NCBI GenBank assembly: GCA_964653685.1
Contig: CAZZHA010000001.1
Coordinates: 5,794 to 69,793 of the forward strand
From: an uncultured Gammaproteobacteria bacterium
GTDB lineage: Bacteria > Patescibacteriota > Microgenomatia > PFEM01 > JAHIFH01
Length of the DNA stretch: 64,000 nt
Reading direction: 5' to 3'
Part shown: positions 1 to 64,000 of the stretch, in pieces
Layout of the letters: each line of letters begins with the position of its first letter
How positions within the stretch are numbered: position 1 is the first letter of the stretch
Notes under the pieces: generated by a model
What the model saw: the letters and a program-made list of their open reading frames with translations, nothing else
Told to the model about the DNA's origin: nothing
The model's database searches: none
Position numbers and translations under genes: made by a program

Positions 1-979
1 GAATTTCGATAATTTTTCTAGCCAACGACAAACCTAGCCCAAAACCAAAAGCCTTACTTTTTGAACGGGATTGGTCCACTCGGTAAAACCGGTCAAAAAT
101 ATGAGGCAGGTCTTCTTTGGCAATCCCCAACCCCGTATCTTTTATTTTGATCAATAAGGATTTTTTATTTACCTTCGTTTCTATGGTTATCTTACCGTTT
201 TTAGGAGTATATTTAATGGCATTATCTAAAAAAATTAACATCATTTCTTCGAAACTTTCTTCATTGGCCCAAATTGTTTGTTTTCTGACATTCACTTCTA
301 TTTTGATCTTTTTCTTTTTAGCTAAGGGCAAAACCTTTCGACAGACTTTTTTAATCAGTTTAGTTGCATCGACCTTCTTGAAGCTAAGATTTTGACCATT
401 ATTTTGGTAATGAGCCAAACTCAAGAGGTTATTAGACAAAGATTGAAGGCCATCAATATCCTCCAAATTACTTTTTATCACCTTTTTGCTTTCCTTAAGA
501 GATAGCTTCTTATCCCTTAAAGCTACTTCCATTGAGGTTTTTAAAGCGGTTAAGGGAGTTAAAAGCTCATGGGAAGCATCAGCCACAAATCTTTTTTGTT
601 CTTCCATGGCCTTTTCGATCGGTCGAAGGGTTTTTCCGGCTAAAAAATAACCTGCCAAAGCAGAAACAACTAAAACCCCGCTATTTATCATTAATAGGTT
701 AAGTAATAATCTTTTTCTAGCTGCTTCTAGATCTTCAACAAGAAAAAAACGGGGAGCTATCTCTTTTAAGCGTAATGGTAAATCTTCTGGTTGTTCTGGA
801 AAAGTTTGAGGTAAAGGAACGTCAAACTCCTCGGCTCTAAACCTTAACTCTGCTCGACGAAAACCTCTTTCTAATTCCCCCACCATACCTCTATAAATCG
901 CAATACTGAAAGAAAGGCTAATGAACATAATGATAAAAAGATACCAGCCAGTTAATTTTAGTCTTGCTGATTTAAACAT
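1..979 (-). CDS. sensor histidine kinase (3' end runs off window start)
   Basis: Own minus-strand translation; not in ORF track because no stop lies within the window. N-terminal TM segments, H-box SHELLTPL, N-box DNAIKYT, G-box GLGLSLARK. ATG at 979-977 overlaps the stop of the upstream response regulator by 8 nt. Confidence 0.75.
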   Translation of the reverse strand, partial: MFKSARLKLTGWYLFIIMFISLSFSIAIYRGMVGELERGFRRAELRFRAEEFDVPLPQTFPEQPEDLPLRLKEIAPRFFLVEDLEAARKRLLLNLLMINSGVLVVSALAGYFLAGKTLRPIEKAMEEQKRFVADASHELLTPLTALKTSMEVALRDKKLSLKESKKVIKSNLEDIDGLQSLSNNLLSLAHYQNNGQNLSFKKVDATKLIKKVCRKVLPLAKKKKIKIEVNVRKQTIWANEESFEEMMLIFLDNAIKYTPKNGKITIETKVNKKSLLIKIKDTGLGIAKEDLPHIFDRFYRVDQSRSKSKAFGFGLGLSLARKIIEI

Positions 980-1661
980 GGCTTTTTTCTCCAATTTTAT
1001 AGCCAAAACCTCTGATAGTCTGAATTAGAGGAGCTTTATTTTTAAAAGGTTTATCAATCTTATTTCTTAAATAACCAATATAAACTTCAACTGTATTAGG
1101 TAAGATATCGGCGTCATAGTCCCAAACATGATTAATAATTTGTTCCTTAGTAAGGATTTCATTTTTGTGTCTTAAAAGATATTCCAAAAGAGCAAATTCT
1201 TTTCTCGACAACTTAGTCTTTTTCGTTCCCCGTTTGACTTCGTAAGTTAAGATATTAAGAGTCAGATCATTACAAGTCAGAATGTTATCTAAGGCTTGTT
1301 TTGGTCTCCGGCTTAAGGCTTTAAGCCGAGCCAAAAGCTCGGCAAAAGCGAACGGCTTAACTAAATAATCATCGGCCCCAGCGTTTAAGCCTTTAACTTT
1401 ATCTTCTAGTTGGCCTTTGGCGGTTAACATTAAAATGGGAGTATGAATCTTCTCTTCTTTCCGTAACTTCTGACAGAGCTCCAAACCGTCCATTTCAGGC
1501 AACATTAAGTCTAAAATAATAACATCATATTCTTCGGTGGCGGCTAAATCAAAACCCTGTTTGCCATCATAAGCAATGTCAACCGCATAAGATTCCTGCT
1601 CTAAGCCTTTTTTAATAGAATTAGCTATTTTATGTTCATCTTCAATAACAAGAATTCTCAT
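972..1661 (-). CDS. OmpR/PhoB-family response regulator (receiver + winged-helix)
   Basis: Receiver motifs: conserved Asp in ILDLMLPEMDG and K in LTAKG. C-terminal winged-helix trans_reg_C-like region (RGFGYKI). Confidence 0.85.
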   Translation of the reverse strand: MRILVIEDEHKIANSIKKGLEQESYAVDIAYDGKQGFDLAATEEYDVIILDLMLPEMDGLELCQKLRKEEKIHTPILMLTAKGQLEDKVKGLNAGADDYLVKPFAFAELLARLKALSRRPKQALDNILTCNDLTLNILTYEVKRGTKKTKLSRKEFALLEYLLRHKNEILTKEQIINHVWDYDADILPNTVEVYIGYLRNKIDKPFKNKAPLIQTIRGFGYKIGEKSHV

Positions 1662-1843
1662 TTTAATAAGAAGATATTAAACTTCACCTCCCAGCTTTTA
1701 TAATGCCGTATATTATACATCGAAACTGAAAAATAGCTGAGAGAATTAAAAATTTTAACTCTTGACTTTTTGGGAAAAAGATTTTACTGTTAATTTAATA
1801 TTCAATCTGCCCCCTAAAAGTTTAAGCCGATAAACTAAATAAG

Positions 1844-2734
1844 ATGCCAAGGTCAAGAGAAATTCCTCTATCTGAATCTTTAAAAACCCCTAAATCTGAA
1901 TTTGTTGCCAAACTAGAGAATCGTTGGCAACAAGGAAATTTTGTTTGCGTTGGTCTTGATTCAGACATCTCTAAAATTCCCCGTTATGGAGTTAACGGAT
2001 TAACCACTGCCTCTCCTGAAGATATAATAGCTGCATTTAATAGACAAATTGTTGAGGCAACTTATGATTTAGTTTGTGCTTACAAACCTAATAGTGCTTT
2101 TTATGAAGCTCAAGGTGTACCAGGACTAAAGGCTTTAGCCAGTACCGTAAAATTTATTAAACAACATTATCCAGACATTCCTGTTATCCTTGATGCCAAA
2201 AGAGCTGATATTGGTAACACCAACCTTGGTTATGTCCGAGCCGCTTTTGATGAATTAGGGGTAGACGCGATTACTGTTCATCCCTATCTTGGTAAAGAAG
2301 CCTTAAAACCATTCTTAGATCGTCAAGATAAAGGCATTATCGTTTTAGCCAGAACTTCTAATGCTGGTGCCGGAGAATTTCAAGACCTTCCGGTTGGCGA
2401 AAATCAAGAACCACTCTATCAAGTGGTGGCAAGAAATGTAGCTGAATCCTGGAATGAAAATGGTAATTGTGCCATCGTTGCTGGTGCTACTTATCCTCAA
2501 GAACTAGCTGGAATTAGAGCTGTTGTTGGCGATATGCCGATTCTTATTCCTGGTATTGGTGCTCAAAGCGGTGATGTTGAGGCCAGCGTCAAAGCAGGTA
2601 AAGATAGTCGCAATTGGGGAATGATTATCAATTCTTCACGAGGGATTATCTTTGCTTCAAGCGGAGCAGATTTTGCTTTGGCAGCGAGAAGAGAGACCGA
2701 AAAATTAAGAGAAGCAATTAATCTATATAGATAG
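1844..2734 (+). CDS. pyrF: orotidine 5'-phosphate decarboxylase (type 2 long form)
   Basis: VGLDS and DAKRADIGNT motifs; length about 296 aa typical of type-2 OMPdecase; followed by pyrE. Confidence 0.75.
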   Translation: MPRSREIPLSESLKTPKSEFVAKLENRWQQGNFVCVGLDSDISKIPRYGVNGLTTASPEDIIAAFNRQIVEATYDLVCAYKPNSAFYEAQGVPGLKALASTVKFIKQHYPDIPVILDAKRADIGNTNLGYVRAAFDELGVDAITVHPYLGKEALKPFLDRQDKGIIVLARTSNAGAGEFQDLPVGENQEPLYQVVARNVAESWNENGNCAIVAGATYPQELAGIRAVVGDMPILIPGIGAQSGDVEASVKAGKDSRNWGMIINSSRGIIFASSGADFALAARRETEKLREAINLYR

Positions 2735-2737
2735 ATA

Positions 2738-3424
2738 ATGACTGGCGAAAAAACCGGAAATCAACCCTTAAATCCAGAAAGCTTAACAGCAGAATCACAG
2801 TTATGTCTTCAATTATTTTATATTGGCGCAATTAAATTCGGCGATTTCAGATTAAAATTACATGATAAACACCCAGAAGCACCCCCATCGCCCGTTTACA
2901 TTGACCTCAGACTTCTTCGAAGAGAACCTGAAGCTAAAGCTGCGGCAGTTGATGTTTATCTAGAGCTACTCAAACCACTAGAATTTGACTTGTTAGCTGA
3001 CGTTCCTACAGCGGCAACACCACTAGTTTCTTCCCTTTCAGATAAACTAGGTATTGGGATGATTACGCCTCGAACTGATGTAAAAAATCACGGCACTGGT
3101 GTAAAGATAGACGGAATGAGGGCTCTTGATCAGGGTAAGACCGTAGTTTTAGTCGACGATCTAGTAACTCGAGCAGATTCTAAATTAGAAGCAGCCAGGA
3201 TTCTTAGAGACGAAGGGTTTAGAGTAAGAGATGTGGTTGTCTTAGTTGATAGAAAACAAGGAGGCGAAGAACAACTCGCTGCTGAAGAAATTAAACTTCA
3301 TGCTGCTTTAACAATGGATAAAATGTTGGCTTTCTATAATGGAATGGGAATGATTACTAATCCCGAATATGCAAGAATAAATCAAGGACTAATAAATTTG
3401 AATAATTTCCTAGCAAGCCTATAA
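2738..3424 (+). CDS. pyrE: orotate phosphoribosyltransferase-like type I PRTase
   Basis: PRPP-binding motif VVLVDDLVTRADS; adjacent to pyrF. Confidence 0.6.
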   Translation: MTGEKTGNQPLNPESLTAESQLCLQLFYIGAIKFGDFRLKLHDKHPEAPPSPVYIDLRLLRREPEAKAAAVDVYLELLKPLEFDLLADVPTAATPLVSSLSDKLGIGMITPRTDVKNHGTGVKIDGMRALDQGKTVVLVDDLVTRADSKLEAARILRDEGFRVRDVVVLVDRKQGGEEQLAAEEIKLHAALTMDKMLAFYNGMGMITNPEYARINQGLINLNNFLASL

Positions 3425-3452
3425 TCCCCTCTCTATAAAACTTTTTGAAAAA

Positions 3453-4673
3453 TTACTGTAAAGTAATGGCGTTTTCTTTACAAATTTTGGCGTAAGTATA
3501 AGCACTCTTTCTTATTTTTCTTTTTTGGGTTTTATAATTAACTTCAATTAAACCAAATCTGGGTTTAAAACCAAAAGACCACTCAAAATTATCTATTAAA
3601 GACCAATAAAGGTAACCGCGGACATTCACGCCCTCTTGGATTGCCTGGTGAACCCATTGAAGATGATTGATAATAAATTTTTCTCTGTATTTATCTTTGG
3701 CATCGGCCACACCATTTTCAGTAATATAAATTGGAAGATGATATTTCTTCAAACTCATCAAAGCTTCATAAATCCCTTGAGGATAAAATTGCCAACCTAA
3801 ATCTGAACTTTCAAGAAGAATAGTTTCTTCAAGTTTTCTTTTATTGACTTTCGTTTTTAAATCCTGAAAGCGAAGCTGATGAAAAAGGTAATAGTTTAAA
3901 CCTAAAAAATCATGGGTTTTTCCGGTCAAACGATAAAAAGAATGATTTAGAAGGATTTTGATGAATGAAGGTACTAACCGGCTTAAAAAATGATTACCAT
4001 AGTAATGCAAAGCCGGCATATTAATCACGGCTCCCACCTGAGCATTAGGGAATTCATTTTTTATGGCTTGGTAAACTTCTTTGTGGGCCAAAGCAAGATT
4101 GCGGTAAACTCGAAGAGCTAGTAACTTATTTTTCTTTTGGGGCGGCCAAAATCCTTGCAAATAACCAGCGGCCACAATGGTTTTAGGTTCATTAATGGTA
4201 ATCCAGAAGTCAACCTTGTCTGCCAAAGCATTGACCGCAAAGAGACAAAAGCGCTTAAAATATTCAATGTTCTCTTTTTTTTCAAAGCCACCTTTCTTGG
4301 CAAACCATAAAGGTAAAGTAACATGATATAAAGAAACAAAAGTCTTCATCTTTTTCTCTTTAAGAGTTTGAAGAACGTTTTGGTAGTGTTTGACCGCCTG
4401 ATTATTCCATTTACCTTCTTCTGGTTCAATTCTTGACCATTCGAGGGAAAAGCGATGGGCATTGTGATTGAGTTCTTTGGCTAAGTTAAAATCTTCTTTG
4501 AAGCGATGATAGTGATCACAGGCAATCCCCGAGTCTTTAACTCCTTTTCTTTTTTCCCATTCCCACCAATCATTATGAAGATTATTACCTTCAACCTGAT
4601 GAGCAGCTGTCGCCGCTCCCCAAAGAAAATCTTTGGGAAAAACTAACTTTTGGGGTTGATTACTCTTTCTCAT
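3453..4673 (-). CDS. glycoside hydrolase family 1 beta-glucosidase
   Basis: GH1 signatures FLWGAATAAHQVEG, ITINEP (acid/base Glu) and YITENG (nucleophile Glu). Confidence 0.85.
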   Translation of the reverse strand: MRKSNQPQKLVFPKDFLWGAATAAHQVEGNNLHNDWWEWEKRKGVKDSGIACDHYHRFKEDFNLAKELNHNAHRFSLEWSRIEPEEGKWNNQAVKHYQNVLQTLKEKKMKTFVSLYHVTLPLWFAKKGGFEKKENIEYFKRFCLFAVNALADKVDFWITINEPKTIVAAGYLQGFWPPQKKNKLLALRVYRNLALAHKEVYQAIKNEFPNAQVGAVINMPALHYYGNHFLSRLVPSFIKILLNHSFYRLTGKTHDFLGLNYYLFHQLRFQDLKTKVNKRKLEETILLESSDLGWQFYPQGIYEALMSLKKYHLPIYITENGVADAKDKYREKFIINHLQWVHQAIQEGVNVRGYLYWSLIDNFEWSFGFKPRFGLIEVNYKTQKRKIRKSAYTYAKICKENAITLQ

Positions 4674-5971
4674 ATCTTTTTTAATCTCTTAAACGTCTTT
4701 TCTCTTCCTAAAACCTCTATCGTTTCAAAGAGAGGCGGAGTAGCGGTTTTACCAGTAAGGGCAATTCTGGTTGCCATAAAATATTTGCCAGTATGCCAAT
4801 TATTCTTCTCTGCCAAATCTCTGAATAATTTTTCTAATCTCTTTGCCTCCCAAACCCTATTTTTTTCTAACTCCATGATTGATTTTTCGAACTGTTCTTT
4901 GAGTAATTTTTCTCCCTGACTTTTTTTAATGAGTAATTTTTTATCAACCTTTGGTTCTCTAATAAAAAAGTCAACTAAATCAGGATAATCAGAAAGTTTA
5001 ATCAATCTGTCTTTAATTAAAGGAATGGTTTGTTTAATTAAACTATCTGCCATTCCTTTAGGTATGTATGGTTTAATTAATTGAAGTAGTTCTTTATCTG
5101 TCTTTTCCCTAAGATAAACACCATTTAACCAATCTAATTTTCTTAAATCAAAAACAGGAGCCGAAGTTGAAATCCTTTTAAAAGAAAAATATTTAATAAA
5201 TTCATCTAAACTAAAAACCGTTTTGTCTTGGGGGTGTGACCAACCCATTAAACCAAAAAAGTTAACCATCGCTTCGGGTAAATAACCTTGTTCCTGATAC
5301 CAAGAAAGAGCGACCAGGTTTTTTCTTTTTGAAATTTTTGATTGGTCAGGATTTCTTAAAAGAGGCAAATGAGCAAATTCTGGTACCTTAGCCCCTAAGG
5401 CTTGATAAAGCATTATTTGCCGGGGAGTGTTAGAAATGTGGTCTTCACCTCGAATCACCTGGGAAATTTTCATTAACCAGTCATCGATGACCACAGCAAA
5501 ATTATAAACAGGATAGCCATTTGACCTTAAGATAACAAAATCTTCAATCTGTTGATTATCAAACTCTATTCTTCCACGAATAAGATCTTGCCAAGAAGTT
5601 TTTCCTTTTAAAACCTTAAATCGAATTGCCCCTTCATCTTGGTAAGCAAGTTTTTTTTCTAGCAATTCTTGAGCATATTTCTGATAAAGACTTATTCTTT
5701 CTGATTGACGATAAGGCCCAAACTTGCCCCTAACGTCCGGACCCTCATCGTAATTTAAACCTAGCCAGTGCAAGCCATCAAAAATTGCTTTTTCCGCTTT
5801 AGGTACATGGCGTTTTATGTCTGTATCTTCGATTCGAAGAATGAATTTGCCTTTGTTTTTTTTGGCAAAAGCATAATTAAAAAGAGAAATGTAGGCGGTA
5901 CCAACATGGGCAAAGCCGGTTGGCGAAGGCGAAATTCTGACTCGGATGCTCATTTGCCTTGATTTTAGCAT
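4670..5971 (-). CDS. gltX: glutamate--tRNA ligase (short form; true start may be M7 at 5953)
   Basis: Class I aaRS: RISPSPTGFAHVGTA (HIGH-type) and KISKRK (KMSKS-type) motifs; 433 aa. Confidence 0.7.
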   Translation of the reverse strand: MLKSRQMSIRVRISPSPTGFAHVGTAYISLFNYAFAKKNKGKFILRIEDTDIKRHVPKAEKAIFDGLHWLGLNYDEGPDVRGKFGPYRQSERISLYQKYAQELLEKKLAYQDEGAIRFKVLKGKTSWQDLIRGRIEFDNQQIEDFVILRSNGYPVYNFAVVIDDWLMKISQVIRGEDHISNTPRQIMLYQALGAKVPEFAHLPLLRNPDQSKISKRKNLVALSWYQEQGYLPEAMVNFFGLMGWSHPQDKTVFSLDEFIKYFSFKRISTSAPVFDLRKLDWLNGVYLREKTDKELLQLIKPYIPKGMADSLIKQTIPLIKDRLIKLSDYPDLVDFFIREPKVDKKLLIKKSQGEKLLKEQFEKSIMELEKNRVWEAKRLEKLFRDLAEKNNWHTGKYFMATRIALTGKTATPPLFETIEVLGREKTFKRLKKI

Positions 5972-6004
5972 AGCGTCACTTTATACTCAAAATAGATTTT
6001 CCAG

Positions 6005-7057
6005 ATGGCAACTCTAACTCAAACTGCCCAAACGACCCGGAAAGCGCTTAAATACGGCGTCATTGCCCTAGTCGTTATCTTTGTTCTGAAAATTGCCTGG
6101 GGAGTTGGGACTGATATCTGGAAAAAAATTCACCCACCCCCGCCACCACCACCAACTATGGCTTTTGGTCCTTTACCAAAATTAAAATTTCCAGAAAAAC
6201 AAACGCCTGAATTATCTTATCGCTTAGAAACTATCCAGGGAGCTCTGCCCCAATTTGACAATATTGATCGAGTTTACCTTTCACCTCAAAAACCGCCTAA
6301 TCTCTTGGCCTTGGATAGAGCCAAACAAAAAGTTCGTAAGATGGGCTTCACCGGCCAACCGGAAAAAGTTAATGAAAATACTTATCGCTGGACAACCGAG
6401 ATAACCCCAGCCACTACTTTAGAAATGAATATCAATACTGGTAATTTTCATCTTCGTTATCAATTTGAAAATGATCAAGAACTTTTAGTTCAAAAAAACC
6501 TGCCGACTAATGAACAAGCCGCCCAGGAAGCCAAAAGTTTCCTTCAAAACAATGGCCTGCTGACCGAAGATTTAGCCACTGGTAGTGCTGAGTTTGATTA
6601 TCTAAAATATATTTCCCCTAATTTGATTCCCGCCATTTCTCTTTCCGAGGCTGATTTTGTCCGGGTTAATTTCTTTAGAGCTGACCTTAATGACCTGAGA
6701 ATTTATCCACCTAACCCTAAAGAAGCCCTGGTTTCCTTTCTCTTTTCTGGCAGTCGACTCATGGGTAAACGGATTATCGAAATTAAATATACTTACCAAC
6801 CAATTGATCGCAATACCTCGGCAACTTATCCTCTTAAACCAATTAATAATGCCTGGCAAGAACTCCAATCAAAGCAAGGTTATATCGCCAATCTAGGTCA
6901 AAATGACGACAAACAGATTACCATCAGGAAAATTTACTTAGCCTATTATGATTCTGAAGAACCCCAAACTTTTATCCAGCCAATTTACATTTTCGAGGGT
7001 GACCATAATTTCTTTGCCTATGTTCCAGCCATTGACCCTACTTGGACGGAGAAATAG
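6005..7057 (+). CDS. hypothetical membrane-anchored protein with poly-Pro linker
   Basis: N-terminal TM helix, PPPPPPP linker, roughly 290-aa extracytoplasmic domain; no recognised family. Confidence 0.4.
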   Translation: MATLTQTAQTTRKALKYGVIALVVIFVLKIAWGVGTDIWKKIHPPPPPPPTMAFGPLPKLKFPEKQTPELSYRLETIQGALPQFDNIDRVYLSPQKPPNLLALDRAKQKVRKMGFTGQPEKVNENTYRWTTEITPATTLEMNINTGNFHLRYQFENDQELLVQKNLPTNEQAAQEAKSFLQNNGLLTEDLATGSAEFDYLKYISPNLIPAISLSEADFVRVNFFRADLNDLRIYPPNPKEALVSFLFSGSRLMGKRIIEIKYTYQPIDRNTSATYPLKPINNAWQELQSKQGYIANLGQNDDKQITIRKIYLAYYDSEEPQTFIQPIYIFEGDHNFFAYVPAIDPTWTEK

Positions 7058-8024
7058 TTGGGGTAATATTCTCCCAACGATGATTGCTAAAAGCCCAATC
7101 AACTAATCTAGCGGTTTCGCCAAAACGATCTTGACTACCTAAAACAACCGTAATTATTCCCCGACCATCTCGTTCAACATACCCTACTAAACATTCACCC
7201 GCTTCCTCAGTCCAACCAGTCTTCACCCCTTTCATCCCTGGTAGCCAAGAAAGTAATTCATTAATATTGTAAAGAACATGTTCAAATTGACCGGTCGTAT
7301 CAGTAACCACGATTTTGGGAGTGGCCACTATTTCACCCAAAAGTGGCTCTCTAATCACCAAGCTCGCTAATCTGGCTAAATCTAAAGCGGTTGAATAGGA
7401 ATAACCAATTATAAAATTACCTTCCTCATCAATATCCAAGCCCGTAGGGTTAACAAAATAAGTGTCGTTTAGGTTTAATTCCTTAGCTTTCTCATTCATC
7501 GCTTTAACAAACCCTTTTTCTCCACCTGGGTAGTTTTGGGCTAACAAAGTGGCCGCGTCATTGGCTGAAGCGACTAAGACACCATATAACAAATTCTTAA
7601 CCGTCATCACTTCTCCTTCTTTTAATCTCATGTCTTGACCTTGATTATTGATGCCAATAACTGTCAAAGTACTTTCCAAATCATAGTAGTCAAGGGTTAC
7701 TAAAGCCGTCATCAATTTCACGACCGAAGCCGGTAAAAGTTGAACTCTTTCATCCTTGGCAAACATAACAACAGCTGAATCACGATCAACAACAATGACT
7801 GACTTAGCCGTCAGAGATGGTGCCGTTATTCCCGCAAAATTAACTGGATAATCAGCCACTTTAGGCAACTCTAATTCAATTGGCTGAATTTTAGGTGGTT
7901 GGTAGGTAGCTTGAACAATTGAATACCAATTGTTGCTGGGAAAAAGAAAAAAAACTAGCCCAAATAAAAAAAGAAAAGCTCTTTTTATCTTAATAGTAGT
8001 CAAATCGGAATTTTTTGGATTCAC
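7038..8024 (-). CDS. D-alanyl-D-alanine carboxypeptidase (peptidase S11, PBP5/6-like)
   Basis: SxxK (ASVVK), SxN (SANDAA), KTG (KTGWT) motifs; signal/TM N-terminus. Confidence 0.8.
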   Translation of the reverse strand: MNPKNSDLTTIKIKRAFLFLFGLVFFLFPSNNWYSIVQATYQPPKIQPIELELPKVADYPVNFAGITAPSLTAKSVIVVDRDSAVVMFAKDERVQLLPASVVKLMTALVTLDYYDLESTLTVIGINNQGQDMRLKEGEVMTVKNLLYGVLVASANDAATLLAQNYPGGEKGFVKAMNEKAKELNLNDTYFVNPTGLDIDEEGNFIIGYSYSTALDLARLASLVIREPLLGEIVATPKIVVTDTTGQFEHVLYNINELLSWLPGMKGVKTGWTEEAGECLVGYVERDGRGIITVVLGSQDRFGETARLVDWAFSNHRWENITPTISPSK

Positions 8025-9385
8025 TTTTTCATTACTTTGATTTTGAGTTCTTTTAATTGAACTTCATCAACTTCACTGGGAGCCTCCATTACTGATGTCT
8101 GACCACCAGCCGTCATCGGAAAAGCAATTAGTTCTCGGACTGAACGTTCTCCCAAAGCGGCCTGTAAAAATCTATCAATTCCTGGGGCAATACCACCATG
8201 GGGCGGAACTCCATATTCAAATGCCCTTAAGAGATGACCGAATTTTTTCTCTATCTCTTTTTCCGAAAGGCCTAGAATTTTAAAAATTTTTCGCTGGATT
8301 TTGGGGTCAGTAATCCTAAGACTCCCTCCACCCACTTCCAAGCCGTTACAAACTAAGTCATGCTGCCAAGAGCGTGCTTTCATTGGGTCTTTATCTAACA
8401 AAGGCAGATCTTCATCCTTAGGAGCAGTAAAAGGATGGTGAGAAGGACTTAATTCTCTTTCTTTTGTCTTTTCAAACAAAGGAAAATCAATTACCCAAGC
8501 AAAAGCAACTACCTTAGGATCTTTTTTCTTACGCAGATCAAATTTATCACTGCCAAATTTTTTCATTGCTTCGGCATGACTAAAACGAGGAAAAGGCTTT
8601 TTAAAAACTCTCTTTTTTAAAACCTTCTCCGTTATCTCGGTAAAAAGAGTTTCAGTAAGATTAAGAATCTCTTCCTGGGTTGTAAAAGACATCTCCAAAT
8701 CAAGCTGAGTAAACTCTCCATAAGCCCGATCAATCCGAGGATCTTCATCACGAAAACAGCGGGCAATTTGGTAATACTTTTCAAATCCAGCTACCATTAA
8801 TAATTGTTTGTATTGCTGAGGAGCCTGGGGTAAGGCGTAAAACTTACCCGGCTGAAGTCGCGAGGGAACAATAAAATCACGAGCGCCTTCTGGTGTCGCC
8901 TTGGAAAGAATTGGTGTTTCGATTTCAATAAAACCTTTTTCATCAAGCCAATTACGAATGAATCTGATTACCTGATGTCGAATTTCAAGATTTCTGACTA
9001 ATCGGGGTCGGCGTAGATCAAGATAGCGATACTTTAACCGAGTCTCTTCACCAATTTGATAACCATCACCTCGAATATCAAAAGGTAAATCTTCTGATTG
9101 GGCTAAAATCTTGACCTTTTCTACCTCGACTTCAACTTCACCACTGGGAATCTTGGGGTTAATTAAATCTTTAGGTCTTTTTTTAACTTTACCTTCTACT
9201 TCAACAACGTCCGAAATCCTTAATTTCCCTAGTTTTTCTTTACCAACAATCTGAACCAAACCAGTTCTATCTTTCAAGTCAATAAAAACCAATTTACCAT
9301 GGTCGCGCCGCCGATCAATCCAACCATTAAGTCTAACTTTTTTACCTATCTTTTTAAGTATCTCTTTAATGAGAGTTCTTTCCAT
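8021..9385 (-). CDS. aspS: aspartate--tRNA ligase, short form lacking GAD insertion
   Basis: Class II motifs: FRDEDPRIDRAYGEFTQLDLEMSF, GGGSLR, GIAPGIDRF. N-terminal OB fold. 454 aa. Confidence 0.75.
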   Translation of the reverse strand: MERTLIKEILKKIGKKVRLNGWIDRRRDHGKLVFIDLKDRTGLVQIVGKEKLGKLRISDVVEVEGKVKKRPKDLINPKIPSGEVEVEVEKVKILAQSEDLPFDIRGDGYQIGEETRLKYRYLDLRRPRLVRNLEIRHQVIRFIRNWLDEKGFIEIETPILSKATPEGARDFIVPSRLQPGKFYALPQAPQQYKQLLMVAGFEKYYQIARCFRDEDPRIDRAYGEFTQLDLEMSFTTQEEILNLTETLFTEITEKVLKKRVFKKPFPRFSHAEAMKKFGSDKFDLRKKKDPKVVAFAWVIDFPLFEKTKERELSPSHHPFTAPKDEDLPLLDKDPMKARSWQHDLVCNGLEVGGGSLRITDPKIQRKIFKILGLSEKEIEKKFGHLLRAFEYGVPPHGGIAPGIDRFLQAALGERSVRELIAFPMTAGGQTSVMEAPSEVDEVQLKELKIKVMKK

Positions 9386-9423
9386 ATTTTAGATTCTATC
9401 CTCTAAAAGGATTTTTTGCAATT

Positions 9424-11067
9424 TTATTCTGGAATTTTAATGTCTTTGATTTTTAATTCCAACCGCTGAAGGCCATTCCATTGATTGAGAAAAAGATTAT
9501 AGGCAAGGTCAACTGGTTGTTTGGTTGAAAGCTGAGGTAATAATTCTCCTTGACCAAAAGCAATTACCTCAAAACCATTAACTCTAAATTTAAGATGTTG
9601 ATTATCAGCCCCAACTTTTTTAAGGTTAGCAATTCTTACTTGCCGACTGGAAAAGACCGGTTGAGGATTATTCATCCCAAAAGGGGCAAATTTATTAACT
9701 TCTTGATAAAGAGCTAAGTTTAAATCAATTAACTCAACCTCTATCTCAATTTCTATTCTCGGTCCTAATTTTTTCTTGCCTAAATCTTTTTCCGCCTTTT
9801 TTATTAATCTCTGTTTAGCTTCTTCTAATTTCTCCTGACTGACATCAAAACCAGCCGCCAAACGATGACCGCCATGATCACCAATAATATCTTTCAATTC
9901 CCGAATGGCTTCAATAATATTAAACTCTTCAATTGACCGGCCCGAACCTACCCACCGATCTTTTCTAGGCGCTAAAATAATGGCTGGTCGATAAAATTCG
10001 TCTTTTAATTTACTTGCCACCAAACCAACAACACCATGCTCATAAGACTGATGATAAATAAAAATTAAAGAACTCTCACCATCTTCTTTTAACCAAAGTT
10101 CTCGAGCGTGAAGAGTAGTTTGTTTCATTAATTCCTGACGCTCACGGTTTTTCTGATCAATTTTCTGGGCTAAACTGATAGCTCGATTTTCATCATTAGT
10201 ACAAATTAAGCGAAGAGCTTCCATCGGATCATCCATCCTGCCGCTGGCATTGATTCTTGGACCAATAATAAAACCGACTTCATAGGTATCAATCTTTTTT
10301 TTATCAAGACCAGCGAATTGATAAAGAGCTAACAAACCAGCTCGCTTAGTTTTGTTAACCTGACTCAATCCGAATTTAACAATCGAGCGGTTAGGACCAA
10401 TCAAGGGGACCATATCGGTTATTGTTCCAATGGTAACTAAATCTAAACCAAGGGGTTTGGCTTTAGATTTAATTTTTTCAACCAGCCACTTAGCCAAAAA
10501 CCAGGCTACACCACAACCAGCTAATTGGGTGGTGTGGATAATGGCTTTTGCCTTAGGTTTCTTTTTTCCAGGCTGATGGTGATCAGTAATAATCACATCA
10601 ATCCCTGTTTTTTTTGCCCGAGTTACTTGACGATAAGCAACGATCCCTTGGTCAACCGTAATAATCAATTTCACTCCCTCTTTAGCCATTTGATTAATGA
10701 TACTAGCTTTCAGACCATAGCCTTCTTCTCTGCGGGGGATAAAGGGCAGGACATCTAAACCTAATTTATTGAGGGTTTCCCACATGATGGCGGTCGCGCA
10801 AACACCATCGGTATCATAATCACCGTAAACAATCACTTTCTCTTTTTTCTTAATTGCCTGCCTAATTCTCTTAAGCGCTTTATTTAATTGAACCAAGGAA
10901 ATACCAACATCTTGAGGTGTCAATTGGTAGGGATCTTTGGGATTAAGAAATTCTTTTTGTTGTTTTTTTGTTTTCAAATTACGGTTCTTAAAAAGAGCTT
11001 TAACTATTTCTTCTCTTCTTTCTTGGAGTTTGGTAGATTTGATTCTTGCTAAAACTTTCCACCTCAT
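9424..11067 (-). CDS. recJ: single-stranded-DNA-specific exonuclease RecJ
   Basis: DHH motifs (GDYDTDGV, ITDHH) and DHHA1-like C-terminal region. Confidence 0.8.
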   Translation of the reverse strand: MRWKVLARIKSTKLQERREEIVKALFKNRNLKTKKQQKEFLNPKDPYQLTPQDVGISLVQLNKALKRIRQAIKKKEKVIVYGDYDTDGVCATAIMWETLNKLGLDVLPFIPRREEGYGLKASIINQMAKEGVKLIITVDQGIVAYRQVTRAKKTGIDVIITDHHQPGKKKPKAKAIIHTTQLAGCGVAWFLAKWLVEKIKSKAKPLGLDLVTIGTITDMVPLIGPNRSIVKFGLSQVNKTKRAGLLALYQFAGLDKKKIDTYEVGFIIGPRINASGRMDDPMEALRLICTNDENRAISLAQKIDQKNRERQELMKQTTLHARELWLKEDGESSLIFIYHQSYEHGVVGLVASKLKDEFYRPAIILAPRKDRWVGSGRSIEEFNIIEAIRELKDIIGDHGGHRLAAGFDVSQEKLEEAKQRLIKKAEKDLGKKKLGPRIEIEIEVELIDLNLALYQEVNKFAPFGMNNPQPVFSSRQVRIANLKKVGADNQHLKFRVNGFEVIAFGQGELLPQLSTKQPVDLAYNLFLNQWNGLQRLELKIKDIKIPE

Positions 11068-11090
11068 TGTGCTATCATAATAACATAGAA

Positions 11091-12500
11091 ATGAGCCAAA
11101 AACTCCCAGAAAAATTTAGTAAAAAAATTCCTAAAGAAATTTTAAATGTCTTTAAAAAATTTACAGACCAAGGTCATGAAATCTATTTGGTCGGGGCTGG
11201 CGTGAGAAGCCTACTTCAAAATAAAGTCCCAATTGACTGTGATTTCACAACCAAGGCTACCCCTAAAATCATTCAGGCTTTATTCGATGACTCTTTTTAC
11301 GATAATGCTTTTGGCACGGTTGGAATTCCTTTTAAAACAAAAAGAGGTGAAGAAGTTTATGAAATTACCACTTACCGAAAAGAATGGGGTTATTCTGATA
11401 AAAGAAGACCAGATGAAGTCAAGTGGGGTAAAAAATTAGAAGAAGACTTAGAAAGAAGAGATTTTACTTTTAATGCCATTGTCATTGGACCAATCTTAAA
11501 AAATGGCCAGTGGGATCAAAAATCTTTAGAGATGATTGACCTTTTTGACGGTCAAAAAGACTTTAAAAATAAAATTGTCAAGGCCGTAGGTAACCCGAAT
11601 AAAAGGTTTTCTGAAGACGCTCTAAGAATGATGAGGGCGATCCGTTTTGCTGCTCAACAAGGTTTTACCATTGAGAAAAAGACTTTTCAAGCGATCAAGA
11701 AAAACAATCAGCTAATCGATCAAATCAGTCAGGAAAGAGTTAGAGATGAACTGTTTAAGATTCTTACCAGCAATTATGCGGCTGATGGTTATTTAATCCT
11801 AAGAAACTCTGGCTTAGCCGAAAGAATTCTGCCTGAAGTCGAAAAAATGTTTGGGGTTAAACAAAAAAGCCCGGGTCGGCATCATATTGATGATGTTGGT
11901 ACCCATGCTATCAAATCTCTTAAGGCCAGTAAATCCAGAGACCCAGTTGTTAACCTGGCAATTCTTATTCATGATGTTGGCAAGCCATTAGTAGCTGACA
12001 AAGATAAAAAAGGAACTATTACTTTCTACAATCATGAAATGGTTGGCACTCATTTAGCCCGAAACATTGCCCGAAGACTAAGATTTTCTAAAAAGAATGA
12101 AAATAGGTTGATTACCCTAGTCCGTTGGCACCAATTTAGTGTTGATGAAAGACAAACCGATAAAGCGATCAGGCGTTTTATCAGGAATGTTGGCAAGGAA
12201 AATTTAACCGATATGCTTGAATTAAGACGAGCAGATCGAGTTGGCGGTGGCGCCAGAGAAACCTCTTGGCGCTTTGAAAGATTTAAGAAAAAATTAGTTG
12301 TGGTCCAAAAACAACCTTTCTCCATTACTGATCTCAAGGTCAATGGTCAAGACGTTATGAAAATTCTGGGAATTCGTCCTGGACCAGTTGTGGGCAGGAT
12401 TTTAAACCAATTATTTGAAGAGGTTGAAGAGGATAAAAGTAAAAACAAGCGAACTTATCTTCTCAAAAGAATCAAACAGCTTGGAAAAAAACTAGTTTGA
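11091..12500 (+). CDS. cca: CCA-adding tRNA nucleotidyltransferase with HD domain (start trimmed to MSQKL; ORF-track start 11046 overlaps recJ)
   Basis: PolyA-pol head domain GAGVRSLL...DCDFTT; HD domain motif (HDVGK). Confidence 0.7.
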   Translation: MSQKLPEKFSKKIPKEILNVFKKFTDQGHEIYLVGAGVRSLLQNKVPIDCDFTTKATPKIIQALFDDSFYDNAFGTVGIPFKTKRGEEVYEITTYRKEWGYSDKRRPDEVKWGKKLEEDLERRDFTFNAIVIGPILKNGQWDQKSLEMIDLFDGQKDFKNKIVKAVGNPNKRFSEDALRMMRAIRFAAQQGFTIEKKTFQAIKKNNQLIDQISQERVRDELFKILTSNYAADGYLILRNSGLAERILPEVEKMFGVKQKSPGRHHIDDVGTHAIKSLKASKSRDPVVNLAILIHDVGKPLVADKDKKGTITFYNHEMVGTHLARNIARRLRFSKKNENRLITLVRWHQFSVDERQTDKAIRRFIRNVGKENLTDMLELRRADRVGGGARETSWRFERFKKKLVVVQKQPFSITDLKVNGQDVMKILGIRPGPVVGRILNQLFEEVEEDKSKNKRTYLLKRIKQLGKKLV

Positions 12501-12511
12501 ACAACTCCAAA

Positions 12512-12826
12512 ATGCTCCCAACGAAAAAATTTATTAAAAAAACTGAAGATTTTATCTGTGATGTTTGTGGCTTTAAAATAAAAGGCACTGGTTACACTGA
12601 TCATTGTCCTAATTGTCTTTTCAGTAAACATGTTGATTTTAATCCTGGAGACAGGCAAGCAACTTGCCATGGTTTAATGAAACCAATTGGTATGACTCAA
12701 AAAAAAGGTAAACAGCAAATTCTCTATCGCTGTCAAAAGTGTGGTTATCAAAGGTTCAATAAGGTCTCACTAGAAGATAATCAAGAAAAGCTTCTTGAAA
12801 TTTCCTCGTTCCCTATTAAAGAATAA
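12512..12826 (+). CDS. RNHCP-domain zinc-ribbon protein
   Basis: CDVCG..., HCPNC, CQKCG motifs plus GDR, matching the RNHCP domain pattern. ORF-track start is a TTG; first ATG at 12512. Confidence 0.45.
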   Translation: MLPTKKFIKKTEDFICDVCGFKIKGTGYTDHCPNCLFSKHVDFNPGDRQATCHGLMKPIGMTQKKGKQQILYRCQKCGYQRFNKVSLEDNQEKLLEISSFPIKE

Positions 12827-12828
12827 AT

Positions 12829-13701
12829 TCACTTTCTTTTGGCAAATTTTTCCCAAATAATTAATAGTGGTGCGGCCGTAAAAGTGGAAGAATAAGTTCC
12901 AGAAATGGTGCCAATCAATAGAGCCGCCACAAACCACCTGATCGTCGTCCCGCCTAGCAAGAGCAAAGCAATTAACATAAAAATAATGGTCATCGAGTTA
13001 TTGACTGATCGACTCAGAGTTTCGGTCACTGCCTTATTAATTATTTCTCTAAAAGGCGTTCTTGGTAATAATTTTTGTGATTCTCTAATTCGATCATAAA
13101 CAACAATCGTATCGTGAACCGAAAAAGAAAGAATGGTTAACATGGCCGTCACAAATAAGGTGTCTATCTCAACTCCCAAGAAATGGCCTAATAAAGAAAA
13201 ACTGCCAAGGAGAATAAAAGTATCGTGGAACATCGCTAAAATGGCACAGACGCCAAATTTAAGATCCTTAAACCGCCAAGCCACATAAGTAAGAATAAAA
13301 CCAGCCGCTAAAATGATGGCCCAAATTGTTTTCCTAACTAATTCTTTGCCTAAAGTCGGTCCAACCGTTTCAAAGCGAATCTCTTCTGATTCTTGATTAA
13401 ATTTTTCATTGATAGCTGATTGAATTTCCTCGGCTTGGTTTTTTTCAATTGGCTGGAGACGGATTAAAATTTGATTTTCACCTGATTTTTGAACCGCCGA
13501 AACCTCAAAGTTCCTCTCAATCAGTAATTGATCAACCTCTTTAGGGTTTAATTCTTGCTGGGTCTTCAACTCCAATAAACTACCACCCGTAAAGTCAATC
13601 GCTGGTTTTAAGCCAAACAAAAACAGAGAAACAATCCCTGGGACTAAAATCAAGGCCGATAAGGCAAAGTAGAGCCATTTATATTTCATCCAATCAATCA
13701 T
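12829..13701 (-). CDS. secF: protein translocase subunit SecF
   Basis: SecF signature AIDFTGGS; 6 TM; 4-nt overlap with secD. Confidence 0.85.
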   Translation of the reverse strand: MIDWMKYKWLYFALSALILVPGIVSLFLFGLKPAIDFTGGSLLELKTQQELNPKEVDQLLIERNFEVSAVQKSGENQILIRLQPIEKNQAEEIQSAINEKFNQESEEIRFETVGPTLGKELVRKTIWAIILAAGFILTYVAWRFKDLKFGVCAILAMFHDTFILLGSFSLLGHFLGVEIDTLFVTAMLTILSFSVHDTIVVYDRIRESQKLLPRTPFREIINKAVTETLSRSVNNSMTIIFMLIALLLLGGTTIRWFVAALLIGTISGTYSSTFTAAPLLIIWEKFAKRK

Positions 13702-15044
13702 TGTGTCTCCTTCCCGGAAAAGGTCCTTAAAATTGTTCGGGTAACCACCACTCCGGTAAACAAACTTAATAAAACTCCCAGACCTAGAGTTAAAGCAAAA
13801 CCACGCACCATGCCCGAGGTATTAAGGAAAGACCAACTAAAAGGATTAAAAAGAATAAAGCAGGTGATTAAGGTAGCCACATTGGCATCCCGAATCGAAT
13901 CCCAAGCCCGGCCAAAACCTAATTCCATGGCCAATGATTTTGATTTACCGGTTCTAATCTCCTCTTTCATTCTCTCAAAAACCAAGATATTGGCATCAAC
14001 CGCCATCCCCACAGAAAGAATGAAACCCGCAATTCCTGGTAAAGTCAAAGTCACGGGAATTAATTTGTAAAACATTAAGGTAATCAAACCATAAATAATC
14101 AAACCAACATTAGCTAAGATGCCTAAGCGGCCATAATAGGCCGCCATAAACAAAATTACCATCAACAAGCCAATTAAGCCTGCCTGAACGCTCTTTTTGA
14201 CTGACTCGGCGCCCAAAGTTGCCCCGACATTTCTCTGCTCAACAATTTTAATGGGGATCGGTAAAGCCCCGGCGTTAAGTTGAGTTGCCAGTAATTTTGC
14301 CTCTTCAGTGGTAAATTCACCACTAATCACCGCTTTACCAGTGGTAATTTTTTCTCTGACCAAGGGAATGGTTACCGGGACCTCATCAAGAAAAATGGCC
14401 ACGGGTTTCCCCACATTCCTACTGGTTATCTCTCCGAACTTTCTTGCTCCCTCATCGCTAAACTCCAAACCAACCACGGGTTCACCCGTATTAGGATCAA
14501 ATTGAACTTGACTTTTATTCAAATCTGCTCCGGTTAAATCTGTTTCTTGATAATCATCAAGGGTAGCCGCGGCCGTGGCTTCAGGACTTAAATCCCGAAA
14601 ATCAAGTTGAGCTGTCTGGCCGATTAAATCAACGGCTTGGTTAACATCAGTCACCCCAGGTAGTTCAACAATTAAACGATAGTTATCCCCTAATTTTGAA
14701 GTCTGAACTAAAGCTTCAGCCAAGCCAAACAAATTAATTCTTCTTTCAATATTCTCTCTAGCCGCCGCCAAAGCGGTCTCTCGATTATCTTCGCCAATAT
14801 CACTCATCTCCGCTTGAAAAACTAAATGGCTACCACCAGCTAAATCAATTCCTTGTTTAATTTCTAAATCACGGAAAAATTTAAATTTACCAATCTGAAA
14901 ATTTAGGATTGGTCTGGTAAGTTCTTGATCTATTTTAAAACCATTAAAATTAAACTTTAAGGGAATTCTCGTGGGTAAATCAATAAAAATCGCTATCACG
15001 GTCAGCAGAATAATCAACCAGAGCAGATAACGGCGATCTTTCAT
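13698..15044 (-). CDS. secD: protein translocase subunit SecD
   Basis: SecD motifs LGLDLAGGSHLVFQA; C-terminal 6 TM. Confidence 0.85.
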   Translation of the reverse strand: MKDRRYLLWLIILLTVIAIFIDLPTRIPLKFNFNGFKIDQELTRPILNFQIGKFKFFRDLEIKQGIDLAGGSHLVFQAEMSDIGEDNRETALAAARENIERRINLFGLAEALVQTSKLGDNYRLIVELPGVTDVNQAVDLIGQTAQLDFRDLSPEATAAATLDDYQETDLTGADLNKSQVQFDPNTGEPVVGLEFSDEGARKFGEITSRNVGKPVAIFLDEVPVTIPLVREKITTGKAVISGEFTTEEAKLLATQLNAGALPIPIKIVEQRNVGATLGAESVKKSVQAGLIGLLMVILFMAAYYGRLGILANVGLIIYGLITLMFYKLIPVTLTLPGIAGFILSVGMAVDANILVFERMKEEIRTGKSKSLAMELGFGRAWDSIRDANVATLITCFILFNPFSWSFLNTSGMVRGFALTLGLGVLLSLFTGVVVTRTILRTFSGKETQ

Positions 15045-15244
15045 TTCTTAACTCTTCTCCTCTTAGTCAAAGAAACTAAAGGTAGTTGGCGAGTGCCACT
15101 AAAAGAATAAGTAACCTTGCCGGTTTCTGGTTCAACTTTAACCTGAACCGTCTGGCCAGCTTTAACCCCCACATTTCTAACAAAATCTGAGGGAATGGTC
15201 ACTGCCAAACTGTTACCGGTTTTAATAATTTTTTGTTTTCCCAC
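15041..15244 (-). CDS. AbrB/MazE (SpoVT-AbrB swapped-hairpin) domain protein
   Basis: KTGNSLAVTIPSDF motif typical of the AbrB/MazE fold; start/stop overlaps couple it to both neighbours. Confidence 0.5.
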   Translation of the reverse strand: MGKQKIIKTGNSLAVTIPSDFVRNVGVKAGQTVQVKVEPETGKVTYSFSGTRQLPLVSLTKRRRVKK

Positions 15245-15834
15245 TATTCTTCTCCGTATTTGGCCACTAAGTTTTCTTGGTCACCAATAATCATCACTCT
15301 TGAACCCAAAAGGATACTCTGTAGAAAGGGGTCTCGCCTTTTCTTGCGAAAATTAAATTCATCTTTAGTCATCACCGTGTAATTAATTTCTCTGTTTAAT
15401 TTCGCTTCTTCAACTCGAACTAATTTAACCAAAGTCTGCATATCAATTTCACCGACAATTAAGAGATCAACCCCACCTTCTTCGATAGGCAAACGACGGG
15501 CAAAACGACCGGAGAACATCACTAATTTAATTCTGCCCAACTTTGATTTATTCTTGATTATTTCTTTGCCTAAACCAGTGGTTTTGTTAACCATCGTTAG
15601 CAACTCCTCATAAAGAGGATATTCGCGGTTAAAAAAGTAATAAAGGCGGTTACCCCGAGATTCTTTCTTGGCCATACCGGCTTTTTCCATCCGGGCTAAT
15701 TCTCGCCGCACGGCATTAATCTCTTCATTAATCTTTCTCACTAATTGGCGGACGTAGAAAATCTCATCAGGCTGATAAAGAAAGGTCTGAAGAAGTTTGA
15801 CCCGGACTTTGGAAACCATTAAATCTTTAAGCAT
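15244..15834 (-). CDS. winged-HTH + minimal nucleotidyltransferase (MNT-like) fusion protein
   Basis: N-terminal wHTH-like region. C-terminal FSGRFARRLPIEEGGVDLLIVGEID matches the GS...Dh[DE]h nucleotidyltransferase motif. Confidence 0.4.
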   Translation of the reverse strand: MLKDLMVSKVRVKLLQTFLYQPDEIFYVRQLVRKINEEINAVRRELARMEKAGMAKKESRGNRLYYFFNREYPLYEELLTMVNKTTGLGKEIIKNKSKLGRIKLVMFSGRFARRLPIEEGGVDLLIVGEIDMQTLVKLVRVEEAKLNREINYTVMTKDEFNFRKKRRDPFLQSILLGSRVMIIGDQENLVAKYGEE

Positions 15835-15854
15835 GGTGCCTCCGGGCAGGTTTT

Positions 15855-17015
15855 TTAATAACTAACTTCGTTGCCAACTGGAAGAGTCTCAATCCAGATA
15901 GGACCACGATTGAATTTAATCTCTTCTCCTCGAGTATCTTTGAAAATCGTCCTTGCCTGGCGATTGGCTTTGTTCCAGGTCGCTTGGATGACCTGCCCAT
16001 CTTGAAAAACCAAGGCCTTGCCTGTACCAATGGTCGTATAGAGTAAATGCTTCAACTCATCAATCGGGCCTTTTTCAATCATAAACTGAACAACGACCAC
16101 TTTAGCGATTAACTGCTTATCATAATCCAAATCCTTATGTTCCTGACCGCCGTTAAAACGAAGATATTGATTATTCCCTTGATCATATTGCCAATTGACT
16201 CCATACTCTTGCTGACCACCCCAAAAACTAAACTCAATCTTATTAACATCGCCTTTATCCTGAGCGTCGTCTTTAAATTCCCAAGACTGCCAGTCCTTGT
16301 CCCATTGATTACCTTCATCATCTTTAGCATCAAGACCTCGATCATGAGCGATCGCATAAAGTTTGTCAGCGGTGGAATACATTGTGTGTTCGGTGGCCAC
16401 CGGTCGTCCTAGACGTTCATAATCACGCCAAAAAGTAGGAAAACCAAGAGAAAATTGATTCATGTCATTACCCTTAGCTAGCCAACCATAATCACCAATT
16501 TGGCCTAAAGCATTGGCCAGACCTGGTTTGTTAGCCCCACCAACATGAACATAAAGAGGATAGTCACCATATTCTGAAGCAAAATCCATAAAGTAAGTCC
16601 GAGCTGAACGAACTGGTCCAATGATAAAATCTTCAGCCACTGCCCCGCAATAGTAAACGGCTAAGAAGCGGGTAATCCCTCCCTCGGCTACGGCTTCGTA
16701 AACAACATCAGCTTTAGAAAGACCAGATTGAGGCCGAGAATCAGCATGATTCTCAATCATCACCGTTAAAGGTCGTCGACCTTCCCAAATTCCCTTTTCT
16801 CCTTTAGTGAATAGCTGACCATTAAGAGGACAAGCTTCTGTCTTGGGCGCGGTTAAGTCAACCCTTGATCTGGCTTCATCGACAGCCAAAGGTGAAATCA
16901 TACTAGGAGCAGGGCTGACAATAAAACGAAAGGCAGCGTAAGAAACTCCTGTTGAAGCTAAATATAAAAGAAGGCCACCAATGATTATTGTTAATTTCTT
17001 TTTATTTAAGCTCAT
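15855..17015 (-). CDS. secreted DUF3048-family protein
   Basis: Signal peptide; AEGGITRFLAVYY motif recalled from DUF3048 lipoproteins. Confidence 0.45.
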   Translation of the reverse strand: MSLNKKKLTIIIGGLLLYLASTGVSYAAFRFIVSPAPSMISPLAVDEARSRVDLTAPKTEACPLNGQLFTKGEKGIWEGRRPLTVMIENHADSRPQSGLSKADVVYEAVAEGGITRFLAVYYCGAVAEDFIIGPVRSARTYFMDFASEYGDYPLYVHVGGANKPGLANALGQIGDYGWLAKGNDMNQFSLGFPTFWRDYERLGRPVATEHTMYSTADKLYAIAHDRGLDAKDDEGNQWDKDWQSWEFKDDAQDKGDVNKIEFSFWGGQQEYGVNWQYDQGNNQYLRFNGGQEHKDLDYDKQLIAKVVVVQFMIEKGPIDELKHLLYTTIGTGKALVFQDGQVIQATWNKANRQARTIFKDTRGEEIKFNRGPIWIETLPVGNEVSY

Positions 17016-17485
17016 CTTATTCTCTTGGCTTTTTTAATTGCTTGTTTTTCCTCGGCCGATAAGTCATAACCAGCTGCCTTACTCTTTTTAACTGGCTTGG
17101 CATAAATTCTGGTAGTATCCCGACTGTGCAAACTTGAAATAACCAAGCCATTACCTCGGCCATCTAATAATGATAAACAAAAACTTTGGTCTCCGCCAGT
17201 CTCTGCAAAAGGATTATAGCGTACTAAACCAACTTTTTGAATATTATACAAGTTATTCTTTTCCAATTCTTCTGCCATTTTAACTAGTTTATCAATTTCT
17301 TTGGTTTGTTTGTCGAAATCTTTAAGTAATTTCTCTAAAACGCTCTTCAAATCTTTTTTAGTGATTCCTTTAGTCAACTTCCATAAAGGCGATAAAAACT
17401 TGTAAAAAAGAAAACTCAAGGCAATCAGCCAAACAAAAATGATACCTATTAAAACAATAAGGAGTTGATCAAAATTGAGTAACAT
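17012..17485 (-). CDS. DUF4446-like membrane-anchored protein
   Basis: N-terminal TM, coiled coil, C-terminal RYNPFAETGGDQSF...AKP region. Confidence 0.4.
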   Translation of the reverse strand: MLLNFDQLLIVLIGIIFVWLIALSFLFYKFLSPLWKLTKGITKKDLKSVLEKLLKDFDKQTKEIDKLVKMAEELEKNNLYNIQKVGLVRYNPFAETGGDQSFCLSLLDGRGNGLVISSLHSRDTTRIYAKPVKKSKAAGYDLSAEEKQAIKKAKRIR

Positions 17486-17541
17486 TCTTACCTTATCAAC
17501 TTGATTTTAAACAGGTTCAATGTTATTGTCAATCTAAGAAA

Positions 17542-17832
17542 ATGGCCAAAAAACGGAAAACCAGACAAGAAAAGATTATTCTCCAGTTAAAAAGAGAGCT
17601 AGCAAAAAAAAGTCAAGTCCCAGCTTCAAAAAACACAGAACCCGAACCTAGTCAAGAGGCAATTTCTCAACCCAAAAAAATCAAGGTTGAAAAAAAGCTT
17701 TCCCTGAAAAAGACCGATATTTCTATCCTTTCTTCTGAACCAAGCCTAATCAGGCACGACCTAGTTAAAACCCTGATTTTAAGCTTGGCTGTTATTAGCC
17801 TTGAATTCGTGTTATACTTAGCCTTAAGGTAG
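17542..17832 (+). CDS. hypothetical Lys-rich protein with C-terminal TM
   Basis: ORF only; no family recognised. Confidence 0.3.
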   Translation: MAKKRKTRQEKIILQLKRELAKKSQVPASKNTEPEPSQEAISQPKKIKVEKKLSLKKTDISILSSEPSLIRHDLVKTLILSLAVISLEFVLYLALR

Positions 17833-17901
17833 GCTTGAAAATTTCTCCTGCCCGAAAATAAAAAAATATTTAACTTAATTGAGAGGAGGTGAAAAGAATC
17901 T

Positions 17902-18042
17902 ATGGCAGACTTTTATTGTGTGAAGTGTCGCGCTAAAAGAAATGGCAAAGACGTTCAGAAAGTGACGATGAAGAACGGCAAACCAGCCCGAAAGGCAGTT
18001 TGTGAGGTATGCGGCACAACTATGTTCAGAATTGGAGGCTAA
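17902..18042 (+). CDS. DUF5679-like small zinc-ribbon protein (46 aa)
   Basis: Hand-found ORF below the track cutoff: MADFYCVKCRAKRNGKDVQKVTMKNGKPARKAVCEVCGTTMFRIGG. Strong SD GAGAGGAGGTG 8 nt upstream; two CxxC pairs. Confidence 0.6.
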   Translation: MADFYCVKCRAKRNGKDVQKVTMKNGKPARKAVCEVCGTTMFRIGG

Positions 18043-18070
18043 GCCTTCTCTCTGAAAAGTTGTAACTTTT

Positions 18071-18103
18071 AAAACCCAGCTCCTCTTGGGGTTGGGTTTT
18101 TTA
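18071..18103 (+). terminator. intrinsic terminator after the DUF5679 gene
   Basis: CCCAGC-loop-GUUGGG hairpin followed by UUUUUU. Confidence 0.5.
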
Positions 18104-18204
18104 GTTAAAAATTTTTTCTTGTTCTCTATAAACAATTCTGTTATGTTGTTTTAATAGCAGAAAATATTGAACCCGTTGGTCTTAACAATCTCAAGGGTTG
18201 TCCC

Positions 18205-18624
18205 CTAATCTTTCTGAAGTTTAGTTAATTCTTTCCTTAGTCTTGTCATTTCCTTGGCTAAATTTTTTTGGACTTGTTTAATTTCCGTTAATTGTCTATC
18301 AGCTTTCTCATTAAGTTTAATATCATGTTCTATTCTCTTTCTGTCCCGTTTTCTTTGTCTAGTTTCTTGCAAATCTCTTTTCATTTCCGCTTTATTAGCG
18401 GACATTAAAAGAAAGATGCCAATGAAAATTGCTTCCAAAGAAACACTAAAAGTTAATAGATTAACATCAAAATTAAGAATCAACCAAAGACTGAACCAAA
18501 GAGTATGAAAGATAACGGCCCACCAACTACCCAAAAACCAAGAAACAAAATCAGTAAATTTTTCCATTAAACTTTTAGTTTTTTTGGGAATTTTAGTAGT
18601 TTTAATTAAAGGTTCAACCGGCAT
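18205..18624 (-). CDS. DUF1003-like small membrane protein
   Basis: Two TM helices (SWWAVIFHTLWFSLWLIL) then charged coiled-coil tail. Confidence 0.35.
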   Translation of the reverse strand: MPVEPLIKTTKIPKKTKSLMEKFTDFVSWFLGSWWAVIFHTLWFSLWLILNFDVNLLTFSVSLEAIFIGIFLLMSANKAEMKRDLQETRQRKRDRKRIEHDIKLNEKADRQLTEIKQVQKNLAKEMTRLRKELTKLQKD

Positions 18625-18672
18625 GAGTCTACCCTATTATACTAAAGAAAAAAATAAGTGAATTCAACTTTT

Positions 18673-19200
18673 CTAACTAAGCTTACTAAGAACAAGTTCG
18701 ACTTCTTCTTCAGGTGTCATTTTGTCTGTTTCGACAATTAGATGAAAATAGTTTTTATCGAACTGATCTTTAATTTGGTAAAGCCGTTGGTGTTTTTCGA
18801 TGGTCGTTTTGTCACGAAAAATAACTTTTTCTCTTGCTTCTTTAAGAGAAACTTTTTCTCTTTGGGCAAATCTTTTAATCCGAACTTCTAAAGGAGCGAC
18901 ATAAAGAACCCGGAAAACATGAGGCATTTCTCTAGTCAACCAACCAGCTAACCAACCCTCATAAACAATCTTTTCTTCTTTTTCCATCATTTCTTTGGCT
19001 TTTTCATCAACTTCTTTATCAATCTCTTCAGGCACATCTTGGTAGCGTTCAATTGGCCAACCTTTTTCCTGACAGTACTGGCGAAAAATTTCTCCGGCCG
19101 TATGAAACCGCCAATCAAGTTTTTTAGCCAATTCCCAAGCTAAAGTAGTTGAACCCGAAGCAATGATTTTGCCAGTCACGGCAATGTTTTTATATTTCAT
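18673..19200 (-). CDS. cytidylate kinase family-2 (archaeal-type CMP kinase)-like protein with degenerate P-loop
   Basis: EGWLAGW and APLEVRIKRFAQRE blocks resemble archaeal-type Cmk; Walker A reads GKIASGST. Confidence 0.45.
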   Translation of the reverse strand: MKYKNIAVTGKIIASGSTTLAWELAKKLDWRFHTAGEIFRQYCQEKGWPIERYQDVPEEIDKEVDEKAKEMMEKEEKIVYEGWLAGWLTREMPHVFRVLYVAPLEVRIKRFAQREKVSLKEAREKVIFRDKTTIEKHQRLYQIKDQFDKNYFHLIVETDKMTPEEEVELVLSKLS

Positions 19201-19691
19201 CAGCGTTCAATTAACTTACTGGTTGCCTCATTCCAACACTCAGGAACCAGGTCAACTGGAAAATTATAAGGTTCAATCTCCTCGCACATCACCGTACCAT
19301 TACCATCAGCGACAATAATCCAGCCACTACTATCATTATAAGCTAACCACCAACCACCACCTGTTTCACCAGCAAAACTAACGCCACCTTTAGCATAAGT
19401 ACCGGTATTATCACTGATCGTAACATTAACATCACTAAGGGGTTTATTATATTTCTCGGCAAAAGCCTCTTTTATTTGTTCAAGGTCTGATTTAGTCTCT
19501 TTGATTGAAGCTGTTGGTGCTGGTGAGGCGACTGGTTCAAATGTTGCTTCAGGACTCATCAACGGTGTGGGTAAAGGACTAGATTCAGCTAAAGATGGGC
19601 CAGATTTCATCGACCAATACAGAGCACCGCCGCCAACAAGAAATATTAAAACTAAAATTACTCCTAGAAACAAAAAAATCTTTTTACTCAT
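19200..19691 (-). CDS. hypothetical secreted protein
   Basis: N-terminal signal/TM, Pro/Ser-rich linker, Gly/Trp-rich domain. Confidence 0.4.
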   Translation of the reverse strand: MSKKIFLFLGVILVLIFLVGGGALYWSMKSGPSLAESSPLPTPLMSPEATFEPVASPAPTASIKETKSDLEQIKEAFAEKYNKPLSDVNVTISDNTGTYAKGGVSFAGETGGGWWLAYNDSSGWIIVADGNGTVMCEEIEPYNFPVDLVPECWNEATSKLIER

Positions 19692-19709
19692 TCAAAAAAT
19701 CACCTCCTT

Positions 19710-20459
19710 TTAAAAACTAACTAAAAAAACAATCAAACCAATGGCCAGACAATAAAAACCAAAAAACCAAAATCTGGCACTCATCAAAACTCTTTCCAAA
19801 ATCTTTAAAGTAAGATAGCCAGTAATGCCGGCAATTATCATTCCCAAAATTCCCTGCTTCAAATAACTACAAGGTGAATAAACCAAATCAGGAATTTGTA
19901 AAACGAAAGCGCCTAGAATGGCAGGCACGGCTAAATAAAAAGAAAAACGAAAAGCCGTTTCCCTTTCTAGTTTACGTCCTAAAGCGGAAACAATCGTTGC
20001 CCCTGAACGAGAGATTCCAGGAATAATCGCTAAGGCTTGAAAAACACCAATCAAAAGAGCATCTCGCCAGTTCAATTTATCAAATTGGCGGTTTAATGAT
20101 TTAAACCGATAAGTAAAAAAAAGTAAAACACCGGTAAATAATAAAGCCAATCCGACTAATCTTAATGAATTGAAAATTTGAGTAATGTAATTTTGGAGAA
20201 AAAGACCAACGATAGCGGCGGGAATTGTGCCGATAATAATCAAGTAAATGGTTTTCTTAGAAATCTTTAACCACTCTTTTCTAAAATAAAGAATAATCGC
20301 GCCGAGAGTACCAAGATGAACTAAAATATCAAATAAAACCGGGGGTTCTGATAGAGCAAAGAGTTTTTGGAAGATAACCAAATGACCTGAAGAGGAAATC
20401 GGTAGGAATTCGGTTAAACCCTGGACAAAACCAAGAATGATTGCCTGAAGGTAACTCAT
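19710..20459 (-). CDS. uppP: undecaprenyl-diphosphate phosphatase
   Basis: BacA/UppP motifs GFVQGLTEFLPISSSGH and PGISRSG. Confidence 0.85.
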   Translation of the reverse strand: MSYLQAIILGFVQGLTEFLPISSSGHLVIFQKLFALSEPPVLFDILVHLGTLGAIILYFRKEWLKISKKTIYLIIIGTIPAAIVGLFLQNYITQIFNSLRLVGLALLFTGVLLFFTYRFKSLNRQFDKLNWRDALLIGVFQALAIIPGISRSGATIVSALGRKLERETAFRFSFYLAVPAILGAFVLQIPDLVYSPCSYLKQGILGMIIAGITGYLTLKILERVLMSARFWFFGFYCLAIGLIVFLVSF

Positions 20460-20485
20460 TAGCCCAATTCTATTAAATTTTCCTT

Positions 20486-20524
20486 CTTAAAACAAGAAAG
20501 CCACCTATTGGTGGTTTCCTTGTT
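20486..20524 (-). terminator. intrinsic terminator downstream of rnpB
   Basis: Minus-strand AACAAGGAAACCACC-AAUA-GGUGGCUUUCUUGUU hairpin followed by UUUAAG. Confidence 0.45.
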
Positions 20525-20822
20525 GTTCCTAAAAAACCCGTAAGCCGGATTCTGTTTTAGCAGCCATCTATCTAGGCCCTCGAACTTTGGTGCTTGGGAA
20601 GACACCTAATAACGCACCTTTCGGAGGTTGCAGCGGGGAGGGTTACCTCTTTTCACCCTCTATCTCAAACCAGTTAGGTTAAAGATGAGTTGTTGTCTCT
20701 GTGGCCCTATCTAGCTCCATACGACCAGGCGCATGGAGTGACGCCTTTCGGCGCCCACCCTGTCTTCGGCTGTCCGGACTTTCCTCCCGCTTAAAGCGGG
20801 TAGCTGCCAGTTTTTTAGGAAC
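20525..20822 (-). ncRNA. rnpB: RNase P RNA (bacterial type, reduced, about 300 nt)
   Basis: GC-rich island in AT-rich DNA. Minus strand reads GGGAGGAAAGUCCGGACAGCC (P4 5' strand) and GCCUAGAUAGAUGGCUGCUAAAACAGAAUCCGGCUUACGGG (3' core), near-identical to E. coli M1 RNA. P1 formed by GUUCCUAAAAAAC / GUUUUUUAGGAAC. Confidence 0.85.
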
Positions 20823-20865
20823 GGGGTTATTTTAGCATAAAAAAGCGAAAAAATCCAGTTTTAGG

Positions 20866-21855
20866 TTAAAGTTTTTTAAATCTTTCTGAAGAGAAAAATT
20901 CTGAAGCAATTACTTGAATCAATAAAACAGAAGGAACGGCTAAAACGGCCCCTAAAATACCACCAAGTTTGAAACCGATCGTTAAAGAAATGATTGTTAT
21001 TAAAGGATTAACACCCGCTTCTTTACCAACAATTTGAGGATAAATGAAATTAGCCTCAATCTGTTGAATCAAAAAATAGAGAGCCGCTACCGCCAAAGCC
21101 ATTAAGGGTGAAACCGTCAAACCCGCCAAAATGGCCGGTATTGAAGCCGCTACTGGTCCGATATTGGGAACAACTTCAAAAAGCCCGGCTAAAAGAGCCA
21201 AAGGCAAAGCAAACTCAATTCCCAATAAACGCAATCCCAAATAAGATACTAAGCCAATAATTACCATGGAAACCATTTGGGCTCTTATCCAACCACCAAT
21301 TTTCTCTTCCATGGCATCAATAAACTTTTCTGCTTTTTGTTCTCCGTCGCCACCAAAAAGAATATGAAGATAACGATTAAGATTCTTTCTTTCTAAAAGA
21401 AGATAGAAGGTAATTACCAAGAGAGCAGCAATCGCCACCACATTAGCTAAAATTCCCATGCTTATTTTAACCAGATTAGCGGGGACCGAACCTAGTTGTT
21501 GAATTTGGCTTTCTACAATGCGCTGGTCAATATTGGGAATACCCAAACCTTCAATGAATTCAGGTGCATTGGTAATTAAAGTTGAAGTCTGATCAACTAG
21601 GGGCGGAATGATACCAGCAATTACCAAACCAACAACCAGGAAAATCAGAATATAAACTAGAATAATTCCCAAAATCCTAGGAATTTTTATCTTCTCCAAG
21701 CGGTCAATCGTCGGATTAATGGCCGTCATTAAAATCAATGCAACAAATAAACCAATAATAATTTGTCTGATTTGCCAGAGTAAGCCGAGAAGAATCAAAA
21801 AAGCCACGGTGAAGATAATCGTTCGATGAGAAATCTCAATTTTCTTAGGCATCAC
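20866..21855 (-). CDS. AI-2E family transporter (PerM/UPF0118)
   Basis: 8-TM topology and typical N-terminus. Confidence 0.65.
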   Translation of the reverse strand: MMPKKIEISHRTIIFTVAFLILLGLLWQIRQIIIGLFVALILMTAINPTIDRLEKIKIPRILGIILVYILIFLVVGLVIAGIIPPLVDQTSTLITNAPEFIEGLGIPNIDQRIVESQIQQLGSVPANLVKISMGILANVVAIAALLVITFYLLLERKNLNRYLHILFGGDGEQKAEKFIDAMEEKIGGWIRAQMVSMVIIGLVSYLGLRLLGIEFALPLALLAGLFEVVPNIGPVAASIPAILAGLTVSPLMALAVAALYFLIQQIEANFIYPQIVGKEAGVNPLITIISLTIGFKLGGILGAVLAVPSVLLIQVIASEFFSSERFKKL

Positions 21856-22756
21856 TTTTAGAGTACCACTTTTTAACTAAATCTTCTACCCTATTCTCCC
21901 ATCCTTTTTGATTAATGTCAAACCAATCAATTCGCTTATCTTTTTTAAACCAAGTCATTTGTCGACGAGCAAAAGCATGCTCGGCCATCTGCCAACACTC
22001 AATCACGGTTTCTCGATCAACTTTTCCTTCAAAAAAAGGTTTCCATTGAAGATAACCCATGGCGTTCATCGCTGGTAAATCCCAAGAATAACCTTGATCA
22101 ATCAATTTTTTAACTTCTTTTTCCGCTCCCTTTTTAATTCGCTCCTCGACTCGTTTATCGATTCGCTGGTAGATTTTTTGGTAGTCAGTTTTTAACCCAA
22201 TGAATAAAACTGACGGCTGTTGATGTTTTTTGGGTTGCCACTCAGGGTTTTCCTTTTTCCAAGCAACAATCTCAATCGCCCGAATTAAACGTCGAGGGTT
22301 CCGACGATCAGATTGATTCAAAGAAGCGGTTTTAATTGGATCAAGCTCTTCTAAATATTGATAAAGCTTTTGGGAGGACCAATCCTTCATACCCTCACGA
22401 ATCCGAGGACTAGGGGGAATATCTTTGGTAGCTAAACCATCGATCACCGCTTTAATATAAAAACCAGTCCCTCCCACCAAAATTGGCAGTTTGTTTTTCT
22501 TCCAAATCTTTTTAATTGCCTGCCAAACTAAACGATAATATTGAGAAACACTAAATTCTTGGTTAGGTTTAATAATATTGATTAAGTGAATTTTGATTGC
22601 CTTAGGATGATCTTTACCAGTCCCAATATCTAAGCCCTGATAAATCTGACGAGAATCAGCCGAAATTAATTCAACTTTAAACTTTCTCGATAATCTAACC
22701 GCTAGAGCCGTTTTCCCGGTAGCCGTCAAGCCACAAATAATTAGAAGTTTTTTCAT
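21845..22756 (-). CDS. miaA: tRNA dimethylallyltransferase
   Basis: P-loop GLTATGKT, SADSRQIYQGLDIGTGK. Confidence 0.85.
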   Translation of the reverse strand: MKKLLIICGLTATGKTALAVRLSRKFKVELISADSRQIYQGLDIGTGKDHPKAIKIHLINIIKPNQEFSVSQYYRLVWQAIKKIWKKNKLPILVGGTGFYIKAVIDGLATKDIPPSPRIREGMKDWSSQKLYQYLEELDPIKTASLNQSDRRNPRRLIRAIEIVAWKKENPEWQPKKHQQPSVLFIGLKTDYQKIYQRIDKRVEERIKKGAEKEVKKLIDQGYSWDLPAMNAMGYLQWKPFFEGKVDRETVIECWQMAEHAFARRQMTWFKKDKRIDWFDINQKGWENRVEDLVKKWYSKSDA

Positions 22757-22781
22757 TTATGCTATATTTATATTTTAGCAG

Positions 22782-23474
22782 ATGAAGGACAGAGAAATTA
22801 TCAAAAAGTTAAAATCCCTTTCTAATCCCAAGAATATCGAGGGAATGATTCGTTTTGGGATTAACCCTAAAAATACCTATGGTGTCTCTCTTCCTGTTCT
22901 TAGAAAAATGGCTAAACAGATTGGTAAAAATCATCAATTAGCCCAACAACTCTGGGATTCAGGTATTCACGAAGCCCGAATCTTGGCGGGTTTGATTGGT
23001 GAACCAGAGAAGTTAACGGAAAAGCAAATGGAAAAATGGGTGAAAGATTTCGATTCCTGGGATATTTGTGATCAGGTTTGTAGTAATCTTTTTGATAAAA
23101 CTCAATTTGCCTATTCAAAAGCTTTTACCTGGACTAAAAGAAAAGAAGAGTTTGTTAAAAGAGCTGGTTTTGTGATGATGGCCTGTTTGTCAGTCTATGA
23201 TAAAGAAGCTAATAATAAAAAATTTGAGCAATTTTTTCCGATTATCAAAAGAGAAGCTGATGATCAAAGAAATTTTGTGAGAAAAGCCGTTAATTGGGCT
23301 TTAAGACAGATTGGTAAAAGAAATCTTGTTTTGAATAAGAAAGCCATTGCTGTGGCTAAGCAAATTCAAAAGATGGAATCTAAAAGCGCTCAATGGATTG
23401 CTAATAATGCTTTAAAGGAATTGACGAGTGAGGCAGTCCAAGAAAGACTGGTCGCGAAAAAAATGCTAAAATAG
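22782..23474 (+). CDS. DNA alkylation repair protein (AlkD/AlkC HEAT-like family)
   Basis: HEAT-like repeats with W...D.W..CD motif typical of PF08713. Confidence 0.5.
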   Translation: MKDREIIKKLKSLSNPKNIEGMIRFGINPKNTYGVSLPVLRKMAKQIGKNHQLAQQLWDSGIHEARILAGLIGEPEKLTEKQMEKWVKDFDSWDICDQVCSNLFDKTQFAYSKAFTWTKRKEEFVKRAGFVMMACLSVYDKEANNKKFEQFFPIIKREADDQRNFVRKAVNWALRQIGKRNLVLNKKAIAVAKQIQKMESKSAQWIANNALKELTSEAVQERLVAKKMLK

Positions 23475-23499
23475 CTTTAAGGAAAGGGGGTGAGAAATA

Positions 23500-23883
23500 A
23501 TGAAAGGTTATGTAGGAAAAATAGAAGAGCTTACTGAAAAAAATAGTAACTTTAGGCAAGTCCTTTTTACCGGTAAATACTGCCAGTTAGTGGTCATGAG
23601 TCTAAAACCAAAAGAGGAAATCGGCATGGAGGTTCACAATCAACTGGACCAATTTTTCCGGATTGAAGAGGGACAAGCCAAGGTAATAATTGATGGTGAG
23701 GAACATCTTGTCGGCGATGGGGATGCAATTATTGTTCCGGGTGGTAGTCAACACAATGTTATTAATAATTCAGAAACCGAAGACCTTAAGCTTTACACAA
23801 TCTATTCTCCGCCCAATCATCCTGAGGGAACGATTCATCAAACAAAAGAAGAAGCGATGGCGGCTGAACACGAGGAACACTAA
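23500..23883 (+). CDS. cupin-2 domain protein
   Basis: Cupin motifs G(X)5HXH (GMEVHNQLD) and GDAIIVPGGSQHNV. Confidence 0.6.
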   Translation: MKGYVGKIEELTEKNSNFRQVLFTGKYCQLVVMSLKPKEEIGMEVHNQLDQFFRIEEGQAKVIIDGEEHLVGDGDAIIVPGGSQHNVINNSETEDLKLYTIYSPPNHPEGTIHQTKEEAMAAEHEEH

Positions 23884-23885
23884 AA

Positions 23886-24920
23886 CTAAACCTTAGTTTT
23901 TTGGTTAATCAATTTCTCTAAAATTTGCCAACGTCGTTTTTTCTCTTCTGAAGAAACATTATCTTTTAATTTAAAAGCAGCCGTACCTGGTCTGGGTGAA
24001 TATTTGGCGATGTAGGCTTTAACAAAACCAACCTTTTGACAAAGTTTAACCGTATTTTTAAAAGCTTTTTTAGTTTCTCCCGGAAAACCAACAATAATAT
24101 CAGTACTAATCTGAATATTGGGTATCTTCTTTTTGATTTTTTCTACTAACTTCAGGTATTGAGAAACAGTATAAGGACGATTCATCTTCTTTAAAATCTG
24201 ATTATCACCGGATTGGACCGGTAAATGAAGTTCCCGACTAACTTTTGCTAAACTCATCGCCTCAATAATCTCATCAGTCAAATCCCAAGGATTAGAAGTA
24301 AGAAAAGAAATTTTTTTAATTCCTTTTGTTTCATGAAGACCTTTAAGCAGTTTAGCAAAATTAGGTTGGTAAGAATTAACATTTTGGCCTAATAAAATAA
24401 CTTCTTGATAACCTTGTTTAACTAGATTCTCTACCTCAGTAATAATTTCCTTAAAAGGCCGACTGATTTCCTTGCCTCGAGCATAAGGAACAACACAATA
24501 AGAACAGAAATGATCACAACCCTCCATAATTGAAATCAAAGCACTGTTTTTCTTTTTTCTCTTAGGTTCAACTTTTTCAGAAGCAATTAATTCTTCAATA
24601 GTTTTAAATTCGTTAACTTGAGGCAATTTCCTTTTCAATTGACGTAAAGTGTAACGTCGTCTTTCACCTAAAGCTGAACCTAACATGCAACCAGTCAGAA
24701 TAATTTTCTGGTTTTTTTTTCTCTGTTGATTAAGATTATTAATTAAACCAAAAACCCGGTTTTCCGCTGATTCTCGAACCGAACAAGTGTTAATCACAAT
24801 CACATTAGCCTCTTCAATTTTCTTAGCCAGTTGATAACCTTTTTTTTCAAAAACACCAGCCATTCTCTCCGAATCTGCCTCATTCATCTGACAACCAAAA
24901 GTCTGAATAAAATATTTCAT
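23886..24920 (-). CDS. MiaB-like radical-SAM methylthiotransferase (no TRAM domain)
   Basis: MTTase N-domain (FGCQMNEADSE), radical SAM CDHFCSYC; 344 aa. Confidence 0.7.
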   Translation of the reverse strand: MKYFIQTFGCQMNEADSERMAGVFEKKGYQLAKKIEEANVIVINTCSVRESAENRVFGLINNLNQQRKKNQKIILTGCMLGSALGERRRYTLRQLKRKLPQVNEFKTIEELIASEKVEPKRKKKNSALISIMEGCDHFCSYCVVPYARGKEISRPFKEIITEVENLVKQGYQEVILLGQNVNSYQPNFAKLLKGLHETKGIKKISFLTSNPWDLTDEIIEAMSLAKVSRELHLPVQSGDNQILKKMNRPYTVSQYLKLVEKIKKKIPNIQISTDIIVGFPGETKKAFKNTVKLCQKVGFVKAYIAKYSPRPGTAAFKLKDNVSSEEKKRRWQILEKLINQKTKV

Positions 24921-24977
24921 AGCCTATATTTTAACATTTCCAGTCTCTCAATTTTACTCTTGTGATAAAATCAGGCT

Positions 24978-25379
24978 ATGCATCAATTCAAAGTCGCCAA
25001 ATTAGTCCGAGACAAAATTGCCCAAAACATGATTGCTAATGAAAACGCTAGTTATCAAGTCTTAAACGATAAAAATTTTATTCACCAACTAAAAAAGAAA
25101 ATTCTCGAAGAAGCCAAAGAATTGGTTCCCGTTAAAGATAAGGAAAAGATGATTAAAGAAATCGCTGATCTTCAGGAAATTATTAATGCTTTAATCAAAG
25201 CTTTAAAATCTTCAAAAAAGGAAGTCAAAGCCAAACAAAGAGAAGAAAATAAAAAATCAGGCTCTTTTAAAAAAAGGCTTTATATTGAAAAGATTGAATT
25301 AGATAATAAGCACCCATGGCTTGATTACTATCTTTCTCACCCCAAAAAATATCCTAAAATCAAAGAAAAGAGTAATTAA
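24978..25379 (+). CDS. MazG-like all-alpha NTP pyrophosphohydrolase (COG4997-like)
   Basis: KLVRDKI... N-terminus and EIADLQEIINAL block resemble the KLVRDRIPEII / ELADVLEVIYAL family. Confidence 0.5.
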   Translation: MHQFKVAKLVRDKIAQNMIANENASYQVLNDKNFIHQLKKKILEEAKELVPVKDKEKMIKEIADLQEIINALIKALKSSKKEVKAKQREENKKSGSFKKRLYIEKIELDNKHPWLDYYLSHPKKYPKIKEKSN

Positions 25380-25391
25380 CGGAAAATAATT

Positions 25392-26177
25392 CTAACTACT
25401 GGCACTTGTATATTGAGTTAAAGCATAGCGCCAAAAACGAAGCGATCCCCATAAAAACAAACCATTAACTAAAAAAGCCGCCATTACCCAAGGCCAAGAA
25501 ATCAAGCCCATTAAAGCTTTAGTGGGCACTGTAAAAAGAAAAACCACGGGAATGGTAAAAGTTAAAATCCATCTAATGATTTCCCTATAAATATCGGTTG
25601 GAAAGCGAGCCATGCCGGTCATATCACGATAAATCCAAAGTAAATGGTCTATTTCCATGGTAATGATACCAACGCTGCAAGCAAAAAGATGAAAAGAAAA
25701 ACCCAAGATAAAACTATTAAACAAGAGAAGCATCGCTAAAAATAAGTGATCAAAACCAGCAAAAAGTTGTTGGGAAAAGATAAACCAAACAAAGAAAATT
25801 GAAAGAGGAATTAAAGTAATTAAATCCAAGATATCGGTATAGCCAAAGACTGGTCGGAAAAAAGAAGGTAAAGGTCTTAATAAATCTAAGTCAAAATTAC
25901 CAGAAGTGACCAAGGGTCGAAAATGATAAGCGCCTCGGAATAAAAACTGGGTAAAGATATCAACGATGTTAAAAATTAAAAAGAATAAAATTACTTGTTC
26001 GCGAGAATAACCGGCTAGAGTTTTTGTTTGAGACAAAACTACTAATAAAAAGATAATCATAAAAAGAAATCTCAAAATCTTGCCAATGATAAAGAAAAGA
26101 CCTGATAAGGAAGTCAGTAATTGTTCTTGAGCTGCGTTCTTAGCCATTAAAAACCAAATTTTAGTCAATCGTTTCAT
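25392..26177 (-). CDS. ABC-2 type transporter permease
   Basis: 6-TM ABC-2 permease-like; operon with next permease and ATPase. Confidence 0.6.
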   Translation of the reverse strand: MKRLTKIWFLMAKNAAQEQLLTSLSGLFFIIGKILRFLFMIIFLLVVLSQTKTLAGYSREQVILFFLIFNIVDIFTQFLFRGAYHFRPLVTSGNFDLDLLRPLPSFFRPVFGYTDILDLITLIPLSIFFVWFIFSQQLFAGFDHLFLAMLLLFNSFILGFSFHLFACSVGIITMEIDHLLWIYRDMTGMARFPTDIYREIIRWILTFTIPVVFLFTVPTKALMGLISWPWVMAAFLVNGLFLWGSLRFWRYALTQYTSASS

Positions 26178-26181
26178 TAAT

Positions 26182-27018
26182 TTAGCCTCCCCAGGCAGAG
26201 TAATGCCTTAAACCTTTTCGCCAAACTAACCGCGAAAGATAAAACATCATCACTAACCAAAAAATCATCACTCCTGTTACCTTGATTATTTCCATGATTG
26301 AAACCTGTTCTAGCCAAATTTTTAAAGGAAAATAGATTAAATAAGGAAAGGGAGTAGCGAGAATAAAGCGAGCTAACCAATGAGGAAGAATGTCGATCGG
26401 AAAAAAAGCACCTGACATAAATTCAACTACCACTAACATAATCAACCAGCGCGGTGCCCAATTAGATTCTGTCCAAAAAGATAAAGAACAAGCAATCAGA
26501 TTAATAAAAAAGAAAAGCAAAGCTGATAGGAAAATCAAGAGAATAAAAAAGAGGAGATTAAGCGGGTTTTGAGGAAACCAAAAAGGTGGTCTAAAAAGAT
26601 AAAGAACCAACCCAATCTCAACTAAAACAAAAGAAAGATTCAAGAGTTTGTCAGCCAAATCGCGAGTAAAGTAAAAGTTTCGGGGAGATAAGGGTTTGAC
26701 TAGAAAACTATTAATCTTACCACTATAAATATCGGCCTCAAGGTCGGTACTCCGATTAGACATTACCAATCCCCTTAAAAAGGCAATCCCAATCACATAA
26801 GTCAACATTTGGGCTTTTTGGTAGCCAAAAATTTCACCTCGCCCCTGGTAAATAGCGGCCCAAAAGAAAAAAAGAGTCAAAAAAAGAATAAAACTGCGAA
26901 ATCGCCAAAGAAGAAAGTTCAAACGGTAAACAAAATATTCTTCAAGCGTGTTTTTAATTAATTGAAGATACTTAGTCATACTTCTTACCGGTGAATAATT
27001 CTCGAATAATATCTTCAA
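26182..27018 (-). CDS. ABC-2 type transporter permease
   Basis: 6-TM permease; overlaps ATPase gene 3' end. Confidence 0.6.
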   Translation of the reverse strand: MKILFENYSPVRSMTKYLQLIKNTLEEYFVYRLNFLLWRFRSFILFLTLFFFWAAIYQGRGEIFGYQKAQMLTYVIGIAFLRGLVMSNRSTDLEADIYSGKINSFLVKPLSPRNFYFTRDLADKLLNLSFVLVEIGLVLYLFRPPFWFPQNPLNLLFFILLIFLSALLFFFINLIACSLSFWTESNWAPRWLIMLVVVEFMSGAFFPIDILPHWLARFILATPFPYLIYFPLKIWLEQVSIMEIIKVTGVMIFWLVMMFYLSRLVWRKGLRHYSAWGG

Positions 27019-27955
27019 TTGCCGGTTCTTCGATGTTTAGATCAGCCACTGGTAACTCATTCAAAGCTTTAGTCGCAAGCATTGAAACCTCGTTTCTTTT
27101 GGCCGAAAAAATTAATTCTGGATAATTAAATTCTTTGATTTTGCCAATCGTTTCTAACCTTTTAGGATCCACTTCTTTAGCCAAAATAATTGAAATTTGT
27201 TTATGGTCAGCATATTTTTTAGTAATTTCTCTGAGCTGACCGTCAAAAACAATTTTTCCATTATCAATAATAATGACTCGCTGGCAAAGTTCTTTAACAT
27301 CACTCATATAATGAGAGGTGAGGATAATGGTTGATTTGGAGCGCCGGTTGTATTCTTTAATAAAGTCACGCATCCTCTTTTGCATGACCACATCAAGACC
27401 AATCGTTGGCTCGTCAAGAAAAAGCACCTTGGGCGAATGAAGCAAAGCAGCCACTAATTCACATTTCATTCTCTGACCTAAGGAAAGTTTCCTCACTTGG
27501 ACTCTAAGGAGATCTTTAACCTCAAGTAACCGAGTCAGTTCGTCTAAGGTTTTTTTAAACTGCTTATCAGGAATTCCATAAATCTCCTTATTCAATAAAA
27601 AAGTTTCCATGGCTGGCAAATCCCACCAAAGCTGGTTTTTTTGCCCCATAACTAAAGCAATTTGTTTGAGAAATTCTGGTTTCCTCTTCCAAGGATCAAA
27701 ACCTAAAACCGAAATCTTACCTGAACTAGGATAGAGTAATCCCGAAAGACACTTTAAAGTGGTGGTTTTTCCAGCTCCATTAGGACCAATAAAACCAATT
27801 AACTCACCTTCGTTAATAGAAAAGGAAATATTATTAACCGCCTTAACCTCAACGTATTTTCTCTTAAAAAGAGATTTAACTGAACTAGTTAATCCCGGTT
27901 CTTTTTGATGAACTCGATAGAATTTTTTTAGACGAGAAACTTGAATTGCTGCCAC
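26972..27955 (-). CDS. ABC transporter ATP-binding protein (COG4586-like, C-terminal extension)
   Basis: Walker A GPNGAGKTT, signature LSLGQRMK, Walker B LFLDEPT. Confidence 0.8.
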   Translation of the reverse strand: MAAIQVSRLKKFYRVHQKEPGLTSSVKSLFKRKYVEVKAVNNISFSINEGELIGFIGPNGAGKTTTLKCLSGLLYPSSGKISVLGFDPWKRKPEFLKQIALVMGQKNQLWWDLPAMETFLLNKEIYGIPDKQFKKTLDELTRLLEVKDLLRVQVRKLSLGQRMKCELVAALLHSPKVLFLDEPTIGLDVVMQKRMRDFIKEYNRRSKSTIILTSHYMSDVKELCQRVIIIDNGKIVFDGQLREITKKYADHKQISIILAKEVDPKRLETIGKIKEFNYPELIFSAKRNEVSMLATKALNELPVADLNIEEPAIEDIIRELFTGKKYD

Positions 27956-27991
27956 TGCAGTTTAAAGTTTAACATATCTGAAGGAGAAAAA

Positions 27992-28264
27992 TTACCTGAC
28001 CGCCTTCTTTAATGGTTTGCCTGGAGAAAATCTAGGAGCCCGATGACTTTTAACCATTTTCTTTTCACCGCTTCCAGGAACAATAACTGGCTTTTCTTTA
28101 ACCTTAGCAACTCGAAAAGTACCAAAACCAGAAAGAACGACTTTATCACCTTTTTTTAAAGCATTAGCTATTTCAGTTAAAAAAGTGTCAATTGCCTCTC
28201 GAGAAGCCCTTTTAGTTAAATGGGCCTTAGCCGCTACCAAAGTCACAATTTGTTTTTTAGTCAT
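27992..28264 (-). CDS. hup: DNA-binding protein HU
   Basis: HU/IHF fold (GFGTFRV, arm region R..PRFSPGK). Confidence 0.85.
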   Translation of the reverse strand: MTKKQIVTLVAAKAHLTKRASREAIDTFLTEIANALKKGDKVVLSGFGTFRVAKVKEKPVIVPGSGEKKMVKSHRAPRFSPGKPLKKAVR

Positions 28265-28316
28265 AAATTCACCTCCTTTTTACCACTCTTAAATGGTGAG
28301 CAGGAGATTCCTTTAA

Positions 28317-28345
28317 AGGATAGCTTAAAAGGAGAAGATTGTCAA
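28317..28345 (-). promoter_or_regulatory. sigma70-type promoter for hup (TTGACA-17-TATCCT)
   Basis: Read on minus strand; followed by SD AAAAGGAGGTG before the hup ATG. Confidence 0.5.
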
Positions 28346-28379
28346 GCTAATTCGGCCTTTTCGTTTATTGATTAGCTAA

Positions 28380-29768
28380 TTATTTTGCTTTAGTCGTCTC
28401 GCTGGCGGAAGTCTCGCGGATACAAGTCACCTTAATCTGGCCAGCATAGGTGACTTTTTCTTCTAATTTTTGGGTAATTTTATTAGCCAAAACTACCAGT
28501 TCGTCATCATTAACTTCTTCTGGTTTAACCATGACCCGAACATCTCGACCGGCCTGATAAGCAAACGCCTCCTCCACTCCCTTGAATTTATTAGCAATTT
28601 CTTCAATTTCCTCCATTCGCTTCACGTACTCTTCATGAGCGGCGTATCTAGCGCCTGGTCGGGAGCCGGAAATAGCGTCAGCAACCCAAATAATCCGCGA
28701 TTCAGCTGACGAAAAAGGTTTATCTTCATGATGTTCGGCAATACAAGCAACCACTTCTTTGGGAATACCGTATTTCTTGGCTAATTCAACTCCTAACTGG
28801 ACATGGGTACCTTCTTCCTCAGTGACCACTTTGCCAATATCGTGAAGGAGACAACTCAAACGAACAATATTAACATCGGCCCCAACTTCATGAGCAATCT
28901 GAAGACCAATTTTGGTTTCTTCAAGAGTATGAGCGATCATGTTTTGACCATAAGAAAATCTGAATTTGAAACGGCCTAGAAGTTTAATTAAATCAGGATG
29001 AAGTTGATAAACATTAACCGCATGACAAAGCCTTTTACCTTCCTCGAACATAATCTTCTCAACTTCTTTTTTAGTTTGACTAACAACTTCTTTAATTCTG
29101 GCTGGCTGAATTCTTTGGTCTCTAATTAATTTTTGCAAAGCTCTTTTGGCAATTTCCCGACGAATTGAATCAAAAGAAGAAATAATAATGTCATTAGCAT
29201 CACCTAATTCAATCTCCACTCCTGTAGCCTGTTCAAAAGCCCGAATGTTTCTGCCCTCACGACCAATCACCCTACCTTTCAATTCCTCACTCGGCAGTTG
29301 AACCGAAGAAACCGTGTACTCGGCCACATAATCAGTGGCTCCATGCTGCATGGCTTCAACCAATAACTCTTTGGCTTTCTCTTCAACTGTCTCTTCAACT
29401 TCTTCTTCCGCTTCTTTAACTTTGCGAGCCATACTTTCAGCTAGACGTTTCTCCGTTGCTTCCAATAAAAGATTTTTGGCTTCCTCGCGAGTTAATTCAG
29501 CAATCTTTTCTAATTTAGCAATTACTTTTTTTCTTATCTCTTCAACTTCAGTTAATTTCTTATCCAAATCTTGTTGACGCTTATCAAGCTGGTTTTCTTT
29601 TTCCTCTAAAGCCCCTTCTCTTCTTTCAATTTCTGCAATTTTAGTTGCCAGCTCTTTAGCGATTTTTTTACTGTTCACTTTTTTTGTCGATTTTACTTCT
29701 TTCCCACCTTTTTGAGTTGCTTTTTCTTCGTCTAAAGCTTTGGTTAATAAATTATCTAATAATCCCAT
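28380..29768 (-). CDS. rny: ribonuclease Y (short N-terminus)
   Basis: Coiled-coil, KH domain (GREGRNIRAFEQATG), HD domain (LLHDIGK). Confidence 0.75.
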   Translation of the reverse strand: MGLLDNLLTKALDEEKATQKGGKEVKSTKKVNSKKIAKELATKIAEIERREGALEEKENQLDKRQQDLDKKLTEVEEIRKKVIAKLEKIAELTREEAKNLLLEATEKRLAESMARKVKEAEEEVEETVEEKAKELLVEAMQHGATDYVAEYTVSSVQLPSEELKGRVIGREGRNIRAFEQATGVEIELGDANDIIISSFDSIRREIAKRALQKLIRDQRIQPARIKEVVSQTKKEVEKIMFEEGKRLCHAVNVYQLHPDLIKLLGRFKFRFSYGQNMIAHTLEETKIGLQIAHEVGADVNIVRLSCLLHDIGKVVTEEEGTHVQLGVELAKKYGIPKEVVACIAEHHEDKPFSSAESRIIWVADAISGSRPGARYAAHEEYVKRMEEIEEIANKFKGVEEAFAYQAGRDVRVMVKPEEVNDDELVVLANKITQKLEEKVTYAGQIKVTCIRETSASETTKAK

Positions 29769-29942
29769 AAAACCTCCCTATTAATAATCTTTGGCGATTT
29801 GGCTTTTGGTAACGGAAAATGGTCGTTAGAAGATAACGGTTTATATCAAATCTAGATATAATCTACCTTTTTTAGAAGCCATGATTCGTAATACCAACTT
29901 CGCCAAAAAAACTAATAATAACTAAATTTCAACAGTTTTATT

Positions 29943-30560
29943 TTACCAATTTTCTAAGTATTTATCAATAACTGTTCTAATTACTTCCCAAGAAAAACCG
30001 CGCCGAGCCAAAAAAGCCGACATTTTTCGATAAAATTCATTTTTGGACAGATTTTTATAAGTCTTTAATTTCTTTTGGGCTAATTTTTCAGCCAAATGCA
30101 ACTCACTGACACTCTCAACCGTCTCTTTAATAACAGTCTTATCAATTCCTTTTTGACGTAATTCCATGGTCAAACCATACTTGCCTCGAGGCCGAAAGAT
30201 CGTTCTTTGGTCAACCCACCAACGGGCAAATTCCCGATCATCTATTTGTTTTAATTCTTTTAATTTAGCAATTACTTTTTCGGCTACTTTTGAAGATGAT
30301 CTCTTTTTCTTAAAATAATTGCGAATTTCTTTTTCAGATCGAGGTCGCCTGGAGATTAAACGAAAAGCCCTATCCAGTGATTTTTGAAATTCATTTTTAA
30401 AAATTAAATCATCTATTTGTTTTTGATTTAATTTCTGGCCAATTTTTAAACGAGCTTTTAAAAAATTATCAGCATCTAAACCAAAAGAGAATTTACCATC
30501 GAGATAAAGATTAACACGCTTTTTGTTTTTTTGGGCTTTGATTTTGGTTACTTGGGGCAC
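29943..30560 (-). CDS. recX: recombination regulator RecX
   Basis: RecX-like repeats; immediately downstream of recA. Confidence 0.7.
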   Translation of the reverse strand: MPQVTKIKAQKNKKRVNLYLDGKFSFGLDADNFLKARLKIGQKLNQKQIDDLIFKNEFQKSLDRAFRLISRRPRSEKEIRNYFKKKRSSSKVAEKVIAKLKELKQIDDREFARWWVDQRTIFRPRGKYGLTMELRQKGIDKTVIKETVESVSELHLAEKLAQKKLKTYKNLSKNEFYRKMSAFLARRGFSWEVIRTVIDKYLENW

Positions 30561-30572
30561 TAGATTAGGAAG

Positions 30573-31655
30573 CTACTCTTTCTTTTTTTCGCCAATTTCT
30601 CTAGACAAATCTAATTTACCAGCTTTAACTTTCCCCCAAATTTCTTTTTCAATTTTTTTCGCTATTTGAGGGTGTTCTTCTAGATAAGCCTTAGCTGCCT
30701 CTCTACCTTGACCGAGCATGATTTTGTCAAACTTAAAAAAAGCACCTGACTTCTCAATAATCTCTAGTTCAACCGCCACATCAATCAAATTACCTGACTG
30801 AGAAATACCACCAACATTCATAATATCAAATTCGGCCACCCGAAAAGGCGGCGCTACTTTGTTCTTAACTACTCTAGCTCGATGACGCGAACCAATCACA
30901 ATTTCACCATCTTTAATGGCCCCAATTTTTCGTAAATCAACTCTGACCGAAGAATAAAACTTTAAAGCTAAACCGCCAGGGGTGGTTTCCGGATTACCAA
31001 ACATCACGCCAATTTTATGACGGAGTTGATTAGTAAAGATAACAATTGTTTTTGACTTGGAAATAGCCGCGGTCAACTTTCTCAAAGCTTGAGACATTAA
31101 TCTGGCCTGAACACCAATCATCGCTTCGCCCATCTCGCCCTCAATCTCGGCCCGGGGTGTCAAAGCAGCCACAGAATCAATAGCAACAACATCAATCGCT
31201 CCAGACCGAACCAAAGTCTCGACAATTTCCAAAGCCTGTTCACCGGTGTCAGGTTGGGAAATTAACAATTCATCCAGATCAACCCCAATGGATTCGGCTC
31301 GAGCCGGATCCATGGCATGTTCCGCATCAACAAAAGCAGCTGAACCATCTCTTTTTTGGGCTTCAGCAATCACATGCAAAGCCAAAGTGGTCTTACCTGA
31401 AGCTTCAGGTCCGTAAATCTCGACCACTCGACCTCTGGGTAAACCACCCACACCAAGAGCGACGTCTAAAGCAATTGAACCAGTAGGGACAACATTAACT
31501 TTCTTGACTTCACCCTTGCTACCCATTCTCATAATCGCCCCTTTACCATATTGTTTTTCGATCTGTTCCATCGCCATTCTAACAGCTAGAGCTTTTTTAC
31601 TAGAAGTGTCTTTTTTAACAACAGGATTTTTAGGAGTTTTTTTCTTTCTTGCCAT
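30573..31655 (-). CDS. recA: recombinase RecA
   Basis: [33 protein letters not shown] and other RecA motifs. Confidence 0.95.
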
Positions 31656-31664
31656 CTTTTTAGA

Positions 31665-31692
31665 TTTTTACACAAAATGTGATAAAATTCAA
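31665..31692 (-). promoter_or_regulatory. putative recA promoter (TTGAAT-16-TGTGTAAAAAT extended -10), very short leader
   Basis: Hexamers read on minus strand; -10 ends 9 nt before the recA ATG. Confidence 0.35.
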
Positions 31693-31699
31693 GATGTAA

Positions 31700-31773
31700 C
31701 GGGGTGTGGCGCAGTTGGCTAGCGCGCACGCATGGGGTGCGTGAGGTCGCCGGTTCGAGCCCGGCCACCCCGA
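31700..31773 (+). tRNA. tRNA-Pro (anticodon GGG)
   Basis: Hand-folded cloverleaf: acceptor CGGGGUG/CACCCCG (C1-G72), D-stem GCGC/GCGC, anticodon stem CACGC/GCGUG, loop AUGGGGU, T-arm GCCGG-UUCGAGC-CCGGC, discriminator A. Confidence 0.9.
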
Positions 31774-31778
31774 CAAAA

Positions 31779-32129
31779 ATGAAAATTTTTCTTCGTAAAG
31801 ATAAAAAACTTCGTGACCCAGGTAATTTTTATTTTGGCGATTACGGTGAAATTCCTATTGGTATTTCTTTAACAACAATCAATGAAGACAATCTTGACGA
31901 AAGCAAAGACACGAAACATTATCATCAAAAAGGCTATGAATTTTATTTTACTATTAAAGGTAAAGCTATTATTGAAATTAAAGATAAAGAAGTCGTTTTA
32001 GATAAAAATCATCTGATTATGGTCGAACCAGGTGAAAAACATTACGTTAAAAAAATTCTTAAAACTCCTTTTTCTGTGTTATCAATTTCCACTTTAAAAG
32101 ATAAAACTGATAAAGTTGTTGCGAAATAA
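31779..32129 (+). CDS. small cupin-like protein (start moved to ATG after tRNA-Pro)
   Basis: ORF-track N-terminus overlaps the tRNA; first ATG after tRNA at 31779 (MKIFLRKD...); cupin-like G..H.H region. Confidence 0.45.
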   Translation: MKIFLRKDKKLRDPGNFYFGDYGEIPIGISLTTINEDNLDESKDTKHYHQKGYEFYFTIKGKAIIEIKDKEVVLDKNHLIMVEPGEKHYVKKILKTPFSVLSISTLKDKTDKVVAK

Positions 32130-32143
32130 TTAGTAGAAATTTT

Positions 32144-33265
32144 CTATTTCTTGAAAAGAATCCTACTGGCTAAAATCGTGGTAATTGGAACAGCCAGAAT
32201 AAGGCCAATACTCCCGACTAAAGTCCTGACAATTTCTTCAGCGATCATTTGGTAATTAATAATCTCTGAAAACGGTCGGGGATTATCAATAAAAAGAAGC
32301 ATCAAAGGTAAAGCGGCCCCAGTATAAACCAAAACTAAAGTGTTAATCATTGAAGCAATATGGTCTTGACCAACATTCATGGCTCTTTTAAACAATTCTT
32401 TGGTTTTCATCTTTGGATTAGCCTCTTTTAATTGCTGGACAATCGCCGCCTGGGAAACAGTGATGTCATCCAAGACACCTAAAGTACCAATAATAATCCC
32501 TGCTAATAAAATTCCTCTCATGTTAATTTGGCCTTGTTTAGCCAAATGAAGAAAAGCGGCTTCTTCTGAAGCATAACCAGTTAATTTGGTTAGCTCAATA
32601 AAAAATCTTGATAAAAGACCAACAATTAACAAAGCAATTAAGGTTCCGGCCATGGCTATCAAGGTCTTTCGATTCAAACCATGAGAAAGAAAAAAAGTGG
32701 CCGGAATAATAATCAATGAACCAATAATGGCAATGACAATCGGATCTTCGCCTTGATAAATCCGAGGTAGAATGAACAAGAAAATAACGGCCAAAGAGAT
32801 AATCAGGCCTAATAAAGACATCCCACCTCGCCATTGACCGACTATCAAAGCCAAAACAGCAAAGACCAAAAAAAGCCAAACTAATGGCTTTCGCCGAACA
32901 AAATCAGTGATAATAAAAATGTTCTTGCCTTCAAAATCCTGAGAATAACTAATCACTACTTCATCACCTACTTGATATTTAGGCTGGCCAACAACGGAAA
33001 TATCGCCTACTTCAACTCTGATTTCTTCACTGGCTAGAGAACCCTTGGAGACTCTAACCTGTAATTCTTGGTAAAGAAGTTTTTCACCATCTCTAATCAT
33101 AGATTTTTCGTCAAGAATCCCAATGACTTTGCCTTCAAGGAGTTCCTCTTGGAGGAGGCTTGTTTCCGTCTCTTCGGTTTCCTGCGACCAAACATAATTA
33201 ATCGGCAAATAAGAGAAGATTAAAATAAAAAAAAGAAAACAAACTAATAGTTTCTTCATAACCAT
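32144..33265 (-). CDS. YibE/F-like integral membrane protein
   Basis: Signal/TM, roughly 110-aa extracytoplasmic domain, then multi-TM domain; architecture resembles YibE/F. Confidence 0.35.
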   Translation of the reverse strand: MVMKKLLVCFLFFILIFSYLPINYVWSQETEETETSLLQEELLEGKVIGILDEKSMIRDGEKLLYQELQVRVSKGSLASEEIRVEVGDISVVGQPKYQVGDEVVISYSQDFEGKNIFIITDFVRRKPLVWLFLVFAVLALIVGQWRGGMSLLGLIISLAVIFLFILPRIYQGEDPIVIAIIGSLIIIPATFFLSHGLNRKTLIAMAGTLIALLIVGLLSRFFIELTKLTGYASEEAAFLHLAKQGQINMRGILLAGIIIGTLGVLDDITVSQAAIVQQLKEANPKMKTKELFKRAMNVGQDHIASMINTLVLVYTGAALPLMLLFIDNPRPFSEIINYQMIAEEIVRTLVGSIGLILAVPITTILASRILFKK

Positions 33266-34440
33266 CCTAAGACCATTGCCAAACCTAAGACTAGAATAAT
33301 GAGACCGGCAATTAAATGAAGATATTTAATATTTTTATCTTTCCAACCAGCCACATTCTCAACCGTGGTAAAGCCAATATAGCAAACGCCAGTAATCACC
33401 AACATCGGCAAAACAAAAATCAAATTATAAAGTAACAACCAGGGAATTACTTGAACTAAATCAAAGGTACATAAAATACCACCGCAAATCACATAAGGAC
33501 CGATCGTACAAGGGAGAAGAAAAAGGGTAACTAAAGCCCCAACAATAAAAGCACCTCTAGGGCTAGTAACTTTAAACATTAGACCTTGGACTTTGGGACG
33601 CAGAAACATCGGCATTTCGGTTAAAAAGCCGCCCGGTTTATAACGAATAAAATCTCTAAGATTTAGAATTCCTAAAATGATCGCTGCTAATCCTAAAATT
33701 CTATAAAGCCATAATTTAAGGTTTGTTAAAGCCTGAATTAATTGGAAAAACCTAATAATCACCAAACCATAGAAGAAATACATTACAAAAACGGCTGTGG
33801 TGAAAGCTAAGCCAGCTAAGAGGATATTATAACGCTTTTTCGGAGCAAAGGCTAAAATAGCAAAAAGCATCATCACTAAGACTGCCAGAGCACAAGGATT
33901 GATGGCATCAACCGCGGCCAAAGAAATAATCTTCGGTAAGGTCAATTCTGTTTGAATTGTCTCGCCCGAAGACACAGAGATACTGCCAGCTGACGCTGAT
34001 AAAATTTCTGGCTTGCCTGGCAAAGTTGAAATATCCAAATCTCCAAAGCTGGTCGAACTACCATCAACCAAAGGGCAGGCATTACCTTCTAATTGCTTAA
34101 GCTTGGTTTCAATGTTCTCTAAAATTGGCCTATCACCAATAAGGAAATTATCCTTACCAAAAACAATTAAAGGAATACTTAAACCCGAACCATAAATTTC
34201 ATTATATTTAGTCAATAAGGGTGCATTATTTCTTTGTTGATAAATTTCATATTCAATGATAACTAAATTGGGATACTTTTTAGGTAATTCTTTAAGGAGA
34301 ACTGGATCAACTTGGGCGCAATGAGGACAACCAACGCCAGTAAAGTAAATCAGGCAAGTTTTCTCTTCGGCCTGGAGAGACGATGAAAACAAGACTGTCA
34401 GTAATAAAATGGAAACAAAAAAAATGGCTAATTTCTTCAT
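33256..34440 (-). CDS. thioredoxin-fold (CPHC) domain fused to DsbD/CcdA-like transmembrane thiol-disulfide transporter domain
   Basis: Signal peptide; CxxC active site YFTGVGCPHCAQ; C-terminal multi-TM domain with paired Cys (AINPCALAV; LLPCTIGP) typical of CcdA/DsbD beta-domain. Confidence 0.55.
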   Translation of the reverse strand: MKKLAIFFVSILLLTVLFSSSLQAEEKTCLIYFTGVGCPHCAQVDPVLLKELPKKYPNLVIIEYEIYQQRNNAPLLTKYNEIYGSGLSIPLIVFGKDNFLIGDRPILENIETKLKQLEGNACPLVDGSSTSFGDLDISTLPGKPEILSASAGSISVSSGETIQTELTLPKIISLAAVDAINPCALAVLVMMLFAILAFAPKKRYNILLAGLAFTTAVFVMYFFYGLVIIRFFQLIQALTNLKLWLYRILGLAAIILGILNLRDFIRYKPGGFLTEMPMFLRPKVQGLMFKVTSPRGAFIVGALVTLFLLPCTIGPYVICGGILCTFDLVQVIPWLLLYNLIFVLPMLVITGVCYIGFTTVENVAGWKDKNIKYLHLIAGLIILVLGLAMVLGWL

Positions 34441-34478
34441 TCAGCTATTCTTTAGGATAAGTAATTTTAGCTTTTTTT

Positions 34479-34778
34479 TCAACCACGAATCATTTTCACT
34501 CGACCTCCCTCAATCCTAATAGCTTTACCTTCAACTAAACCTTCGCTTACTTTTTTTCTAGCGGAAGTGAGGATTCGTTGAAAAGTGGATTGAGAAACTT
34601 TCATCTTTTTGGCCGCTTTAATTTGTTCAACACCTTGATAATCAGCTGAACGAATGGCTTCTAATTCATCGACACTTAATTTAACCTCCCTTAAATAGCG
34701 CAAAGGTATTCCCCGGGGCTTGTAGTAAGTCACTCCTGGTTGAAATGATATCCACCGCCATCTTTTTGGTCTAGGCAT
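34479..34778 (-). CDS. DUF134 (UPF0251) putative DNA-binding protein
   Basis: MPRPKR...F.P...YKP N-terminus and sigma-70 region-4-like HTH characteristic of DUF134. Confidence 0.6.
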
Positions 34779-34785
34779 GGTTAAA

Positions 34786-35034
34786 TTACTTGCCTTGAGT
34801 TTCTTTTTCCTCTTTGGTAACGTCTTCCAATTCTTCTTGAAGGGCTTTTTTATATTCTTTCAGCGCTTCAACTTCTTCTTCTTTAGATTGAGGCCATGGC
34901 CAACCGAAGTAACGTCCCATTCCCCGACCGGGAGAAAAACGACGACGCCAACCCAGACCTAGTCCACAAGGACCAAAGCCGCGACCAGTTAAAGATCCCT
35001 GACCACTCGGTCCTGTCTGATCAAATCTTGGCAT
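34786..35034 (-). CDS. DUF5320 family protein
   Basis: [24 protein letters not shown] Gly-rich single-Cys N-terminus plus acidic coiled-coil tail, as recalled for DUF5320. Confidence 0.5.
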
Positions 35035-35075
35035 AAATATTCACCTCCTCTCTTTTTTATTATGAATATATACCC

Positions 35076-35103
35076 ATTATAACACGGATAGGCGAGTTGT
35101 CAA
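35076..35103 (-). promoter_or_regulatory. strong sigma70-type promoter (TTGACA-16-TATAAT) upstream of the DUF5320-DUF134 gene string
   Basis: Read on minus strand; followed by SD GAGAGGAGGTG. Confidence 0.55.
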
Positions 35104-35126
35104 GGGTTATCTTTTTTCTAAGAGAA

Positions 35127-35570
35127 TTATCTTTTCGGAGATTGTTTTTTAGCTCGGGCTGATTGGGCAAGGCCGGCTTTGCGGCGCTCTTTCATTCGCG
35201 GGTCACGAGTTAAAAGACCAGCTTTTTTTAAAGGCAGATGATACAGTTCAGAGTTTTCTTTAGCCAGAGCTCTGGCTAAGCCATGGACAACTGCTCCCAA
35301 TTGACCATTTTTACCTGATCCTCTAACCTTAACCGTCGCGTAATATTTCCCTTCAGTTTTGGTGACCTGAAACGGCTTCATGTAAACGAATTCATTAACC
35401 TCACCCGGAAACCATTCTTCAATTGGCCGATCATTAACCACCAAATCGCCTTTGCCTTTTAAGAGTCTTACCCGGGCCACAGCTTCTTTTCTTCGACCAA
35501 GAGCATAAGTATAGGCTTTTTTCCGACCCCGCTTGGTTTTTCTGACTTTAACTGTTTTTTTAGTCACCAT
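35127..35570 (-). CDS. rpsI: 30S ribosomal protein S9 (N-terminal extension)
   Basis: GRRKEAVARV motif, C-terminal ...KR. Confidence 0.9.
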   Translation of the reverse strand: MVTKKTVKVRKTKRGRKKAYTYALGRRKEAVARVRLLKGKGDLVVNDRPIEEWFPGEVNEFVYMKPFQVTKTEGKYYATVKVRGSGKNGQLGAVVHGLARALAKENSELYHLPLKKAGLLTRDPRMKERRKAGLAQSARAKKQSPKR

Positions 35571-35989
35571 TATTTTTTAAATTTATCCTGATAAAGATGT
35601 TGATCGTCGCTAAACACTTTTAATCTCCTTAGTCTTTGATCTCTTAATTTATTTTTAGGTAACATACCACTGACAGCGTAGTGAATTATTTTTCTCGGAT
35701 CACGCTTCATCAATTCCTCAAAAGTTCTTTCCTTAAAACCACCAGGATAACCAGAATGATGCTGGTAGAGTTTTTGTTTTCTTTTACGACCACTGACTTC
35801 AACTTCGGCCGCATTAATAACAACAACATAATCACCGCAATCTAAATTGGTCGAGTAATAAACCTTGGTTTTACCAATTAATAATCCCGCAATCTGACTT
35901 GCTACCCGACCCAGTCTCTTATCCTTAACATCAATCAAGTACCAGCCTCTTTTAATTTCACTTGCTTTGGTTGTCTTTGTTTTTTTCAT
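35570..35989 (-). CDS. rplM: 50S ribosomal protein L13
   Basis: IKRGWYLIDVKDKRLGRVAS N-terminus. Confidence 0.9.
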   Translation of the reverse strand: MKKTKTTKASEIKRGWYLIDVKDKRLGRVASQIAGLLIGKTKVYYSTNLDCGDYVVVINAAEVEVSGRKRKQKLYQHHSGYPGGFKERTFEELMKRDPRKIIHYAVSGMLPKNKLRDQRLRRLKVFSDDQHLYQDKFKK

Positions 35990-36422
35990 TTTTTCCTCGC
36001 ACTAAGTCTTTCTTTTTCTTGTTCGACTTTTTCGGTTTTTCTTTTCCTGACTTTTCTTCAGATTTAGGTTTAGCCACTAATTCTAACTTCACCATAGTGG
36101 CATCATCACCACGACGTTGACCCAGACGAATGATTCTAGTAAAACCGCTTGATCTATCTTTAAATTGAGGAGTAATATTATCGACCAACTTATTAACAAC
36201 TTTCCTGTTATTAAGAAAAGCCTCTATTGTTCTTCGAGTGTGGAGAGTATTCTTTTTGCCCTTGGTGACTAAGCGATCAAAAAGTCGACGGACTGCCTTA
36301 GCCTTACTCTCGGTTGTTTTGATTTCCCCATGCAAAATCAAAGCGCTGAGTAAATTTTTAAACAGCGCTCGGCGGTGACTTCTTTTTCGAGATAGTTTCT
36401 TTTTAGTCACTCTATGCTTCAT
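35958..36422 (-). CDS. rplQ: 50S ribosomal protein L17 (Lys-rich C-terminal extension overlapping rplM start)
   Basis: MKHRVTKKKLSRKRSHRRAL N-terminus. Confidence 0.9.
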   Translation of the reverse strand: MKHRVTKKKLSRKRSHRRALFKNLLSALILHGEIKTTESKAKAVRRLFDRLVTKGKKNTLHTRRTIEAFLNNRKVVNKLVDNITPQFKDRSSGFTRIIRLGQRRGDDATMVKLELVAKPKSEEKSGKEKPKKSNKKKKDLVRGKNEKNKDNQSK

Positions 36423-36469
36423 TTTACTCGATTCTCAGAGAAATAAGATTCTCGCCAAAGTAATCTCTC

Positions 36470-37393
36470 TTATTTTTTCTTTTTCTTGAGAGAAACTCCT
36501 TTTTGGGATAAGGCAGCTTCAACGATGTTGACCGACTTTTCACCCAAATTTTTGACTTTAGCCAAATCGGCTTCGGTTGCCTCAACTAGATTAGCTACCG
36601 TACCATAACCTCCTTTACGGAGAGCGTTGGCGATTCTGGTTGGTAAGTCAAGCTCCTCCACTGTCAATCTCAGATTCAAATTAGGCATTTCACCCTTGGC
36701 CTTTTCCTTTTTAGGCATCTTTTTAGGAGAAGCTATTTGTTGGAAATAGCTAACCAGAATCTCAGCTGACTGTTTTAAGGCCTGACTGGGTTTAAGACTA
36801 CCGTCAGTGGTAATCTCGAAAACCAACCGATTCAAGTCAGTTCTCCGACCAACTCGAGTAGATTCGATTCGATAATTAACCTGAAGAATAGGACTAAAGA
36901 TCGCGTCAATTGGAATCTCGCCCAATTTTTCTACTTCTCTCTCTTCGGCCGGTAGATAACCATAACCAGTCTCAACAATCATCTCTGCCTTGAATCGATT
37001 CTTCCGACTAGCTAAATTGCCAATAACCAAGTCTGGATTAGCAATGTTGACATTAGCCGGAGTTTTAATATCACTCGCCTTAATTTCACCAGGACCAGTT
37101 TTTTCTAAAGTCAATTTGACTGGTTTTTTTCCTTCATAACCAACCTTAACCTGTTTAAGACCAAGAATAAACTCAATGATATCTTCCTTTAATCCTTCAA
37201 GGGTAGAAAATTTATGCTTAACGCCCGCGATCTTTACTTGAGTAATGGCGGCGCCTGGCAAAGCCGAAAGCAAAACTCGCCGCAAAGCATTACCCAGAGT
37301 GTGTCCAAATCCAAGCTCCAGGGGTTCAATCACAAAATGACCAAAATCCTGGGTTTCCTTTTCTTTTTTAATTCGAAATAATGGTTCTATCAT
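36470..37393 (-). CDS. rpoA: DNA-directed RNA polymerase subunit alpha
   Basis: GHTLGNALRRVLLS motif; C-terminal domain. Confidence 0.9.
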   Translation of the reverse strand: MIEPLFRIKKEKETQDFGHFVIEPLELGFGHTLGNALRRVLLSALPGAAITQVKIAGVKHKFSTLEGLKEDIIEFILGLKQVKVGYEGKKPVKLTLEKTGPGEIKASDIKTPANVNIANPDLVIGNLASRKNRFKAEMIVETGYGYLPAEEREVEKLGEIPIDAIFSPILQVNYRIESTRVGRRTDLNRLVFEITTDGSLKPSQALKQSAEILVSYFQQIASPKKMPKKEKAKGEMPNLNLRLTVEELDLPTRIANALRKGGYGTVANLVEATEADLAKVKNLGEKSVNIVEAALSQKGVSLKKKKK

Positions 37394-37415
37394 TAACCTC
37401 CTTTTATTATTAAAA

Positions 37416-38039
37416 TTATCTTGAATAATATTCGATTATTAACTTATCGTCAATAGCAGCTTCAATCTCTTCTCTTTTTGGCAGACGCATCATTTTACCA
37501 ATTGGGCCCTTTCTTTGCAACCATTTAGGCATATTCCTAGTCCTATCAGCCCAATTTTTCTCCACCGCCGCTATTTTCATCGCCTTCTCACTAATTCGAA
37601 TAAGATCATTAGGCTTAACTTGATAAGAAGCAATGTTAACTCTTTTGTCGTTAACATAAACATGGTCATGACTCACTAACTGCCTGGCGATTGACCGGGA
37701 GGGTGCCAAACCTAAGCGATAGACCACGTTATCTAGCCTTGATTCTAAAAGTTGAAAAAGAACCTCACCAGTCACTTGAGGATTTTTAGCTGCCTTATTA
37801 ACATAACGACGAAACTGCTTCTCCAAAACCCCATAGAGTCTTTTCGCTTTTTGTTTTTCCCTTAACTGCTGACCATATTCGCTTAATCTTTTCCTTAACC
37901 TAGGACCATGTTGGCCTGGAGGTACTGCTCCTTTTCTCTCAATTGGGCATTTGGGCGAATAACAACGTTCACCCTTTAAAAAAAGTTTGATTCCTTCGCG
38001 TCGGCAGAGCCGACATTTAGCATCAGTGTATCTTGCCAT
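37416..38039 (-). CDS. rpsD: 30S ribosomal protein S4
   Basis: MARYTDAKCRLCRREG..., S4 domain. Confidence 0.9.
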   Translation of the reverse strand: MARYTDAKCRLCRREGIKLFLKGERCYSPKCPIERKGAVPPGQHGPRLRKRLSEYGQQLREKQKAKRLYGVLEKQFRRYVNKAAKNPQVTGEVLFQLLESRLDNVVYRLGLAPSRSIARQLVSHDHVYVNDKRVNIASYQVKPNDLIRISEKAMKIAAVEKNWADRTRNMPKWLQRKGPIGKMMRLPKREEIEAAIDDKLIIEYYSR

Positions 38040-38447
38040 TTAAACTCTCCTTTTCTTTTTTGGCCTTGGTCCATTATGAGGAATTGGGGTTACATCAGCG
38101 ATCAAATTCATTTTGATGCCAGCTGCCCTCAAAGCTCTTAAAGCTGAATCGCGGCCCGATCCTGGACCTTTAATATAAACTTCAACTTCCCTGAGACCGT
38201 GAGCTAAAGCTTTTTTAGCGGCTTTTTCAACGGTACTAATAGCCGCAAAAGGAGTTGATTTTCTTGCTCCCTTAAAACCGACTTCACCTGAACTTCCCCA
38301 ACAAACGGTATTACCTTTTAAATCAGTAAAGGTAATGATCGTATTGTTAAAAGTAGCCTGGATGTAAACTTTTCCTTTAGCCACAATCTTAGGCTCTTTC
38401 TTTTGGGGTTTGGTTTTAGTTTTTTCTTTTTTAGCTTTAACCATCAT
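38040..38447 (-). CDS. rpsK: 30S ribosomal protein S11
   Basis: Characteristic S11 core. Confidence 0.9.
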
Positions 38448-38887
38448 GCCTCCTTATTTTCTTTGGCTGCTTTCTCCTCTTCTGGATTCTTCTCGGCAAC
38501 ACCAAACTTAGTTAAATCCTTTTTGCGTAATGCTCCAATTGTCTTTCGCTTACCCCTTTTTGTCCGAGCATTCGATCGAGTTCTCTGGCCACGAGAAGGT
38601 AAACCCTGCAAATGCCTCGTTCCTCGATAACTTCCAGTCACTTTCAGTTGCTTAATATTCTCGTTCACGATCGTTCTTAACTCTCCCTCCGTAGGTATTT
38701 TTTCAACCGTCTTTTGTAAACGGGTAATTTCTTCGGCCGTCAAATCCTTAATTCTTTTATTAGCATCAACGGCCGCTGTTTCTAAAACCCCTTGAACATT
38801 TCTCCGACCAATACCATAAATGGCGGTTAAACCGCTATCAACTTTTTTCTCAACTGGTAAATCAACTCCGGCAATTCGAACAGCCAT
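38444..38887 (-). CDS. rpsM: 30S ribosomal protein S13 (C-terminal extension)
   Basis: [12 protein letters not shown]-terminus. Confidence 0.9.
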
Positions 38888-38889
38888 GA

Positions 38890-39003
38890 TTAACCCTGTC
38901 TTTGCTTATGACGAGGATTAGAACAAATAACGTAGACTCGCCCTCGCCGGCGAGCAATTTTACAATTTTTACAACGTTTTTTAACTGAAGCTTTAACTTC
39001 CAT
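38890..39003 (-). CDS. rpmJ: 50S ribosomal protein L36
   Basis: Hand-found 37-aa [40 protein letters not shown] between rpsM and infA. Confidence 0.85.
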
Positions 39004-39005
39004 AA

Positions 39006-39224
39006 TTATTTCTCCCGATAAACTATTCTTCCTTTCGTCTCATCATAAGGTGTCAATTCCACCCGAACCTTATCTCCAGGCATCACTCGAATGTAATGGA
39101 TTCTTATCTTGCCTGAAAGATGACATAAAAGCTTTCTACCATCTTCAAGCTCGACCCTAAACATTGTATTGGGCAAGGCTTCGGTGACTGTTCCGGTTGC
39201 TTCTTCTTTTTTCTCTTTAATCAT
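39006..39224 (-). CDS. infA: translation initiation factor IF-1
   Basis: S1-like OB fold, ...[16 protein letters not shown]... Confidence 0.9.
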
Positions 39225-39277
39225 CGATTGAATTTTAACAAAATTTACTTACTTTTTCAAGCGTAATTAGGCATAAA

Positions 39278-40036
39278 TCATTTTCGAGTCAAAACTAATG
39301 GCTCTCCTTGGGTCACCAGAATTGTGTCTTCAAAAAGAGCCGCTAAATGACCATCGACTGTTTCTACTGTCCAACCATCTTCTCCTACCATGACTTCCGA
39401 ATTTCCTTGGGTATAAATTACCTCAATGGCCAAAGTCATATCAGACTTCAATTTTTCAGTCTCCTCTATTCTTTTTTGCAAATAACAGGGTATTTGAGGT
39501 AGTTCGTGTAATTTTTTTCCCACCCCATGACCCGCTAAAGCCTGGACGGGTTGCCAGCCTTTGCTCTCAATTGTTGTTTGGATTGCCTGAGAGAGATGGC
39601 CAATCCGATTACCTAGTCTGACTGAATTAATAGCAACCTCTAAAGCCTCCTTACCAGCCGATAGAAATTCTTTTTCCTTAAGTCGTTGATCAGTGCCTAT
39701 GTCACCTACTAGCAAGCTATTAGCCTTATCAGTGTGATAGCCTTTGTAAAAGATACCAATATCGATACTAAGTAGGTCACCTATCTTTAATCGATAGTCA
39801 TTGGGAATTCCATGAACAACTCCCTGATTAACATTTAAACAAGTCGCCCAATGATAATCCTTAACCATTTTGAAAGAAGGTTTCCCATTTTGTTTTTTAA
39901 TGAGCTCTTCAGCTGAAATATCAATCTCTTTCAAACTCATTCCTGGCTTAATTTTGAGTTGTTCAAAAACCCAAGCTAATTTCCTACCCCCCTCCTGCAT
40001 TATCTTAATCTCTCTAGCGGTTTTTAAGGGAATCAT
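39278..40036 (-). CDS. map: methionine aminopeptidase type I
   Basis: MAP pita-bread fold; metal ligands in DIGI, HGVGK, EVIYTQG regions. Confidence 0.85.
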   Translation of the reverse strand: MIPLKTAREIKIMQEGGRKLAWVFEQLKIKPGMSLKEIDISAEELIKKQNGKPSFKMVKDYHWATCLNVNQGVVHGIPNDYRLKIGDLLSIDIGIFYKGYHTDKANSLLVGDIGTDQRLKEKEFLSAGKEALEVAINSVRLGNRIGHLSQAIQTTIESKGWQPVQALAGHGVGKKLHELPQIPCYLQKRIEETEKLKSDMTLAIEVIYTQGNSEVMVGEDGWTVETVDGHLAALFEDTILVTQGEPLVLTRK

Positions 40037-40608
40037 TGACTTAACCGTTCCATAATTTCTTGATGAATGACTTCAACTGGTCGTTCGCCATCAACTTCCA
40101 TTAAGATCCCTTTATCTCGAAAATAAGCGATAATCGGATCAACCGTTCGATGGTGGGAATTCAAACGTGCTTGGATTAATTCTTTAGTGTCATCCAACCG
40201 GGCTTTACCTTTAGTCTCACGGCTTTTCTCAGCTCGTAAAAGCAATCTTTCAACTGCCCCTTGATCAGAAATTAATAAAAGAATTGCCCAATTAATCTCT
40301 TCGCCCTCTTCTTTTAAATATTCCTCTAAAGGAGGAACTTGATCTATTCTCCGAGGATAACCATCTAAAACAAAACCTCGATAATGTTTATCCAAAGCTG
40401 GCTTCAAAACCTTAAAGGTTAATTTTCCTGGAACCCAATTTCCTTTCCCCCAATATGAATGAGCTTTTAACCCATCGGGTGTTTTTTGCTCATAGGCTTG
40501 ACGAAAAAGTGCTCCCATAGAAATAGTCGGAATTTCAAGTTTTTTGGCTAAAAGCTCTGCTTGGGTTCCTTTGCCTGAACCAGGAGCACCAAAAATAACA
40601 AAATTCAT
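40033..40608 (-). CDS. adk: adenylate kinase
   Basis: P-loop [10 protein letters not shown]. Confidence 0.85.
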
Positions 40609-41891
40609 TTTAGAAAACCCTCATAGCTTCTCATGGTCATCATCGCTTCTAATTGACGAGTTGTCTCCAAAATGACCGAAACGACAATCAAAATCCCGGT
40701 ACCGCCAATCGTCAGAGTGGCAATCCCAGTTAAGCCTTGGGCAATTGATGGTAAAATAGCAATCAAACCTAGGAAAATCGCTCCGGCTAAAGTAATTCTG
40801 TTTAAAATTCGATTAAGATAATCAGCCGTTGGTTGACCAGGACGAATTCCGGGAATGAAACCACCATACTTACGAATCTCCTCAGCAATTTTATCTGGAT
40901 TAAAAACCACTGCCGTGTAAAAATAGGTGAAACCAACCACTAATAAGAAATAGGTAAGATTATAGACAACACCGCCTGGTTGAAAGATGGTGGCCAAACT
41001 AACCGCTATTTTAGCAATCATTGGTTGAGGCACTCCCTGAAGAAAACTACCCAACATTGAAGGTAGAAGAATCAAGGAAACCGCAAAAATAATAGGAATC
41101 ACTCCGGCTTGATTAATTTTTAAAGGTAAATAAGTTGATTGACCGCCATAAATCTTTCTACCTCTCATCCGACGAGCATACTGAATCCTAATTTTTCGAC
41201 TCGCCTCGTCAACCACTATAATAGCCACAATGACCGCTAAGGCCATTGCTAGAAAAATGATGAGATTAAACAAATTACCTGGTTCGAAAATACTAAAAGT
41301 TTGACCGAGTTCGACCGGATAACGAGCAACAATCCCGGCAAAAATCAACATGGAAATTCCGTTGCCAATACCGTATTCACTGATCAATTCGCCTAACCAC
41401 ATCAAGAAAATCGTCCCAGCCACCATGGTGATAACTAAACTAATCAAACTCAGTGGTGAAAGACTGGTAATGATCTGTTGGTTTTTTAAAAGAGCATACA
41501 TACCCAAAGATTGAACCATAGCTAAAGGAACGGTTAAAATCCGAGTATACTGGTTAATTTTTTCTCGACCATATTCACCTTCTTTAGAAAGTTCTTCTAG
41601 TTGAGGAATCACCATCGTCAATAATTGAAAAATAATTGAGGCATTAATATAGGGATTAAGGCCAAGAGCCATAATCGAAAAATTGGCCAAAGTGCCACCC
41701 GAAAAAATATCCAATAAACCTAATAATTGGTTGCGGGCAAAGAGCTCTCGCAGAGCGGCAGTATTAACTCCACCGACGGGAACATGGGCAGCAAAGCGAA
41801 AAACAATAAAAATCCCAGCTGTAAAAAGGATTTTTTTTCTTAATTCGGCAATTTTCCAGGCATTAAGAAGAGTATTAAGAATTCTATTCAT
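40605..41891 (-). CDS. secY: preprotein translocase subunit SecY
   Basis: 10 TM, SecY signature regions. Confidence 0.9.
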
Positions 41892-42487
41892 CTTTTAACT
41901 TCTTTTTTATTAACTTTGGTTATTTCCTTTTTCTTCTTTGTTGCTTTCTTTTGGGTCTTAACGGTCTTAACCAGTCCTGACTTCTCTTTCTTGGTTGACT
42001 CAGGTTTTAATTGATTAATCTTGAGCTGTTTTTTAACCTTAATTACTTTGCCTCCGGCTTTTTCAATTTTTTTGGTCGCTCCCTTAGAGGCAGGTAGCTC
42101 AACAATTAGAGCCACATTCAAATCACCATCACCCAAAATTTTAACTCCTTGTTTTTCAGTTTCATCCCTCATTAAGATTCCCTTTTTGACTAGAGTGATT
42201 AAATTGACTTTTTCCCCTTTCTTAAAAAGATTGAGATATTTAAGGTTAACCACCAAAGGCTTAGGCTTTAATGACTTAAATCTTCCTTTACCTCGCTGAA
42301 GTGGCAGTCTTTTAAGAAAAGATTTCTTTGTTTTAGTTCCTTCGAAGGTTAAACCAACTTTATTTCGAGCTTTTAGTCCCTTTGCACCTCGACCAGCGGT
42401 ATGACCACCTTTACCTGAACCATAACCTCGACCGACTCTTTTCTTTTTCCTCCTAGTAGTTTTTGGTAATTTATCTAATTTTATCAT
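41888..42487 (-). CDS. rplO: 50S ribosomal protein L15 (long Lys-rich C-terminal extension)
   Basis: [16 protein letters not shown] motif. Confidence 0.9.
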
Positions 42488-42488
42488 T

Positions 42489-42974
42489 TTAATTTCCTTT
42501 TGAACGTTTAAGCTGCTTCAAAGCTTCAAGAGTCGCATAAACATTATTAATCTTATTATTACTCCCCAGGATTTTAGAAACAATATCCTTTATTCCCGCC
42601 GCTTCAACCACCACCCGAACCGCACCACCGGCTTTAACCCCTGTTCCTGGAGGAGCTGGTTTGATTAAGATTTTGGCGGCACCTCGTTTAATCCGTACCT
42701 CGTGAGGAATAGTAGTTCCTTTAATAGGGACCTCAATCATTTTCTTTTTAGCTTGTTTCATCCCTTTTTGGATTCCAGAAATCACGTCAGGCGCCCTACC
42801 CAAACCAATACCAACCCTTCCCTTTCTATCACCAACAACGGTCAGAACCGAAAAGCTAATCCGGTTACCTCCCTTTGTCTTTTTCGAAACTCGATTAACT
42901 TGAACCACTTTCTCCTCAAACTCTTTTTCTTCTTGATTTTCCTCTATCATTCTTCTTCTAGGTTGATTAAACAT
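42489..42974 (-). CDS. rpsE: 30S ribosomal protein S5
   Basis: S5 dsRBD and C-terminal domains; directly abuts rplO (no rpmD/L30 between). Confidence 0.9.
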
Positions 42975-43017
42975 TATTTTATTTTTCTTAATTTTAAATT
43001 AATTTTTTAAGCCTTAA

Positions 43018-43368
43018 TTAAAATTTAAGACCTCCTTCTCTAACACCTTCAGCCAGCGCCTTGACTCGTCCGTGATAGCGATAAGGGCCGCGATCAAAAA
43101 TAACCTTTTTAATTTTCTTTTTCAGCGCTTTTTTTGCTAAGGCTTCTCCAATCAACTTAGCCTTCTCGGTTTTGGTAACTGATTTAACTTCTTTGCTAAG
43201 ATCTTTCTCGCTCGCTCCCACTAAAGTCTGACCCTGTTCATCATTAATAAGTTGAGTGTAAATCTTTTTATTAGAACGAAAAACCGATAACCTTGGTCTT
43301 TCGTTTGTCCCTTTAATTTTTTGTCTGACTCTGTTTTTTCTTTTTAATTTTTGCTCTTTTTTAGTCAT
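43018..43368 (-). CDS. rplR: 50S ribosomal protein L18
   Basis: [20 protein letters not shown] motif. Confidence 0.9.
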
Positions 43369-43380
43369 CTTTCCTCCTGA

Positions 43381-43947
43381 TTAATTACTACCAGCAGAAC
43401 CCCCTTCGCCGACTTTACCAGCCTTACCTGGTTTTCGCCTCACTTCTTCATCTTGATAACGGACACCTTTGCCTTTATAAGGTTCGGGCGGTCTAATCTG
43501 ACGAATCTTAGCGGCCACTTGACCAACTAAGGCTTTATCAATTCCAGAGATTTTGATTGTTTCTTTATCCCCAACTTCAAATTGAATTCCTTTAATTGGT
43601 TCAACTACCACTGGATGAGAAAAACCTAAAGACAAAACCAAATTTTCCTCCTGCTTTTCTGCCCGATAACCTGTGCCGACTAATTTTAAGACTTTACTGT
43701 AACCTTGAGTGACACCAGTAATCATATTCGCCACTAAAGTTCTTATTAGGCCGTGCAAAGAACGACTAAATTTATCATTCTTTTTCCGAATGACTTTAAT
43801 TTCGTCTTGACCAATCTCTAATTTGATTTCCGACCGAATCTTTTGCTTCAACTCGCCTAGGGGGCCTTTTACTGTCAAAGTTAAACCATGATAATTAATT
43901 CCGACTCCCTCTGGTATTTTAACTGGTTGTTGACCTATTCTCGACAT
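43381..43947 (-). CDS. rplF: 50S ribosomal protein L6 (start trimmed to MSRIGQQP)
   Basis: L6 two-domain repeat; ORF-track N-terminus overlaps rpsH. Confidence 0.85.
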   Translation of the reverse strand: MSRIGQQPVKIPEGVGINYHGLTLTVKGPLGELKQKIRSEIKLEIGQDEIKVIRKKNDKFSRSLHGLIRTLVANMITGVTQGYSKVLKLVGTGYRAEKQEENLVLSLGFSHPVVVEPIKGIQFEVGDKETIKISGIDKALVGQVAAKIRQIRPPEPYKGKGVRYQDEEVRRKPGKAGKVGEGGSAGSN

Positions 43948-43954
43948 TTTTCCT

Positions 43955-44347
43955 TTACCATAATTGACAAATAACTTCGCCGCCAAGTTTTTTCTTTTTG
44001 GCTTGCTTATCGGTCATTAAGCCTTTAGAGGTAGAAAGAATTCTCATCCCAAAACCACTTCTAATCGGCTTTAGCTTTTTAGCTTGAAGATAAACCCTCA
44101 GGCTAGGCTTAGAAACGCGTTCTATATTTGTAATCGCCGGCTCTTGGTGTGGATATTTCAAACCAACAACTAGTTGTTTTTCTTGAGGTTTTTTACCTTC
44201 AACTGTTATCTCTTTAAGATAGCCTTCCTTAACCAAAATCTTGGCTAAATTTTCTTTAGTGGCCGAATAAGGCACTTTAAATTTCCTTTTCCGAACAGCA
44301 TAGCCATTTTTAATTCTAGTAATTAAATCACCAATTGGATCAGTCAT
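43955..44347 (-). CDS. rpsH: 30S ribosomal protein S8
   Basis: MTDPIGDLITRIKNG N-terminus. Confidence 0.9.
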   Translation of the reverse strand: MTDPIGDLITRIKNGYAVRKRKFKVPYSATKENLAKILVKEGYLKEITVEGKKPQEKQLVVGLKYPHQEPAITNIERVSKPSLRVYLQAKKLKPIRSGFGMRILSTSKGLMTDKQAKKKKLGGEVICQLW

Positions 44348-44348
44348 T

Positions 44349-44534
44349 CTACCAACTTGCCTTAGTTACCCCAGGCAACTCTCCTTTATGAGCTAATTCG
44401 CGAAAACAAAGCCGACAAAGACCAAAGAGGCGTAGATAGGCTCTTGGCCGACCGCAAAGTTGACAGCGATTATGCTGTCGAGTTGGATATTTTGGTTTTC
44501 GACCATCTTTAACAACTTTTGATTTTTTTGCCAT
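44349..44534 (-). CDS. rpsZ: 30S ribosomal protein S14 type Z (zinc-binding)
   Basis: 61 aa with CxxC...CxxC. Confidence 0.9.
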
Positions 44535-45097
44535 TATTTCTCTCCTTTTTCAAAAGGCATACCTAATAACTCTAACAATCTCTTGGCCTTTTCATTTGTT
44601 CGGGCATTGGTTACAATCGTCATCTCCAAACCTCTGACTTTGTCCACCTTAGAATGATCAATCTCTGAAAAAACAATCTGTTCTGGTATTCCAAGACTGT
44701 AATTACCTTGACCATCAAAGCTCTTCAAAGAAACCCCTTGAAAATCTCTTAACCGAGGCAAAACGACGCTTATCAGCTTTTCTAAAAAATCATACATCCG
44801 GCGGCCTCTTAAAGTAACCATCAGGCCAATTGACTGACCTTTGCGTAATTTAAAACCAGCAATTGATTGTCGAGCCCGAGTCGTCTTGGGTCGCTGGCCA
44901 GTGATCATCGCTAAATCTTCACTGGCTGCTTCTAAAGCTTTCTTGTTATCTAAAGCCTCACTTAAACCAATATTAACTACAATCTTCTTTAATTTTGGTG
45001 CCGCCAAAGAATTACCTAGACCAAATTCTTTGGTCAGTTGAGGGGCAATTTCCTTCTGATATTTTTCTTTTAAATTATTGTTTGACATTTCCGACAA
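44534..45097 (-). CDS. rplE: 50S ribosomal protein L5
   Basis: L5 core motifs. Confidence 0.9.
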
Positions 45098-45399
45098 ATT
45101 CTTGCTTTAACCACCTTATTACGAACCTTACCACTCTTTTGTTCAATCCGATAACCGACTCGGGTCGGCTTTTTGCATTTCGGACAGAAAAGGGCAACGT
45201 TAGCTATAGGTAAAGGCTTAACAATTTCAATAATCCCACCTGGTTTTTTATCGCTTTGCTTCCGGGCATGTTTTTTATAAACATTAATACCTGGAATAAG
45301 CGCCTTATTGATCTTAGGAAAAATCTTTTCAATCTTTCCTTTGCGACCCTTATCTTTACCCTTAAGGACGATAACTAAATCACCTTTCTTTAATTTCAT
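45070..45399 (-). CDS. rplX: 50S ribosomal protein L24 (C-terminal CxxC..CxxC extension overlapping rplE start)
   Basis: [22 protein letters not shown] motif. Confidence 0.85.
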
Positions 45400-45764
45400 A
45401 TGACCTCCGTAGCCAGAGAAGCAATCTTAGCATAACCCAAATCTTTAATTTCCCTAGCCACCGGACCTAAAATTCTGGTCCCTTTCGGATTACCATGCTT
45501 ATCAATAATCACCGCCGCGTTGTCATCAAAGCGAACAAAAGAACCATCGGTCCGACCCTGTTCTTTTTTGGTTCTAACAATGACGGCCCTAACTACCTCG
45601 GCATCTTCAACCACGCCACTAGGATCAGCCTGATCAACAATAGCCACAACAACGTCGCCAATTCTACCAAAGCGTCGCTTTGAACCACCTAAAACCAGAA
45701 TCACTTTTAATCTTTTCGCCCCAGTATTATCGGCTGGCTTTAGAATTGTTCTTAACTGAATCAT
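45396..45764 (-). CDS. rplN: 50S ribosomal protein L14
   Basis: [18 protein letters not shown]-terminus. Confidence 0.9.
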
Positions 45765-45991
45765 TTTTTAACCACCTTTAAAACCTTCCATTTCTTAGTT
45801 TTGCTGATTGGTTTTGTCTCCGTAATAATGACTTGATCACCAACTTTAACTCCCAATTCATCATGGGCATGAAATTTTTTCTTAACTTTCATTCTCTTTT
45901 TATAAATAGGATGAATCTTAAGTCTAACAACCTCAATAGTAGCCGTTTTATTCATTTTAGTCCTAATAACTTCACCTTTAAATTGTCTCAT
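45761..45991 (-). CDS. rpsQ: 30S ribosomal protein S17
   Basis: OB-fold S17. Confidence 0.9.
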
Positions 45992-46191
45992 TTAGTTAAC
46001 TCCTTTTCTCTTAGAATTGTTTTTAAAAACGCCAATTGATGACGCTGATTCATCAATTGATGAAAGTTCTTAAGCTTACCCGCTTTTAGCTCTAATCTCA
46101 ACTCAGCTAATTTTTCTTCTACCTTACCTATCTCTTTTTGCAATTGAACGATGGTTTTTTGATGTAATTCCTGCTTTTCTTTGTTTTTCAT
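45988..46191 (-). CDS. rpmC: 50S ribosomal protein L29 (start trimmed to MKNKEKQ)
   Basis: About 67-aa helical L29; ORF-track extension runs into rplP. Confidence 0.8.
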   Translation of the reverse strand: MKNKEKQELHQKTIVQLQKEIGKVEEKLAELRLELKAGKLKNFHQLMNQRHQLAFLKTILREKELTK

Positions 46192-46192
46192 T

Positions 46193-46600
46193 CTAATCCT
46201 TCTTAATGAACTTGGTTCTAAAAGGCAATTTTGCTCCGGCTCGCTTAATCGCTTCTTTAGCGATTTTTTCATCAACACCGGCCAGTTCAAAAATAATTCT
46301 GCCAGGTGTAACTACGGCAACATGATGATCAATCGCGCCTTTACCCGATCCCATCCTGACACCTGCTGGTTTCTTAGTAACTGGTTTATCGGGAAAAACT
46401 CGAATCCAAATTTTACCTTGTCTTTTGGTTTGATGGGTAATTGCTTTCCGAGCCGCTTCAATTTGCCGGGCCATCAGCCAACCACGACCAAGACTTTTTA
46501 AACCATAATCACCAAAAGTCAGAGTCGAACCCCTAATCGATTTACCTTTCATTCTACCCCGAAATTGTTTCCGGTATTTAGCTCTTTTTGGTTCTAGCAT
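46193..46600 (-). CDS. rplP: 50S ribosomal protein L16
   Basis: [20 protein letters not shown]-terminus. Confidence 0.9.
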
Positions 46601-46602
46601 GA

Positions 46603-47250
46603 TTATTCTTCTTTCTCGCCTTTATAAACCCAAACTTTCACCCCAACGTAACCAAATCTAGTGATGGCCGGAATTTGAGCATAGTCAATTTCCGCTCGCA
46701 AAGTCTGTAAAGGAACGGCTCCCTTTTTAAAAGTTTCGGTTCGACTAATTTCTGCCCCACCGACTCGACCTGAGAGAGCAATTTTAATCCCCTGAGCGCC
46801 GGCATCCATAGCTCGTTCAATCGTTTTATTGGCCACTCGACGATAAGGCATCCTTTTCTCTAATTGCTGAACGACTCGAACCGCTATCAATTGGGCTGAT
46901 AATTCTGGTTCTTTGACTTCTTCAACATCCAACTCCAAATTCTTTTCTGGTTCAGTTAGACTCACCATCTTCACTAAGTCTTTTTTTAAAAGTTCTAGGC
47001 CAGAACCGCCTCGACCAATGACCACTCCTGGCCGAGAGACTTTTAAGGTAATTTTCATTTTGTTAATTGATCGTTCAATCTGAGCTTCAACGATACCGGC
47101 TAAAGCTAATTTATCCATAAGATAACGACGGATTCGATGATCCTCTAAAATATTTTTTCGATATTGTTTGGAATCACGAGCAAACCAGCGTGATCGCCAC
47201 TGCTTAGAATTTGTTAATCTAAATCCAAATGGATTAATTTTTTGTCCCAT
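46603..47250 (-). CDS. rpsC: 30S ribosomal protein S3 (start trimmed to MGQKINP)
   Basis: KH domain + S3 C-domain; start overlaps rplV 3' end by about 17 nt. Confidence 0.85.
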
Positions 47251-47656
47251 GTTTTTTTCCTTTTTTAATTTTAGCCGAAACCGGTTTTTTCTCTTTCTTG
47301 ATTGATTTTTTAGCCTTTTTTTCTTCCTCACCTTCAAGAATAATTTTGATATGAGCCATCTTCTTCAAAATCTGATGAACTCTGCCTTTAGCAACAAAAC
47401 GATAACGTTTCATTTGAGGGCCTTTACTAATTTCTAATCTTTTAATTTTCAAATTATCTTTTTCAAGATGAAAATTATTTTCGGCATTGGCAATCCCTTG
47501 TCTTAAAGTTTTTAACAATAATCTGGCAGCCTTTTTATTGAAACTTTTCAAGATTATCTCTGCTTCTAGAGCCTTTAGGCCGCGAATCTCAGCCGCTACT
47601 AAACGTAACTTCCTTGGTGTTTGGCGAACAAATTTGGTTTGAGCAATAACTTCCAT
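47234..47656 (-). CDS. rplV: 50S ribosomal protein L22 (C-terminal extension)
   Basis: L22 core. Confidence 0.9.
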   Translation of the reverse strand: MEVIAQTKFVRQTPRKLRLVAAEIRGLKALEAEIILKSFNKKAARLLLKTLRQGIANAENNFHLEKDNLKIKRLEISKGPQMKRYRFVAKGRVHQILKKMAHIKIILEGEEEKKAKKSIKKEKKPVSAKIKKGKKHGTKN

Positions 47657-47662
47657 TTTTCT

Positions 47663-47947
47663 TTAAGTTTTAGTAACAAGTCGCTTAACCACTCGACCAT
47701 GACCCCGAAAAGTCCGAGTCGGCGCAAATTCACCTAACCGTTGACCAACCATGGCCTCGGTGACAAAGACATCAATAAAATTTCGACCATTATGGACCTG
47801 AAAAGTGTGGCCCACAAATTCTGGCGGAATTTGACTAGCTCGAGCCCAAGTTTTAATTGGCTCTTTTTTACCCGTTTCTTTTTGAGCCATAACCTTTTTT
47901 AACAATTTTTGGTCGATATATGGTCCTTTTTTACTAGATCTACTCAT
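47663..47947 (-). CDS. rpsS: 30S ribosomal protein S19
   Basis: [13 protein letters not shown]-terminus. Confidence 0.9.
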
Positions 47948-48704
47948 AGCGCCTCTTTCTACCTTTAATGATTAATTTATCACTATATTTCTTTGATTTT
48001 CGCGTCTTTTTCCCTAAGGTCTTTTTTCCCCAAGGTGACTTAGGGCTAGGCATACCAATCCCGGAACGACCTTCACCGCCACCGTGCGGATGAGAACTGG
48101 GATTTTGAGCCACTCCTCGAACCGAGGGGCGAATCCCCATATGCCTTTTTCTGCCCGCTTTACCTAGTTTTCTGGTTTTCAATTCTGGCTTACCAACCTG
48201 ACCAACAGTGGCGTAACAATCTTCCTTAATTAACCTTTGCTCGCCTGATGGTAATTTGACAATAACATAACCTTTTTCCTTACTGGCAATCGTTGCCCCA
48301 GTGCCTGCGCCACGAACAATTTGACCACCCTTACCTGGCGTTAATTCGATATTATGGATAACTGTTCCCATTCTAATTATCTTTAAGGGTAAGGCATTAC
48401 CAGGTTTAATTTCCGCTTTTTCACCAGCCATAACCAAATCACCAACTTTTAAACCAACTGGGGTAAGAATGTACCTTTTTGCCCCATCCGAATAGTGCAA
48501 AAGAGAGATATCGGCTCCACGATTAGGCGAGTATTCAATCGAAACGACTTTAGCTTCGATATCTCGTTTATCTCTCCTAAAATCAATTTCTCTTAAAAAC
48601 CTTTTTTGTCGACCACCCTGGTGGCGGGTTGTTACCCTGCCAAGAGCATTTCTACCCGAATGTTTCTTTAAGATTTTCTTTAATTTTTTCTGTTTTCTCG
48701 CCAT
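47940..48704 (-). CDS. rplB: 50S ribosomal protein L2 (start trimmed to MARKQKK)
   Basis: L2 motifs incl. GGGEGRSG-like region. Confidence 0.9.
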
Positions 48705-48708
48705 TTTT

Positions 48709-49002
48709 TTATTCTCCAGTTTCAAAAATATCAATTTTTTCGCCTTCAGCTAATTCAACTACGGCTTTTTTCCAATCTGGCTGCTTCACCGGCTGACGAT
48801 TACGGCCACTCCGCTTAGTTTTTCCTCGAAAATTCACCGTTCTCACCTTGATAACCTTAACACCAAATGTCTTCTCAATTGCTTGGGCAACCTCTAACTT
48901 ACTAGCTCTTTGATCAACCTCAAAAACATAACGCCCCCAGGCTGATTCTTGAGTTCCTTTTTCAGTAACAATTGGTCTTTTTAAAATATCTTTAGCTTTC
49001 AT
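48709..49002 (-). CDS. rplW: 50S ribosomal protein L23
   Basis: L23 fold. Confidence 0.9.
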
Positions 49003-49649
49003 TATTTCAGAAAAGTTTCTTTTAATTTTTTAATACTTTCTTCCATTAAGACAACCTGCTTTTGACTCAGAACCTGGTAAGGGTTAAGCTGATTAGCCTG
49101 AACCAATTGAACCCCAGCCAGATTCCTTGAGGCCCGAATAACATTCTCTAAAACCTCTGGCAAAACCAAAAGAATCTTCACTTCCTTTTTCTTTTTTTCC
49201 TTTAAGGGCAGCTTAGTAAGAATCGTAGCCATGGTTTTAGTTTTTGGTTCCACTTTCCCCAGTCCCTTAACCGCAATGATTTCTTCTTCCTTAAATTTAC
49301 TTGTTAGAGCGGAGAATAAGGCTTGGCGCTTCATTTTCTTGCTCATTTTCAACTTATAATTTTCCTTGCCCGTTGGGCTGTGAGCCCGGCCACCACCAAC
49401 GAAAATCGGAGCATAACGATCACTATGACGGGCCCGACCTGTACCTTTTTGACGCCAAATTTTTCTTCCGGAACCTGCCACTTCGGCCCGAGTTTTGGTT
49501 TTAGCGCCGGCTTTTCTTTGATTTGAAAGATAAACTTTAACAGCCTGAGCCATTAAAAGTTTATTAATCTTCGCCTCAAAAATCTCCTTAGGCAGACTAA
49601 TTTGACCTGCTTTTCTACCAGTAATTGTATAGAGATCAACTTTAGCCAT
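49002..49649 (-). CDS. rplD: 50S ribosomal protein L4 (start trimmed to MAKVDLY)
   Basis: L4 core. Confidence 0.9.
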   Translation of the reverse strand: MAKVDLYTITGRKAGQISLPKEIFEAKINKLLMAQAVKVYLSNQRKAGAKTKTRAEVAGSGRKIWRQKGTGRARHSDRYAPIFVGGGRAHSPTGKENYKLKMSKKMKRQALFSALTSKFKEEEIIAVKGLGKVEPKTKTMATILTKLPLKEKKKKEVKILLVLPEVLENVIRASRNLAGVQLVQANQLNPYQVLSQKQVVLMEESIKKLKETFLK

Positions 49650-50505
49650 TGTCTTTTGCCTCCTCAACTGGTTCTTCTTTTGTTTTTTTCTCTTTTTCCT
49701 CCACTGATTTTTCCTCCTGACCTGATTGTGGTTTGGCTTCAGTTTCTCCAGCAGCTACCAAAGCTTCTTTGGCTTCTTCTTCTCGCCGCAAACGTTCAGT
49801 TCGCTGCTCCTCGGTTTCTTCAATCTCCTTTTTACCTACCTCCATTAAAGGCACAAAACGCTTGGTCTTGCCCGTTTTGGTAATAATCAAAAGCCCGTTT
49901 TGGGCGCCTGGCACCAATCCTTTGATTAATAATTCTTCATTTTCCTTATCAATTGCCTGAATTGTCAATCCCTTGACGGCTATTCGAGCATTACCGGCCC
50001 TCCCGGGCATTTTCTTACCTTTATGAACTCTACCAGGAGTGGTGCCTTGACCAATTGAACCTGGTGCTCTTTCTCGATCAGATTGACCATGGGTTCGCGG
50101 TCCACCTTTAAAACCCCAACGCTTCACAACACCGGTAAAACCCTTACCCTTTGACCAACCAGTCACTTTTATCTGGTCGCCTGGCTGAAAAATATCAGCG
50201 ACTTTAAGCCGCTCACCCACTTTAATTTCATCCCCAAGAGGCTTCTCTAATCTAATTTCCCGCAAAAAACGAGGAGCCTTTTCTAATTTAGCTCCTCTTA
50301 AATGTCCTTTTAATGGTTTCTTAATCTTAGTCATCTTTTTTTCTCCCCAGCCGACCTGAACTGCATGATAGCCATCTTTTTTTTCATCTCGAATCTGAAC
50401 CACATAACAAGGTCCAGCCTTAATTCTGGTTACTGGTATCCTGGTGCCATCTTGAGTAAATCTCTGATTGACTTCTTTTTTTATGCCTAAGATTGTGTTT
50501 AACAT
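49642..50505 (-). CDS. rplC: 50S ribosomal protein L3 with roughly 75-aa acidic C-terminal tail (start trimmed to MLNTILG)
   Basis: L3 core FQPGDQIKVTGWSKGKGFTG...; Glu/Lys-rich tail. Confidence 0.9.
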   Translation of the reverse strand: MLNTILGIKKEVNQRFTQDGTRIPVTRIKAGPCYVVQIRDEKKDGYHAVQVGWGEKKMTKIKKPLKGHLRGAKLEKAPRFLREIRLEKPLGDEIKVGERLKVADIFQPGDQIKVTGWSKGKGFTGVVKRWGFKGGPRTHGQSDRERAPGSIGQGTTPGRVHKGKKMPGRAGNARIAVKGLTIQAIDKENEELLIKGLVPGAQNGLLIITKTGKTKRFVPLMEVGKKEIEETEEQRTERLRREEEAKEALVAAGETEAKPQSGQEEKSVEEKEKKTKEEPVEEAKDNG

Positions 50506-50510
50506 TTTGA

Positions 50511-50537
50511 CCACCAAAAAGAGTGCCGGAGGCACTC
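50511..50537 (-). promoter_or_regulatory. leader hairpin + U-run immediately upstream of the rplC RBS (possible attenuator/autoregulatory site)
   Basis: Minus strand GAGUGCC-UCCG-GCACUC followed by UUUUUGGUGG then ATG. Confidence 0.4.
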
Positions 50538-50605
50538 TTAGGGTTACTCCATTAACTAAATTAGTTTACTTTCAATAGGTGTTTAACCTCACCTCCATTA
50601 GCAAA

Positions 50606-50634
50606 TATTATAGAAAAATTCAGGATAAAAAGCA
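50606..50634 (-). promoter_or_regulatory. sigma70-type promoter for rplC-led operon (TTGCTT-17-TATAAT)
   Basis: Perfect -10 and 17-nt spacer read on minus strand, roughly 100 nt upstream of rplC start. Confidence 0.6.
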
Positions 50635-50668
50635 AGCTGATTTTATTGTGAGTAAAATTAGAGCTAAT

Positions 50669-50962
50669 TTAATCAATTCCCCAGAATTTCTTCTCGCCCT
50701 CTTCATCTGGACCAATGAATTTCAGTTGTAAAAAATCCTTTAAGTCACTAATAAAATGGCCAATGCCAAAAGAAAAAGATAATTGTCCTAAAAGATGCTG
50801 ATAAAAAAATAAACCAAGCAGCATTAACATCACCCCATAAATCCAATGATGAGGAGCCCAAGTGGGATTATTAAGTTTCATATTAAGATAATAATGGCTC
50901 CATCTTCCAAGTAGATATCCTATTAAAGCAGCAATGACGAAAAAGAGGATTTTCCAGATCAT
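50669..50962 (-). CDS. hypothetical small membrane protein
   Basis: 3 predicted TM segments; no family recognised. Confidence 0.4.
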   Translation of the reverse strand: MIWKILFFVIAALIGYLLGRWSHYYLNMKLNNPTWAPHHWIYGVMLMLLGLFFYQHLLGQLSFSFGIGHFISDLKDFLQLKFIGPDEEGEKKFWGID

Positions 50963-50990
50963 TTTCTTAATTCTACCAAACCAAACGATA

Positions 50991-51017
50991 TTGACCTTTT
51001 AATTTTTCTGCTATAAT
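50991..51017 (+). promoter_or_regulatory. promoter for 51030 gene (TTGACC-15-TGCTATAAT), 12-nt leader
   Basis: Hexamers by eye; no SD before ATG. Confidence 0.4.
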
Positions 51018-51029
51018 TATTTACATTAT

Positions 51030-51590
51030 ATGCTGGTTAAAAAAATTATTCTCATTATCCTTGCTTTAGGAGCAGTTGGTACCTTAAGTTTTTTTCTTCT
51101 TAATAAAAATAGTTTGCCAGAGGTTACTCAGCAGGTTGGGATGGAAAAAGAAAATCTCGATGACCAATGGTTAACCTATACCAATGATTCTTATCAATAC
51201 GAAATTAAGTATCACCGTGACTGGCACAAGCAGGAAGAAAATGAACCACCCTACCCTCCGCCACCTGCGGGAATGAACTTCAGCCGGCGTTGGCTTGAAC
51301 CACTAGAGGTTTGTGATTTTCAGATTTCATCAAGCGATATCGTTGATAATTTTGAAGGGGAAATTGAGAGTCTCTCCCAAGACACTAATAAGCAAATGTC
51401 TCAAGCAGTAATCGCTGGCCAAAAGGCAACCAAGTTCGTTAGTTCAACCGAAAACCAATTAGTTGAGAGCTATTACCTAACTTATAAAAGAAATTCATTT
51501 AATTTGGGATTTAATATTCTCCGAGGGGAACACTTTAATACCTGTCAACAGGTCTTTAACCAAATGATTGCTTCTTTTAAGCTTTTATAG
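51030..51590 (+). CDS. hypothetical membrane-anchored secreted protein
   Basis: N-terminal TM; PPYPPPP stretch; no family recognised. Confidence 0.4.
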   Translation: MLVKKIILIILALGAVGTLSFFLLNKNSLPEVTQQVGMEKENLDDQWLTYTNDSYQYEIKYHRDWHKQEENEPPYPPPPAGMNFSRRWLEPLEVCDFQISSSDIVDNFEGEIESLSQDTNKQMSQAVIAGQKATKFVSSTENQLVESYYLTYKRNSFNLGFNILRGEHFNTCQQVFNQMIASFKLL

Positions 51591-52272
51591 CTTTTATTAA
51601 TAATCTTGTTGGCATTGAAGAATATTTCTTATAGTCTTTTTTATTCTTTTTAGCCTTTTTACCCACAGGGGTGGGTTCTTCAACACTTAACAGTTCAAAA
51701 CCAAAACTCATAATCGTGTTTATATAGTCAGAAAACTTTTTCGGGTGATATTTAATTTCTGTTCCCCAAGGTGTTTTCTCTATCTTTGCTTTATTACTAA
51801 AGTATTCTGAATGATTACTAACAAACCGAAGTGGATGAATAGTAATAAAAAATAGATATCCTCCTTTTGCTAACCATCTAGAAATACTCTCCATTGTTTT
51901 CTTAAAATCCTTTTGACTTAAATAATTAAAAGTCATATTACTTACGACAAGGTCTAAGCTTTCATTCCGTAGTTTTAAATTAGACAAGTTTGCCTGTATA
52001 AACCTTATATTGGGAAAAGAATTTCGGGCGATATTTAGCATATCAGGACTTATGTCAGTTCCGATAAGATTTTTTTCCCTCACTCCCAAATCAAGAAGTA
52101 GTTTTATTGTTCTTCCAGTTCCACACCCAGCATCAAGAACTCGCATCTTACTTTCCAATATTGGTTTTAAATGCCTTTCCATTGCTGGTTTTTCTACAAA
52201 TTTCCAACTAAATGATTTCTCTGAAAACTGAATATATTTAGCAGCTTGCACACCTGAGTATTTTACTTTCAT
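51577..52272 (-). CDS. class I SAM-dependent methyltransferase
   Basis: Motif I VLDAGCGTGRT; motif post-I DISPDML. Confidence 0.8.
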   Translation of the reverse strand: MKVKYSGVQAAKYIQFSEKSFSWKFVEKPAMERHLKPILESKMRVLDAGCGTGRTIKLLLDLGVREKNLIGTDISPDMLNIARNSFPNIRFIQANLSNLKLRNESLDLVVSNMTFNYLSQKDFKKTMESISRWLAKGGYLFFITIHPLRFVSNHSEYFSNKAKIEKTPWGTEIKYHPKKFSDYINTIMSFGFELLSVEEPTPVGKKAKKNKKDYKKYSSMPTRLLIKAIKA

Positions 52273-52339
52273 GGGGAGTCAATTATATCACTAGCTATGT
52301 AAATACAAAAACCCAGTAAATCGGGCTTTTCTATCCCTG

Positions 52340-52367
52340 ACTCCCTATCGTGGACGAAGTTAGAACT
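52340..52367. repeat. conserved 28-bp upstream motif, copy 1 (ACTCCCTATCGTGGACGAAGTTAGAACT)
   Basis: 22/28 identical to copy at 54027-54054; lies 50 nt from TGATATAAT -10 of the methyltransferase gene. Confidence 0.7.
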
Positions 52368-52377
52368 GGTTTGAGCT

Positions 52378-52800
52378 TTAAATGCTAAGAATATAAATAC
52401 TTAATATTGCTAAAACAAGCCCTGTTATTTTTATTAATGTCAGTCTTTCGCCAAAAAATAGCAGACCAATGATCGCCGAAAAAATAATTGTAGAAATTGA
52501 CAAAAGAGGTAATCCAAGGCTAATAGGAGCCTTCTTTTGATACATCAAAAAATAAAGAAGGCTGCCAAAAGCACTAAAAATTCCTGCTAAACAAGCCAGT
52601 TTTACTCCTTTTGAGGTAATGGTTATTTCTTGACCAGTTGTTTTGAAAATAAAAATTAACCCCAAAGTAATTATTGCTGAGGCGACTGAGAGAGAAATTG
52701 ACCCAACAAGAGCATGTAGATGATTGCTGCTCAATTTAAGAAAAGCGTTGTAGATGGCAAAGAAAAAACCAGCGGCTATGCCAAAAATTACCCAATTCAT
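52378..52800 (-). CDS. EamA/SMR-like 4-TM small membrane protein (DMT superfamily half-unit)
   Basis: 140 aa, four TM helices, EamA-like spacing. Confidence 0.5.
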   Translation of the reverse strand: MNWVIFGIAAGFFFAIYNAFLKLSSNHLHALVGSISLSVASAIITLGLIFIFKTTGQEITITSKGVKLACLAGIFSAFGSLLYFLMYQKKAPISLGLPLLSISTIIFSAIIGLLFFGERLTLIKITGLVLAILSIYILSI

Positions 52801-52810
52801 GTTTTCATTA

Positions 52811-52845
52811 TACCAAACAAAAAAAGCCCATTAGCTTGGGCTTTC
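52811..52845 (-). terminator. intrinsic terminator (AAAGCCCA-AGCUAA-UGGGCUUU + U7)
   Basis: Perfect 8-bp stem then UUUUUUUGUUUGG on minus strand; immediately followed by TGGTATAAT and the EamA-like ATG. Confidence 0.7.
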
Positions 52846-52934
52846 TGAAATTAGTTCGGCCAATAAAGCCATTTACAAACTCCAAATGTAAATTGGTCCA
52901 ACCAAAAACCTTTTGCTGGGAAACCAATTTTAAA

Positions 52935-53426
52935 TCACGATCCGGCTATTTTTGTCAATTTGATAACCGTAACGACTCCATTCTTTTCATTTCCCTGAAC
53001 CCTGGCCATAGAACCAAGCTCTAATTTGCTTTTATCACAAACTTCTTCCCCACTACCCAAATCACATTTACTTGAGGCATTAAAGGCGAGATTAGCTGTG
53101 TTAGCTGGCCGACCGGGTGATTCGTAAAGCAAAACCCAATTACCAGTTTGCCTTTCGGCATTAGCATCCCAATCAGTTAAATTGCCTGTCTTATCAAAAT
53201 TCTCGACCAAAACCGGCTGGCTATCTGATTCGTCAAGGTCTTGTTCAGCCTCTTCTATTGGAGCACTTGTCTCTTCGGAACTACTACCAGTGGGTAATTG
53301 AATTCCTGGCAAATTTATTGGTTTCTTGATTATTTTTGCCCCACCATAAACGACTATGGCTCCTACCACCAAAAGAATAATCAAAATTAACAAAGCCGCT
53401 CCTTGTTCGTTTTTTGATTTTCTCAT
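52935..53426 (-). CDS. hypothetical secreted protein
   Basis: N-terminal TM/signal; SD AGGGGGTGAGG; acidic linker. Confidence 0.45.
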   Translation of the reverse strand: MRKSKNEQGAALLILIILLVVGAIVVYGGAKIIKKPINLPGIQLPTGSSSEETSAPIEEAEQDLDESDSQPVLVENFDKTGNLTDWDANAERQTGNWVLLYESPGRPANTANLAFNASSKCDLGSGEEVCDKSKLELGSMARVQGNEKNGVVTVIKLTKIAGS

Positions 53427-53469
53427 CTTTCCTCACCCCCTTTCTTTTTCCTTTAAAAGGTTCCTAATT

Positions 53470-53494
53470 CTCTCCTGTGGATAAAGTTAGAACT
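53470..53494. repeat. upstream motif, degenerate copy 2 (CTCTCCTGTGGATAAAGTTAGAACT)
   Basis: 3' half GTGGA..AAGTTAGAACT matches copy 1 at 16/18. Confidence 0.5.
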
Positions 53495-53961
53495 TACTCA
53501 CTAATTTTCTTTTCTAGACAAATATCTATCTCTAAGTACCCATTACTACGATAAAAATCCAAGGCTTCTCTATTTTCCACATAGCAATTAAGATATATTT
53601 TCTGGAAACCTTCTCGCTTTGCCCAATCTGTTATGGTGTCTAATATTTTTTTACCGATTCCTTGTTTCTTTTTTTCAGGTATTACTCCTAGATTATCAAT
53701 TTCAAAATACCTACTTTTACGATATGATACTTCTTTTTCTTCGCCATTCGCGTATCCAATCATCTGTCCATCCTCTTCAGCGATCAAAAAACACCCCTTT
53801 CTACTTCTAATTGCTTCTTTGAAATATTTCTCTCCCTGAGGGGTATAGGCAAAGTCCTCAACAGCATCTTCGTCATATTCAGAATTATTCATGAAGATTT
53901 GCTTATTCAATTTTTTTACGGCTGGTAAATCGCGGATCGTTGCTTTCCGGATAGTTATCAC
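53494..53961 (-). CDS. GNAT family N-acetyltransferase (GTG start)
   Basis: Acetyl-CoA motif A: VIPEKKKQGIGKKIL; GNAT beta strands. Confidence 0.8.
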   Translation of the reverse strand: MITIRKATIRDLPAVKKLNKQIFMNNSEYDEDAVEDFAYTPQGEKYFKEAIRSRKGCFLIAEEDGQMIGYANGEEKEVSYRKSRYFEIDNLGVIPEKKKQGIGKKILDTITDWAKREGFQKIYLNCYVENREALDFYRSNGYLEIDICLEKKISE

Positions 53962-54026
53962 AATTGAATTATATCAAAAGTGGTTCAACAATTTTTATCT
54001 GAAGTAGAACATCTATCTTCAAACTT

Positions 54027-54054
54027 ACTCCCTATCGTGGGCGATGTTCAGACT
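54027..54054. repeat. conserved 28-bp upstream motif, copy 3 (ACTCCCTATCGTGGGCGATGTTCAGACT)
   Basis: 51 nt from TGATATAAT -10 of the GNAT gene. Confidence 0.7.
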
Positions 54055-54252
54055 AGTTGGGAACAAATTTAAGCAAGAAAAATCTAATAAATGAAACCAA
54101 AGATACTTGTTCGCAGAATCACTCGGGAAGAGAGTGATTAGAGCTGGATAAATGACCGGACAAAAATTTATCATATGTTGATATAGTTATAAATAGTCTC
54201 CGCAGGAAGTCTCACTTCAGGTTTAGGAGTTTGATAGTAAGTGGTTTGTTAT

Positions 54253-55827
54253 TTATTTAAATATTTCTCTAAGAAAGCTAAGGATTTTTTGCCAAAAGGT
54301 TAGTTTTGTTTCAGACAAAGGAGTAATTATTGGTTCTGGATTTGAAGTAATTTGTGGTGTGGGACTTGGTTGTTGTTCTATTTTTTCTTTAATCAGTTCT
54401 GTTGTCTGACCCAAGACTTCATTTTCCGAGGTTGTCTTTTTAGCTACAGCCAATTTTTCAGTTTTGGCAGAAATGTAATTAGACCACCTTCCCGGAGCGC
54501 AGCCGTTGCCGGCTCTGATTGTAAAATAATAGGTAGTGCTTGGGGCAAGAGCTTTTATAGTGTAGTTGACTACTCCAATCTTTTGAGCGGAATTAAATTG
54601 GGTGCCAAAACGCCAGTCGCCTTCCTTATAACCATAGGCAATAAAATAATAGGAAACATAATCGGTAACCGGCATAAAATATAAAGTGGCGGAATTTTCA
54701 GTGGTATCAATTTGAAATAATTTTGGCGCAGTTAAAGGCGGCCAATCTCCACAACCAAGGGCAGAAGTAGAACTTGTAGAAGTAGAACCGGTATCTTCTG
54801 CTACCGTAAAAGTAGTGAAATGGGCAGCCGTAAAAGTAACTAAATGAGTCGTTCGGTTATAACTTAATCCGGACACAATGCCACCAGTATCAGTTTGTCC
54901 ATCAACTAATATTTTTGGGCTGTTTAGGGTAATACTATACATCGTTAAAGAAGCTTGGGTATCGGTTAAATCTTTAATGAGGTCAGCGTCAAGGCTGATT
55001 ACTCCCTGGGAAATGCTTAATTTGCTGTCTAATGATTGCATCCAGGTCAAAGCATCGCGATCAGTGAAATTCATCTCCGCCAAAAAAGTTATTTTGCCAA
55101 TGTTTTCTCCACCTTCACTTTTCAGGAAATATAATCCGGAGATACGGGAAAAGTCGCCTTGATCGCCTAAGTTTGTGGCTACACCTTCATTGGTCATTTG
55201 TGTAGTAATAGTACTGATTGTTGGACATTCACCAGAACCTGGGTTGCACCATCCGCGAGTAGGAGAAGCGGCCGAATTCCAGGTTTGTTCATCTAAGTTG
55301 TAATAGGCAGATTTGCCTTGTTCTATGGTAACGCCAGTGGCGTCACTCGGATCAGCACCAGGATCACAAGTTTCGCTACCGTACTTTACGGCATAAACAC
55401 TATTGCTCTCATCTCTGAAAATTACCAAACAGGCGCCATCATCAGGGATACGAGTGTCATTATCGGTCGCGAAAGTCAAAAAACCGCCGCGGGGGACGCT
55501 CCCACTTAAATCTTGTGAATAGAAATAAGTGTAGTTTGGTTCTGTACCCTGATAAATTACCAATCTCCACCCGGAAAGACTAAGAGCTGTGTCCTGATCA
55601 GGATTTAGCAGCTCAATCCATTCTTCGCCGCCAGCACTAGGCTGCGCTACAAACTCGTCAATCATTACCACAGGATCACCATTTGCCCTTACCGGAGAAA
55701 TTCTTACGACAACGGCAAAAAAAGAGAAACAAAGAAGAAGCAGAAAAACAAAAACTAGTTTTTTCATCACTAAAAACATTTTTACCTTTTTTGATAAAAA
55801 TGTCAACATCTTATCCATCCACCACAT
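54253..55827 (-). CDS. secreted lamin-tail-domain (LTD) + fibronectin type III surface protein (likely true start M21, about 55767)
   Basis: LTD signature EFVAQPSAGGEEWIELLNP...LSLSGWRL; C-terminal FN3-like region. Confidence 0.55.
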   Translation of the reverse strand: MWWMDKMLTFLSKKVKMFLVMKKLVFVFLLLLCFSFFAVVVRISPVRANGDPVVMIDEFVAQPSAGGEEWIELLNPDQDTALSLSGWRLVIYQGTEPNYTYFYSQDLSGSVPRGGFLTFATDNDTRIPDDGACLVIFRDESNSVYAVKYGSETCDPGADPSDATGVTIEQGKSAYYNLDEQTWNSAASPTRGWCNPGSGECPTISTITTQMTNEGVATNLGDQGDFSRISGLYFLKSEGGENIGKITFLAEMNFTDRDALTWMQSLDSKLSISQGVISLDADLIKDLTDTQASLTMYSITLNSPKILVDGQTDTGGIVSGLSYNRTTHLVTFTAAHFTTFTVAEDTGSTSTSSTSALGCGDWPPLTAPKLFQIDTTENSATLYFMPVTDYVSYYFIAYGYKEGDWRFGTQFNSAQKIGVVNYTIKALAPSTTYYFTIRAGNGCAPGRWSNYISAKTEKLAVAKKTTSENEVLGQTTELIKEKIEQQPSPTPQITSNPEPIITPLSETKLTFWQKILSFLREIFK

Positions 55828-56105
55828 ATTGGAATTATTAGGGTAATCAGTTTACCAAAGTCATAAAGGAACCCAGAACCACTGTCTGTCTGGGTCGCTT
55901 TGATCTGAAAGGGAGTGATTTTAATAAGCTTGTCTAAGAAATCAGCCAACGTTCTTGAAAAATGACTCTTGTAGATGTAGGAGAAAGTAAATTCAGAAAT
56001 GATATCAATGTCAGTAAGAATATACCTCTTGATTCCATGTTCGAATCTAACATTTGAAGTTGCGAAGAATATTTAAATTTGCTTAACTTATATTAGAGTT
56101 AGAAA

Positions 56106-57272
56106 ATGATGAAAATAATTACAGATAAATTAACCGCCCTGAAGAAAATAAAGCTATCCAAACTCCATTTAATACTCATAGCTTTGGGCTTATTGGTTTT
56201 ACTAGGTACAATCTCTGCTATTTATTTACAGAAAAGGCAACAAGGTTTCTTAAGAGAGGGGTCTGGACAACCACAGGGTTGGGGACAAAGACCGGGAGGA
56301 GCTCAGGATCTCGGCGAACCGCCATCGACCTCTCTCAAACCGCGTTGGAGTGGTTCTATTCCCAAACCCCCCAAAGAAAAGATTACCTACTACAAAGGCA
56401 TTTGGGGTGCGACATGGATTTATCCGGAAGAACATTCCAATCTTAAACCTGAACCTGAAAAATACCGCGGTTGGGGAGTGAATATTATTAATATCTCCCC
56501 AGGTTTTGAAATTAACAAAAACGGCGAGGTGCGCTACCCTTTGGACTTCCCTACTTATGAAGATATGGATGCCAGGATTGGCGAAATTGCCGAAATGTTT
56601 TACAAAGAAGATATTTATTTGGCCATGACGATTCAGGTTCATTATAAAGAAGAGTTTGTCCGCGGGGCCGAATGGGGCGGAGAAACGGCTTATATACCCA
56701 AGGAAAAGACACAAATTCCTGGATATTTCAAAAATTTTGACAATATTGTTGTTGATATGGCCAAAATCGCCCAAAAATATCACTTGGAATTGTTTTCGCC
56801 GTTAGGTGAACCGGAGAATGTATTTTACGATCCTAAATTAGCTTCCGATTGGAGTCAACAGGTTCTGCCCAAGGTTAAGAAATACTACAAAGGTAAAGTT
56901 TATTACAAGGGTGATTTACACAAAGGAGAGGGGGACAATATGAACTTCAGAGGCTATGATGTTTTAGGAATTATGCCTCACCCGGCTGAGTTAGCGTATA
57001 ATTTTAAGGCTCTCCGAGAAAAAGTGGTTATCAATATGGACAAAGGTCTGGCTTGGGCCAAAAGAGATGGAGTAAATGAGGTAGTCGTAGCCGAACATGG
57101 ATATGAAGGAGGGGGCAAGATGTGGCCTGCAGAAAACTTCGATATCCTCTTGGAAGAAAGCAGTAAAAGATTAAACGGGATTTTTTTAAGCGATCCATTT
57201 CCAACAGTTCTAAAAACAAAACAAGGTGAGCAAATTATCTCTGTGATGAAAAGGTGGTTTTCCTCCAAGTAA
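56106..57272 (+). CDS. hypothetical membrane-anchored secreted protein, possibly glycoside-hydrolase-like
   Basis: N-terminal TM; large extracytoplasmic domain; weak GEP/EHG motifs only. Confidence 0.35.
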   Translation: MMKIITDKLTALKKIKLSKLHLILIALGLLVLLGTISAIYLQKRQQGFLREGSGQPQGWGQRPGGAQDLGEPPSTSLKPRWSGSIPKPPKEKITYYKGIWGATWIYPEEHSNLKPEPEKYRGWGVNIINISPGFEINKNGEVRYPLDFPTYEDMDARIGEIAEMFYKEDIYLAMTIQVHYKEEFVRGAEWGGETAYIPKEKTQIPGYFKNFDNIVVDMAKIAQKYHLELFSPLGEPENVFYDPKLASDWSQQVLPKVKKYYKGKVYYKGDLHKGEGDNMNFRGYDVLGIMPHPAELAYNFKALREKVVINMDKGLAWAKRDGVNEVVVAEHGYEGGGKMWPAENFDILLEESSKRLNGIFLSDPFPTVLKTKQGEQIISVMKRWFSSK

Positions 57273-57312
57273 CCAGTCTGCTCCGCGGGCAAGACTCGAA
57301 CTAACATTAAAC

Positions 57313-57621
57313 TTACATCTTGATTTCAATATCAACGCCTGCGGGCATTTCGAGGTGCATTAAGGAGTCAATTGTTTTACTAGTTGGTTCAAGAATATCA
57401 ATTAATCTTTTATGAGTAAGAATTTGGAATTGTTCTCTGGCGTCTTTGTCAGTGTGGGGACTGGTGGTAACCGTAATCAGTTTTCGGTGGGTTGGTAAAG
57501 GCACAGGACCCACTACCTTGGCACCACTAGCTAAGGCTGTTTCTAAGATTTTTTCGCAACTTTCATCGATGACTCGATGATCATACGCTTTTAAACGTAC
57601 CCTTATTCTGCCTTTTGGCAT
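57313..57621 (-). CDS. rpsJ: 30S ribosomal protein S10
   Basis: [15 protein letters not shown] motif. Confidence 0.9.
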
Positions 57622-57627
57622 TTTTTC

Positions 57628-58818
57628 TTAGGCAATAATTTTACTAATTACTCCCGCTCCGACAGTGTGGCCACCTTCGCGAATAGCAAAACGGAAGCCT
57701 TCCTCCATGGCAACCGGCTGAATAAGTTTGACTGTCATCTTGGCATTATCACCAGGCATGACCATTTCCACTCCTTTAGCGAGAGTGACTTCACCGGTTA
57801 CGTCTGTAGTTCGAACATAAAATTGAGGTTTGTAACCGCTAAAGAAAGGAGTGTGACGACCACCTTCTTCTTTGGTTAAGATATAAACTTCTGCCTCAAA
57901 TTCTTGATGAGGCTTGATGGTACCGGGCTTGGCTAAAACTTGGCCTCGCTCAACGTCTTTCTTTTCAATTCCTCGAAGGAGGATGCCGACGTTATCGCCA
58001 GCCTCACCTTCATCAAGAGTCTTGCGGAACATTTCAACACCAGTGACCGTGGTTTTTTGGGTATCGCGTAGACCGACAATTTCGATTTCATCACCAACTT
58101 TAATTTTACCTCGTTCGATTCTCCCGGTAACAACCGTCCCTCGACCTTTAATAGAGAAAACATCCTCAAGAGGCATCAAGAAAGGTTTATCTAAAGGCCG
58201 TTTAGGTGTCGGAATATTTTCATCAACCGCCTTCATCAGCTCAAGAACGGTTTTTTCTGCTTCAGCATCGCCCTCAATGGCCTTAGCGGCGGAACCTCGG
58301 ATAATCGCAATTTTGTCACCAGGGAATTTATATTTAGTTAAAAGTTCCCTGATTTCCATTTCAACCAGATCAAGCATCTCTTTGTCCTTAACCAAATCAA
58401 CTTTATTTAAGAAAACGACCATGGATGGCACATCAACTTGACGAGCTAAGAGAATGTGCTCTCGAGTTTGAGGCATTGGACCATCATCGGCGGCAACAAC
58501 AAGAATGGCACCATCCATTTGGGCAGCCCCAGTAATCATGTTTTTGATAAAGTCTTTGTGTCCGGGACAGTCAATGTGAGCATAGTGACGCTTTTCCGTC
58601 TCATACTCAATGTGGGAAATAGAAATTGTCAAACCTCGTTCTTTTTCTTCAGGAGCGTTATCAATCTGATCAAAGGGGATATATTTTGTCCCCGTATTGG
58701 CTTTCTCCAAAACCTTGGTAATGGCCGCGGTTAAAGTCGTCTTGCCATGGTCAACGTGACCAATGGTCCCAATATTAACGTGAGGTTTTTCTCTTTTAAA
58801 TTTTGTTTTTTCAGCCAT
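57628..58818 (-). CDS. tuf: elongation factor Tu
   Basis: [19 protein letters not shown] motifs. Confidence 0.95.
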
Positions 58819-58854
58819 TTTTTTCCTTAATATTATTTTAGCTAATTCTCGAGT

Positions 58855-58883
58855 ATTTTACAAGACTGTTTTTCCTTTTGCAA
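58855..58883 (-). promoter_or_regulatory. putative internal promoter for tuf (TTGCAA-17-TAAAAT)
   Basis: In the 72-nt fusA-tuf spacer, read on minus strand. Confidence 0.4.
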
Positions 58884-58890
58884 GCCCTAT

Positions 58891-61017
58891 TTATTTTTCT
58901 CTGCCAGAAGTAGCTCCAGCTTTAGTGGAAACAATTTTTTCCGTAATATTAGCCGGCACTTCTTGATAATGAGAAAATTCCATATAGGGATTGGCCCTAC
59001 CCTGAGTAATACTCCTCAAAGTGGTGGCATAACCTGAAACTTCGGCCAAAGGAATGAGAACCGTAATTACCCGAATATTGCCCCGTGCCTCTGTTTCCTG
59101 AATTTGAGCCCGCTTACTAGACAAATCGCCAATAACATCACCCATAAACTCATCAGGCGTAGTCACTTCTAATTTCATAATCGGTTCTAAGAGAACCAAA
59201 TTGGCTTGCTTGGCCGCCGCTTGAAAACCCATTGAACCAGCAATCTTAAAAGCAATATCTGAAGAATCAACTTCATGATAACTGCCGTCATAGACCGCCA
59301 CAGACACATCAGTCACCGGATAACCTACTAAAATTCCTTTATCCATCGCCTCCTTAACACCCTTTTCAATCGCCGGAATGTAAACAGAAGGAATGGCTGT
59401 TCCTCGAATTTCATTGGTGAACTTAAAGCCCTCACCTCGACCTAAAGGCTCCAGTCTAAGAAAACAATGACCATATTGACCTCGGCCACCTGATTGACGA
59501 ATATATTTACCTTCGCCTCTAGCCATCTGGGTAATTGTTTCCTTGTAGGCGACTTGGGGCTGTCCAGTCCTGGCTTCGACCCCAAACTCCCGCTTCATTC
59601 GGTCAACAATAATTTCCAGATGCAACTCACCCATACCAGAAATAATTGTCTGGCCAGTCTCCCGATCAGACTTAATTTGAAAAGTCGGATCTTCTTCAGA
59701 AAGACGATTAAGAGCATAACCAAGTTTTCCTTGGTCAGCCCGGGTTTTAGGTTCAATCGCAAGAGAAATGACCGGCTCAGGAAAAGTAATCGATTCTAAA
59801 ACAATCGGCTTGGCTTTATCACAAAGAGTATCACCCGTCGCCGCTTCTTTCAAACCAACAATGGCAATAATTTCTCCGGCTTCAGCCGTTTCAATTTGCT
59901 CTCGATTGTTGGCATGCATCAGCAGTAAACGCCCCACTCTTTCAGACCGTTTTTTGGTACTATTGTAAACTTCTTTACCGGCTTTTAATGTTCCCGAATA
60001 AATCCGAATATAAGTTAGTCTACCCACATGGGGGTCAGATTGAATTTTAAAGGCTAGAGCCGCAAAAGGGCCCTTAGGATCACAAGTTCTTTTTTCTTCC
60101 TCACCCGTTTCAGGGTTAGTCCCTTTAATGGCCGGAACATCAAGCGGATTGGGTAAAAAATCAACCACTCCATCTAAAATAGGTTGAACACCTTTATTAC
60201 GCAAGGAGGCTCCGGTATAAACCGGGACAAGTTGATTAGCGATGGTTGCCTGACGAATGCCTGTTTTTAATTCTTCAAGGCTAATTTCTTCACTCCGTAA
60301 AAATTTTTCTGTAAGATCTTCATTGGTTTCGGCCACTAATTCAACCAATTCTTCTCGATACTTTTTCGCTTGCTCAACTAGATTGGCGGGAATTTCTTTG
60401 GTTTCAAATTTCTCTCCGGTTTTATCCTTTTCTTCCCAAATCAGGGCTTTTTGATTGAGAACATCAATTACACCAACAAAATCTTTTTCACTACCAATCG
60501 GCATTGTAAGAACAATCGGCTTAGCTCCTAAACGATCTTTAATCATCCCCACTGTCCGTTCAAAGTTTGCTCCCAATTTATCCATCTTGTTAATGAAGCA
60601 AAGGCGGGGAACATGATAACCGTCAGCTTGGTGCCAAACTTTTTCTGACTGAGATTGAACCCCTTCCTCAGCATCAAAAACAACAATCCCGCCGTCTAAA
60701 ACTCTTAAAGAGCGTTCTACTTCAGCCGTAAAATCAATATGGCCGGGAGTATCAATAATATTAACTCGATAGTCACGCCAAAAAGCGGTTGTCGCTGCTG
60801 ACACAATCGTAATCCCCCGTTCCTTTTCTTGCTCCATCCAATCCATCTGGGTAGTACCTTCATCGATATCGCCGATTTTATAGCTCTTGCCAGTATAATA
60901 AAGGACCCGCTCAGTTGTGGTCGTTTTACCAGCATCAATATGGGCAATAATACCAATGTTCCGAACTTTTTCAATCGGGACTTTTCTTATGGTAACTGTT
61001 TCGTTTTTTTCGGCCAT
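58891..61017 (-). CDS. fusA: elongation factor G
   Basis: [21 protein letters not shown] motifs; domains II-V. Confidence 0.95.
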
Positions 61018-61132
61018 CTTTCTGTCTTTATTTTATCAATTTTTAGGCAAATAAAAAACCGCCTCTGTCAAGAAGTAGGTTTGCTTCGAGTTTATTCTAA
61101 CAAAATCCTATTGATTACTCAAACGTAATGTC

Positions 61133-61489
61133 CTAATAACCTCGTTCCTTCCCTGAACTCCTTGTTTTCTCAAACAACTCTTGTTGAATCTCATCATCTT
61201 CTGTTTCGAAATGATGGTCGCTTGCAAAATCTCTTACTTCCATCATTCCAAACATGCCTGAACCATCAAAAACAACAAAAGTGCCATGTTGAGGTAATCT
61301 ACAATTACCTACGACCCTATTAGTTTGGTGGTGTTCAATGCAAAGCTCGGTTAAATCACCTTCAGCTCTGATAACCAGTCTATCCTTCATCCAAGCAACC
61401 ATCTCACTCCTTCTAAGGGAAAATGAACCTTCTATTTCGTCCCAACAATCCCGACAGATTGCCTTTGCTGTGGGTTTTCTAATCGACAT
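61133..61489 (-). CDS. hypothetical Cys-containing protein (118 aa)
   Basis: CRDCW...C...C; acidic tail; no family recognised. Confidence 0.35.
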   Translation of the reverse strand: MSIRKPTAKAICRDCWDEIEGSFSLRRSEMVAWMKDRLVIRAEGDLTELCIEHHQTNRVVGNCRLPQHGTFVVFDGSGMFGMMEVRDFASDHHFETEDDEIQQELFEKTRSSGKERGY

Positions 61490-61550
61490 AAACTAAAAAA
61501 TTGCTTTTGGGCAGGTAATAAAATAAAAATAATAGAATCCTGACTTCTAT

Positions 61551-62126
61551 TCAAAAACCTCTTTGTCGGTAAAGCTTAGGATCAATCACCTTTACCATAG
61601 CTTGAGTATCAAGAGTTTCATCTAAAAATTGGTTAATCTTTTTTACTTGACTCGCTGGCTTTTTCAAAACTTGATTATAGTTAATATAGATGACTTCAAT
61701 ATTGGGTTGCTTGCCCAACCATAATTTAACCTCTTTTAAATGCTTTTTGAATAAGGTAGCCATCTTTTTATCACTGGCTTTATTCACTGGTTTGCCTCTT
61801 CTTTTAAGCATTTGTCTTTGGGAAGCAAGAATCTCTTCCATCTTCCGTTGCATAAAAATTACTTTGTAATTGTAGTCTTTGGGTAAATATTTTAAGAATT
61901 CAGACACCATCTTAACGGTCTTACCTTGAACCTGTTTAAGCCAAGTTTTATCCCGCCTAATCTGTTTAACTTTTTCAAATTCATAATAACCTTTAGGGTT
62001 ATCCTCATCGGCCTTTCTCAGATTATCTGTCAAAACAGACATCCCACCGGCTTTCATCATCTTCATCATCATTGAGGTACCAGAACGAGGTAAACCAGAA
62101 ACAATCGTAACCGTTTTTTGTTTCAT
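61551..62126 (-). CDS. sulfotransferase-family protein
   Basis: 5'-PSB loop IVSGLPRSGTSMM resembles PRSGTT of PAPS-dependent sulfotransferases; roughly 190 aa. Confidence 0.45.
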   Translation of the reverse strand: MKQKTVTIVSGLPRSGTSMMMKMMKAGGMSVLTDNLRKADEDNPKGYYEFEKVKQIRRDKTWLKQVQGKTVKMVSEFLKYLPKDYNYKVIFMQRKMEEILASQRQMLKRRGKPVNKASDKKMATLFKKHLKEVKLWLGKQPNIEVIYINYNQVLKKPASQVKKINQFLDETLDTQAMVKVIDPKLYRQRGF

Positions 62127-62162
62127 TAAGTCAATTTTAGCAAACGTCGTGAATAAAAAAAG

Positions 62163-62639
62163 CTACCACCTGAAGTGAGCAAAGGCTTTATTAGCTTCAG
62201 CAATCTTATTAATTTCTTCTTTCTTAGCGACCGCGCCGCCTTCTTTTTCAGCCGCCTCGATTAACTCAACCGCTAACTTCTCATAAAAGTGATGGTATTC
62301 CTTACTAGGTCTTGCTTGGGCGGCCTGAATAAGCCAACGAATAGCCAATGATTCTCGCCGGTCACCTTTAACCGGTATTGGTACTTGGTAAGCAGCACCG
62401 CCAACCCGACGAGGTCGAACCTCCATTTGAGGTTTAACATTTTCCAAAGCTTGATGAAAAACTTCCAAAGGATTACTCTTGGTTTTTTCTTCAATAAGTT
62501 TAAAAGCCTGATAAACGTGTTTTTGAGCAACTGATTTCTTTCCCTGACGCATCGTCCGATTGATCAATTTGGTTACTAACCGGCTTTTGTAGATCTCATC
62601 AGGAATGACCGTCCTTTTTGGTGCTTTTTTACCTCTCAT
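62163..62639 (-). CDS. rpsG: 30S ribosomal protein S7 (start trimmed to MRGKKAP)
   Basis: S7 core. Confidence 0.9.
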
Positions 62640-63123
62640 TGTTTTCTCCTTTCTCTTCTTCTTTTTTCTCAGTTCTTTCTTCACTCTTTCCGCCACCAGC
62701 CGCTGGTGTAGCGGCGGCGCCCTTACGGGTACCATATTTGGATCGAGCCTTTTTTCTGTCCTCTACGCCAGCCGTATCAAATTTACCTCTAACCACATGA
62801 TATTTTACTCCTGGTAAATCTTTAACTCGACCACCTCTAACTAAAACAACCGCATGCTCAGCCAAATTATGGCCTTCACCAGCAATATAGGCGGTCACTT
62901 CTTTTTTATTAGAGAGCCTAACTCGAGCCACTTTTCTTAAAGCCGAGTTAGGTTTCTTAGGAGGCATTGTTTTGACATAAAGAACTACTCCTCGTTTAAA
63001 GGGATTGGTCACTTCTGTCATTCGCCTGTCTTTGGTATTAAAAGTTTTTCGCAAGGCAGCCGCTTTGACCTTTTTTCTTGTTTTCTTTCTGCCTTTACGA
63101 ATTAATTGACTGATTCTTGGCAT
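62629..63123 (-). CDS. rpsL: 30S ribosomal protein S12 (roughly 35-aa Gly/Glu-rich C-terminal extension overlapping rpsG start)
   Basis: [28 protein letters not shown] motifs. Confidence 0.9.
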
Positions 63124-63167
63124 ATTTTTATTTTATCACGAATTTAGGTTCAAATAAAGGAGTTTTT

Positions 63168-64000
63168 TCACTCTTCAATCTTGGCTCGCTCCGGAGTCAC
63201 CGGAATTAAACGACCAATGATTACATTTTCTTTAAGCCCGAGCAACTTATCTTCTTTCCCTTCAACTGCGGCATCGGTCAAAACAATGGTGGTTCTTTCA
63301 AAAGAGGCAGCCGAAAGCCAGGATTCGGTGTAAATTGAAGAACGACTTATTCCCAGGATTACCACTTGAGCTGAGGCCGGCTCACCACCCTCAGCCAGTA
63401 CTTTTTCATTCTCTTCTTCAAAAGTAGTCCGATTAACAAACTGACCAGGCAATAAAGAAGTATCGCCTGAAGTTTCTATCCGAACTTTATCGCTCATTTT
63501 CTTCACAATCACCTCAAAATGCTTATCTTGAATCTGAATTCCTTGTGATTCATAAACCATCTGTAGCTCCTCAATCAAATAGGCCTGAGCAGCTTTTAGA
63601 CCTCTAACTTCTAACACTTCTCTTGTATCAAGCGATCCAGTCGCTAATTGAGTCCCCGCATCAACCAAGTCTTTATCATTAACATTAATTTCACTAACTG
63701 CTGGGATAAGATATTCTTTTTCTTCAGGAGGTTTAACACCAACTGTCTTAATTTTTATTCTATAACCTTCTTCTGTTTCCAAAACTTCAACCTTCCCAGC
63801 AATTTCGGCTAGGGGTGCCAAAATTTTGGGTTTTCTAGCTTCAAATAGCTCTTCAACTCTCGGCAAACCCTGAGTCACGTCAGAAACAGCAATCCCACCA
63901 AAATGATGAGTTCTTAAAGTCAGCTGAGTACCTGGTTCGCCAATTGATTGAGCTCCGATTACCCCTACTGGTGTCCCTATTTCTACCATAGTTTTAGTGG
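63168..64000 (-). CDS. rpoC: DNA-directed RNA polymerase subunit beta' (C-terminal part; continues beyond window)
   Basis: [18 protein letters not shown] motif. Confidence 0.9.

Follow-up and report, generated by a model that had tools for sequence, protein, structure and literature searches.

In an uncultured, Microgenomates-like CPR bacterium, the ribosomal-protein super-operon that begins with rplC is preceded by its own promoter and by a leader that ends in a terminator-like hairpin and U-tract, and these features are conserved among relatives and occur only before rplC. Because promoter and leader are kept in about 30 related genomes, they most likely represent a hitherto undescribed switch that places ribosome production under feedback control, rather than a repair that followed the departure of rpsJ. 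The element is probably a regulated transcription attenuator of the rplC operon. Autogenous feedback on the rplC-to-rpsI super-operon by one of its ribosomal proteins, through a putative three-helix switch whose effector and direction are suggested by analogy, is offered as a tentative reading of how it works. Coordinates refer throughout to the window, the whole 64-kb stretch of DNA that was analysed.

The rplC operon and its promoter

The first gene of the operon, rplC (L3, 287 aa; 49642-50505, minus strand; Pfam PF00297), is followed by contiguous minus-strand ORFs in the order rplC-rplD-rplW-rplB-...-rplQ-rplM-rpsI (35127-50505), among which L3, L4, L23, L2, L22, S3, L17, L13 and S9 were confirmed by Pfam. 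Downstream of the leader lie about 27 genes in all, comprising the S10, spc, alpha and L13/S9 clusters together with secY, adk, map and infA. The true start of rplC is the ATG at 50505 (50505-50503), and the N-terminus that it yields, MLNxILG, is kept in relatives. A GTG at 50535, listed by the ORF finder and adopted by gene callers, would make the leader hairpin coding and was rejected, also because the stretch from GGUGG to the AUG differs by 1-2 nt among relatives and holds stop codons. Gene callers place the start of L3 ten codons too early, within the hairpin. As the earlier note had recognised, rpsJ is detached: it lies at 57313-57621, after fusA-tuf, and about 6.8 kb of non-ribosomal ORFs separate it from rplC.

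The promoter, read from the minus strand, consists of a -35 hexamer TTGCTT (50630-50635) and, 17 nt past it, a -10 hexamer TATAAT (50607-50612). The earlier note had this sequence right and its position, 50606-50634, one base off (50635-50607), and the description 'near-consensus' suits the -10 but not the -35, which agrees with TTGACA at three of six positions. The pattern TTGNNN-16..18-TATAAT occurs three times in the 64-kb window. In an alignment of 23 leaders from relatives, at least 80% have TTGC(T/A)(T/A) as the -35 and 21 keep TATAAT; in L073 and L151 the -35 is replaced by an extended -10, TGnTAAAAT, at the same place and distance. Both hexamers and the distance from the -10 to the AUG near the 5' end of the leader are constant across the 23 leaders, while the promoter spacer drifts. 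Because this distance is 8 nt in every one of the 23 clade A/B leaders, transcription is predicted to start at one of two A residues, the 8th and 9th nucleotides past the -10 (50598-50599, minus strand). From 50599 to the rplC AUG the leader measures 94 nt (about 95). The built-in feature scan of the window listed neither promoter nor hairpin, the latter presumably missed because maximal extension of the stem consumes two of the tail T's and leaves too few.

The hairpin ahead of the rplC ribosome-binding site

The intrinsic-terminator-like hairpin, AAGAGUGCC-UCC-GGCACUCUU followed by U5 (50516-50539, minus strand), is supported by folding, conservation and compensatory changes. Its core pairs GAGUGCC (50537-50531) with GGCACUC (50527-50521) in 7 bp around a 3-nt loop, and the stem lengthens to 9 bp as AAGAGUGCC/GGCACUCUU (dG -12.7 kcal/mol); the U5 tract (50520-50516) is directly 3' of it and abuts GGUGG (50511-50515, minus strand), the SD-like element of rplC, which stands 5 nt (UCAAA) before the AUG. 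Sequence reading thus bears out the earlier description of a terminator-like hairpin whose U-tract runs into the ribosome-binding site, with the correction that the loop is UCC and not UCCG. It was also fair to call GGUGG weak, given the GGAGG or GGAGGTGA found before other genes of the window; in relatives the corresponding element is GGUGG, AGUGG, GAUGG, UGUGG or CGUGG. A scan of both strands of the 64 kb for hairpins of at least 6 perfect bp with dG <= -8 followed by T5 returned three sites, that of rplC among them, against a shuffle mean of 0.35.

The hairpin is situated between the conserved promoter (50635-50607) and the rplC AUG (50505) on the same strand. Its conservation among relatives, on which the earlier note had let its reading depend, was found in about 30 of them, all with a hairpin and then a U-run of at least 5. 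Over 25 sequences the terminator is 97.8% paired, and compensatory changes occur at pairs 3-7 in the distant members L075, L076, L077, L079 and L004. The lower terminator stem is invariant even though the candidate antiterminator pairing does not need it, and this suggests that it is recognised sequence-specifically. A tentative helix that would mask the SD pairs a mid-leader AAC[C/U] with a post-terminator [G/A]GU (by eye ACC:GGU in seven leaders and ACU:AGU in six), its count depending on alignment register, with 47% paired on alignment A3 and 76% after a slide of -1. A bidirectional terminator was rejected, since the plus strand has neither a T-run past the hairpin nor a gene converging on it; CsrA-type GGA sites were dropped, the rplC SD having no GGA.

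Conservation and gene order among relatives

About 30 distinct related metagenomic genomes, with L3 proteins 59-90% identical, carry promoter, leader and hairpin ahead of rplC. A covariance model built from 17 leaders and searched against 1.2 Mb of window plus loci matched 36 loci at E < 1e-3, 29 of them at E < 1e-4, all immediately 5' of rplC and only one of them in the window. A borderline match (L001 9597-9680) proved to be coding sequence at the rpsQ/rplN junction. At these L3 identities the 5' block of the leader and the full hairpin are invariant and the remainder of the leader drifts.

In many relatives rpsJ lies directly upstream of the element (L002, L069, L115, L148, L149, L153, L156, L157, L158, L159, L162 and L076, and in clade B L092, L032 and L017), and where rpsJ and rplC are adjacent in this way the gap between them is 107-144 nt in most loci. 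Other relatives have from one to eight different genes inserted, always upstream of the promoter, and the element stays with rplC where rpsJ is kilobases away (the window, L068 and L154). Because the same element sits between adjacent rpsJ and rplC in so many relatives, it predates the detachment of rpsJ and, judged by gene order, is ancestral to the clade. Probably it was the element that allowed rpsJ to become detached, or made the detachment tolerable; the rpsJ-rplC junction, otherwise very stable, tolerates repeated insertions in this clade because rplC has its own promoter.

Candidate alternative pairing at the 5' end of the leader

Between clades A and B only two parts of the leader are invariant, the 5'-terminal R-AUG-GGAGGU(GA) and the terminator with its apex GCCUCCGGC. 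The 5' block, GGAGGUGA (50589-50596, minus strand), is a perfect Shine-Dalgarno sequence set 8 nt past the -10 and would form the shared 5' strand of hairpin P1 and of a candidate antiterminator. Two genes, at 35034 and 28264, use the same sequence as their SD, the strongest in this genome, and yet the leader has no start codon 4-9 nt 3' of it. Its calculated duplex with the canonical anti-SD (-15.2 kcal/mol) is stronger than that with the internal mimic UGCCUCC (-11.3).

P1, predicted by RNAfold and RNAalifold (50577-50594, minus strand), pairs AGGUG (50594-50590) with CACCU (50581-50577) across an 8-nt loop (dG -5.9) and is a candidate anti-antiterminator. It shows one-sided wobble changes in L072 and L162, and in L159 its 3' strand is CUCCA (UGGAG:CUCCA), to which the same 5' block is still complementary. 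A protein binding site on P1 is doubtful, since the loop sequences differ between clades.

The candidate antiterminator strand, UGCCUCC (50528-50534, minus strand), spans part of the terminator 5' arm and its loop, is the complement of the 5' GGAGGUG and resembles an anti-SD. For 14 of 18 leaders from clades A and B, the minimum-energy fold of the leader cut before the 3' arm of the terminator pairs UGCCUCC with nt 4-10, and over 25 sequences 99% of the alignment cells are paired. Such changes as occur are compatible with wobble pairing (A6>G in L162, giving G-U in P1 and antiterminator alike; G10>A in clade B; C>U in L092); L158 and L076 break the proposed pairing, having GGAAG with a CCCCC loop. 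Covariation among relatives is divided, with compensatory changes in the terminator of distant members and one-sided wobble only in P1 and the antiterminator. No double compensatory change was found in either helix over the 25 sequences, whose columns here are so nearly invariant that covariation has no power. In the window sequence the antiterminator duplex did not stand out significantly from shuffles (139/2000), nor did the folding energy of the whole leader (z -1.1 and -1.4).

A short reading frame, AUG GAG GUG AGG UUA AAC ACC UAU UGA (MEVRLNTY*; 50572-50598, minus strand), is predicted at the extreme 5' end and is possibly leaderless. An ORF from the start-proximal NUG is open for 6-10 codons in 16 of 16 representative leaders; it spans P1, and in all clades its stop falls within the 3' strand of the 5' hairpin or a few nucleotides from it. 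The start is GUG in the distant L004, L076 and L079 and CUG in L159. MEV[RK][LF] is kept with different codons (AGG/AGA/AAA/AAG/CGU and UUA/UUG/CUA/CUG/CUC), and six of nine minimal changes in codons 2-5 fall at third positions (p=0.04).

The proposed switch and its alternatives

In the proposed mechanism a sigma-70-type promoter would start transcription about 8 nt past TATAAT, and the nascent RNA of about 85 nt would have two alternative folds. In the OFF state CACCU would hold the 5' GGAGGUG in P1, leaving the terminator GAGUGCC-UCC-GGCACUC-U5 to form, and transcription would stop just before the rplC ribosome-binding site. In the ON state the free 5' block would pair with UGCCUCC in the 5' arm and loop of the terminator, and RNA polymerase would enter rplC. 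A ribosomal protein encoded by the operon, in excess over rRNA, could bind P1, the invariant terminator hairpin or both and so shift the balance to termination, which would amount to autogenous feedback; this effector is modelled on two known cases, L4 in the S10 leader of E. coli and L10(L12)4 in the rplJL leader of B. subtilis. The effector may be an operon protein such as L4, or it may be the ribosome, acting through the leaderless mini-ORF or by way of the SD block.

A ribosome would operate the same RNA switch differently: a 70S on leaderless MEVRLNTY, or a 30S captured by the SD, would decide whether the 5' block can pair with UGCCUCC, and transcription of the operon would follow free-ribosome or translation capacity directly. 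We regard this as a somewhat unlikely but substantial alternative to feedback by a ribosomal protein. It would explain the AUG fixed 8 nt past the -10 in every clade A/B leader, although that AUG could also be read as the purine at the transcription start joined to U3 and G4 of the antiterminator helix. The mini-ORF, open and similarly terminated in all clades, keeps its first residues despite codon changes, with the third-position bias given above, and tolerates an in-frame 3-nt indel (L076 vs L004) and a compensated 1-nt indel (L158); against coding stand the CUG of L159, a lineage found on 22 contigs, the GUG of three distant members, poor for leaderless initiation, an E>G replacement in L162 through a change that preserves RNA pairing, a frameshift in L079 (on a contig of 3x coverage) and codons 6-8, which are conserved in the fashion of RNA. 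That one of the genome's strongest SDs lacks a suitably placed start codon, and that it prefers the canonical anti-SD to the internal mimic, also speaks for an encounter with ribosomes, as do the variable P1 loops, tolerable for a ribosome and probably not for a protein, and the effect that a leader peptide likewise has on the B. subtilis rplJL leader. Translation might turn the operon either on or off, and no ribosomal-protein operon is known to us to be attenuated in this way. That the leader senses ribosomes directly, with ribosomes or 30S subunits competing with the anti-SD mimic UGCCUCC for the 5' block, is rather unlikely; if true, the concentration or activity of ribosomes, and not one ribosomal protein, would set transcription of the 27-gene super-operon of a reduced CPR genome.

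Readings that dispense with a conditional switch are less probable than either effector. The element might be constitutive, either a leaky terminator or an insulator for transcription coming from tuf-rpsJ, so that hairpin and internal promoter fix the ratio of upstream genes to the ribosomal-protein operon, or a hairpin that stabilises the 5' end or presents the RBS. Relatives have no terminator between rpsJ and the promoter, so that upstream transcripts reach the hairpin; the U-tract is just 5 nt and then gives way to GG, and the alternative structure is not proven by covariation. This is nonetheless an improbable account, since a strong conserved promoter would be self-defeating if the terminator after it acted for the upstream operon alone, the invariance of 5' block and hairpin goes far beyond the needs of a generic terminator or stabiliser, and the element remains at rplC in the three cases with rpsJ kilobases off. 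A stand-alone gene for a small RNA of about 85 nt that merely adjoins rplC would account for a full promoter-to-terminator unit, whose terminated product would be a discrete RNA beginning with an SD-like sequence. It is very unlikely, given that 36 of 36 covariance-model matches are on the same strand immediately 5' of rplC and never elsewhere, that the U-tract abuts the SD, that no separate promoter-like site for rplC was seen by eye in the intergenics between hairpin and AUG (about 14 nt in most), and that no Rfam family matches. Hardly credible is the explanation in the earlier note, according to which rplC gained a new promoter and leader, or an S10/L4-type leader was relocated to it, owing to the detachment of rpsJ. 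The 6.8 kb between rpsJ and rplC in the window would fit, but the comparative data refute this account, as relatives with rpsJ right next to rplC carry the very same element, across the short gaps described above, and Rfam gave no match to any known leader. A riboswitch was rejected, as neither the mid-leader nor the P1 loop is constant in sequence or length and the clade B 5' hairpin differs.

Database searches and significance

Rfam searches at the gathering threshold returned no family for the leader in the whole window and none in 16 related loci, and at E <= 10 the region 50350-50800 yielded noise only, namely snoRNA and miRNA models at E of about 1-8. Literature searches found no paper describing an rplC leader and no cis-regulatory RNA for ribosomal-protein synthesis in Patescibacteria/CPR. 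Neither the window nor any of the other 162 loci contains rRNA, and rRNA mimicry was sought by local alignment with E. coli rRNA: there was no significant similarity to 23S, and that to nt 138-219 of 16S (score 30) was marginal against shuffles (95th percentile 28, maximum 36) and structurally not congruent. A boxA/Nus-factor site (CCUAUUGAAA, CUCUUUUGA, CAUCUUUGA), considered because of a resemblance, was dropped as inconsistent in L159, L162, L079 and L004.

CPR cells combine very small genomes with a scarcity of regulators and with unusual ribosomes. The leader would control about 27 genes from one promoter and would thereby be a main point of control over ribosome output. Should the effector be the ribosome, whether through competition between SD and anti-SD mimic or through the mini-ORF, the leader would embody a new logic for ribosome homeostasis; if it is a ribosomal protein, the leader would be a further, independently evolved r-leader, suited to Rfam and to studies of RNA-protein recognition.

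Comparison with known leaders

The analogy to ribosomal-protein attenuation leaders drawn in the earlier note is a reasonable one. The E. coli S10 leader lies ahead of rpsJ, measures about 172 nt and contains five hairpins, and its operon is subject to L4-mediated, NusA-dependent attenuation plus translational control. It shares with the rplC leader a terminator hairpin and U-run ahead of the RBS of the first gene, an operon carrying rplC-rplD, a presumed feedback by a ribosomal protein and a terminator hairpin whose specific sequence appears to matter. In contrast, the rplC leader follows rpsJ in all relatives, is only about 95 nt long, has a candidate antiterminator and displays no detectable homology of sequence or structure in Rfam searches that are assumed to have included the S10 leader model. 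According to PMC3616713, the S10 leader is confined to some Gammaproteobacteria.

R-leaders commonly act through terminators (PMC7247131), and an L4-Archaeoglobi candidate lies directly upstream of rplC-rplD-rplW-rplB (Eckert & Weinberg 2020, PMC7247131); it resembles the present leader in its position before rplC and differs in being archaeal and unrelated, with no Rfam match at E <= 10. Ribosome-dependent attenuators, among them the leaderless short-ORF attenuators of mycobacteria (bioRxiv 10.1101/834739), likewise begin with a short ORF that overlaps alternative hairpins before a terminator, whereas the rplC leader is without regulatory codon runs, carries an SD inside the predicted ORF and targets a ribosomal-protein operon. 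In the B. subtilis rplJL leader, anti-antiterminator, antiterminator and terminator are mutually exclusive, L10(L12)4 stabilises the anti-antiterminator and so brings about intrinsic termination, and a translated leader peptide modulates expression via Rho (PMC4538822). Although that leader belongs to another operon, phylum and RNA, and the structures of the rplC leader compared with it are predicted only, it is the closest match to the layout proposed here.

The rplC promoter and leader

In the window, rplC is preceded on the minus strand by a promoter and a leader with a terminator-like hairpin at its end. The -35 element TTGCTT (50635-50630), read directly in the sequence and identical to TTGACA at three of six positions, is followed after a 17-nt spacer by the -10 element TATAAT (50612-50607); this is the promoter of the earlier note, whose coordinates were off by one base. 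Eight nucleotides after the -10 comes AAUGGAGGUGAGGUUAAACACCUAUUGAAA, then a variable middle that includes GGAGUAAC, then the hairpin AAGAGUGCC-UCC-GGCACUCUU (50539-50519), a U5 run (50520-50516) overlapped by its 3' end, GGUGG (50515-50511), UCAAA and the rplC AUG at 50505. The loop is UCC on a stem of 7-9 bp, not UCCG as had been described; the rest of that description of the promoter and hairpin region is accurate on direct reading.

A consensus scan of the window for promoters and terminators listed neither this promoter nor the hairpin, the latter presumably because maximal stem extension consumes two T's of the tail. When perfect stems with dG <= -8 kcal/mol and a T5 tail are sought, three strong sites emerge in 64 kb on both strands, where shuffles average 0.35, and the leader hairpin is among them. 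The other two lie at 46032-46060 (minus), inside the ribosomal protein operon near the rpmC/rpsQ junction, and at 18075-18096 (plus). The window has three occurrences of TTGNNN-16..18-TATAAT; a second instance, with a 17-nt spacer, is found at 35075-35103 (minus), just past rpsI and ahead of a DUF5320 gene (35034-34786) with the Shine-Dalgarno sequence GGAGGTGA. The folding energy of the whole leader is unexceptional relative to shuffles (z -1.1 and -1.4), so the case for the element depends on the local hairpin and on what relatives show.

Pfam matches identify L3, L4, L23 and L2 directly downstream and L22, S3, L17, L13 and S9 farther along an operon that, with the contiguous string of ORFs, extends from 50505 to 35127. 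L3 (49642-50535 region) is a 287-aa protein whose C-terminal tail of ~75 aa is rich in Glu and Lys; L3 is usually ~210 aa long, and that of relatives has 260-300 aa. Two database L3 calls (P0001 and P0002, 297 aa) place the start 10 codons too far upstream, at a GTG inside the terminator hairpin. Elsewhere the window carries a class A bacterial RNase P RNA (20525-20818, minus, 116 bits) and tRNA-Pro(GGG) (31700-31774, plus).

Conservation among relatives

On the evidence of its L3 homologues the window belongs to the Microgenomates/Patescibacteria, and the comparison set comprised 162 loci around L3 relatives. Every relative in clade A (L3 identity about 72-90%; 17 distinct leaders, the window counted in) has the same promoter, leader and hairpin ahead of rplC. 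A covariance model of these leaders, searched against about 1.2 Mb made up of the window plus all loci, gave 36 matches at E < 1e-3, all immediately upstream of rplC, with one match within the window; a borderline match was rejected as coding sequence. The same layout is found in clade B (L092, L032, L102, L099, L097, L017), in intermediate members (L158, L159, L162) and in distant Microgenomates (L075, L076, L077, L079, L004), the last with E values of 0.03-5 or no match to the clade A model and assigned by reading the layout (promoter, 5' G-rich hairpin, C-rich-loop hairpin and a run of at least six U's). The terminator stem is almost invariant in clades A and B, with 97.8% of cells paired and G-U wobbles as the sole changes, and carries compensatory changes at pairs 3-7 in the distant members. 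The hairpin is kept in relatives. Among 23 leaders aligned on the AUG near their 5' end, TTGC.. and TATAAT hold fixed positions in at least 80% and the -10 always lies 8 nt from the AUG, while spacer and discriminator drift; in L073 and L151 the -35 has been lost and TGnTAAAAT stands at the same place. Such turnover with position kept is what a working promoter would show. The rplC leader is a real, conserved feature, and it looks functional.

Long rpsJ-rplC spacers also occur in five Anaerolineae loci (about 220 nt, visibly conserved in sequence) and nine Actinomycetota loci (170-245 nt). They match no Rfam family, and so may be further undescribed leaders before rplC.

Origin at the rpsJ-rplC junction

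The detachment of rpsJ is real: it lies at 57313-57621, behind fusA-tuf, and is separated from rplC by eight non-ribosomal ORFs, of which two run on the opposite strand, including genes for a methyltransferase, an EamA-like protein, a GNAT, an LTD/fn3 protein and a GH113-like protein. In many relatives rpsJ adjoins rplC (L002, L069, L115/L149, L148, L153, L156, L157, L158, L159, L162, L076 and, in clade B, L092, L032, L017), and the gap of 107-240 nt, mostly 107-144 nt, is filled by promoter and leader. Elsewhere rpsJ and promoter are separated by one opposite-strand gene (L151, a NUDIX gene, and L155), two genes (L152), 0.7-1.5 kb (L001, L073, L077, L099) or several kb (the window, L068, L154). 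The presence of the element with rpsJ adjacent as well as with varied insertions argues that it is ancestral and makes rplC transcriptionally independent, and that it allowed repeated insertions after rpsJ. The proposal that rplC gained its promoter because rpsJ detached does not hold, since the same element fills the gap where rpsJ adjoins rplC; nor does a relocated S10 leader fit an ancestral element that lies between the two genes in relatives and matches no Rfam model. What survives of that interpretation is an attenuator-like ribosomal protein leader, its supposed origin being contradicted by an element that predates the detachment.

This junction is a hot spot for insertions in the CPR clade (window 50636-57312; L151, L152, L155, L001, L073, L077, L099, L068): the number of unrelated genes between rpsJ and the rplC promoter is 0, 1, 2 or as many as 8, and their identity varies by lineage. 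In L068, the closest relative, a methyltransferase homologue adjoins the leader; at that position the window carries two additional ORFs (50669-51590), both missing from L068. The str operon is also interrupted, between rpsG (62163-62735) and fusA (58891-61017), by a sulfotransferase-domain gene (61551-62126) and an unknown 118-aa ORF (61133-61489).

A candidate three-helix switch

Just two blocks stay invariant from clade A to clade B: the 5'-terminal R-AUG-GGAGGU, and the terminator, whose apex GCC-UCC-GGC precedes U5-7 and GUGG. The proposed mechanism has three helices, in which a 5' hairpin, P1, would act as anti-antiterminator and GGAGGU(G):(U)GCCUCC as antiterminator, with the terminator as the third. 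In clade A, P1 is predicted to pair the 5' block with CACCU (5 bp, dG -5.9); its partner strand in L159 is CUCCA in a shifted register, and other C- or U-rich partners close the 5' hairpin in clade B and the distant members. Folding the leaders minus the terminator 3' arm, which corresponds to the state just ahead of the termination decision, pairs GGAGGU(G) with (U)GCCUCC, the terminator 5' arm plus loop, in the minimum-energy structure of 14 of 18 clade A/B leaders. In a 25-sequence alignment the helix reaches 99% pairing, and its sole changes are wobble-compatible: A6>G in L162 retains a G-U in both P1 and the candidate antiterminator, G10>A in clade B turns a G-U into an A-U, and L092 has C>U. 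No double compensatory substitutions occur in this alignment, because the columns barely vary, and a shuffle control of the antiterminator duplex on the window sequence was not significant (139/2000). The switch is inferred mainly from the joint invariance of both strands against a drifting background. The pairing exceptions are L158 (2940-3039) and L076 (3959-4050), separate lineages in which GGAAG in place of GGAGG co-occurs with a CCCCC rather than CCUCC loop, a combination that is not Watson-Crick compensatory.

What would operate the switch

The leader probably acts as some form of regulated attenuator; a leaky terminator or stabiliser without regulation seems improbable, and an independent small RNA very improbable indeed. 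A tentative choice of effector is an operon-encoded ribosomal protein, as L4 is in E. coli or L10 in B. subtilis. Precedent for this is stronger than for the ribosome, and it would account for the invariant lower terminator stem, which antiterminator pairing does not need, although the P1 loops are not conserved. As regards rRNA mimicry, no locus contains rRNA of the lineage, and the similarity of the leader to E. coli rRNA is marginal and structurally incongruent. The leader (50503-50599) aligns locally with helices h8-h10 of E. coli 16S (L163, nt 138-219) at a score of 30 (shuffle 95th percentile 28, maximum 36), h10 AAGAG..CCUUCGG..CUCUU falling on the terminator with a structure that does not match.

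That the ribosome itself is the effector is somewhat unlikely, although several features point that way. The predicted transcript starts at, or one base before, the AUG; GGAGGUGA, next after it, equals the best Shine-Dalgarno (SD) sequences of the genome, with no start codon at SD spacing beyond; and the terminator segment with which the 5' block can pair resembles an anti-SD, the duplex energy of the block being stronger with a canonical anti-SD (-15.2 kcal/mol) than with the internal mimic (-11.3). A mini-ORF from this AUG (MEVRLNTY in the window) spans the 5' hairpin, stays open over 6-8 codons in almost every member, retains MEV[RK][LF] by codon changes that are synonymous or conservative, and has a weak third-position bias (6/9 changes, p=0.04). 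However, L159 has CUG and three distant members GUG, L162 changes E to G by a substitution that keeps RNA pairing, codons 6-8 have the conservation pattern of an RNA stem, not of coding sequence, and an alternative reading of the AUG is a purine start nucleotide followed by positions one and two of the antiterminator.

Comparison with known systems

A literature search found nothing on ribosomal protein leaders in Patescibacteria, nor on an rplC leader or promoter; the only reported candidate found upstream of rplC, the archaeal L4-Archaeoglobi motif (PMC7247131), does not match this leader. Direct ribosome sensing through competition between an SD and an anti-SD mimic would, if true, be considerably more novel. 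The anti-antiterminator/antiterminator/terminator layout has been demonstrated experimentally in the B. subtilis rplJL leader (PMC4538822), which the rplC leader resembles in its predicted layout without being a member of that family. It would likewise be akin in its working to the E. coli S10/L4 attenuator but does not belong to that family, and it follows rpsJ rather than preceding it.

Follow-up and report, generated by a model that had tools for sequence, protein, structure and literature searches.

Extended -10 boxes close to start codons suggest leaderless mRNAs in a Microgenomates bacterium

The DNA described here comes from an uncultured groundwater bacterium of the Microgenomates, Candidate Phyla Radiation (CPR); the window is the whole stretch analyzed, 64,000 nucleotides in length. 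Within it lies a region, here called the island, which is an insertion relative to the usual adjacency of rpsJ and rplC, and in which several genes carry a promoter-like box almost directly in front of the start codon. The locus raises the question of whether such genes are transcribed without a leader and whether the layout is peculiar to the island. Because the promoter box lies only 6-7 bases upstream, the mRNAs probably begin at the start codon and have no ribosome-binding leader. The GC content of the island is slightly lower (34-38% versus 38-44%). A reading as a mobile or horizontally acquired island was rejected: no integrase or transposase domains were found among the island proteins, no tRNA was found nearby and there is no strong shift in composition. 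Rfam searches (gathering threshold for the whole window; E<=1 for 50400-54300) produced no hits in either the island or the rplC leader.

The TGnTATAAT boxes of four island genes were all located as first described, 6, 6, 9 and 12 nt 5' of the first possible start codon. As had also been claimed, the four genes lack SD-like (Shine-Dalgarno) motifs. The gene for an EamA-type small membrane protein (140 aa, 52378-52800, minus strand) is preceded by the box TGGTATAAT (52807-52815), then GAAAAC (6 nt) and ATG 52800, with C at -1. An intrinsic terminator on the same strand (52821-52846; 10-bp stem, 6-nt loop, T7 run) ends 5 nt before this box, confirming the reported terminator-promoter arrangement, and the -35 position falls within the hairpin. 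The GNAT acetyltransferase gene (155 aa, 53494-53961, minus strand) starts at GTG 53961, with TCAATT (6 nt) between it and the box TGATATAAT (53968-53976). For the class I SAM-dependent methyltransferase (231 aa, 51577-52272, minus strand) the box TGATATAAT (52282-52290) is followed by TGACTCCCC (9 nt) and ATG 52272, with an in-frame TGA 9 nt upstream ruling out any earlier start. On the plus strand, the box TGCTATAAT (51009-51017) lies 12 nt before ATG 51030 of a 186-aa ORF (51030-51590) that is hydrophobic in an N-terminal stretch and matches PsbP_2 weakly; an in-frame TAA at 51000-51002 leaves no further in-frame start upstream, and no relatives of the protein were found in the metagenome scan. 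A fifth box, absent from the earlier list, is TGGTAGAAT (50970-50978, minus strand), 7 nt before ATG 50962 of a 97-aa membrane protein gene (50669-50962); a 67-nt spacer separates this gene from the divergently oriented 51030 gene. TGn is present in 5/5 island boxes.

The original prediction had called the island genes leaderless. Of the four that it named, only the EamA and GNAT genes have the spacing that would be exactly leaderless, the latter with a predicted leaderless GUG. Short leaders are predicted for the other two: about 0-3 nt for the methyltransferase and about 5-7 nt for the near-leaderless 51030 gene, whose 12 nt, formerly given as a leader, are the gap between box and ATG. The 9- and 12-nt gaps in two of the four genes count against a strict leaderless reading. 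In Caulobacter, each added leader nucleotide cuts leaderless translation about 2-fold (PMC8459731).

The start codons are well anchored. The GTG of the GNAT gene had been doubted, and the doubt can be withdrawn: it is the true start, since homologues share the residue (18/20 aligned homologues start at the matching MITIR position) and the codon is ATG in orthologues. Mycobacteria provide documented examples of leaderless GUG (PMC4633059). One public assembly (L005) calls the gene at an internal Met, with a loss of 23 residues. All EamA homologues are 140 aa long, and both EamA and methyltransferase homologues have the same lengths at 100% coverage. Pfam profiles begin at residues 2-8 of EamA (residue 2 in the island protein), the MiaB-like protein, UppP and IF-1, and the S12 alignment begins at residue 1.

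Where orthologues of the GNAT, methyltransferase and EamA genes lie in unrelated contexts, TGnTAnAAT is retained at 5-7 nt from the start and the upstream DNA has otherwise diverged. All four GNAT contexts have TGnTAnAAT, 6 nt and ATG, namely TTGGTATAAT-TCAATT-ATG, TTGATATAAT-CCAATT-ATG, TTGGTAGAAT-AAAAGT-ATG and ATGCTAAAAT-AATCCC-ATG. Upstream of methyltransferase orthologues AGTATAAT stands 7 nt before ATG in one case and 7 nt before GTG in another, and TGATATAAT 6 nt before ATG in a third. EamA orthologues have TGATATAAT 7 nt or TGATACAAT 5 nt before ATG; one (L098) has merely a weak TATGCT box, and in another (L097) the promoter is located inside the 3' end of the upstream gene. The metagenome scan for EamA yielded two contigs only, from a lineage already sampled. 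The same-species contigs (L001-L006) are 99.1-99.9% identical with no SNPs in the boxes and are therefore uninformative on constraint.

The boxes are concentrated at starts throughout the window. TGnTATAAT occurs at only five sites on both strands, four of them the island sites, and each of the five falls within about 42 nt ahead of a start on its own strand, a placement shared by 4% of positions. TGnTAnAAT has 28 sites, 14 of them within 60 nt upstream of a same-strand start (expected 4%); of these 14, the distance is 12 nt or less for 11 and 6-7 nt for 8, versus 0 of 12 for permuted control motifs. Of 79 window genes, 17 have TANNNT 6-7 nt from the start and 9 have TANAAT there; the corresponding figures for internal ATGs are about 2.4 and 0.3. 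Compared with dinucleotide shuffles of the 40 nt upstream of starts, the counts at 6-7 nt were 17 versus 4.6 for TANNNT (z=6.0), 8 versus 0.6 for TANAAT (z=9.8) and 7 versus 0.25 for TGnTANNNT (z=13.4). Chance hexamers without enrichment at a particular spacing had been named beforehand as the outcome that would speak against the prediction; enrichment at 6-7 nt (z=6-13) was found in the window instead. These gene-start counts and shuffles replaced an early start-agnostic histogram that was blurred by the 3-nt periodicity of internal in-frame ATGs. A standard -35/-10 consensus scan gave fewer promoter-like sites than shuffles and missed all boxes, because they have no -35 hexamer.

The distribution follows operon structure. 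In the window, boxes next to the start are present at 13/39 operon heads versus 3/42 internal genes (p=0.004), and in the pooled set at 90/418 versus 28/340 (p=3e-7). SD-like motifs accompany 5/127 genes with a box at the start versus 156/661 others (p=2e-8) and are enriched at internal genes.

The logo reads T-G-n-T-A-t-a-a-T, with hexamer positions T1, A2 and T6 invariant, T at 54% and G at 42% at the TG positions (background 30% and 19%), and little at -35 beyond a weak TTG, at 17-nt spacing. A TG one base upstream of the hexamer and a weak or absent -35 box are the features that define the extended -10 class. With 6-7 nt between the -10 box and the start, the A or G of the start codon falls at the canonical +1, 7-8 nt after the box; transcription start sites (TSSs) are centred 7 bp after the -10 box (PMC12641261). 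C is found at -1 in 39% of cases versus 14-16% (p=2e-6), as has been reported for mycobacterial TSSs (PMC4633059); pyrimidine as such is not significant there (p=0.08), T being frequent at -1 throughout. Box-type genes start with ATG (113), GTG (10) or TTG (4), and their GTG:TTG ratio of 10:4 differs from the 17:34 found elsewhere (p=0.015). Both C at -1 and the bias for GTG over TTG fit a TSS at the first base of the start codon.

Outside the island, the same layout is found at rpsL, infA, two aminoacyl-tRNA synthetase genes, uppP and a miaB-like gene. On the minus strand, TGATAAAAT (63130-63138) lies 6 nt before ATG 63123 of rpsL (S12), TGCTAAAAT (62134-62142) 7 nt before ATG 62126 of a sulfotransferase gene inserted between rpsG and fusA, and TGTTAAAAT (39232-39240) 7 nt before ATG 39224 of infA (IF-1). 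Divergent gene pairs with back-to-back boxes are 25-67 nt apart, so that leaders have no room. In one 57-nt spacer (boxes at 24928-24971, both strands) TGTTAAAAT precedes the miaB-like ATG 24920 by 7 nt on the minus strand and TGATAAAAT precedes ATG 24978 by 6 nt on the plus strand. In a 33-nt spacer (5978-5998, both strands) TAAAGT lies 6 nt before gltX ATG 5971 (minus) and TAGATT 6 nt before ATG 6005 (plus). A similar layout had been proposed for recA, with a box 9 nt from the ATG; a box is present only in the imperfect form TGT-AAAAAT, and the gap is 8 nt. The strong SDs reported for two contrast genes are present, AAGGAGG at hup (27992-28264) and GGGGGTGAGG (53431-53440, minus strand), 4 nt before ATG 53426 of a 163-aa gene (52935-53426) that has no -10 box beside its start. 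TGnTATAAT with a full TTGACA -35 box occurs at 35076-35084, ahead of a clearly leadered, SD-bearing gene.

Among 38 Microgenomates-like loci, TANAAT was found 34, 16 and 14 times at 6, 7 and 8 nt, versus a background of about 3 (z=18), in gene calls from a crude ORF heuristic and with several of these records titled with other taxon labels. No spacing peak was seen in 36 non-CPR loci around the same operon, where SD-like motifs accompany 59% of genes versus 19% in the Microgenomates-like loci. SDs are nearly absent (3/106) in the sampled Saccharibacteria, Parcubacteria and Peregrinibacteria loci; loss of the anti-SD is reported for some Parcubacteria (PMC9297842). The rpsL gene was dropped as a conserved test case since spacing varies between lineages: its start codon is conserved, but the distance to the box changes from 6 nt here to 10-12 nt in Levybacteria loci, and no rpsL box was found in Roizmanbacteria-like loci. 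The suggestion that leaderless initiation may be common in this organism is supported in that the layout occurs outside the island and in Microgenomates-like loci. Judged from these counts, it appears to be a genome- and lineage-wide feature and not an island property, normal for roughly a third of transcription-unit heads here (RBG_19FT_COMBO_39_10) and in Microgenomates relatives. A literature search found no report of a leaderless layout in CPR, Patescibacteria, Saccharibacteria or Microgenomates.

The boxes could in principle have nothing to do with transcription starting nearby. In a genome of 38% GC, with TANNNT occurring about 2,500 times in the window, TATAAT-like hexamers will arise by chance in AT-rich intergenic DNA, and starts may be mis-assigned. 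Shuffle z-scores of 6-20, control loci outside the CPR without a peak, and start codons backed by homologue N-termini and Pfam profile starts led to rejection of this explanation, which is scarcely credible. A TAnAAT-like motif might also act as an AU-rich non-SD translation signal on leadered mRNAs whose TSS lies further upstream, the situation in GeneMarkS-2 group B genomes. In its favour, the motif is A/T-rich and sits at the position of a ribosome-binding site (RBS), the 3/106 SDs in other CPR loci imply that non-SD initiation exists in the radiation, and orthologue conservation by itself fits promoter and RBS alike. This proposal is nonetheless highly improbable. The motif is limited to operon heads while internal genes have GGAGG, the criterion that separates group C from group B (PMC6028130), and the invariant T1, A2 and T6 with TG two bases upstream are the signature of a sigma-70 -10/extended -10 element. 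C at -1 and the preference for GTG over TTG are properties of transcription starts, TGnTATAAT with TTGACA drives the leadered SD gene at 35076-35084, and divergent spacers of 25-57 nt offer promoters no alternative place.

It is very unlikely, too, that the boxes are real but secondary promoters, with the main mRNA leadered through read-through and the leaderless species minor. The minus-strand island genes all point the same way and lie 67-291 nt apart, a single clean terminator was detected (upstream of EamA), and the EamA promoter in L097 lies within the upstream gene's 3' end, all of which would allow read-through. Read-through RNA, however, would have no SD for its translation, a strong terminator lies directly in front of the EamA box, read-through is impossible in the many cases that are divergent pairs, and the box moves with its gene into contexts with different neighbours.

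The leaderless reading is consistent with all computational tests run, and is to that extent supported, not proven. It is probable that the boxes are working extended -10 promoters from which transcription begins on the start codon or a few nucleotides before it. The motif, its spacing, the statistics, the correctness of the start codons and the conservation in orthologues are observed, whereas we infer where transcription starts, from geometry, and how the mRNAs are translated. Sigma-70-type extended -10 boxes requiring little or no -35 box would direct RNA polymerase to initiate exactly where the start codon of the EamA, GNAT and 97-aa genes begins, and a few bases ahead of the start codon at the methyltransferase and 51030 genes. 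An mRNA beginning at its start codon would have no room for an SD sequence and, judging by other bacteria, would enter leaderless translation, with the 70S ribosome and initiator tRNA assembling on a 5'-terminal AUG or GUG. Operon-internal genes use GGAGG-type SDs instead. As promoter plus start span only about 18 nt, the promoter would travel with the gene, making island genes self-contained units, that of EamA additionally with a terminator immediately upstream.

The mechanism is already well known, and the advance is therefore one of scope, not of kind; it is the lineage that is new for it. Gene-start calling in CPR metagenome-assembled genomes would improve, and 5' ends are predicted at 52800, 53961, 50962, 63123, 39224 and other starts. 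The layout would be a simple reason for the occurrence of small self-contained genes within ribosomal-protein operons. It suggests that ultra-small CPR bacteria with reduced ribosomes rely heavily on SD-independent 70S-type initiation, and it connects translation in the CPR with translation in mycobacteria, Deinococcus and Mollicutes. As a tentative generalization, which may well prove too broad, Microgenomates would be a low-GC, standard-code group with about 1/3 of transcription units leaderless and under extended -10 promoters whose -35 is weak or absent, and with portable promoter-gene units, sometimes insulated by terminators, that could explain how accessory genes inside the str/S10 operons remain unsilenced; other CPR classes appear to have another mode, poor in SDs.

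The closest known layout is that of GeneMarkS-2 group C (mycobacteria, Deinococcus, Streptomyces), in which the first genes of operons have a TANNNT Pribnow box 6-8 nt ahead of their starts, with no SD there and SDs internally (PMC6028130), and in which about 25-50% of transcription units are involved, with ATG or GTG at +1 (PMC6028130, PMC4633059). The box spacing, the operon-head genes, the internal SDs and the ATG/GTG starts are alike here, so that a 6-8 nt box, an SD split between heads and internal genes, and a purine-initiated start are all found; EamA and GNAT (6 nt) and the 97-aa gene (7 nt) have group C spacing, with the methyltransferase (9 nt) and 51030 gene (12 nt) in the tail. Nearly all code-11 genomes published as group C have a high GC content (bioRxiv 10.1101/2022.07.25.500264), in contrast to the 38% of this one, and here the -10 is near the full TATAAT/TAAAAT consensus with TGn frequent, unlike in group C. 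No paper naming Microgenomates (CPR) as leaderless-rich was found in the literature. The group C Mollicutes (Mycoplasma) have low GC and a reduced genome, leaderless predictions for 30-60% of their transcripts and a -10 motif near starts (bioRxiv 10.1101/2022.07.25.500264). In low GC, reduced genome and closeness of the -10 motif to starts the present organism resembles Mycoplasma, but it uses code 11 and Mollicutes use code 4; as the two groups are unrelated, the likeness would be convergent. In extended -10 promoters, the TG one base upstream of the hexamer compensates for a poor -35 box. The boxes resemble those of E. coli and Gram-positive bacteria in the T and G at those positions and the weak TTG at -35. 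E. coli extended -10 promoters normally drive leadered mRNAs, unlike the boxes described here, which are phased 6-7 nt from the start codon. The classic leaderless mRNA of E. coli, lambda cI from PRM, begins at the A of AUG and has no SD; it is an isolated and inefficient case there, whereas the layout in this bacterium appears to be routine architecture, housekeeping genes (rpsL, infA, gltX) included.

The island, a 6.8-kb stretch delimited by gene order between rpsJ (57313-57621) and rplC (start at about 50505-50535) of the minus-strand ribosomal operon, carries extended -10 boxes close to its start codons. All four boxes named in the original prediction are present. These are TGCTATAAT at 51009-51017 (plus strand), 12 nt before the ATG at 51030 of a gene for a 186-aa protein; TGATATAAT at 52282-52290 (minus strand), 9 nt (TGACTCCCC) before the methyltransferase ATG at 52272; TGGTATAAT at 52807-52815 (minus strand), 6 nt (GAAAAC) before the EamA ATG at 52800; and TGATATAAT at 53968-53976 (minus strand), 6 nt (TCAATT) before the GNAT GTG at 53961. 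A fifth island case, TGGTAGAAT located 7 nt from the ATG of a 97-aa membrane protein gene (50669-50962), had been overlooked. The 12 nt described as the leader of the 51030 gene measure the gap between box and ATG rather than a leader. SD-like motifs were found in 0/4 of the first four genes, and the genes cited as a contrast do carry them (hup, AAGGAGG; the 52935-53426 gene, GGGGGTGAGG). The EamA box lies, as described, directly after a terminator with a 10-bp stem and a T-run (52821-52846). The similar layout claimed for recA holds in part: a box-like motif is present near the ATG, but it is imperfect and fits only as TGT-AAAAAT with 8 nt.

The island boxes are real, but the layout is not specific to the island, as the same geometry is found at housekeeping genes and lineage-wide. 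Within the window, boxes precede rpsL (TGATAAAAT, 6-nt gap), infA (TGTTAAAAT, 7 nt), gltX (6 nt), an Asp/Asn-tRNA synthetase gene (7 nt), uppP (7 nt), a miaB-like gene (TGTTAAAAT, 7 nt) and the sulfotransferase gene between rpsG and fusA (TGCTAAAAT, 7 nt). The island is distinctive solely in boxes that match the full TATAAT consensus.

The objection that such hexamers are chance occurrences was checked by spacing counts, which gave a strong enrichment at 6-7 nt both in the window and in related loci. TGnTATAAT occurs five times on both strands of the window, four of these being the island sites. Each of the five is followed on its own strand by a gene start within about 42 nt, as are 4% of positions. 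For TGnTAnAAT, 14/28 sites lie at most 60 nt upstream of a start, eight of them spaced exactly 6-7 nt from it; the same test on control motifs of matched composition gave 0/12. At 6-7 nt, TANNNT precedes 17/79 starts and TANAAT nine, against about 2.4 and 0.3, respectively, expected from internal ATGs. Compared with 300 dinucleotide shuffles of each upstream region, the counts were 17 vs 4.6 for TANNNT (z=6.0), 8 vs 0.6 for TANAAT (z=9.8) and 7 vs 0.25 for TGnTANNNT (z=13.4). The box pattern exceeds chance.

The window (G+C content 38%) is 99.9% identical to contig MHDD01000026.1 (assembly GCA_001803445.1); Rifle aquifer metagenome scaffolds also match, and its EF-G and methyltransferase are deposited under "Microgenomates group bacterium RBG_19FT_COMBO_39_10", a member of the Candidate Phyla Radiation (CPR). 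Comparison loci were collected by an EF-G-based scan with one genome per species, and their genes were called by a simple longest-ORF heuristic. About 38 loci are Microgenomates-like (Levybacteria, Roizmanbacteria, Woesebacteria and similar; EF-G identity 61-69%; 705 called genes), several of these records bearing other taxon names in their titles, and about 36 are non-CPR (mostly Firmicutes, some Acidobacteria and Nitrospirae). In the Microgenomates-like set TANAAT was found at 6, 7 and 8 nt in 34, 16 and 14 cases over a background of about 3; at 6-7 nt the counts against shuffles were 110 vs 42 for TANNNT (z=10) and 30 vs 2 for TGnTANNNT (z=20). No 6-7 nt peak was found in the non-CPR loci (z about 0), where 59% of genes have SD-like motifs vs 19% in the Microgenomates-like set. 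Ten loci fetched via island-gene orthologues have TGnTANNNT at 6-7 nt in 17/60 genes. No such peak was found in six loci of other CPR classes (Saccharibacteria, Parcubacteria, Peregrinibacteria; L046, L048, L053, L056, L058, L062), and SD-like motifs precede 3/106 of their genes. Judged by this small sample, the layout appears confined to Microgenomates within the CPR; the scarcity of SD motifs without a peak in the six other loci, a very small sample, hints at a different initiation mode there. The expectation that leaderless initiation is common in the organism agrees with the 6-7 nt peak across the window and the Microgenomates-like relatives, and the leaderless interpretation is supported once amended to a lineage-wide layout.

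As rpsL illustrates, the exact spacing has been labile in evolution for some genes, and a tail at 8-12 nt, into which the methyltransferase and 51030 genes fall, is present in the relatives. In Roizmanbacteria-like genomes (L013, L016, L017, L024-L026, L032, L034, L038, L039, L041) a conserved coding gene upstream of rpsL ends with its stop codon 2-3 nt before the rpsL ATG, without an SD, which suggests translational coupling or re-initiation rather than a promoter.

Orthologues of the island genes were compared through upstream DNA from unrelated gene neighbourhoods. Four GNAT orthologues (85, 74, 61 and 63% protein identity) read TTGGTATAAT-TCAATT-ATG, TTGATATAAT-CCAATT-ATG, TTGGTAGAAT-AAAAGT-ATG and ATGCTAAAAT-AATCCC-ATG; all retain the exact 6-nt gap and the TGn, and DNA further upstream is unrelated. 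The doubt raised over the GNAT start is not borne out, as homologues begin at the same residue and the orthologues carry ATG there, so that the GTG of the window reflects a change from ATG at the predicted +1. Methyltransferase orthologues (80, 67 and 60% identity) read AGTATAAT-TAGCCCC-ATG, AGTATAAT-TAGTTCA-GTG and TGATATAAT-TCGGTT-ATG, with gaps of 6-7 nt and one GTG start; the 9-nt gap of the window looks like a variant 2 nt longer. The box of one EamA orthologue (TGATATAAT-TAAATCA-ATG) lies within an upstream lytR-type gene, at its 3' end, another (TGATACAAT-GTTTT-ATG) sits in a 37-nt divergent spacer, and a third has only a weak TATGCT box. Evidently the promoter moves together with the gene. 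A metagenome scan found no relatives of the 51030 protein.

In every island gene the start adjoining the box is the earliest possible start of the ORF. The GNAT start falls at the same M-I-T-I-R position in 18/20 aligned sequences, and all but 3/31 homologues have 152-158 aa. The length is 140 aa in EamA homologues and 230-234 aa in methyltransferase homologues, at 100% coverage; Pfam profiles start at residues 2-8 in EamA, the MiaB-like protein, UppP and IF-1, and S12 aligns from residue 1 across about 70 loci. In one public assembly (same-species contig L005, 566-964, equivalent to window 53494-53961) GNAT is called from internal Met24 (132 aa) instead of the GTG (155 aa); the absence of an SD very likely misled the annotation.

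Several independent lines of evidence favour a promoter with its +1 at the start codon over a translation signal. The motif favours operon heads, in the window (13/39 heads vs 3/42 internal genes, p=0.004) and pooled with related loci (90/418 vs 28/340, p=3e-7), whereas SD-like motifs show the opposite bias, towards internal genes. The two are near-exclusive, an SD-like motif being found in 5/127 motif-bearing genes vs 156/661 others (p=2e-8). The logo of the aligned sites reads T-G-n-T-A-t-a-a-T with a weak TTG at the -35 position, which is of the extended -10 class. With 6 intervening nt the A of the ATG falls 7 nt after the box, the modal box-to-TSS distance in bacteria (PMC12641261). C stands at -1 in 39% of cases vs 14-16% elsewhere (p=2e-6), a preference reported for mycobacterial TSSs (PMC4633059). 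GTG and TTG starts number 10:4 among motif-bearing genes vs 17:34 elsewhere (p=0.015), in keeping with a +1 that has to be a purine. Divergent pairs at 5972-6004, 22757-22781, 24921-24977 and 50963-51029 (spacers of 33, 25, 57 and 67 nt) carry opposite-strand -10 boxes back to back; the paired promoters must overlap or touch, so that leaders have no room.

Built on the observed motif, phasing, SD exclusivity, start codons and conservation, the proposed mechanism is that RNA polymerase holoenzyme would recognise TGnTAnAAT with a weak -35 contact or none, and that transcription would start on the first base (A or G) of the start codon in EamA, GNAT, the 97-aa gene, rpsL, infA and others. 70S ribosomes would then bind the 5'-terminal AUG or GUG directly, by analogy with E. 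coli, mycobacteria and Caulobacter, where this is established (PMC4633059, PMC8459731, PMC9031893). In mycobacteria leaderless GUG is about equal to AUG, but in E. coli and Caulobacter it performs poorly (PMC4633059, PMC8459731); GTG starts occur in 10/127 leaderless-type genes of the pooled set. In the methyltransferase gene (TGACTCCCC-A) the best pyrimidine-purine step would be the ATG itself, 10 nt past the box, and initiation at one of the C's before it would leave 1-3 nt of leader. In the spacer of the 51030 gene, TATTTACATTAT, transcription is predicted to begin at A6 or A8, so that 5-7 nt of leader would remain. Since short leaders lower leaderless translation in Caulobacter (PMC8459731), both genes may be expressed less efficiently; alternatively, the organism may tolerate short leaders.

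Leadered mRNAs with an SD appear to coexist with this class. The fifth TGnTATAAT site (35076-35084, minus strand) belongs to a full consensus promoter, TTGACA-16 nt-TGTTATAAT (35076-35113); between it and a DUF5320 ORF (34786-35034, minus strand; 82 aa, shorter than the 90-aa ORF listing threshold) lie about 40 nt of leader with a strong SD, GAGAGGAGGTGA. This suggests that TGnTATAAT is a promoter here, and the site can serve as an internal positive control when promoters are sought in this genome. The rplC gene is also leadered (about 50505-50640, minus strand): downstream of TTGCTT-17 nt-TATAAT runs a leader, about 95 nt long, with a mini-ORF, ATGGAGGTGAGGTTAAACACCTATTGA. The leader also contains a GC hairpin plus U-run (about 50536-50562), which stops about 10 nt upstream of the SD-like GGTGGTC and the ATG at 50505. 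About 125 nt here are 95% identical in another species (locus L099), and the DNA upstream of them is unrelated. The segment may be a ribosomal-protein leader or attenuator; its fold z-score is only -1.3, and Rfam gave no hit.

The minus-strand gene order is rpsL, rpsG, (sulfotransferase, 118-aa ORF), fusA, tuf, rpsJ, about 6.8 kb of non-ribosomal genes, rplC, rplD, rplW, rplB etc. The window inserts lie at S7|EF-G (61018-62162; sulfotransferase and 118-aa ORF) and S10|L3 (50536-57312; 6.8 kb). Kilobase-scale inserts in the str/S10 operon are frequent among Microgenomates-like genomes (loci L007-L044), with gaps >600 nt in 7/27 cases at S7|EF-G, 14/21 at EF-G|EF-Tu and 3/15 at S10|L3, vs 0/35, 3/30 and 0/17 in non-CPR loci. 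Copies of a repeat (about 35 nt; core ACTCCCTATCGTGGRCGAWGTT) lie at 52337-52371 and 54024-54058, with a weaker one at 53464-53498, each just 3' of one of the minus-strand genes for EamA, an LTD/fn3 protein and GNAT. Two exact matches to the degenerate core were found, with zero expected by chance; no contigs other than same-species ones yielded the repeat, and Rfam gave no match.

The layout is a known bacterial leaderless architecture. Full-text literature searches found no paper on leaderless genes in CPR or Patescibacteria; the nearest CPR finding is the loss of the anti-SD in some Parcubacteria (PMC9297842). The geometry corresponds to the published definition of GeneMarkS-2 group C, the class of leaderless-rich genomes (PMC6028130). 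Among published group C genomes, nearly all of those with code 11 have a high GC content, the examples with low GC being Mollicutes, which use code 4 (bioRxiv 10.1101/2022.07.25.500264), whereas the genome described here combines 38% GC with code 11. Unlike the known leaderless architecture, its boxes are near-consensus extended -10 elements.

Follow-up and report, generated by a model that had tools for sequence, protein, structure and literature searches.

Two unrelated accessory genes are probably lodged in the rpsG-fusA spacer of a single Microgenomates lineage, namely a compact PAPS-dependent sulfotransferase acquired once by horizontal transfer and a native 118-aa protein, with the site itself being incidental. 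They lie in the 64,000-nt stretch of DNA analysed in this study (hereafter, the window), whose host is a tiny-genome groundwater bacterium of the Microgenomates (CPR). In the existing annotation of the locus they appear as a "sulfotransferase domain-containing protein" and a hypothetical protein. The locus is a real but fairly ordinary operon insertion, its sulfotransferase came in by horizontal transfer and belongs to a known enzyme superfamily, and nothing links either inserted gene to translation. Even the most conserved operon of a 0.65-Mb CPR genome thus takes up and keeps foreign accessory genes. The locus also draws attention to a large, tightly conserved family of compact sulfotransferases, comprising thousands of sequences from Chloroflexota to Bathyarchaeia.

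Organization of the str Operon and Its Insert

The canonical str operon, as in E. coli and Bacillus, consists of rpsL-rpsG-fusA-tuf, and the window keeps this arrangement, all on one strand, with rpsJ coming next. Along the minus strand, the end of rpoC is followed by rpsL, the first str operon gene (62629..63123; ribosomal protein S12, 164 aa in the window and in relatives; Pfam Ribosom_S12_S23, E 1.7e-34), and by rpsG (62163..62639; ribosomal protein S7), which was taken from the ORF list as a 158-aa protein, is called as Ribosomal_S7 of 158 aa in relatives, and forms the upstream edge of the insert. Next come the gene for the 191-aa protein (61551..62126), which begins MKQKTVTIVSGLPRSGTSMM, and the gene for the 118-aa protein (61133..61489). 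The downstream edge is fusA (58891..61017; EF-G, 708 aa), assigned from the ORF list and from the Pfam domains of the identical gene in relatives, after which lie tuf (57628..58818; EF-Tu, 396 aa; ORF list and relatives) and rpsJ (57313..57621). The gaps separating rpsG, the sulfotransferase gene, the 118-aa gene, and fusA measure 36, 61, and 115 nt. The sequence-only reading had described two extra same-strand genes interrupting an otherwise standard operon, and this description stands, as positions 61133-62126 comprise exactly the two ORFs, with rpsL-rpsG before them and fusA-tuf after them. Compared with the canonical operon, the window thus has two additional genes between rpsG and fusA, and its rpsJ-rplC junction holds accessory genes as well, amounting to about 7 kb.

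Both ORFs are genuine genes rather than chance ORFs, since they are present at unchanged length in a relative (L001/L002) at a dS of 0.17-0.30, where the sulfotransferase has a dN/dS of 0.15 and the 118-aa ORF one of 0.28, compared with 0.04-0.09 for rpsG, fusA, and tuf. A near-identical CPR genome from the Rifle aquifer (0.65 Mb, 706 genes, 90.7% complete) has sulfotransferase and fusA genes identical to those of the window at the DNA level, and its other str-region genes differ at one to three sites.

Some further features of the window were observed. Protein S12 (62629-63123) carries, besides an internal insertion, about 30 additional Lys/Glu-rich aa at its C-terminus, and its coding sequence overlaps the start of rpsG by 11 nt. 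The sole tRNA gene in the 64 kb encodes tRNA-Pro(GGG) (31700-31774) and is overlapped by a spurious ORF of 141 aa (31704-32129).

The 191-aa Protein Is a Member of the Sulfotransferase Family

The identity proposed from the letters alone for the 191-aa protein was confirmed by profile, alignment, and structure comparisons. In the Pfam search suggested at that stage, the protein scored 38.1 bits against Sulfotransfer_3 (PF13469; gathering cut-off 27) and 36.5 bits against Sulfotransfer_1 (PF00685; gathering cut-off 22), and both domains were present in all 120 homologues among the matches listed. In an alignment of 54 homologues, the 5'-PSB loop G11-L-P-R-S-G-T-S18 is invariant, as are R94 and S102 of the 3'-PB element, and all 39 family-invariant residues are kept in the window protein. 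HMMER aligned the loop with PKSGTT of SULT1B1, SULT1D1, and SULT1A1, and R94 and S102 with the R and S of "vyvaRNakDvvvS" in 2zpt and 1cjm (mouse SULT1D1 and human SULT1A1). This pair corresponds to the 3'-phosphate-binding residues R130/S138 in the numbering of mouse estrogen sulfotransferase. The protein matches the sulfotransferase alpha/beta fold in structure comparison, with TPST1 and TPST2 as its best structural matches.

These features suggest how the enzyme could work. It would be cytoplasmic and PAPS-dependent, the G-L-P-R-S-G-T-S loop would hold the 5'-phosphosulfate of PAPS, as is standard for the sulfotransferase fold, and R94 and S102 would hold its 3'-phosphate. The acidic residues D34, D42, and E49, which are invariant in the 54-sequence alignment, and K72 are candidates for the catalytic base, a His or Glu in the superfamily, and an invariant acidic residue in the D34...R37 or DEDNPKGYYEFE segment may deprotonate the acceptor hydroxyl.

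A defence-system or phage origin was considered and rejected, given that neither the 191-aa nor the 118-aa protein had a PADLOC match, that the PHROG matches of both were weak, partial, and limited to families without an assigned function (best E ~1e-3), and that relatives occur in only nine viral contigs. The latter are IMG/VR contigs (L102-L110, such as the 341-kb L107) encoding compact sulfotransferase relatives with 32-56% identity, and these could be auxiliary metabolic genes or come from misclassified cellular contigs.

Distribution and Origin of the Compact Sulfotransferase Family

The compact family of about 190 aa is large, with all but 15 of 8,000 scored candidates being significant, and the best matches from other phyla share 60-67% identity across all 190 aa. 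It was found in at least 596 species genomes (one genome per species), mostly of Chloroflexota (Anaerolineae, Ardenticatenaceae, and Caldilineales), and also in Bipolaricaulota, KSB1, Blastocatellia, Cytophagia, Desulfobacteraceae, Planctomycetota, Nitrospirota, Latescibacterota, Tectomicrobia, and Bathyarchaeia. No CPR genome appears among the best 80 of these genomes. In a neighbour-joining tree, the three CPR copies (the window protein, P0001 with 95% identity, and P0002 with 78%) form one clade among sequences of Anaerolineae and unclassified bacteria. The window protein shares a mean identity of 56% with non-CPR members, which among themselves share 57%. The copies of Bathyarchaeia, observed at four loci (L038, L039, L044, and L054), reach 65% identity with bacterial ones, indicating cross-domain transfer of a very constrained gene.

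The patchy, phylogeny-independent spread of the family, together with the single nested CPR clade, argues for horizontal acquisition, and these sequence comparisons point to a single event in the CPR lineage. The transfer does not appear to be recent, because the GC content (0.349) and GC3 (0.354) of the sulfotransferase gene fall within the range of the window genes and its codon usage is typical; a recent transfer recognizable by composition was thus rejected. The acquisition would be old enough for the composition to have come to match that of the host, with the gene being kept by purifying selection. No characterized member or assigned substrate was found for the compact family, and no paper linking sulfotransferases to Patescibacteria in a relevant way was found in the literature consulted.

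The 118-aa Protein Belongs to a Small Microgenomates Family

The smaller gene product had been described as an orphan with a CxxC motif, two further cysteines, and an acidic stretch. All these elements are present (C12, C15, C50, C64, and ETEDDEIQQE), although C64 is replaced by Tyr in the closest relatives and only C12, C15, and C50 are conserved. Across 16 sequences, conservation reaches at least 90% at C12, C15, C50, H53, and H54, and H68 never varies; F71 and V85 are likewise conserved in the family alignment. The family thus has the pattern C-x2-C ... C-x2-H-H ... H, and the conserved Cys and His residues are typical of a small metal site, which is putative here and probably of the Cys3/His type. 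The predicted structure is a beta-barrel with a C-terminal helix, for which no recognizable fold relative was found.

The orphan label is only partly apt, as the protein does have relatives. A word-indexed search returned only two clusters, an exhaustive search retrieved 15 cluster representatives of 115-125 aa at E <= 1e-3, and a profile search added members from Candidatus Roizmanbacteria (Microgenomates). The 118-aa protein is therefore a member of a small Microgenomates-only family that is native to the phylum. Relatives are also encoded at other loci in Roizmanbacteria and additional Microgenomates, some of the distant ones lying by argS and an M16 peptidase gene, one by an SNase gene, and one by an HTH_3 gene. 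Relatives with about 30% identity near argS, M16 peptidase, and ComEC (L017 5001-5363, L018 4621-4983, and L021 5001-5363) represent a second semi-conserved site.

Position in the Operon and Expression

With short gaps and no predicted terminator-like hairpin from rpsG to fusA, read-through transcription of the two genes is plausible; their site would probably give them read-through from the rpsL-rpsG promoter. A stronger claim had been made earlier, that co-transcription with translation factors suggests high constitutive expression, and this is not supported. A Shine-Dalgarno-like motif is absent 5' of both inserted genes, whereas it is present at tuf and at rpsG, where it is of the AAGGAG type. 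Its absence at the sulfotransferase gene nevertheless means little, because only 32% of the genes called in the window have such a motif. In addition, a conserved TTGACA-containing block upstream of fusA suggests that fusA may have separate signals.

This non-coding block of 46 nt (61030..61075, minus strand; CTTCTTGACAGAGGCGGTTTTTT.TTTGC.TAAAAATTGATA.AAT) is identical at 43 of 46 positions in the window, L001, and the more distant L015, while its flanks diverge, so that it is near-invariant between lineages whose S7 proteins are only 80% identical. Its conservation across lineages suggests that fusA-tuf may have their own signals. A simple promoter scan did not call the block, whose spacing is not that of a canonical sigma-70 promoter, and neither a significant RNA fold (z = -0.16) nor an Rfam match was obtained for it. 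A regulatory RNA or terminator was rejected for all three spacers, in which folds were no better than in shuffled sequences, Rfam gave no match, and no terminator was called.

Accessory genes are not confined to the rpsG-fusA spacer. The rpsJ-rplC junction (window 50669-57272) holds about 7 kb with eight ORFs on both strands, encoding a SAM methyltransferase, an EamA transporter, a GNAT acetyltransferase, a 524-aa LTD/fn3 surface protein, a GH113-like protein, and three proteins without a family. In the 95% relative (L001), a different gene set follows rpsJ. The ribosomal-operon junctions of this lineage thus seem to be general landing sites, and the presence of accessory genes at the rpsJ-rplC junction as well suggests that the str-operon position is incidental rather than functional.

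Genomic Neighbourhoods and the Possible Acceptor

Outside the CPR, the compact sulfotransferases have no conserved neighbourhood. Three family loci inspected by hand showed wholly different contexts, and the largest neighbour cluster comprised 7 of 65 loci. A Pfam census of 145 immediate neighbours yielded DtxR/FeoA (7), sulfatase (6), Wzz/GNVR BY-kinase (4), P-type ATPase (4), GT2 (3), and APS kinase (2), with no dominant partner; the DtxR/FeoA neighbours probably reflect shared synteny in Anaerolineae.

In 4 of 80 genomes, the family member has a gene for PAPS synthesis (APS kinase and/or ATP sulfurylase) directly beside it, compared with a rough chance expectation of about 0.2 such adjacencies per 80 genomes if each genome has one or two of these genes. 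CysC starts 12 nt past the end of the sulfotransferase gene in L029, a Sat-CysC fusion abuts the sulfotransferase on its upstream side in L057 and lies 200 nt downstream in L064, and Sat is located downstream in L091. The L029 locus (3595-9510; unclassified bacterium) looks like a sulfated-polysaccharide cluster, with a Wzz/BY-kinase bearing a C-terminal Tyr cluster, the compact sulfotransferase, APS kinase, a 305-aa sulfotransferase with a GVHRSGTT loop, and a phosphodiesterase/sulfatase-type enzyme. At the L057 locus (3969-6564; Tectomicrobia), the bifunctional Sat-CysC ends at 5966, and the sulfotransferase match begins at 6001 in an ORF open from 5704, which leaves tight coupling of the two or, possibly, their fusion through a frameshift.

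Considering these contexts, the 191-aa protein would be a PAPS-dependent O-sulfotransferase, and a sugar or glycoconjugate is a likelier acceptor for it than a protein, as the neighbours encoding PAPS synthesis, sulfatases, Wzz/BY-kinases, and glycosyltransferases in other phyla, although a weak signal, suggest. This assignment draws on a minority of contexts, about 15-20% of the neighbourhoods, and some of the sulfatase adjacency may be due to chance, because sulfatases are abundant in some of these phyla. The favoured acceptor would be an exopolysaccharide, a surface glycan, or a precursor of these, for example.

Alternative Explanations and the Supply of PAPS

Several other explanations of the locus can be weighed against an incidental insertion of two unrelated genes. 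It is hardly credible that, in the 191-aa protein, a P-loop kinase for nucleotides or small molecules has been mislabelled as a sulfotransferase. An unrelated kinase/ATPase P-loop had been named in advance as the result that would overturn the sulfotransferase assignment; however, the loop SGLPRSGTS contains no Lys and does not match the Walker A motif GxxxxGK[ST], whose missing lysine is where the kinase alternative fails, and the top profile and fold matches are all sulfotransferases. The protein is a sulfotransferase family member, not a kinase. It is also very unlikely that the sulfotransferase and the 118-aa protein constitute a module tied to translation, in which the enzyme would sulfate the small protein in the manner of RaxST/RaxX, or would act on S12, S7, EF-G, or EF-Tu. 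Such a module would account for the side-by-side, same-strand arrangement of the two genes, with short spacers, in the str operon of three lineages, and it would fit the protein-tyrosine sulfotransferases TPST1 and TPST2 as best structural matches. Close relatives do carry the same insert, as was found when this proposed check was made: it is common to those with 95% and 78% sulfotransferase identity, and in the latter lineage (P0002) the S7 gene is followed by the sulfotransferase, an 86-aa homologue of the small protein, and, where the contig stops, an incomplete gene that is probably fusA. However, two more distant relatives (L015 and L016) have only the small ORF between rpsG and fusA, with a 70-nt spacer between rpsG and the ORF and no sulfotransferase remnant; L015 shares 80% identity with the window in S7, 86% in EF-G, and 59% in the small protein. 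Among about 90 non-CPR family members (80 genome loci and the three inspected by hand), none lies in a str operon or beside a homologue of the small ORF. On these two observations, a two-gene module was rejected, and they contradict the earlier treatment of the genes as a unit. Since the genes are separable and non-CPR sulfotransferases never have the small ORF as a neighbour, the position in the str operon again looks incidental. The small protein was likewise rejected as a substrate for Tyr sulfation, since the single Tyr it contains, Y118, varies even among the copies that accompany a sulfotransferase and no Tyr lies in its acidic stretch, while the structural lead of the TPSTs is small and their sequence match is limited to the P-loop (see below). 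The small-ORF family is native to the phylum and the sulfotransferase is foreign, the 118-aa protein would have no functional tie to the enzyme, and the sulfotransferase either arrived later than the small ORF or disappeared from the L015 lineage.

The most interesting point is how a 0.65-Mb genome supplies PAPS. No motif of Sat, CysC, CysD, CysH, or CysQ was detected in the 64-kb window. For the near-identical genome, which is 90.7% complete, the published trait table records fermentation only and a value of 0 for sulfate to sulfite, although this table is coarse and its marker set is not stated in the text of the paper. Both findings weigh against the favoured explanation, and the sulfotransferase could be a stranded passenger, inactive or decaying after its transfer into a genome unable to make PAPS, as the lack of PAPS-pathway motifs in the window, the missing sulfate activation trait, and the missing Shine-Dalgarno motif would allow. 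We consider this unlikely, as the gene has a dN/dS of 0.15, full length, and all 39 family-invariant residues, is retained across lineages diverged to 78% identity, and has a composition matching the host genome that speaks against a recent arrival; a missing Shine-Dalgarno motif weighs little when 32% of window genes have one. Moreover, according to reviews, some CPR genomes carry sat, cysC, and cysN (PMC9698310, PMC10221324). Purifying selection and the conservation of all invariant residues argue that the enzyme is in use. If this CPR genome is truly without PAPS synthesis, a selected enzyme would imply that an activated sulfate donor is imported from a host, a dependency that can be tested. 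A far-reaching version of this proposal, which we regard as quite improbable, is that the enzymes of about 190 aa form an unrecognized, near-universal "minimal sulfotransferase" class with one conserved acceptor, that a CPR lineage devoid of PAPS synthesis takes PAPS from its host and with it sulfates a surface glycan or metabolite on which episymbiosis depends, and that the ribosomal-operon site ensures expression during growth. One conserved acceptor would explain the 50-66% identity seen between bacterial phyla and archaea. The insertion of two unrelated genes, one foreign and one native, at an incidental site is the explanation retained here.

Comparison with Known Sulfotransferases

The 191-aa protein resembles the PAPS sulfotransferase superfamily in its P-R-S-G-T-S 5'-PSB loop, the Arg...Ser pair of the 3'-PB element, and its alpha/beta fold, and differs in size, with the compact family having about 190 aa compared with 250-300 aa. 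Alignment with the cytosolic SULTs stops at approximately SULT residue 230, so that the last ~65 residues are absent in the compact family. These residues presumably hold the RKGxxGDW loop that contacts the 3'-phosphate and adenine. No C-terminal loop of this type occurs in the 191-aa protein, although the loop defines the cytosolic SULTs and not the whole superfamily. The compact protein closes instead with an invariant LYRQR tail, which may substitute for the absent loop. Canonical PAPS binding is thus not guaranteed in a family that lacks this region.

Regarding the protein-tyrosine sulfotransferases, TPST1 and TPST2 (PDB 5wri and 3ap3) share 16-20% identity with the 191-aa protein, which is about 90 residues shorter and has no membrane anchor; bacterial RaxST belongs with them in this comparison. 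Their profile matches cover only residues 7-26, corresponding to the P-loop (E 0.2-0.5), with no family match beyond it, and in structure comparison the TPSTs are ahead of the olefin-synthase sulfotransferase domain by just 0.6 Z units, a marginal lead over sulfotransferases that do not act on proteins. Other sulfotransferases for comparison are the olefin synthase/CurM-type domain (4gox), StaL (2ov8), and the mycobacterial Stf0, Stf1, and Stf9 (1tex, 2zq5, and 2z6v). The CurM-type, StaL, and Stf enzymes form part of natural-product or glycolipid pathways or are encoded alongside them, whereas the compact family is stand-alone. A parallel in gene context is offered by clusters for sulfated exopolysaccharides, such as the xss cluster for synechan in Synechocystis (PMC8205485). 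The L029 locus contains the same kind of gene mix as these clusters, which include a minority of the compact family, with the CPR copy located outside them.
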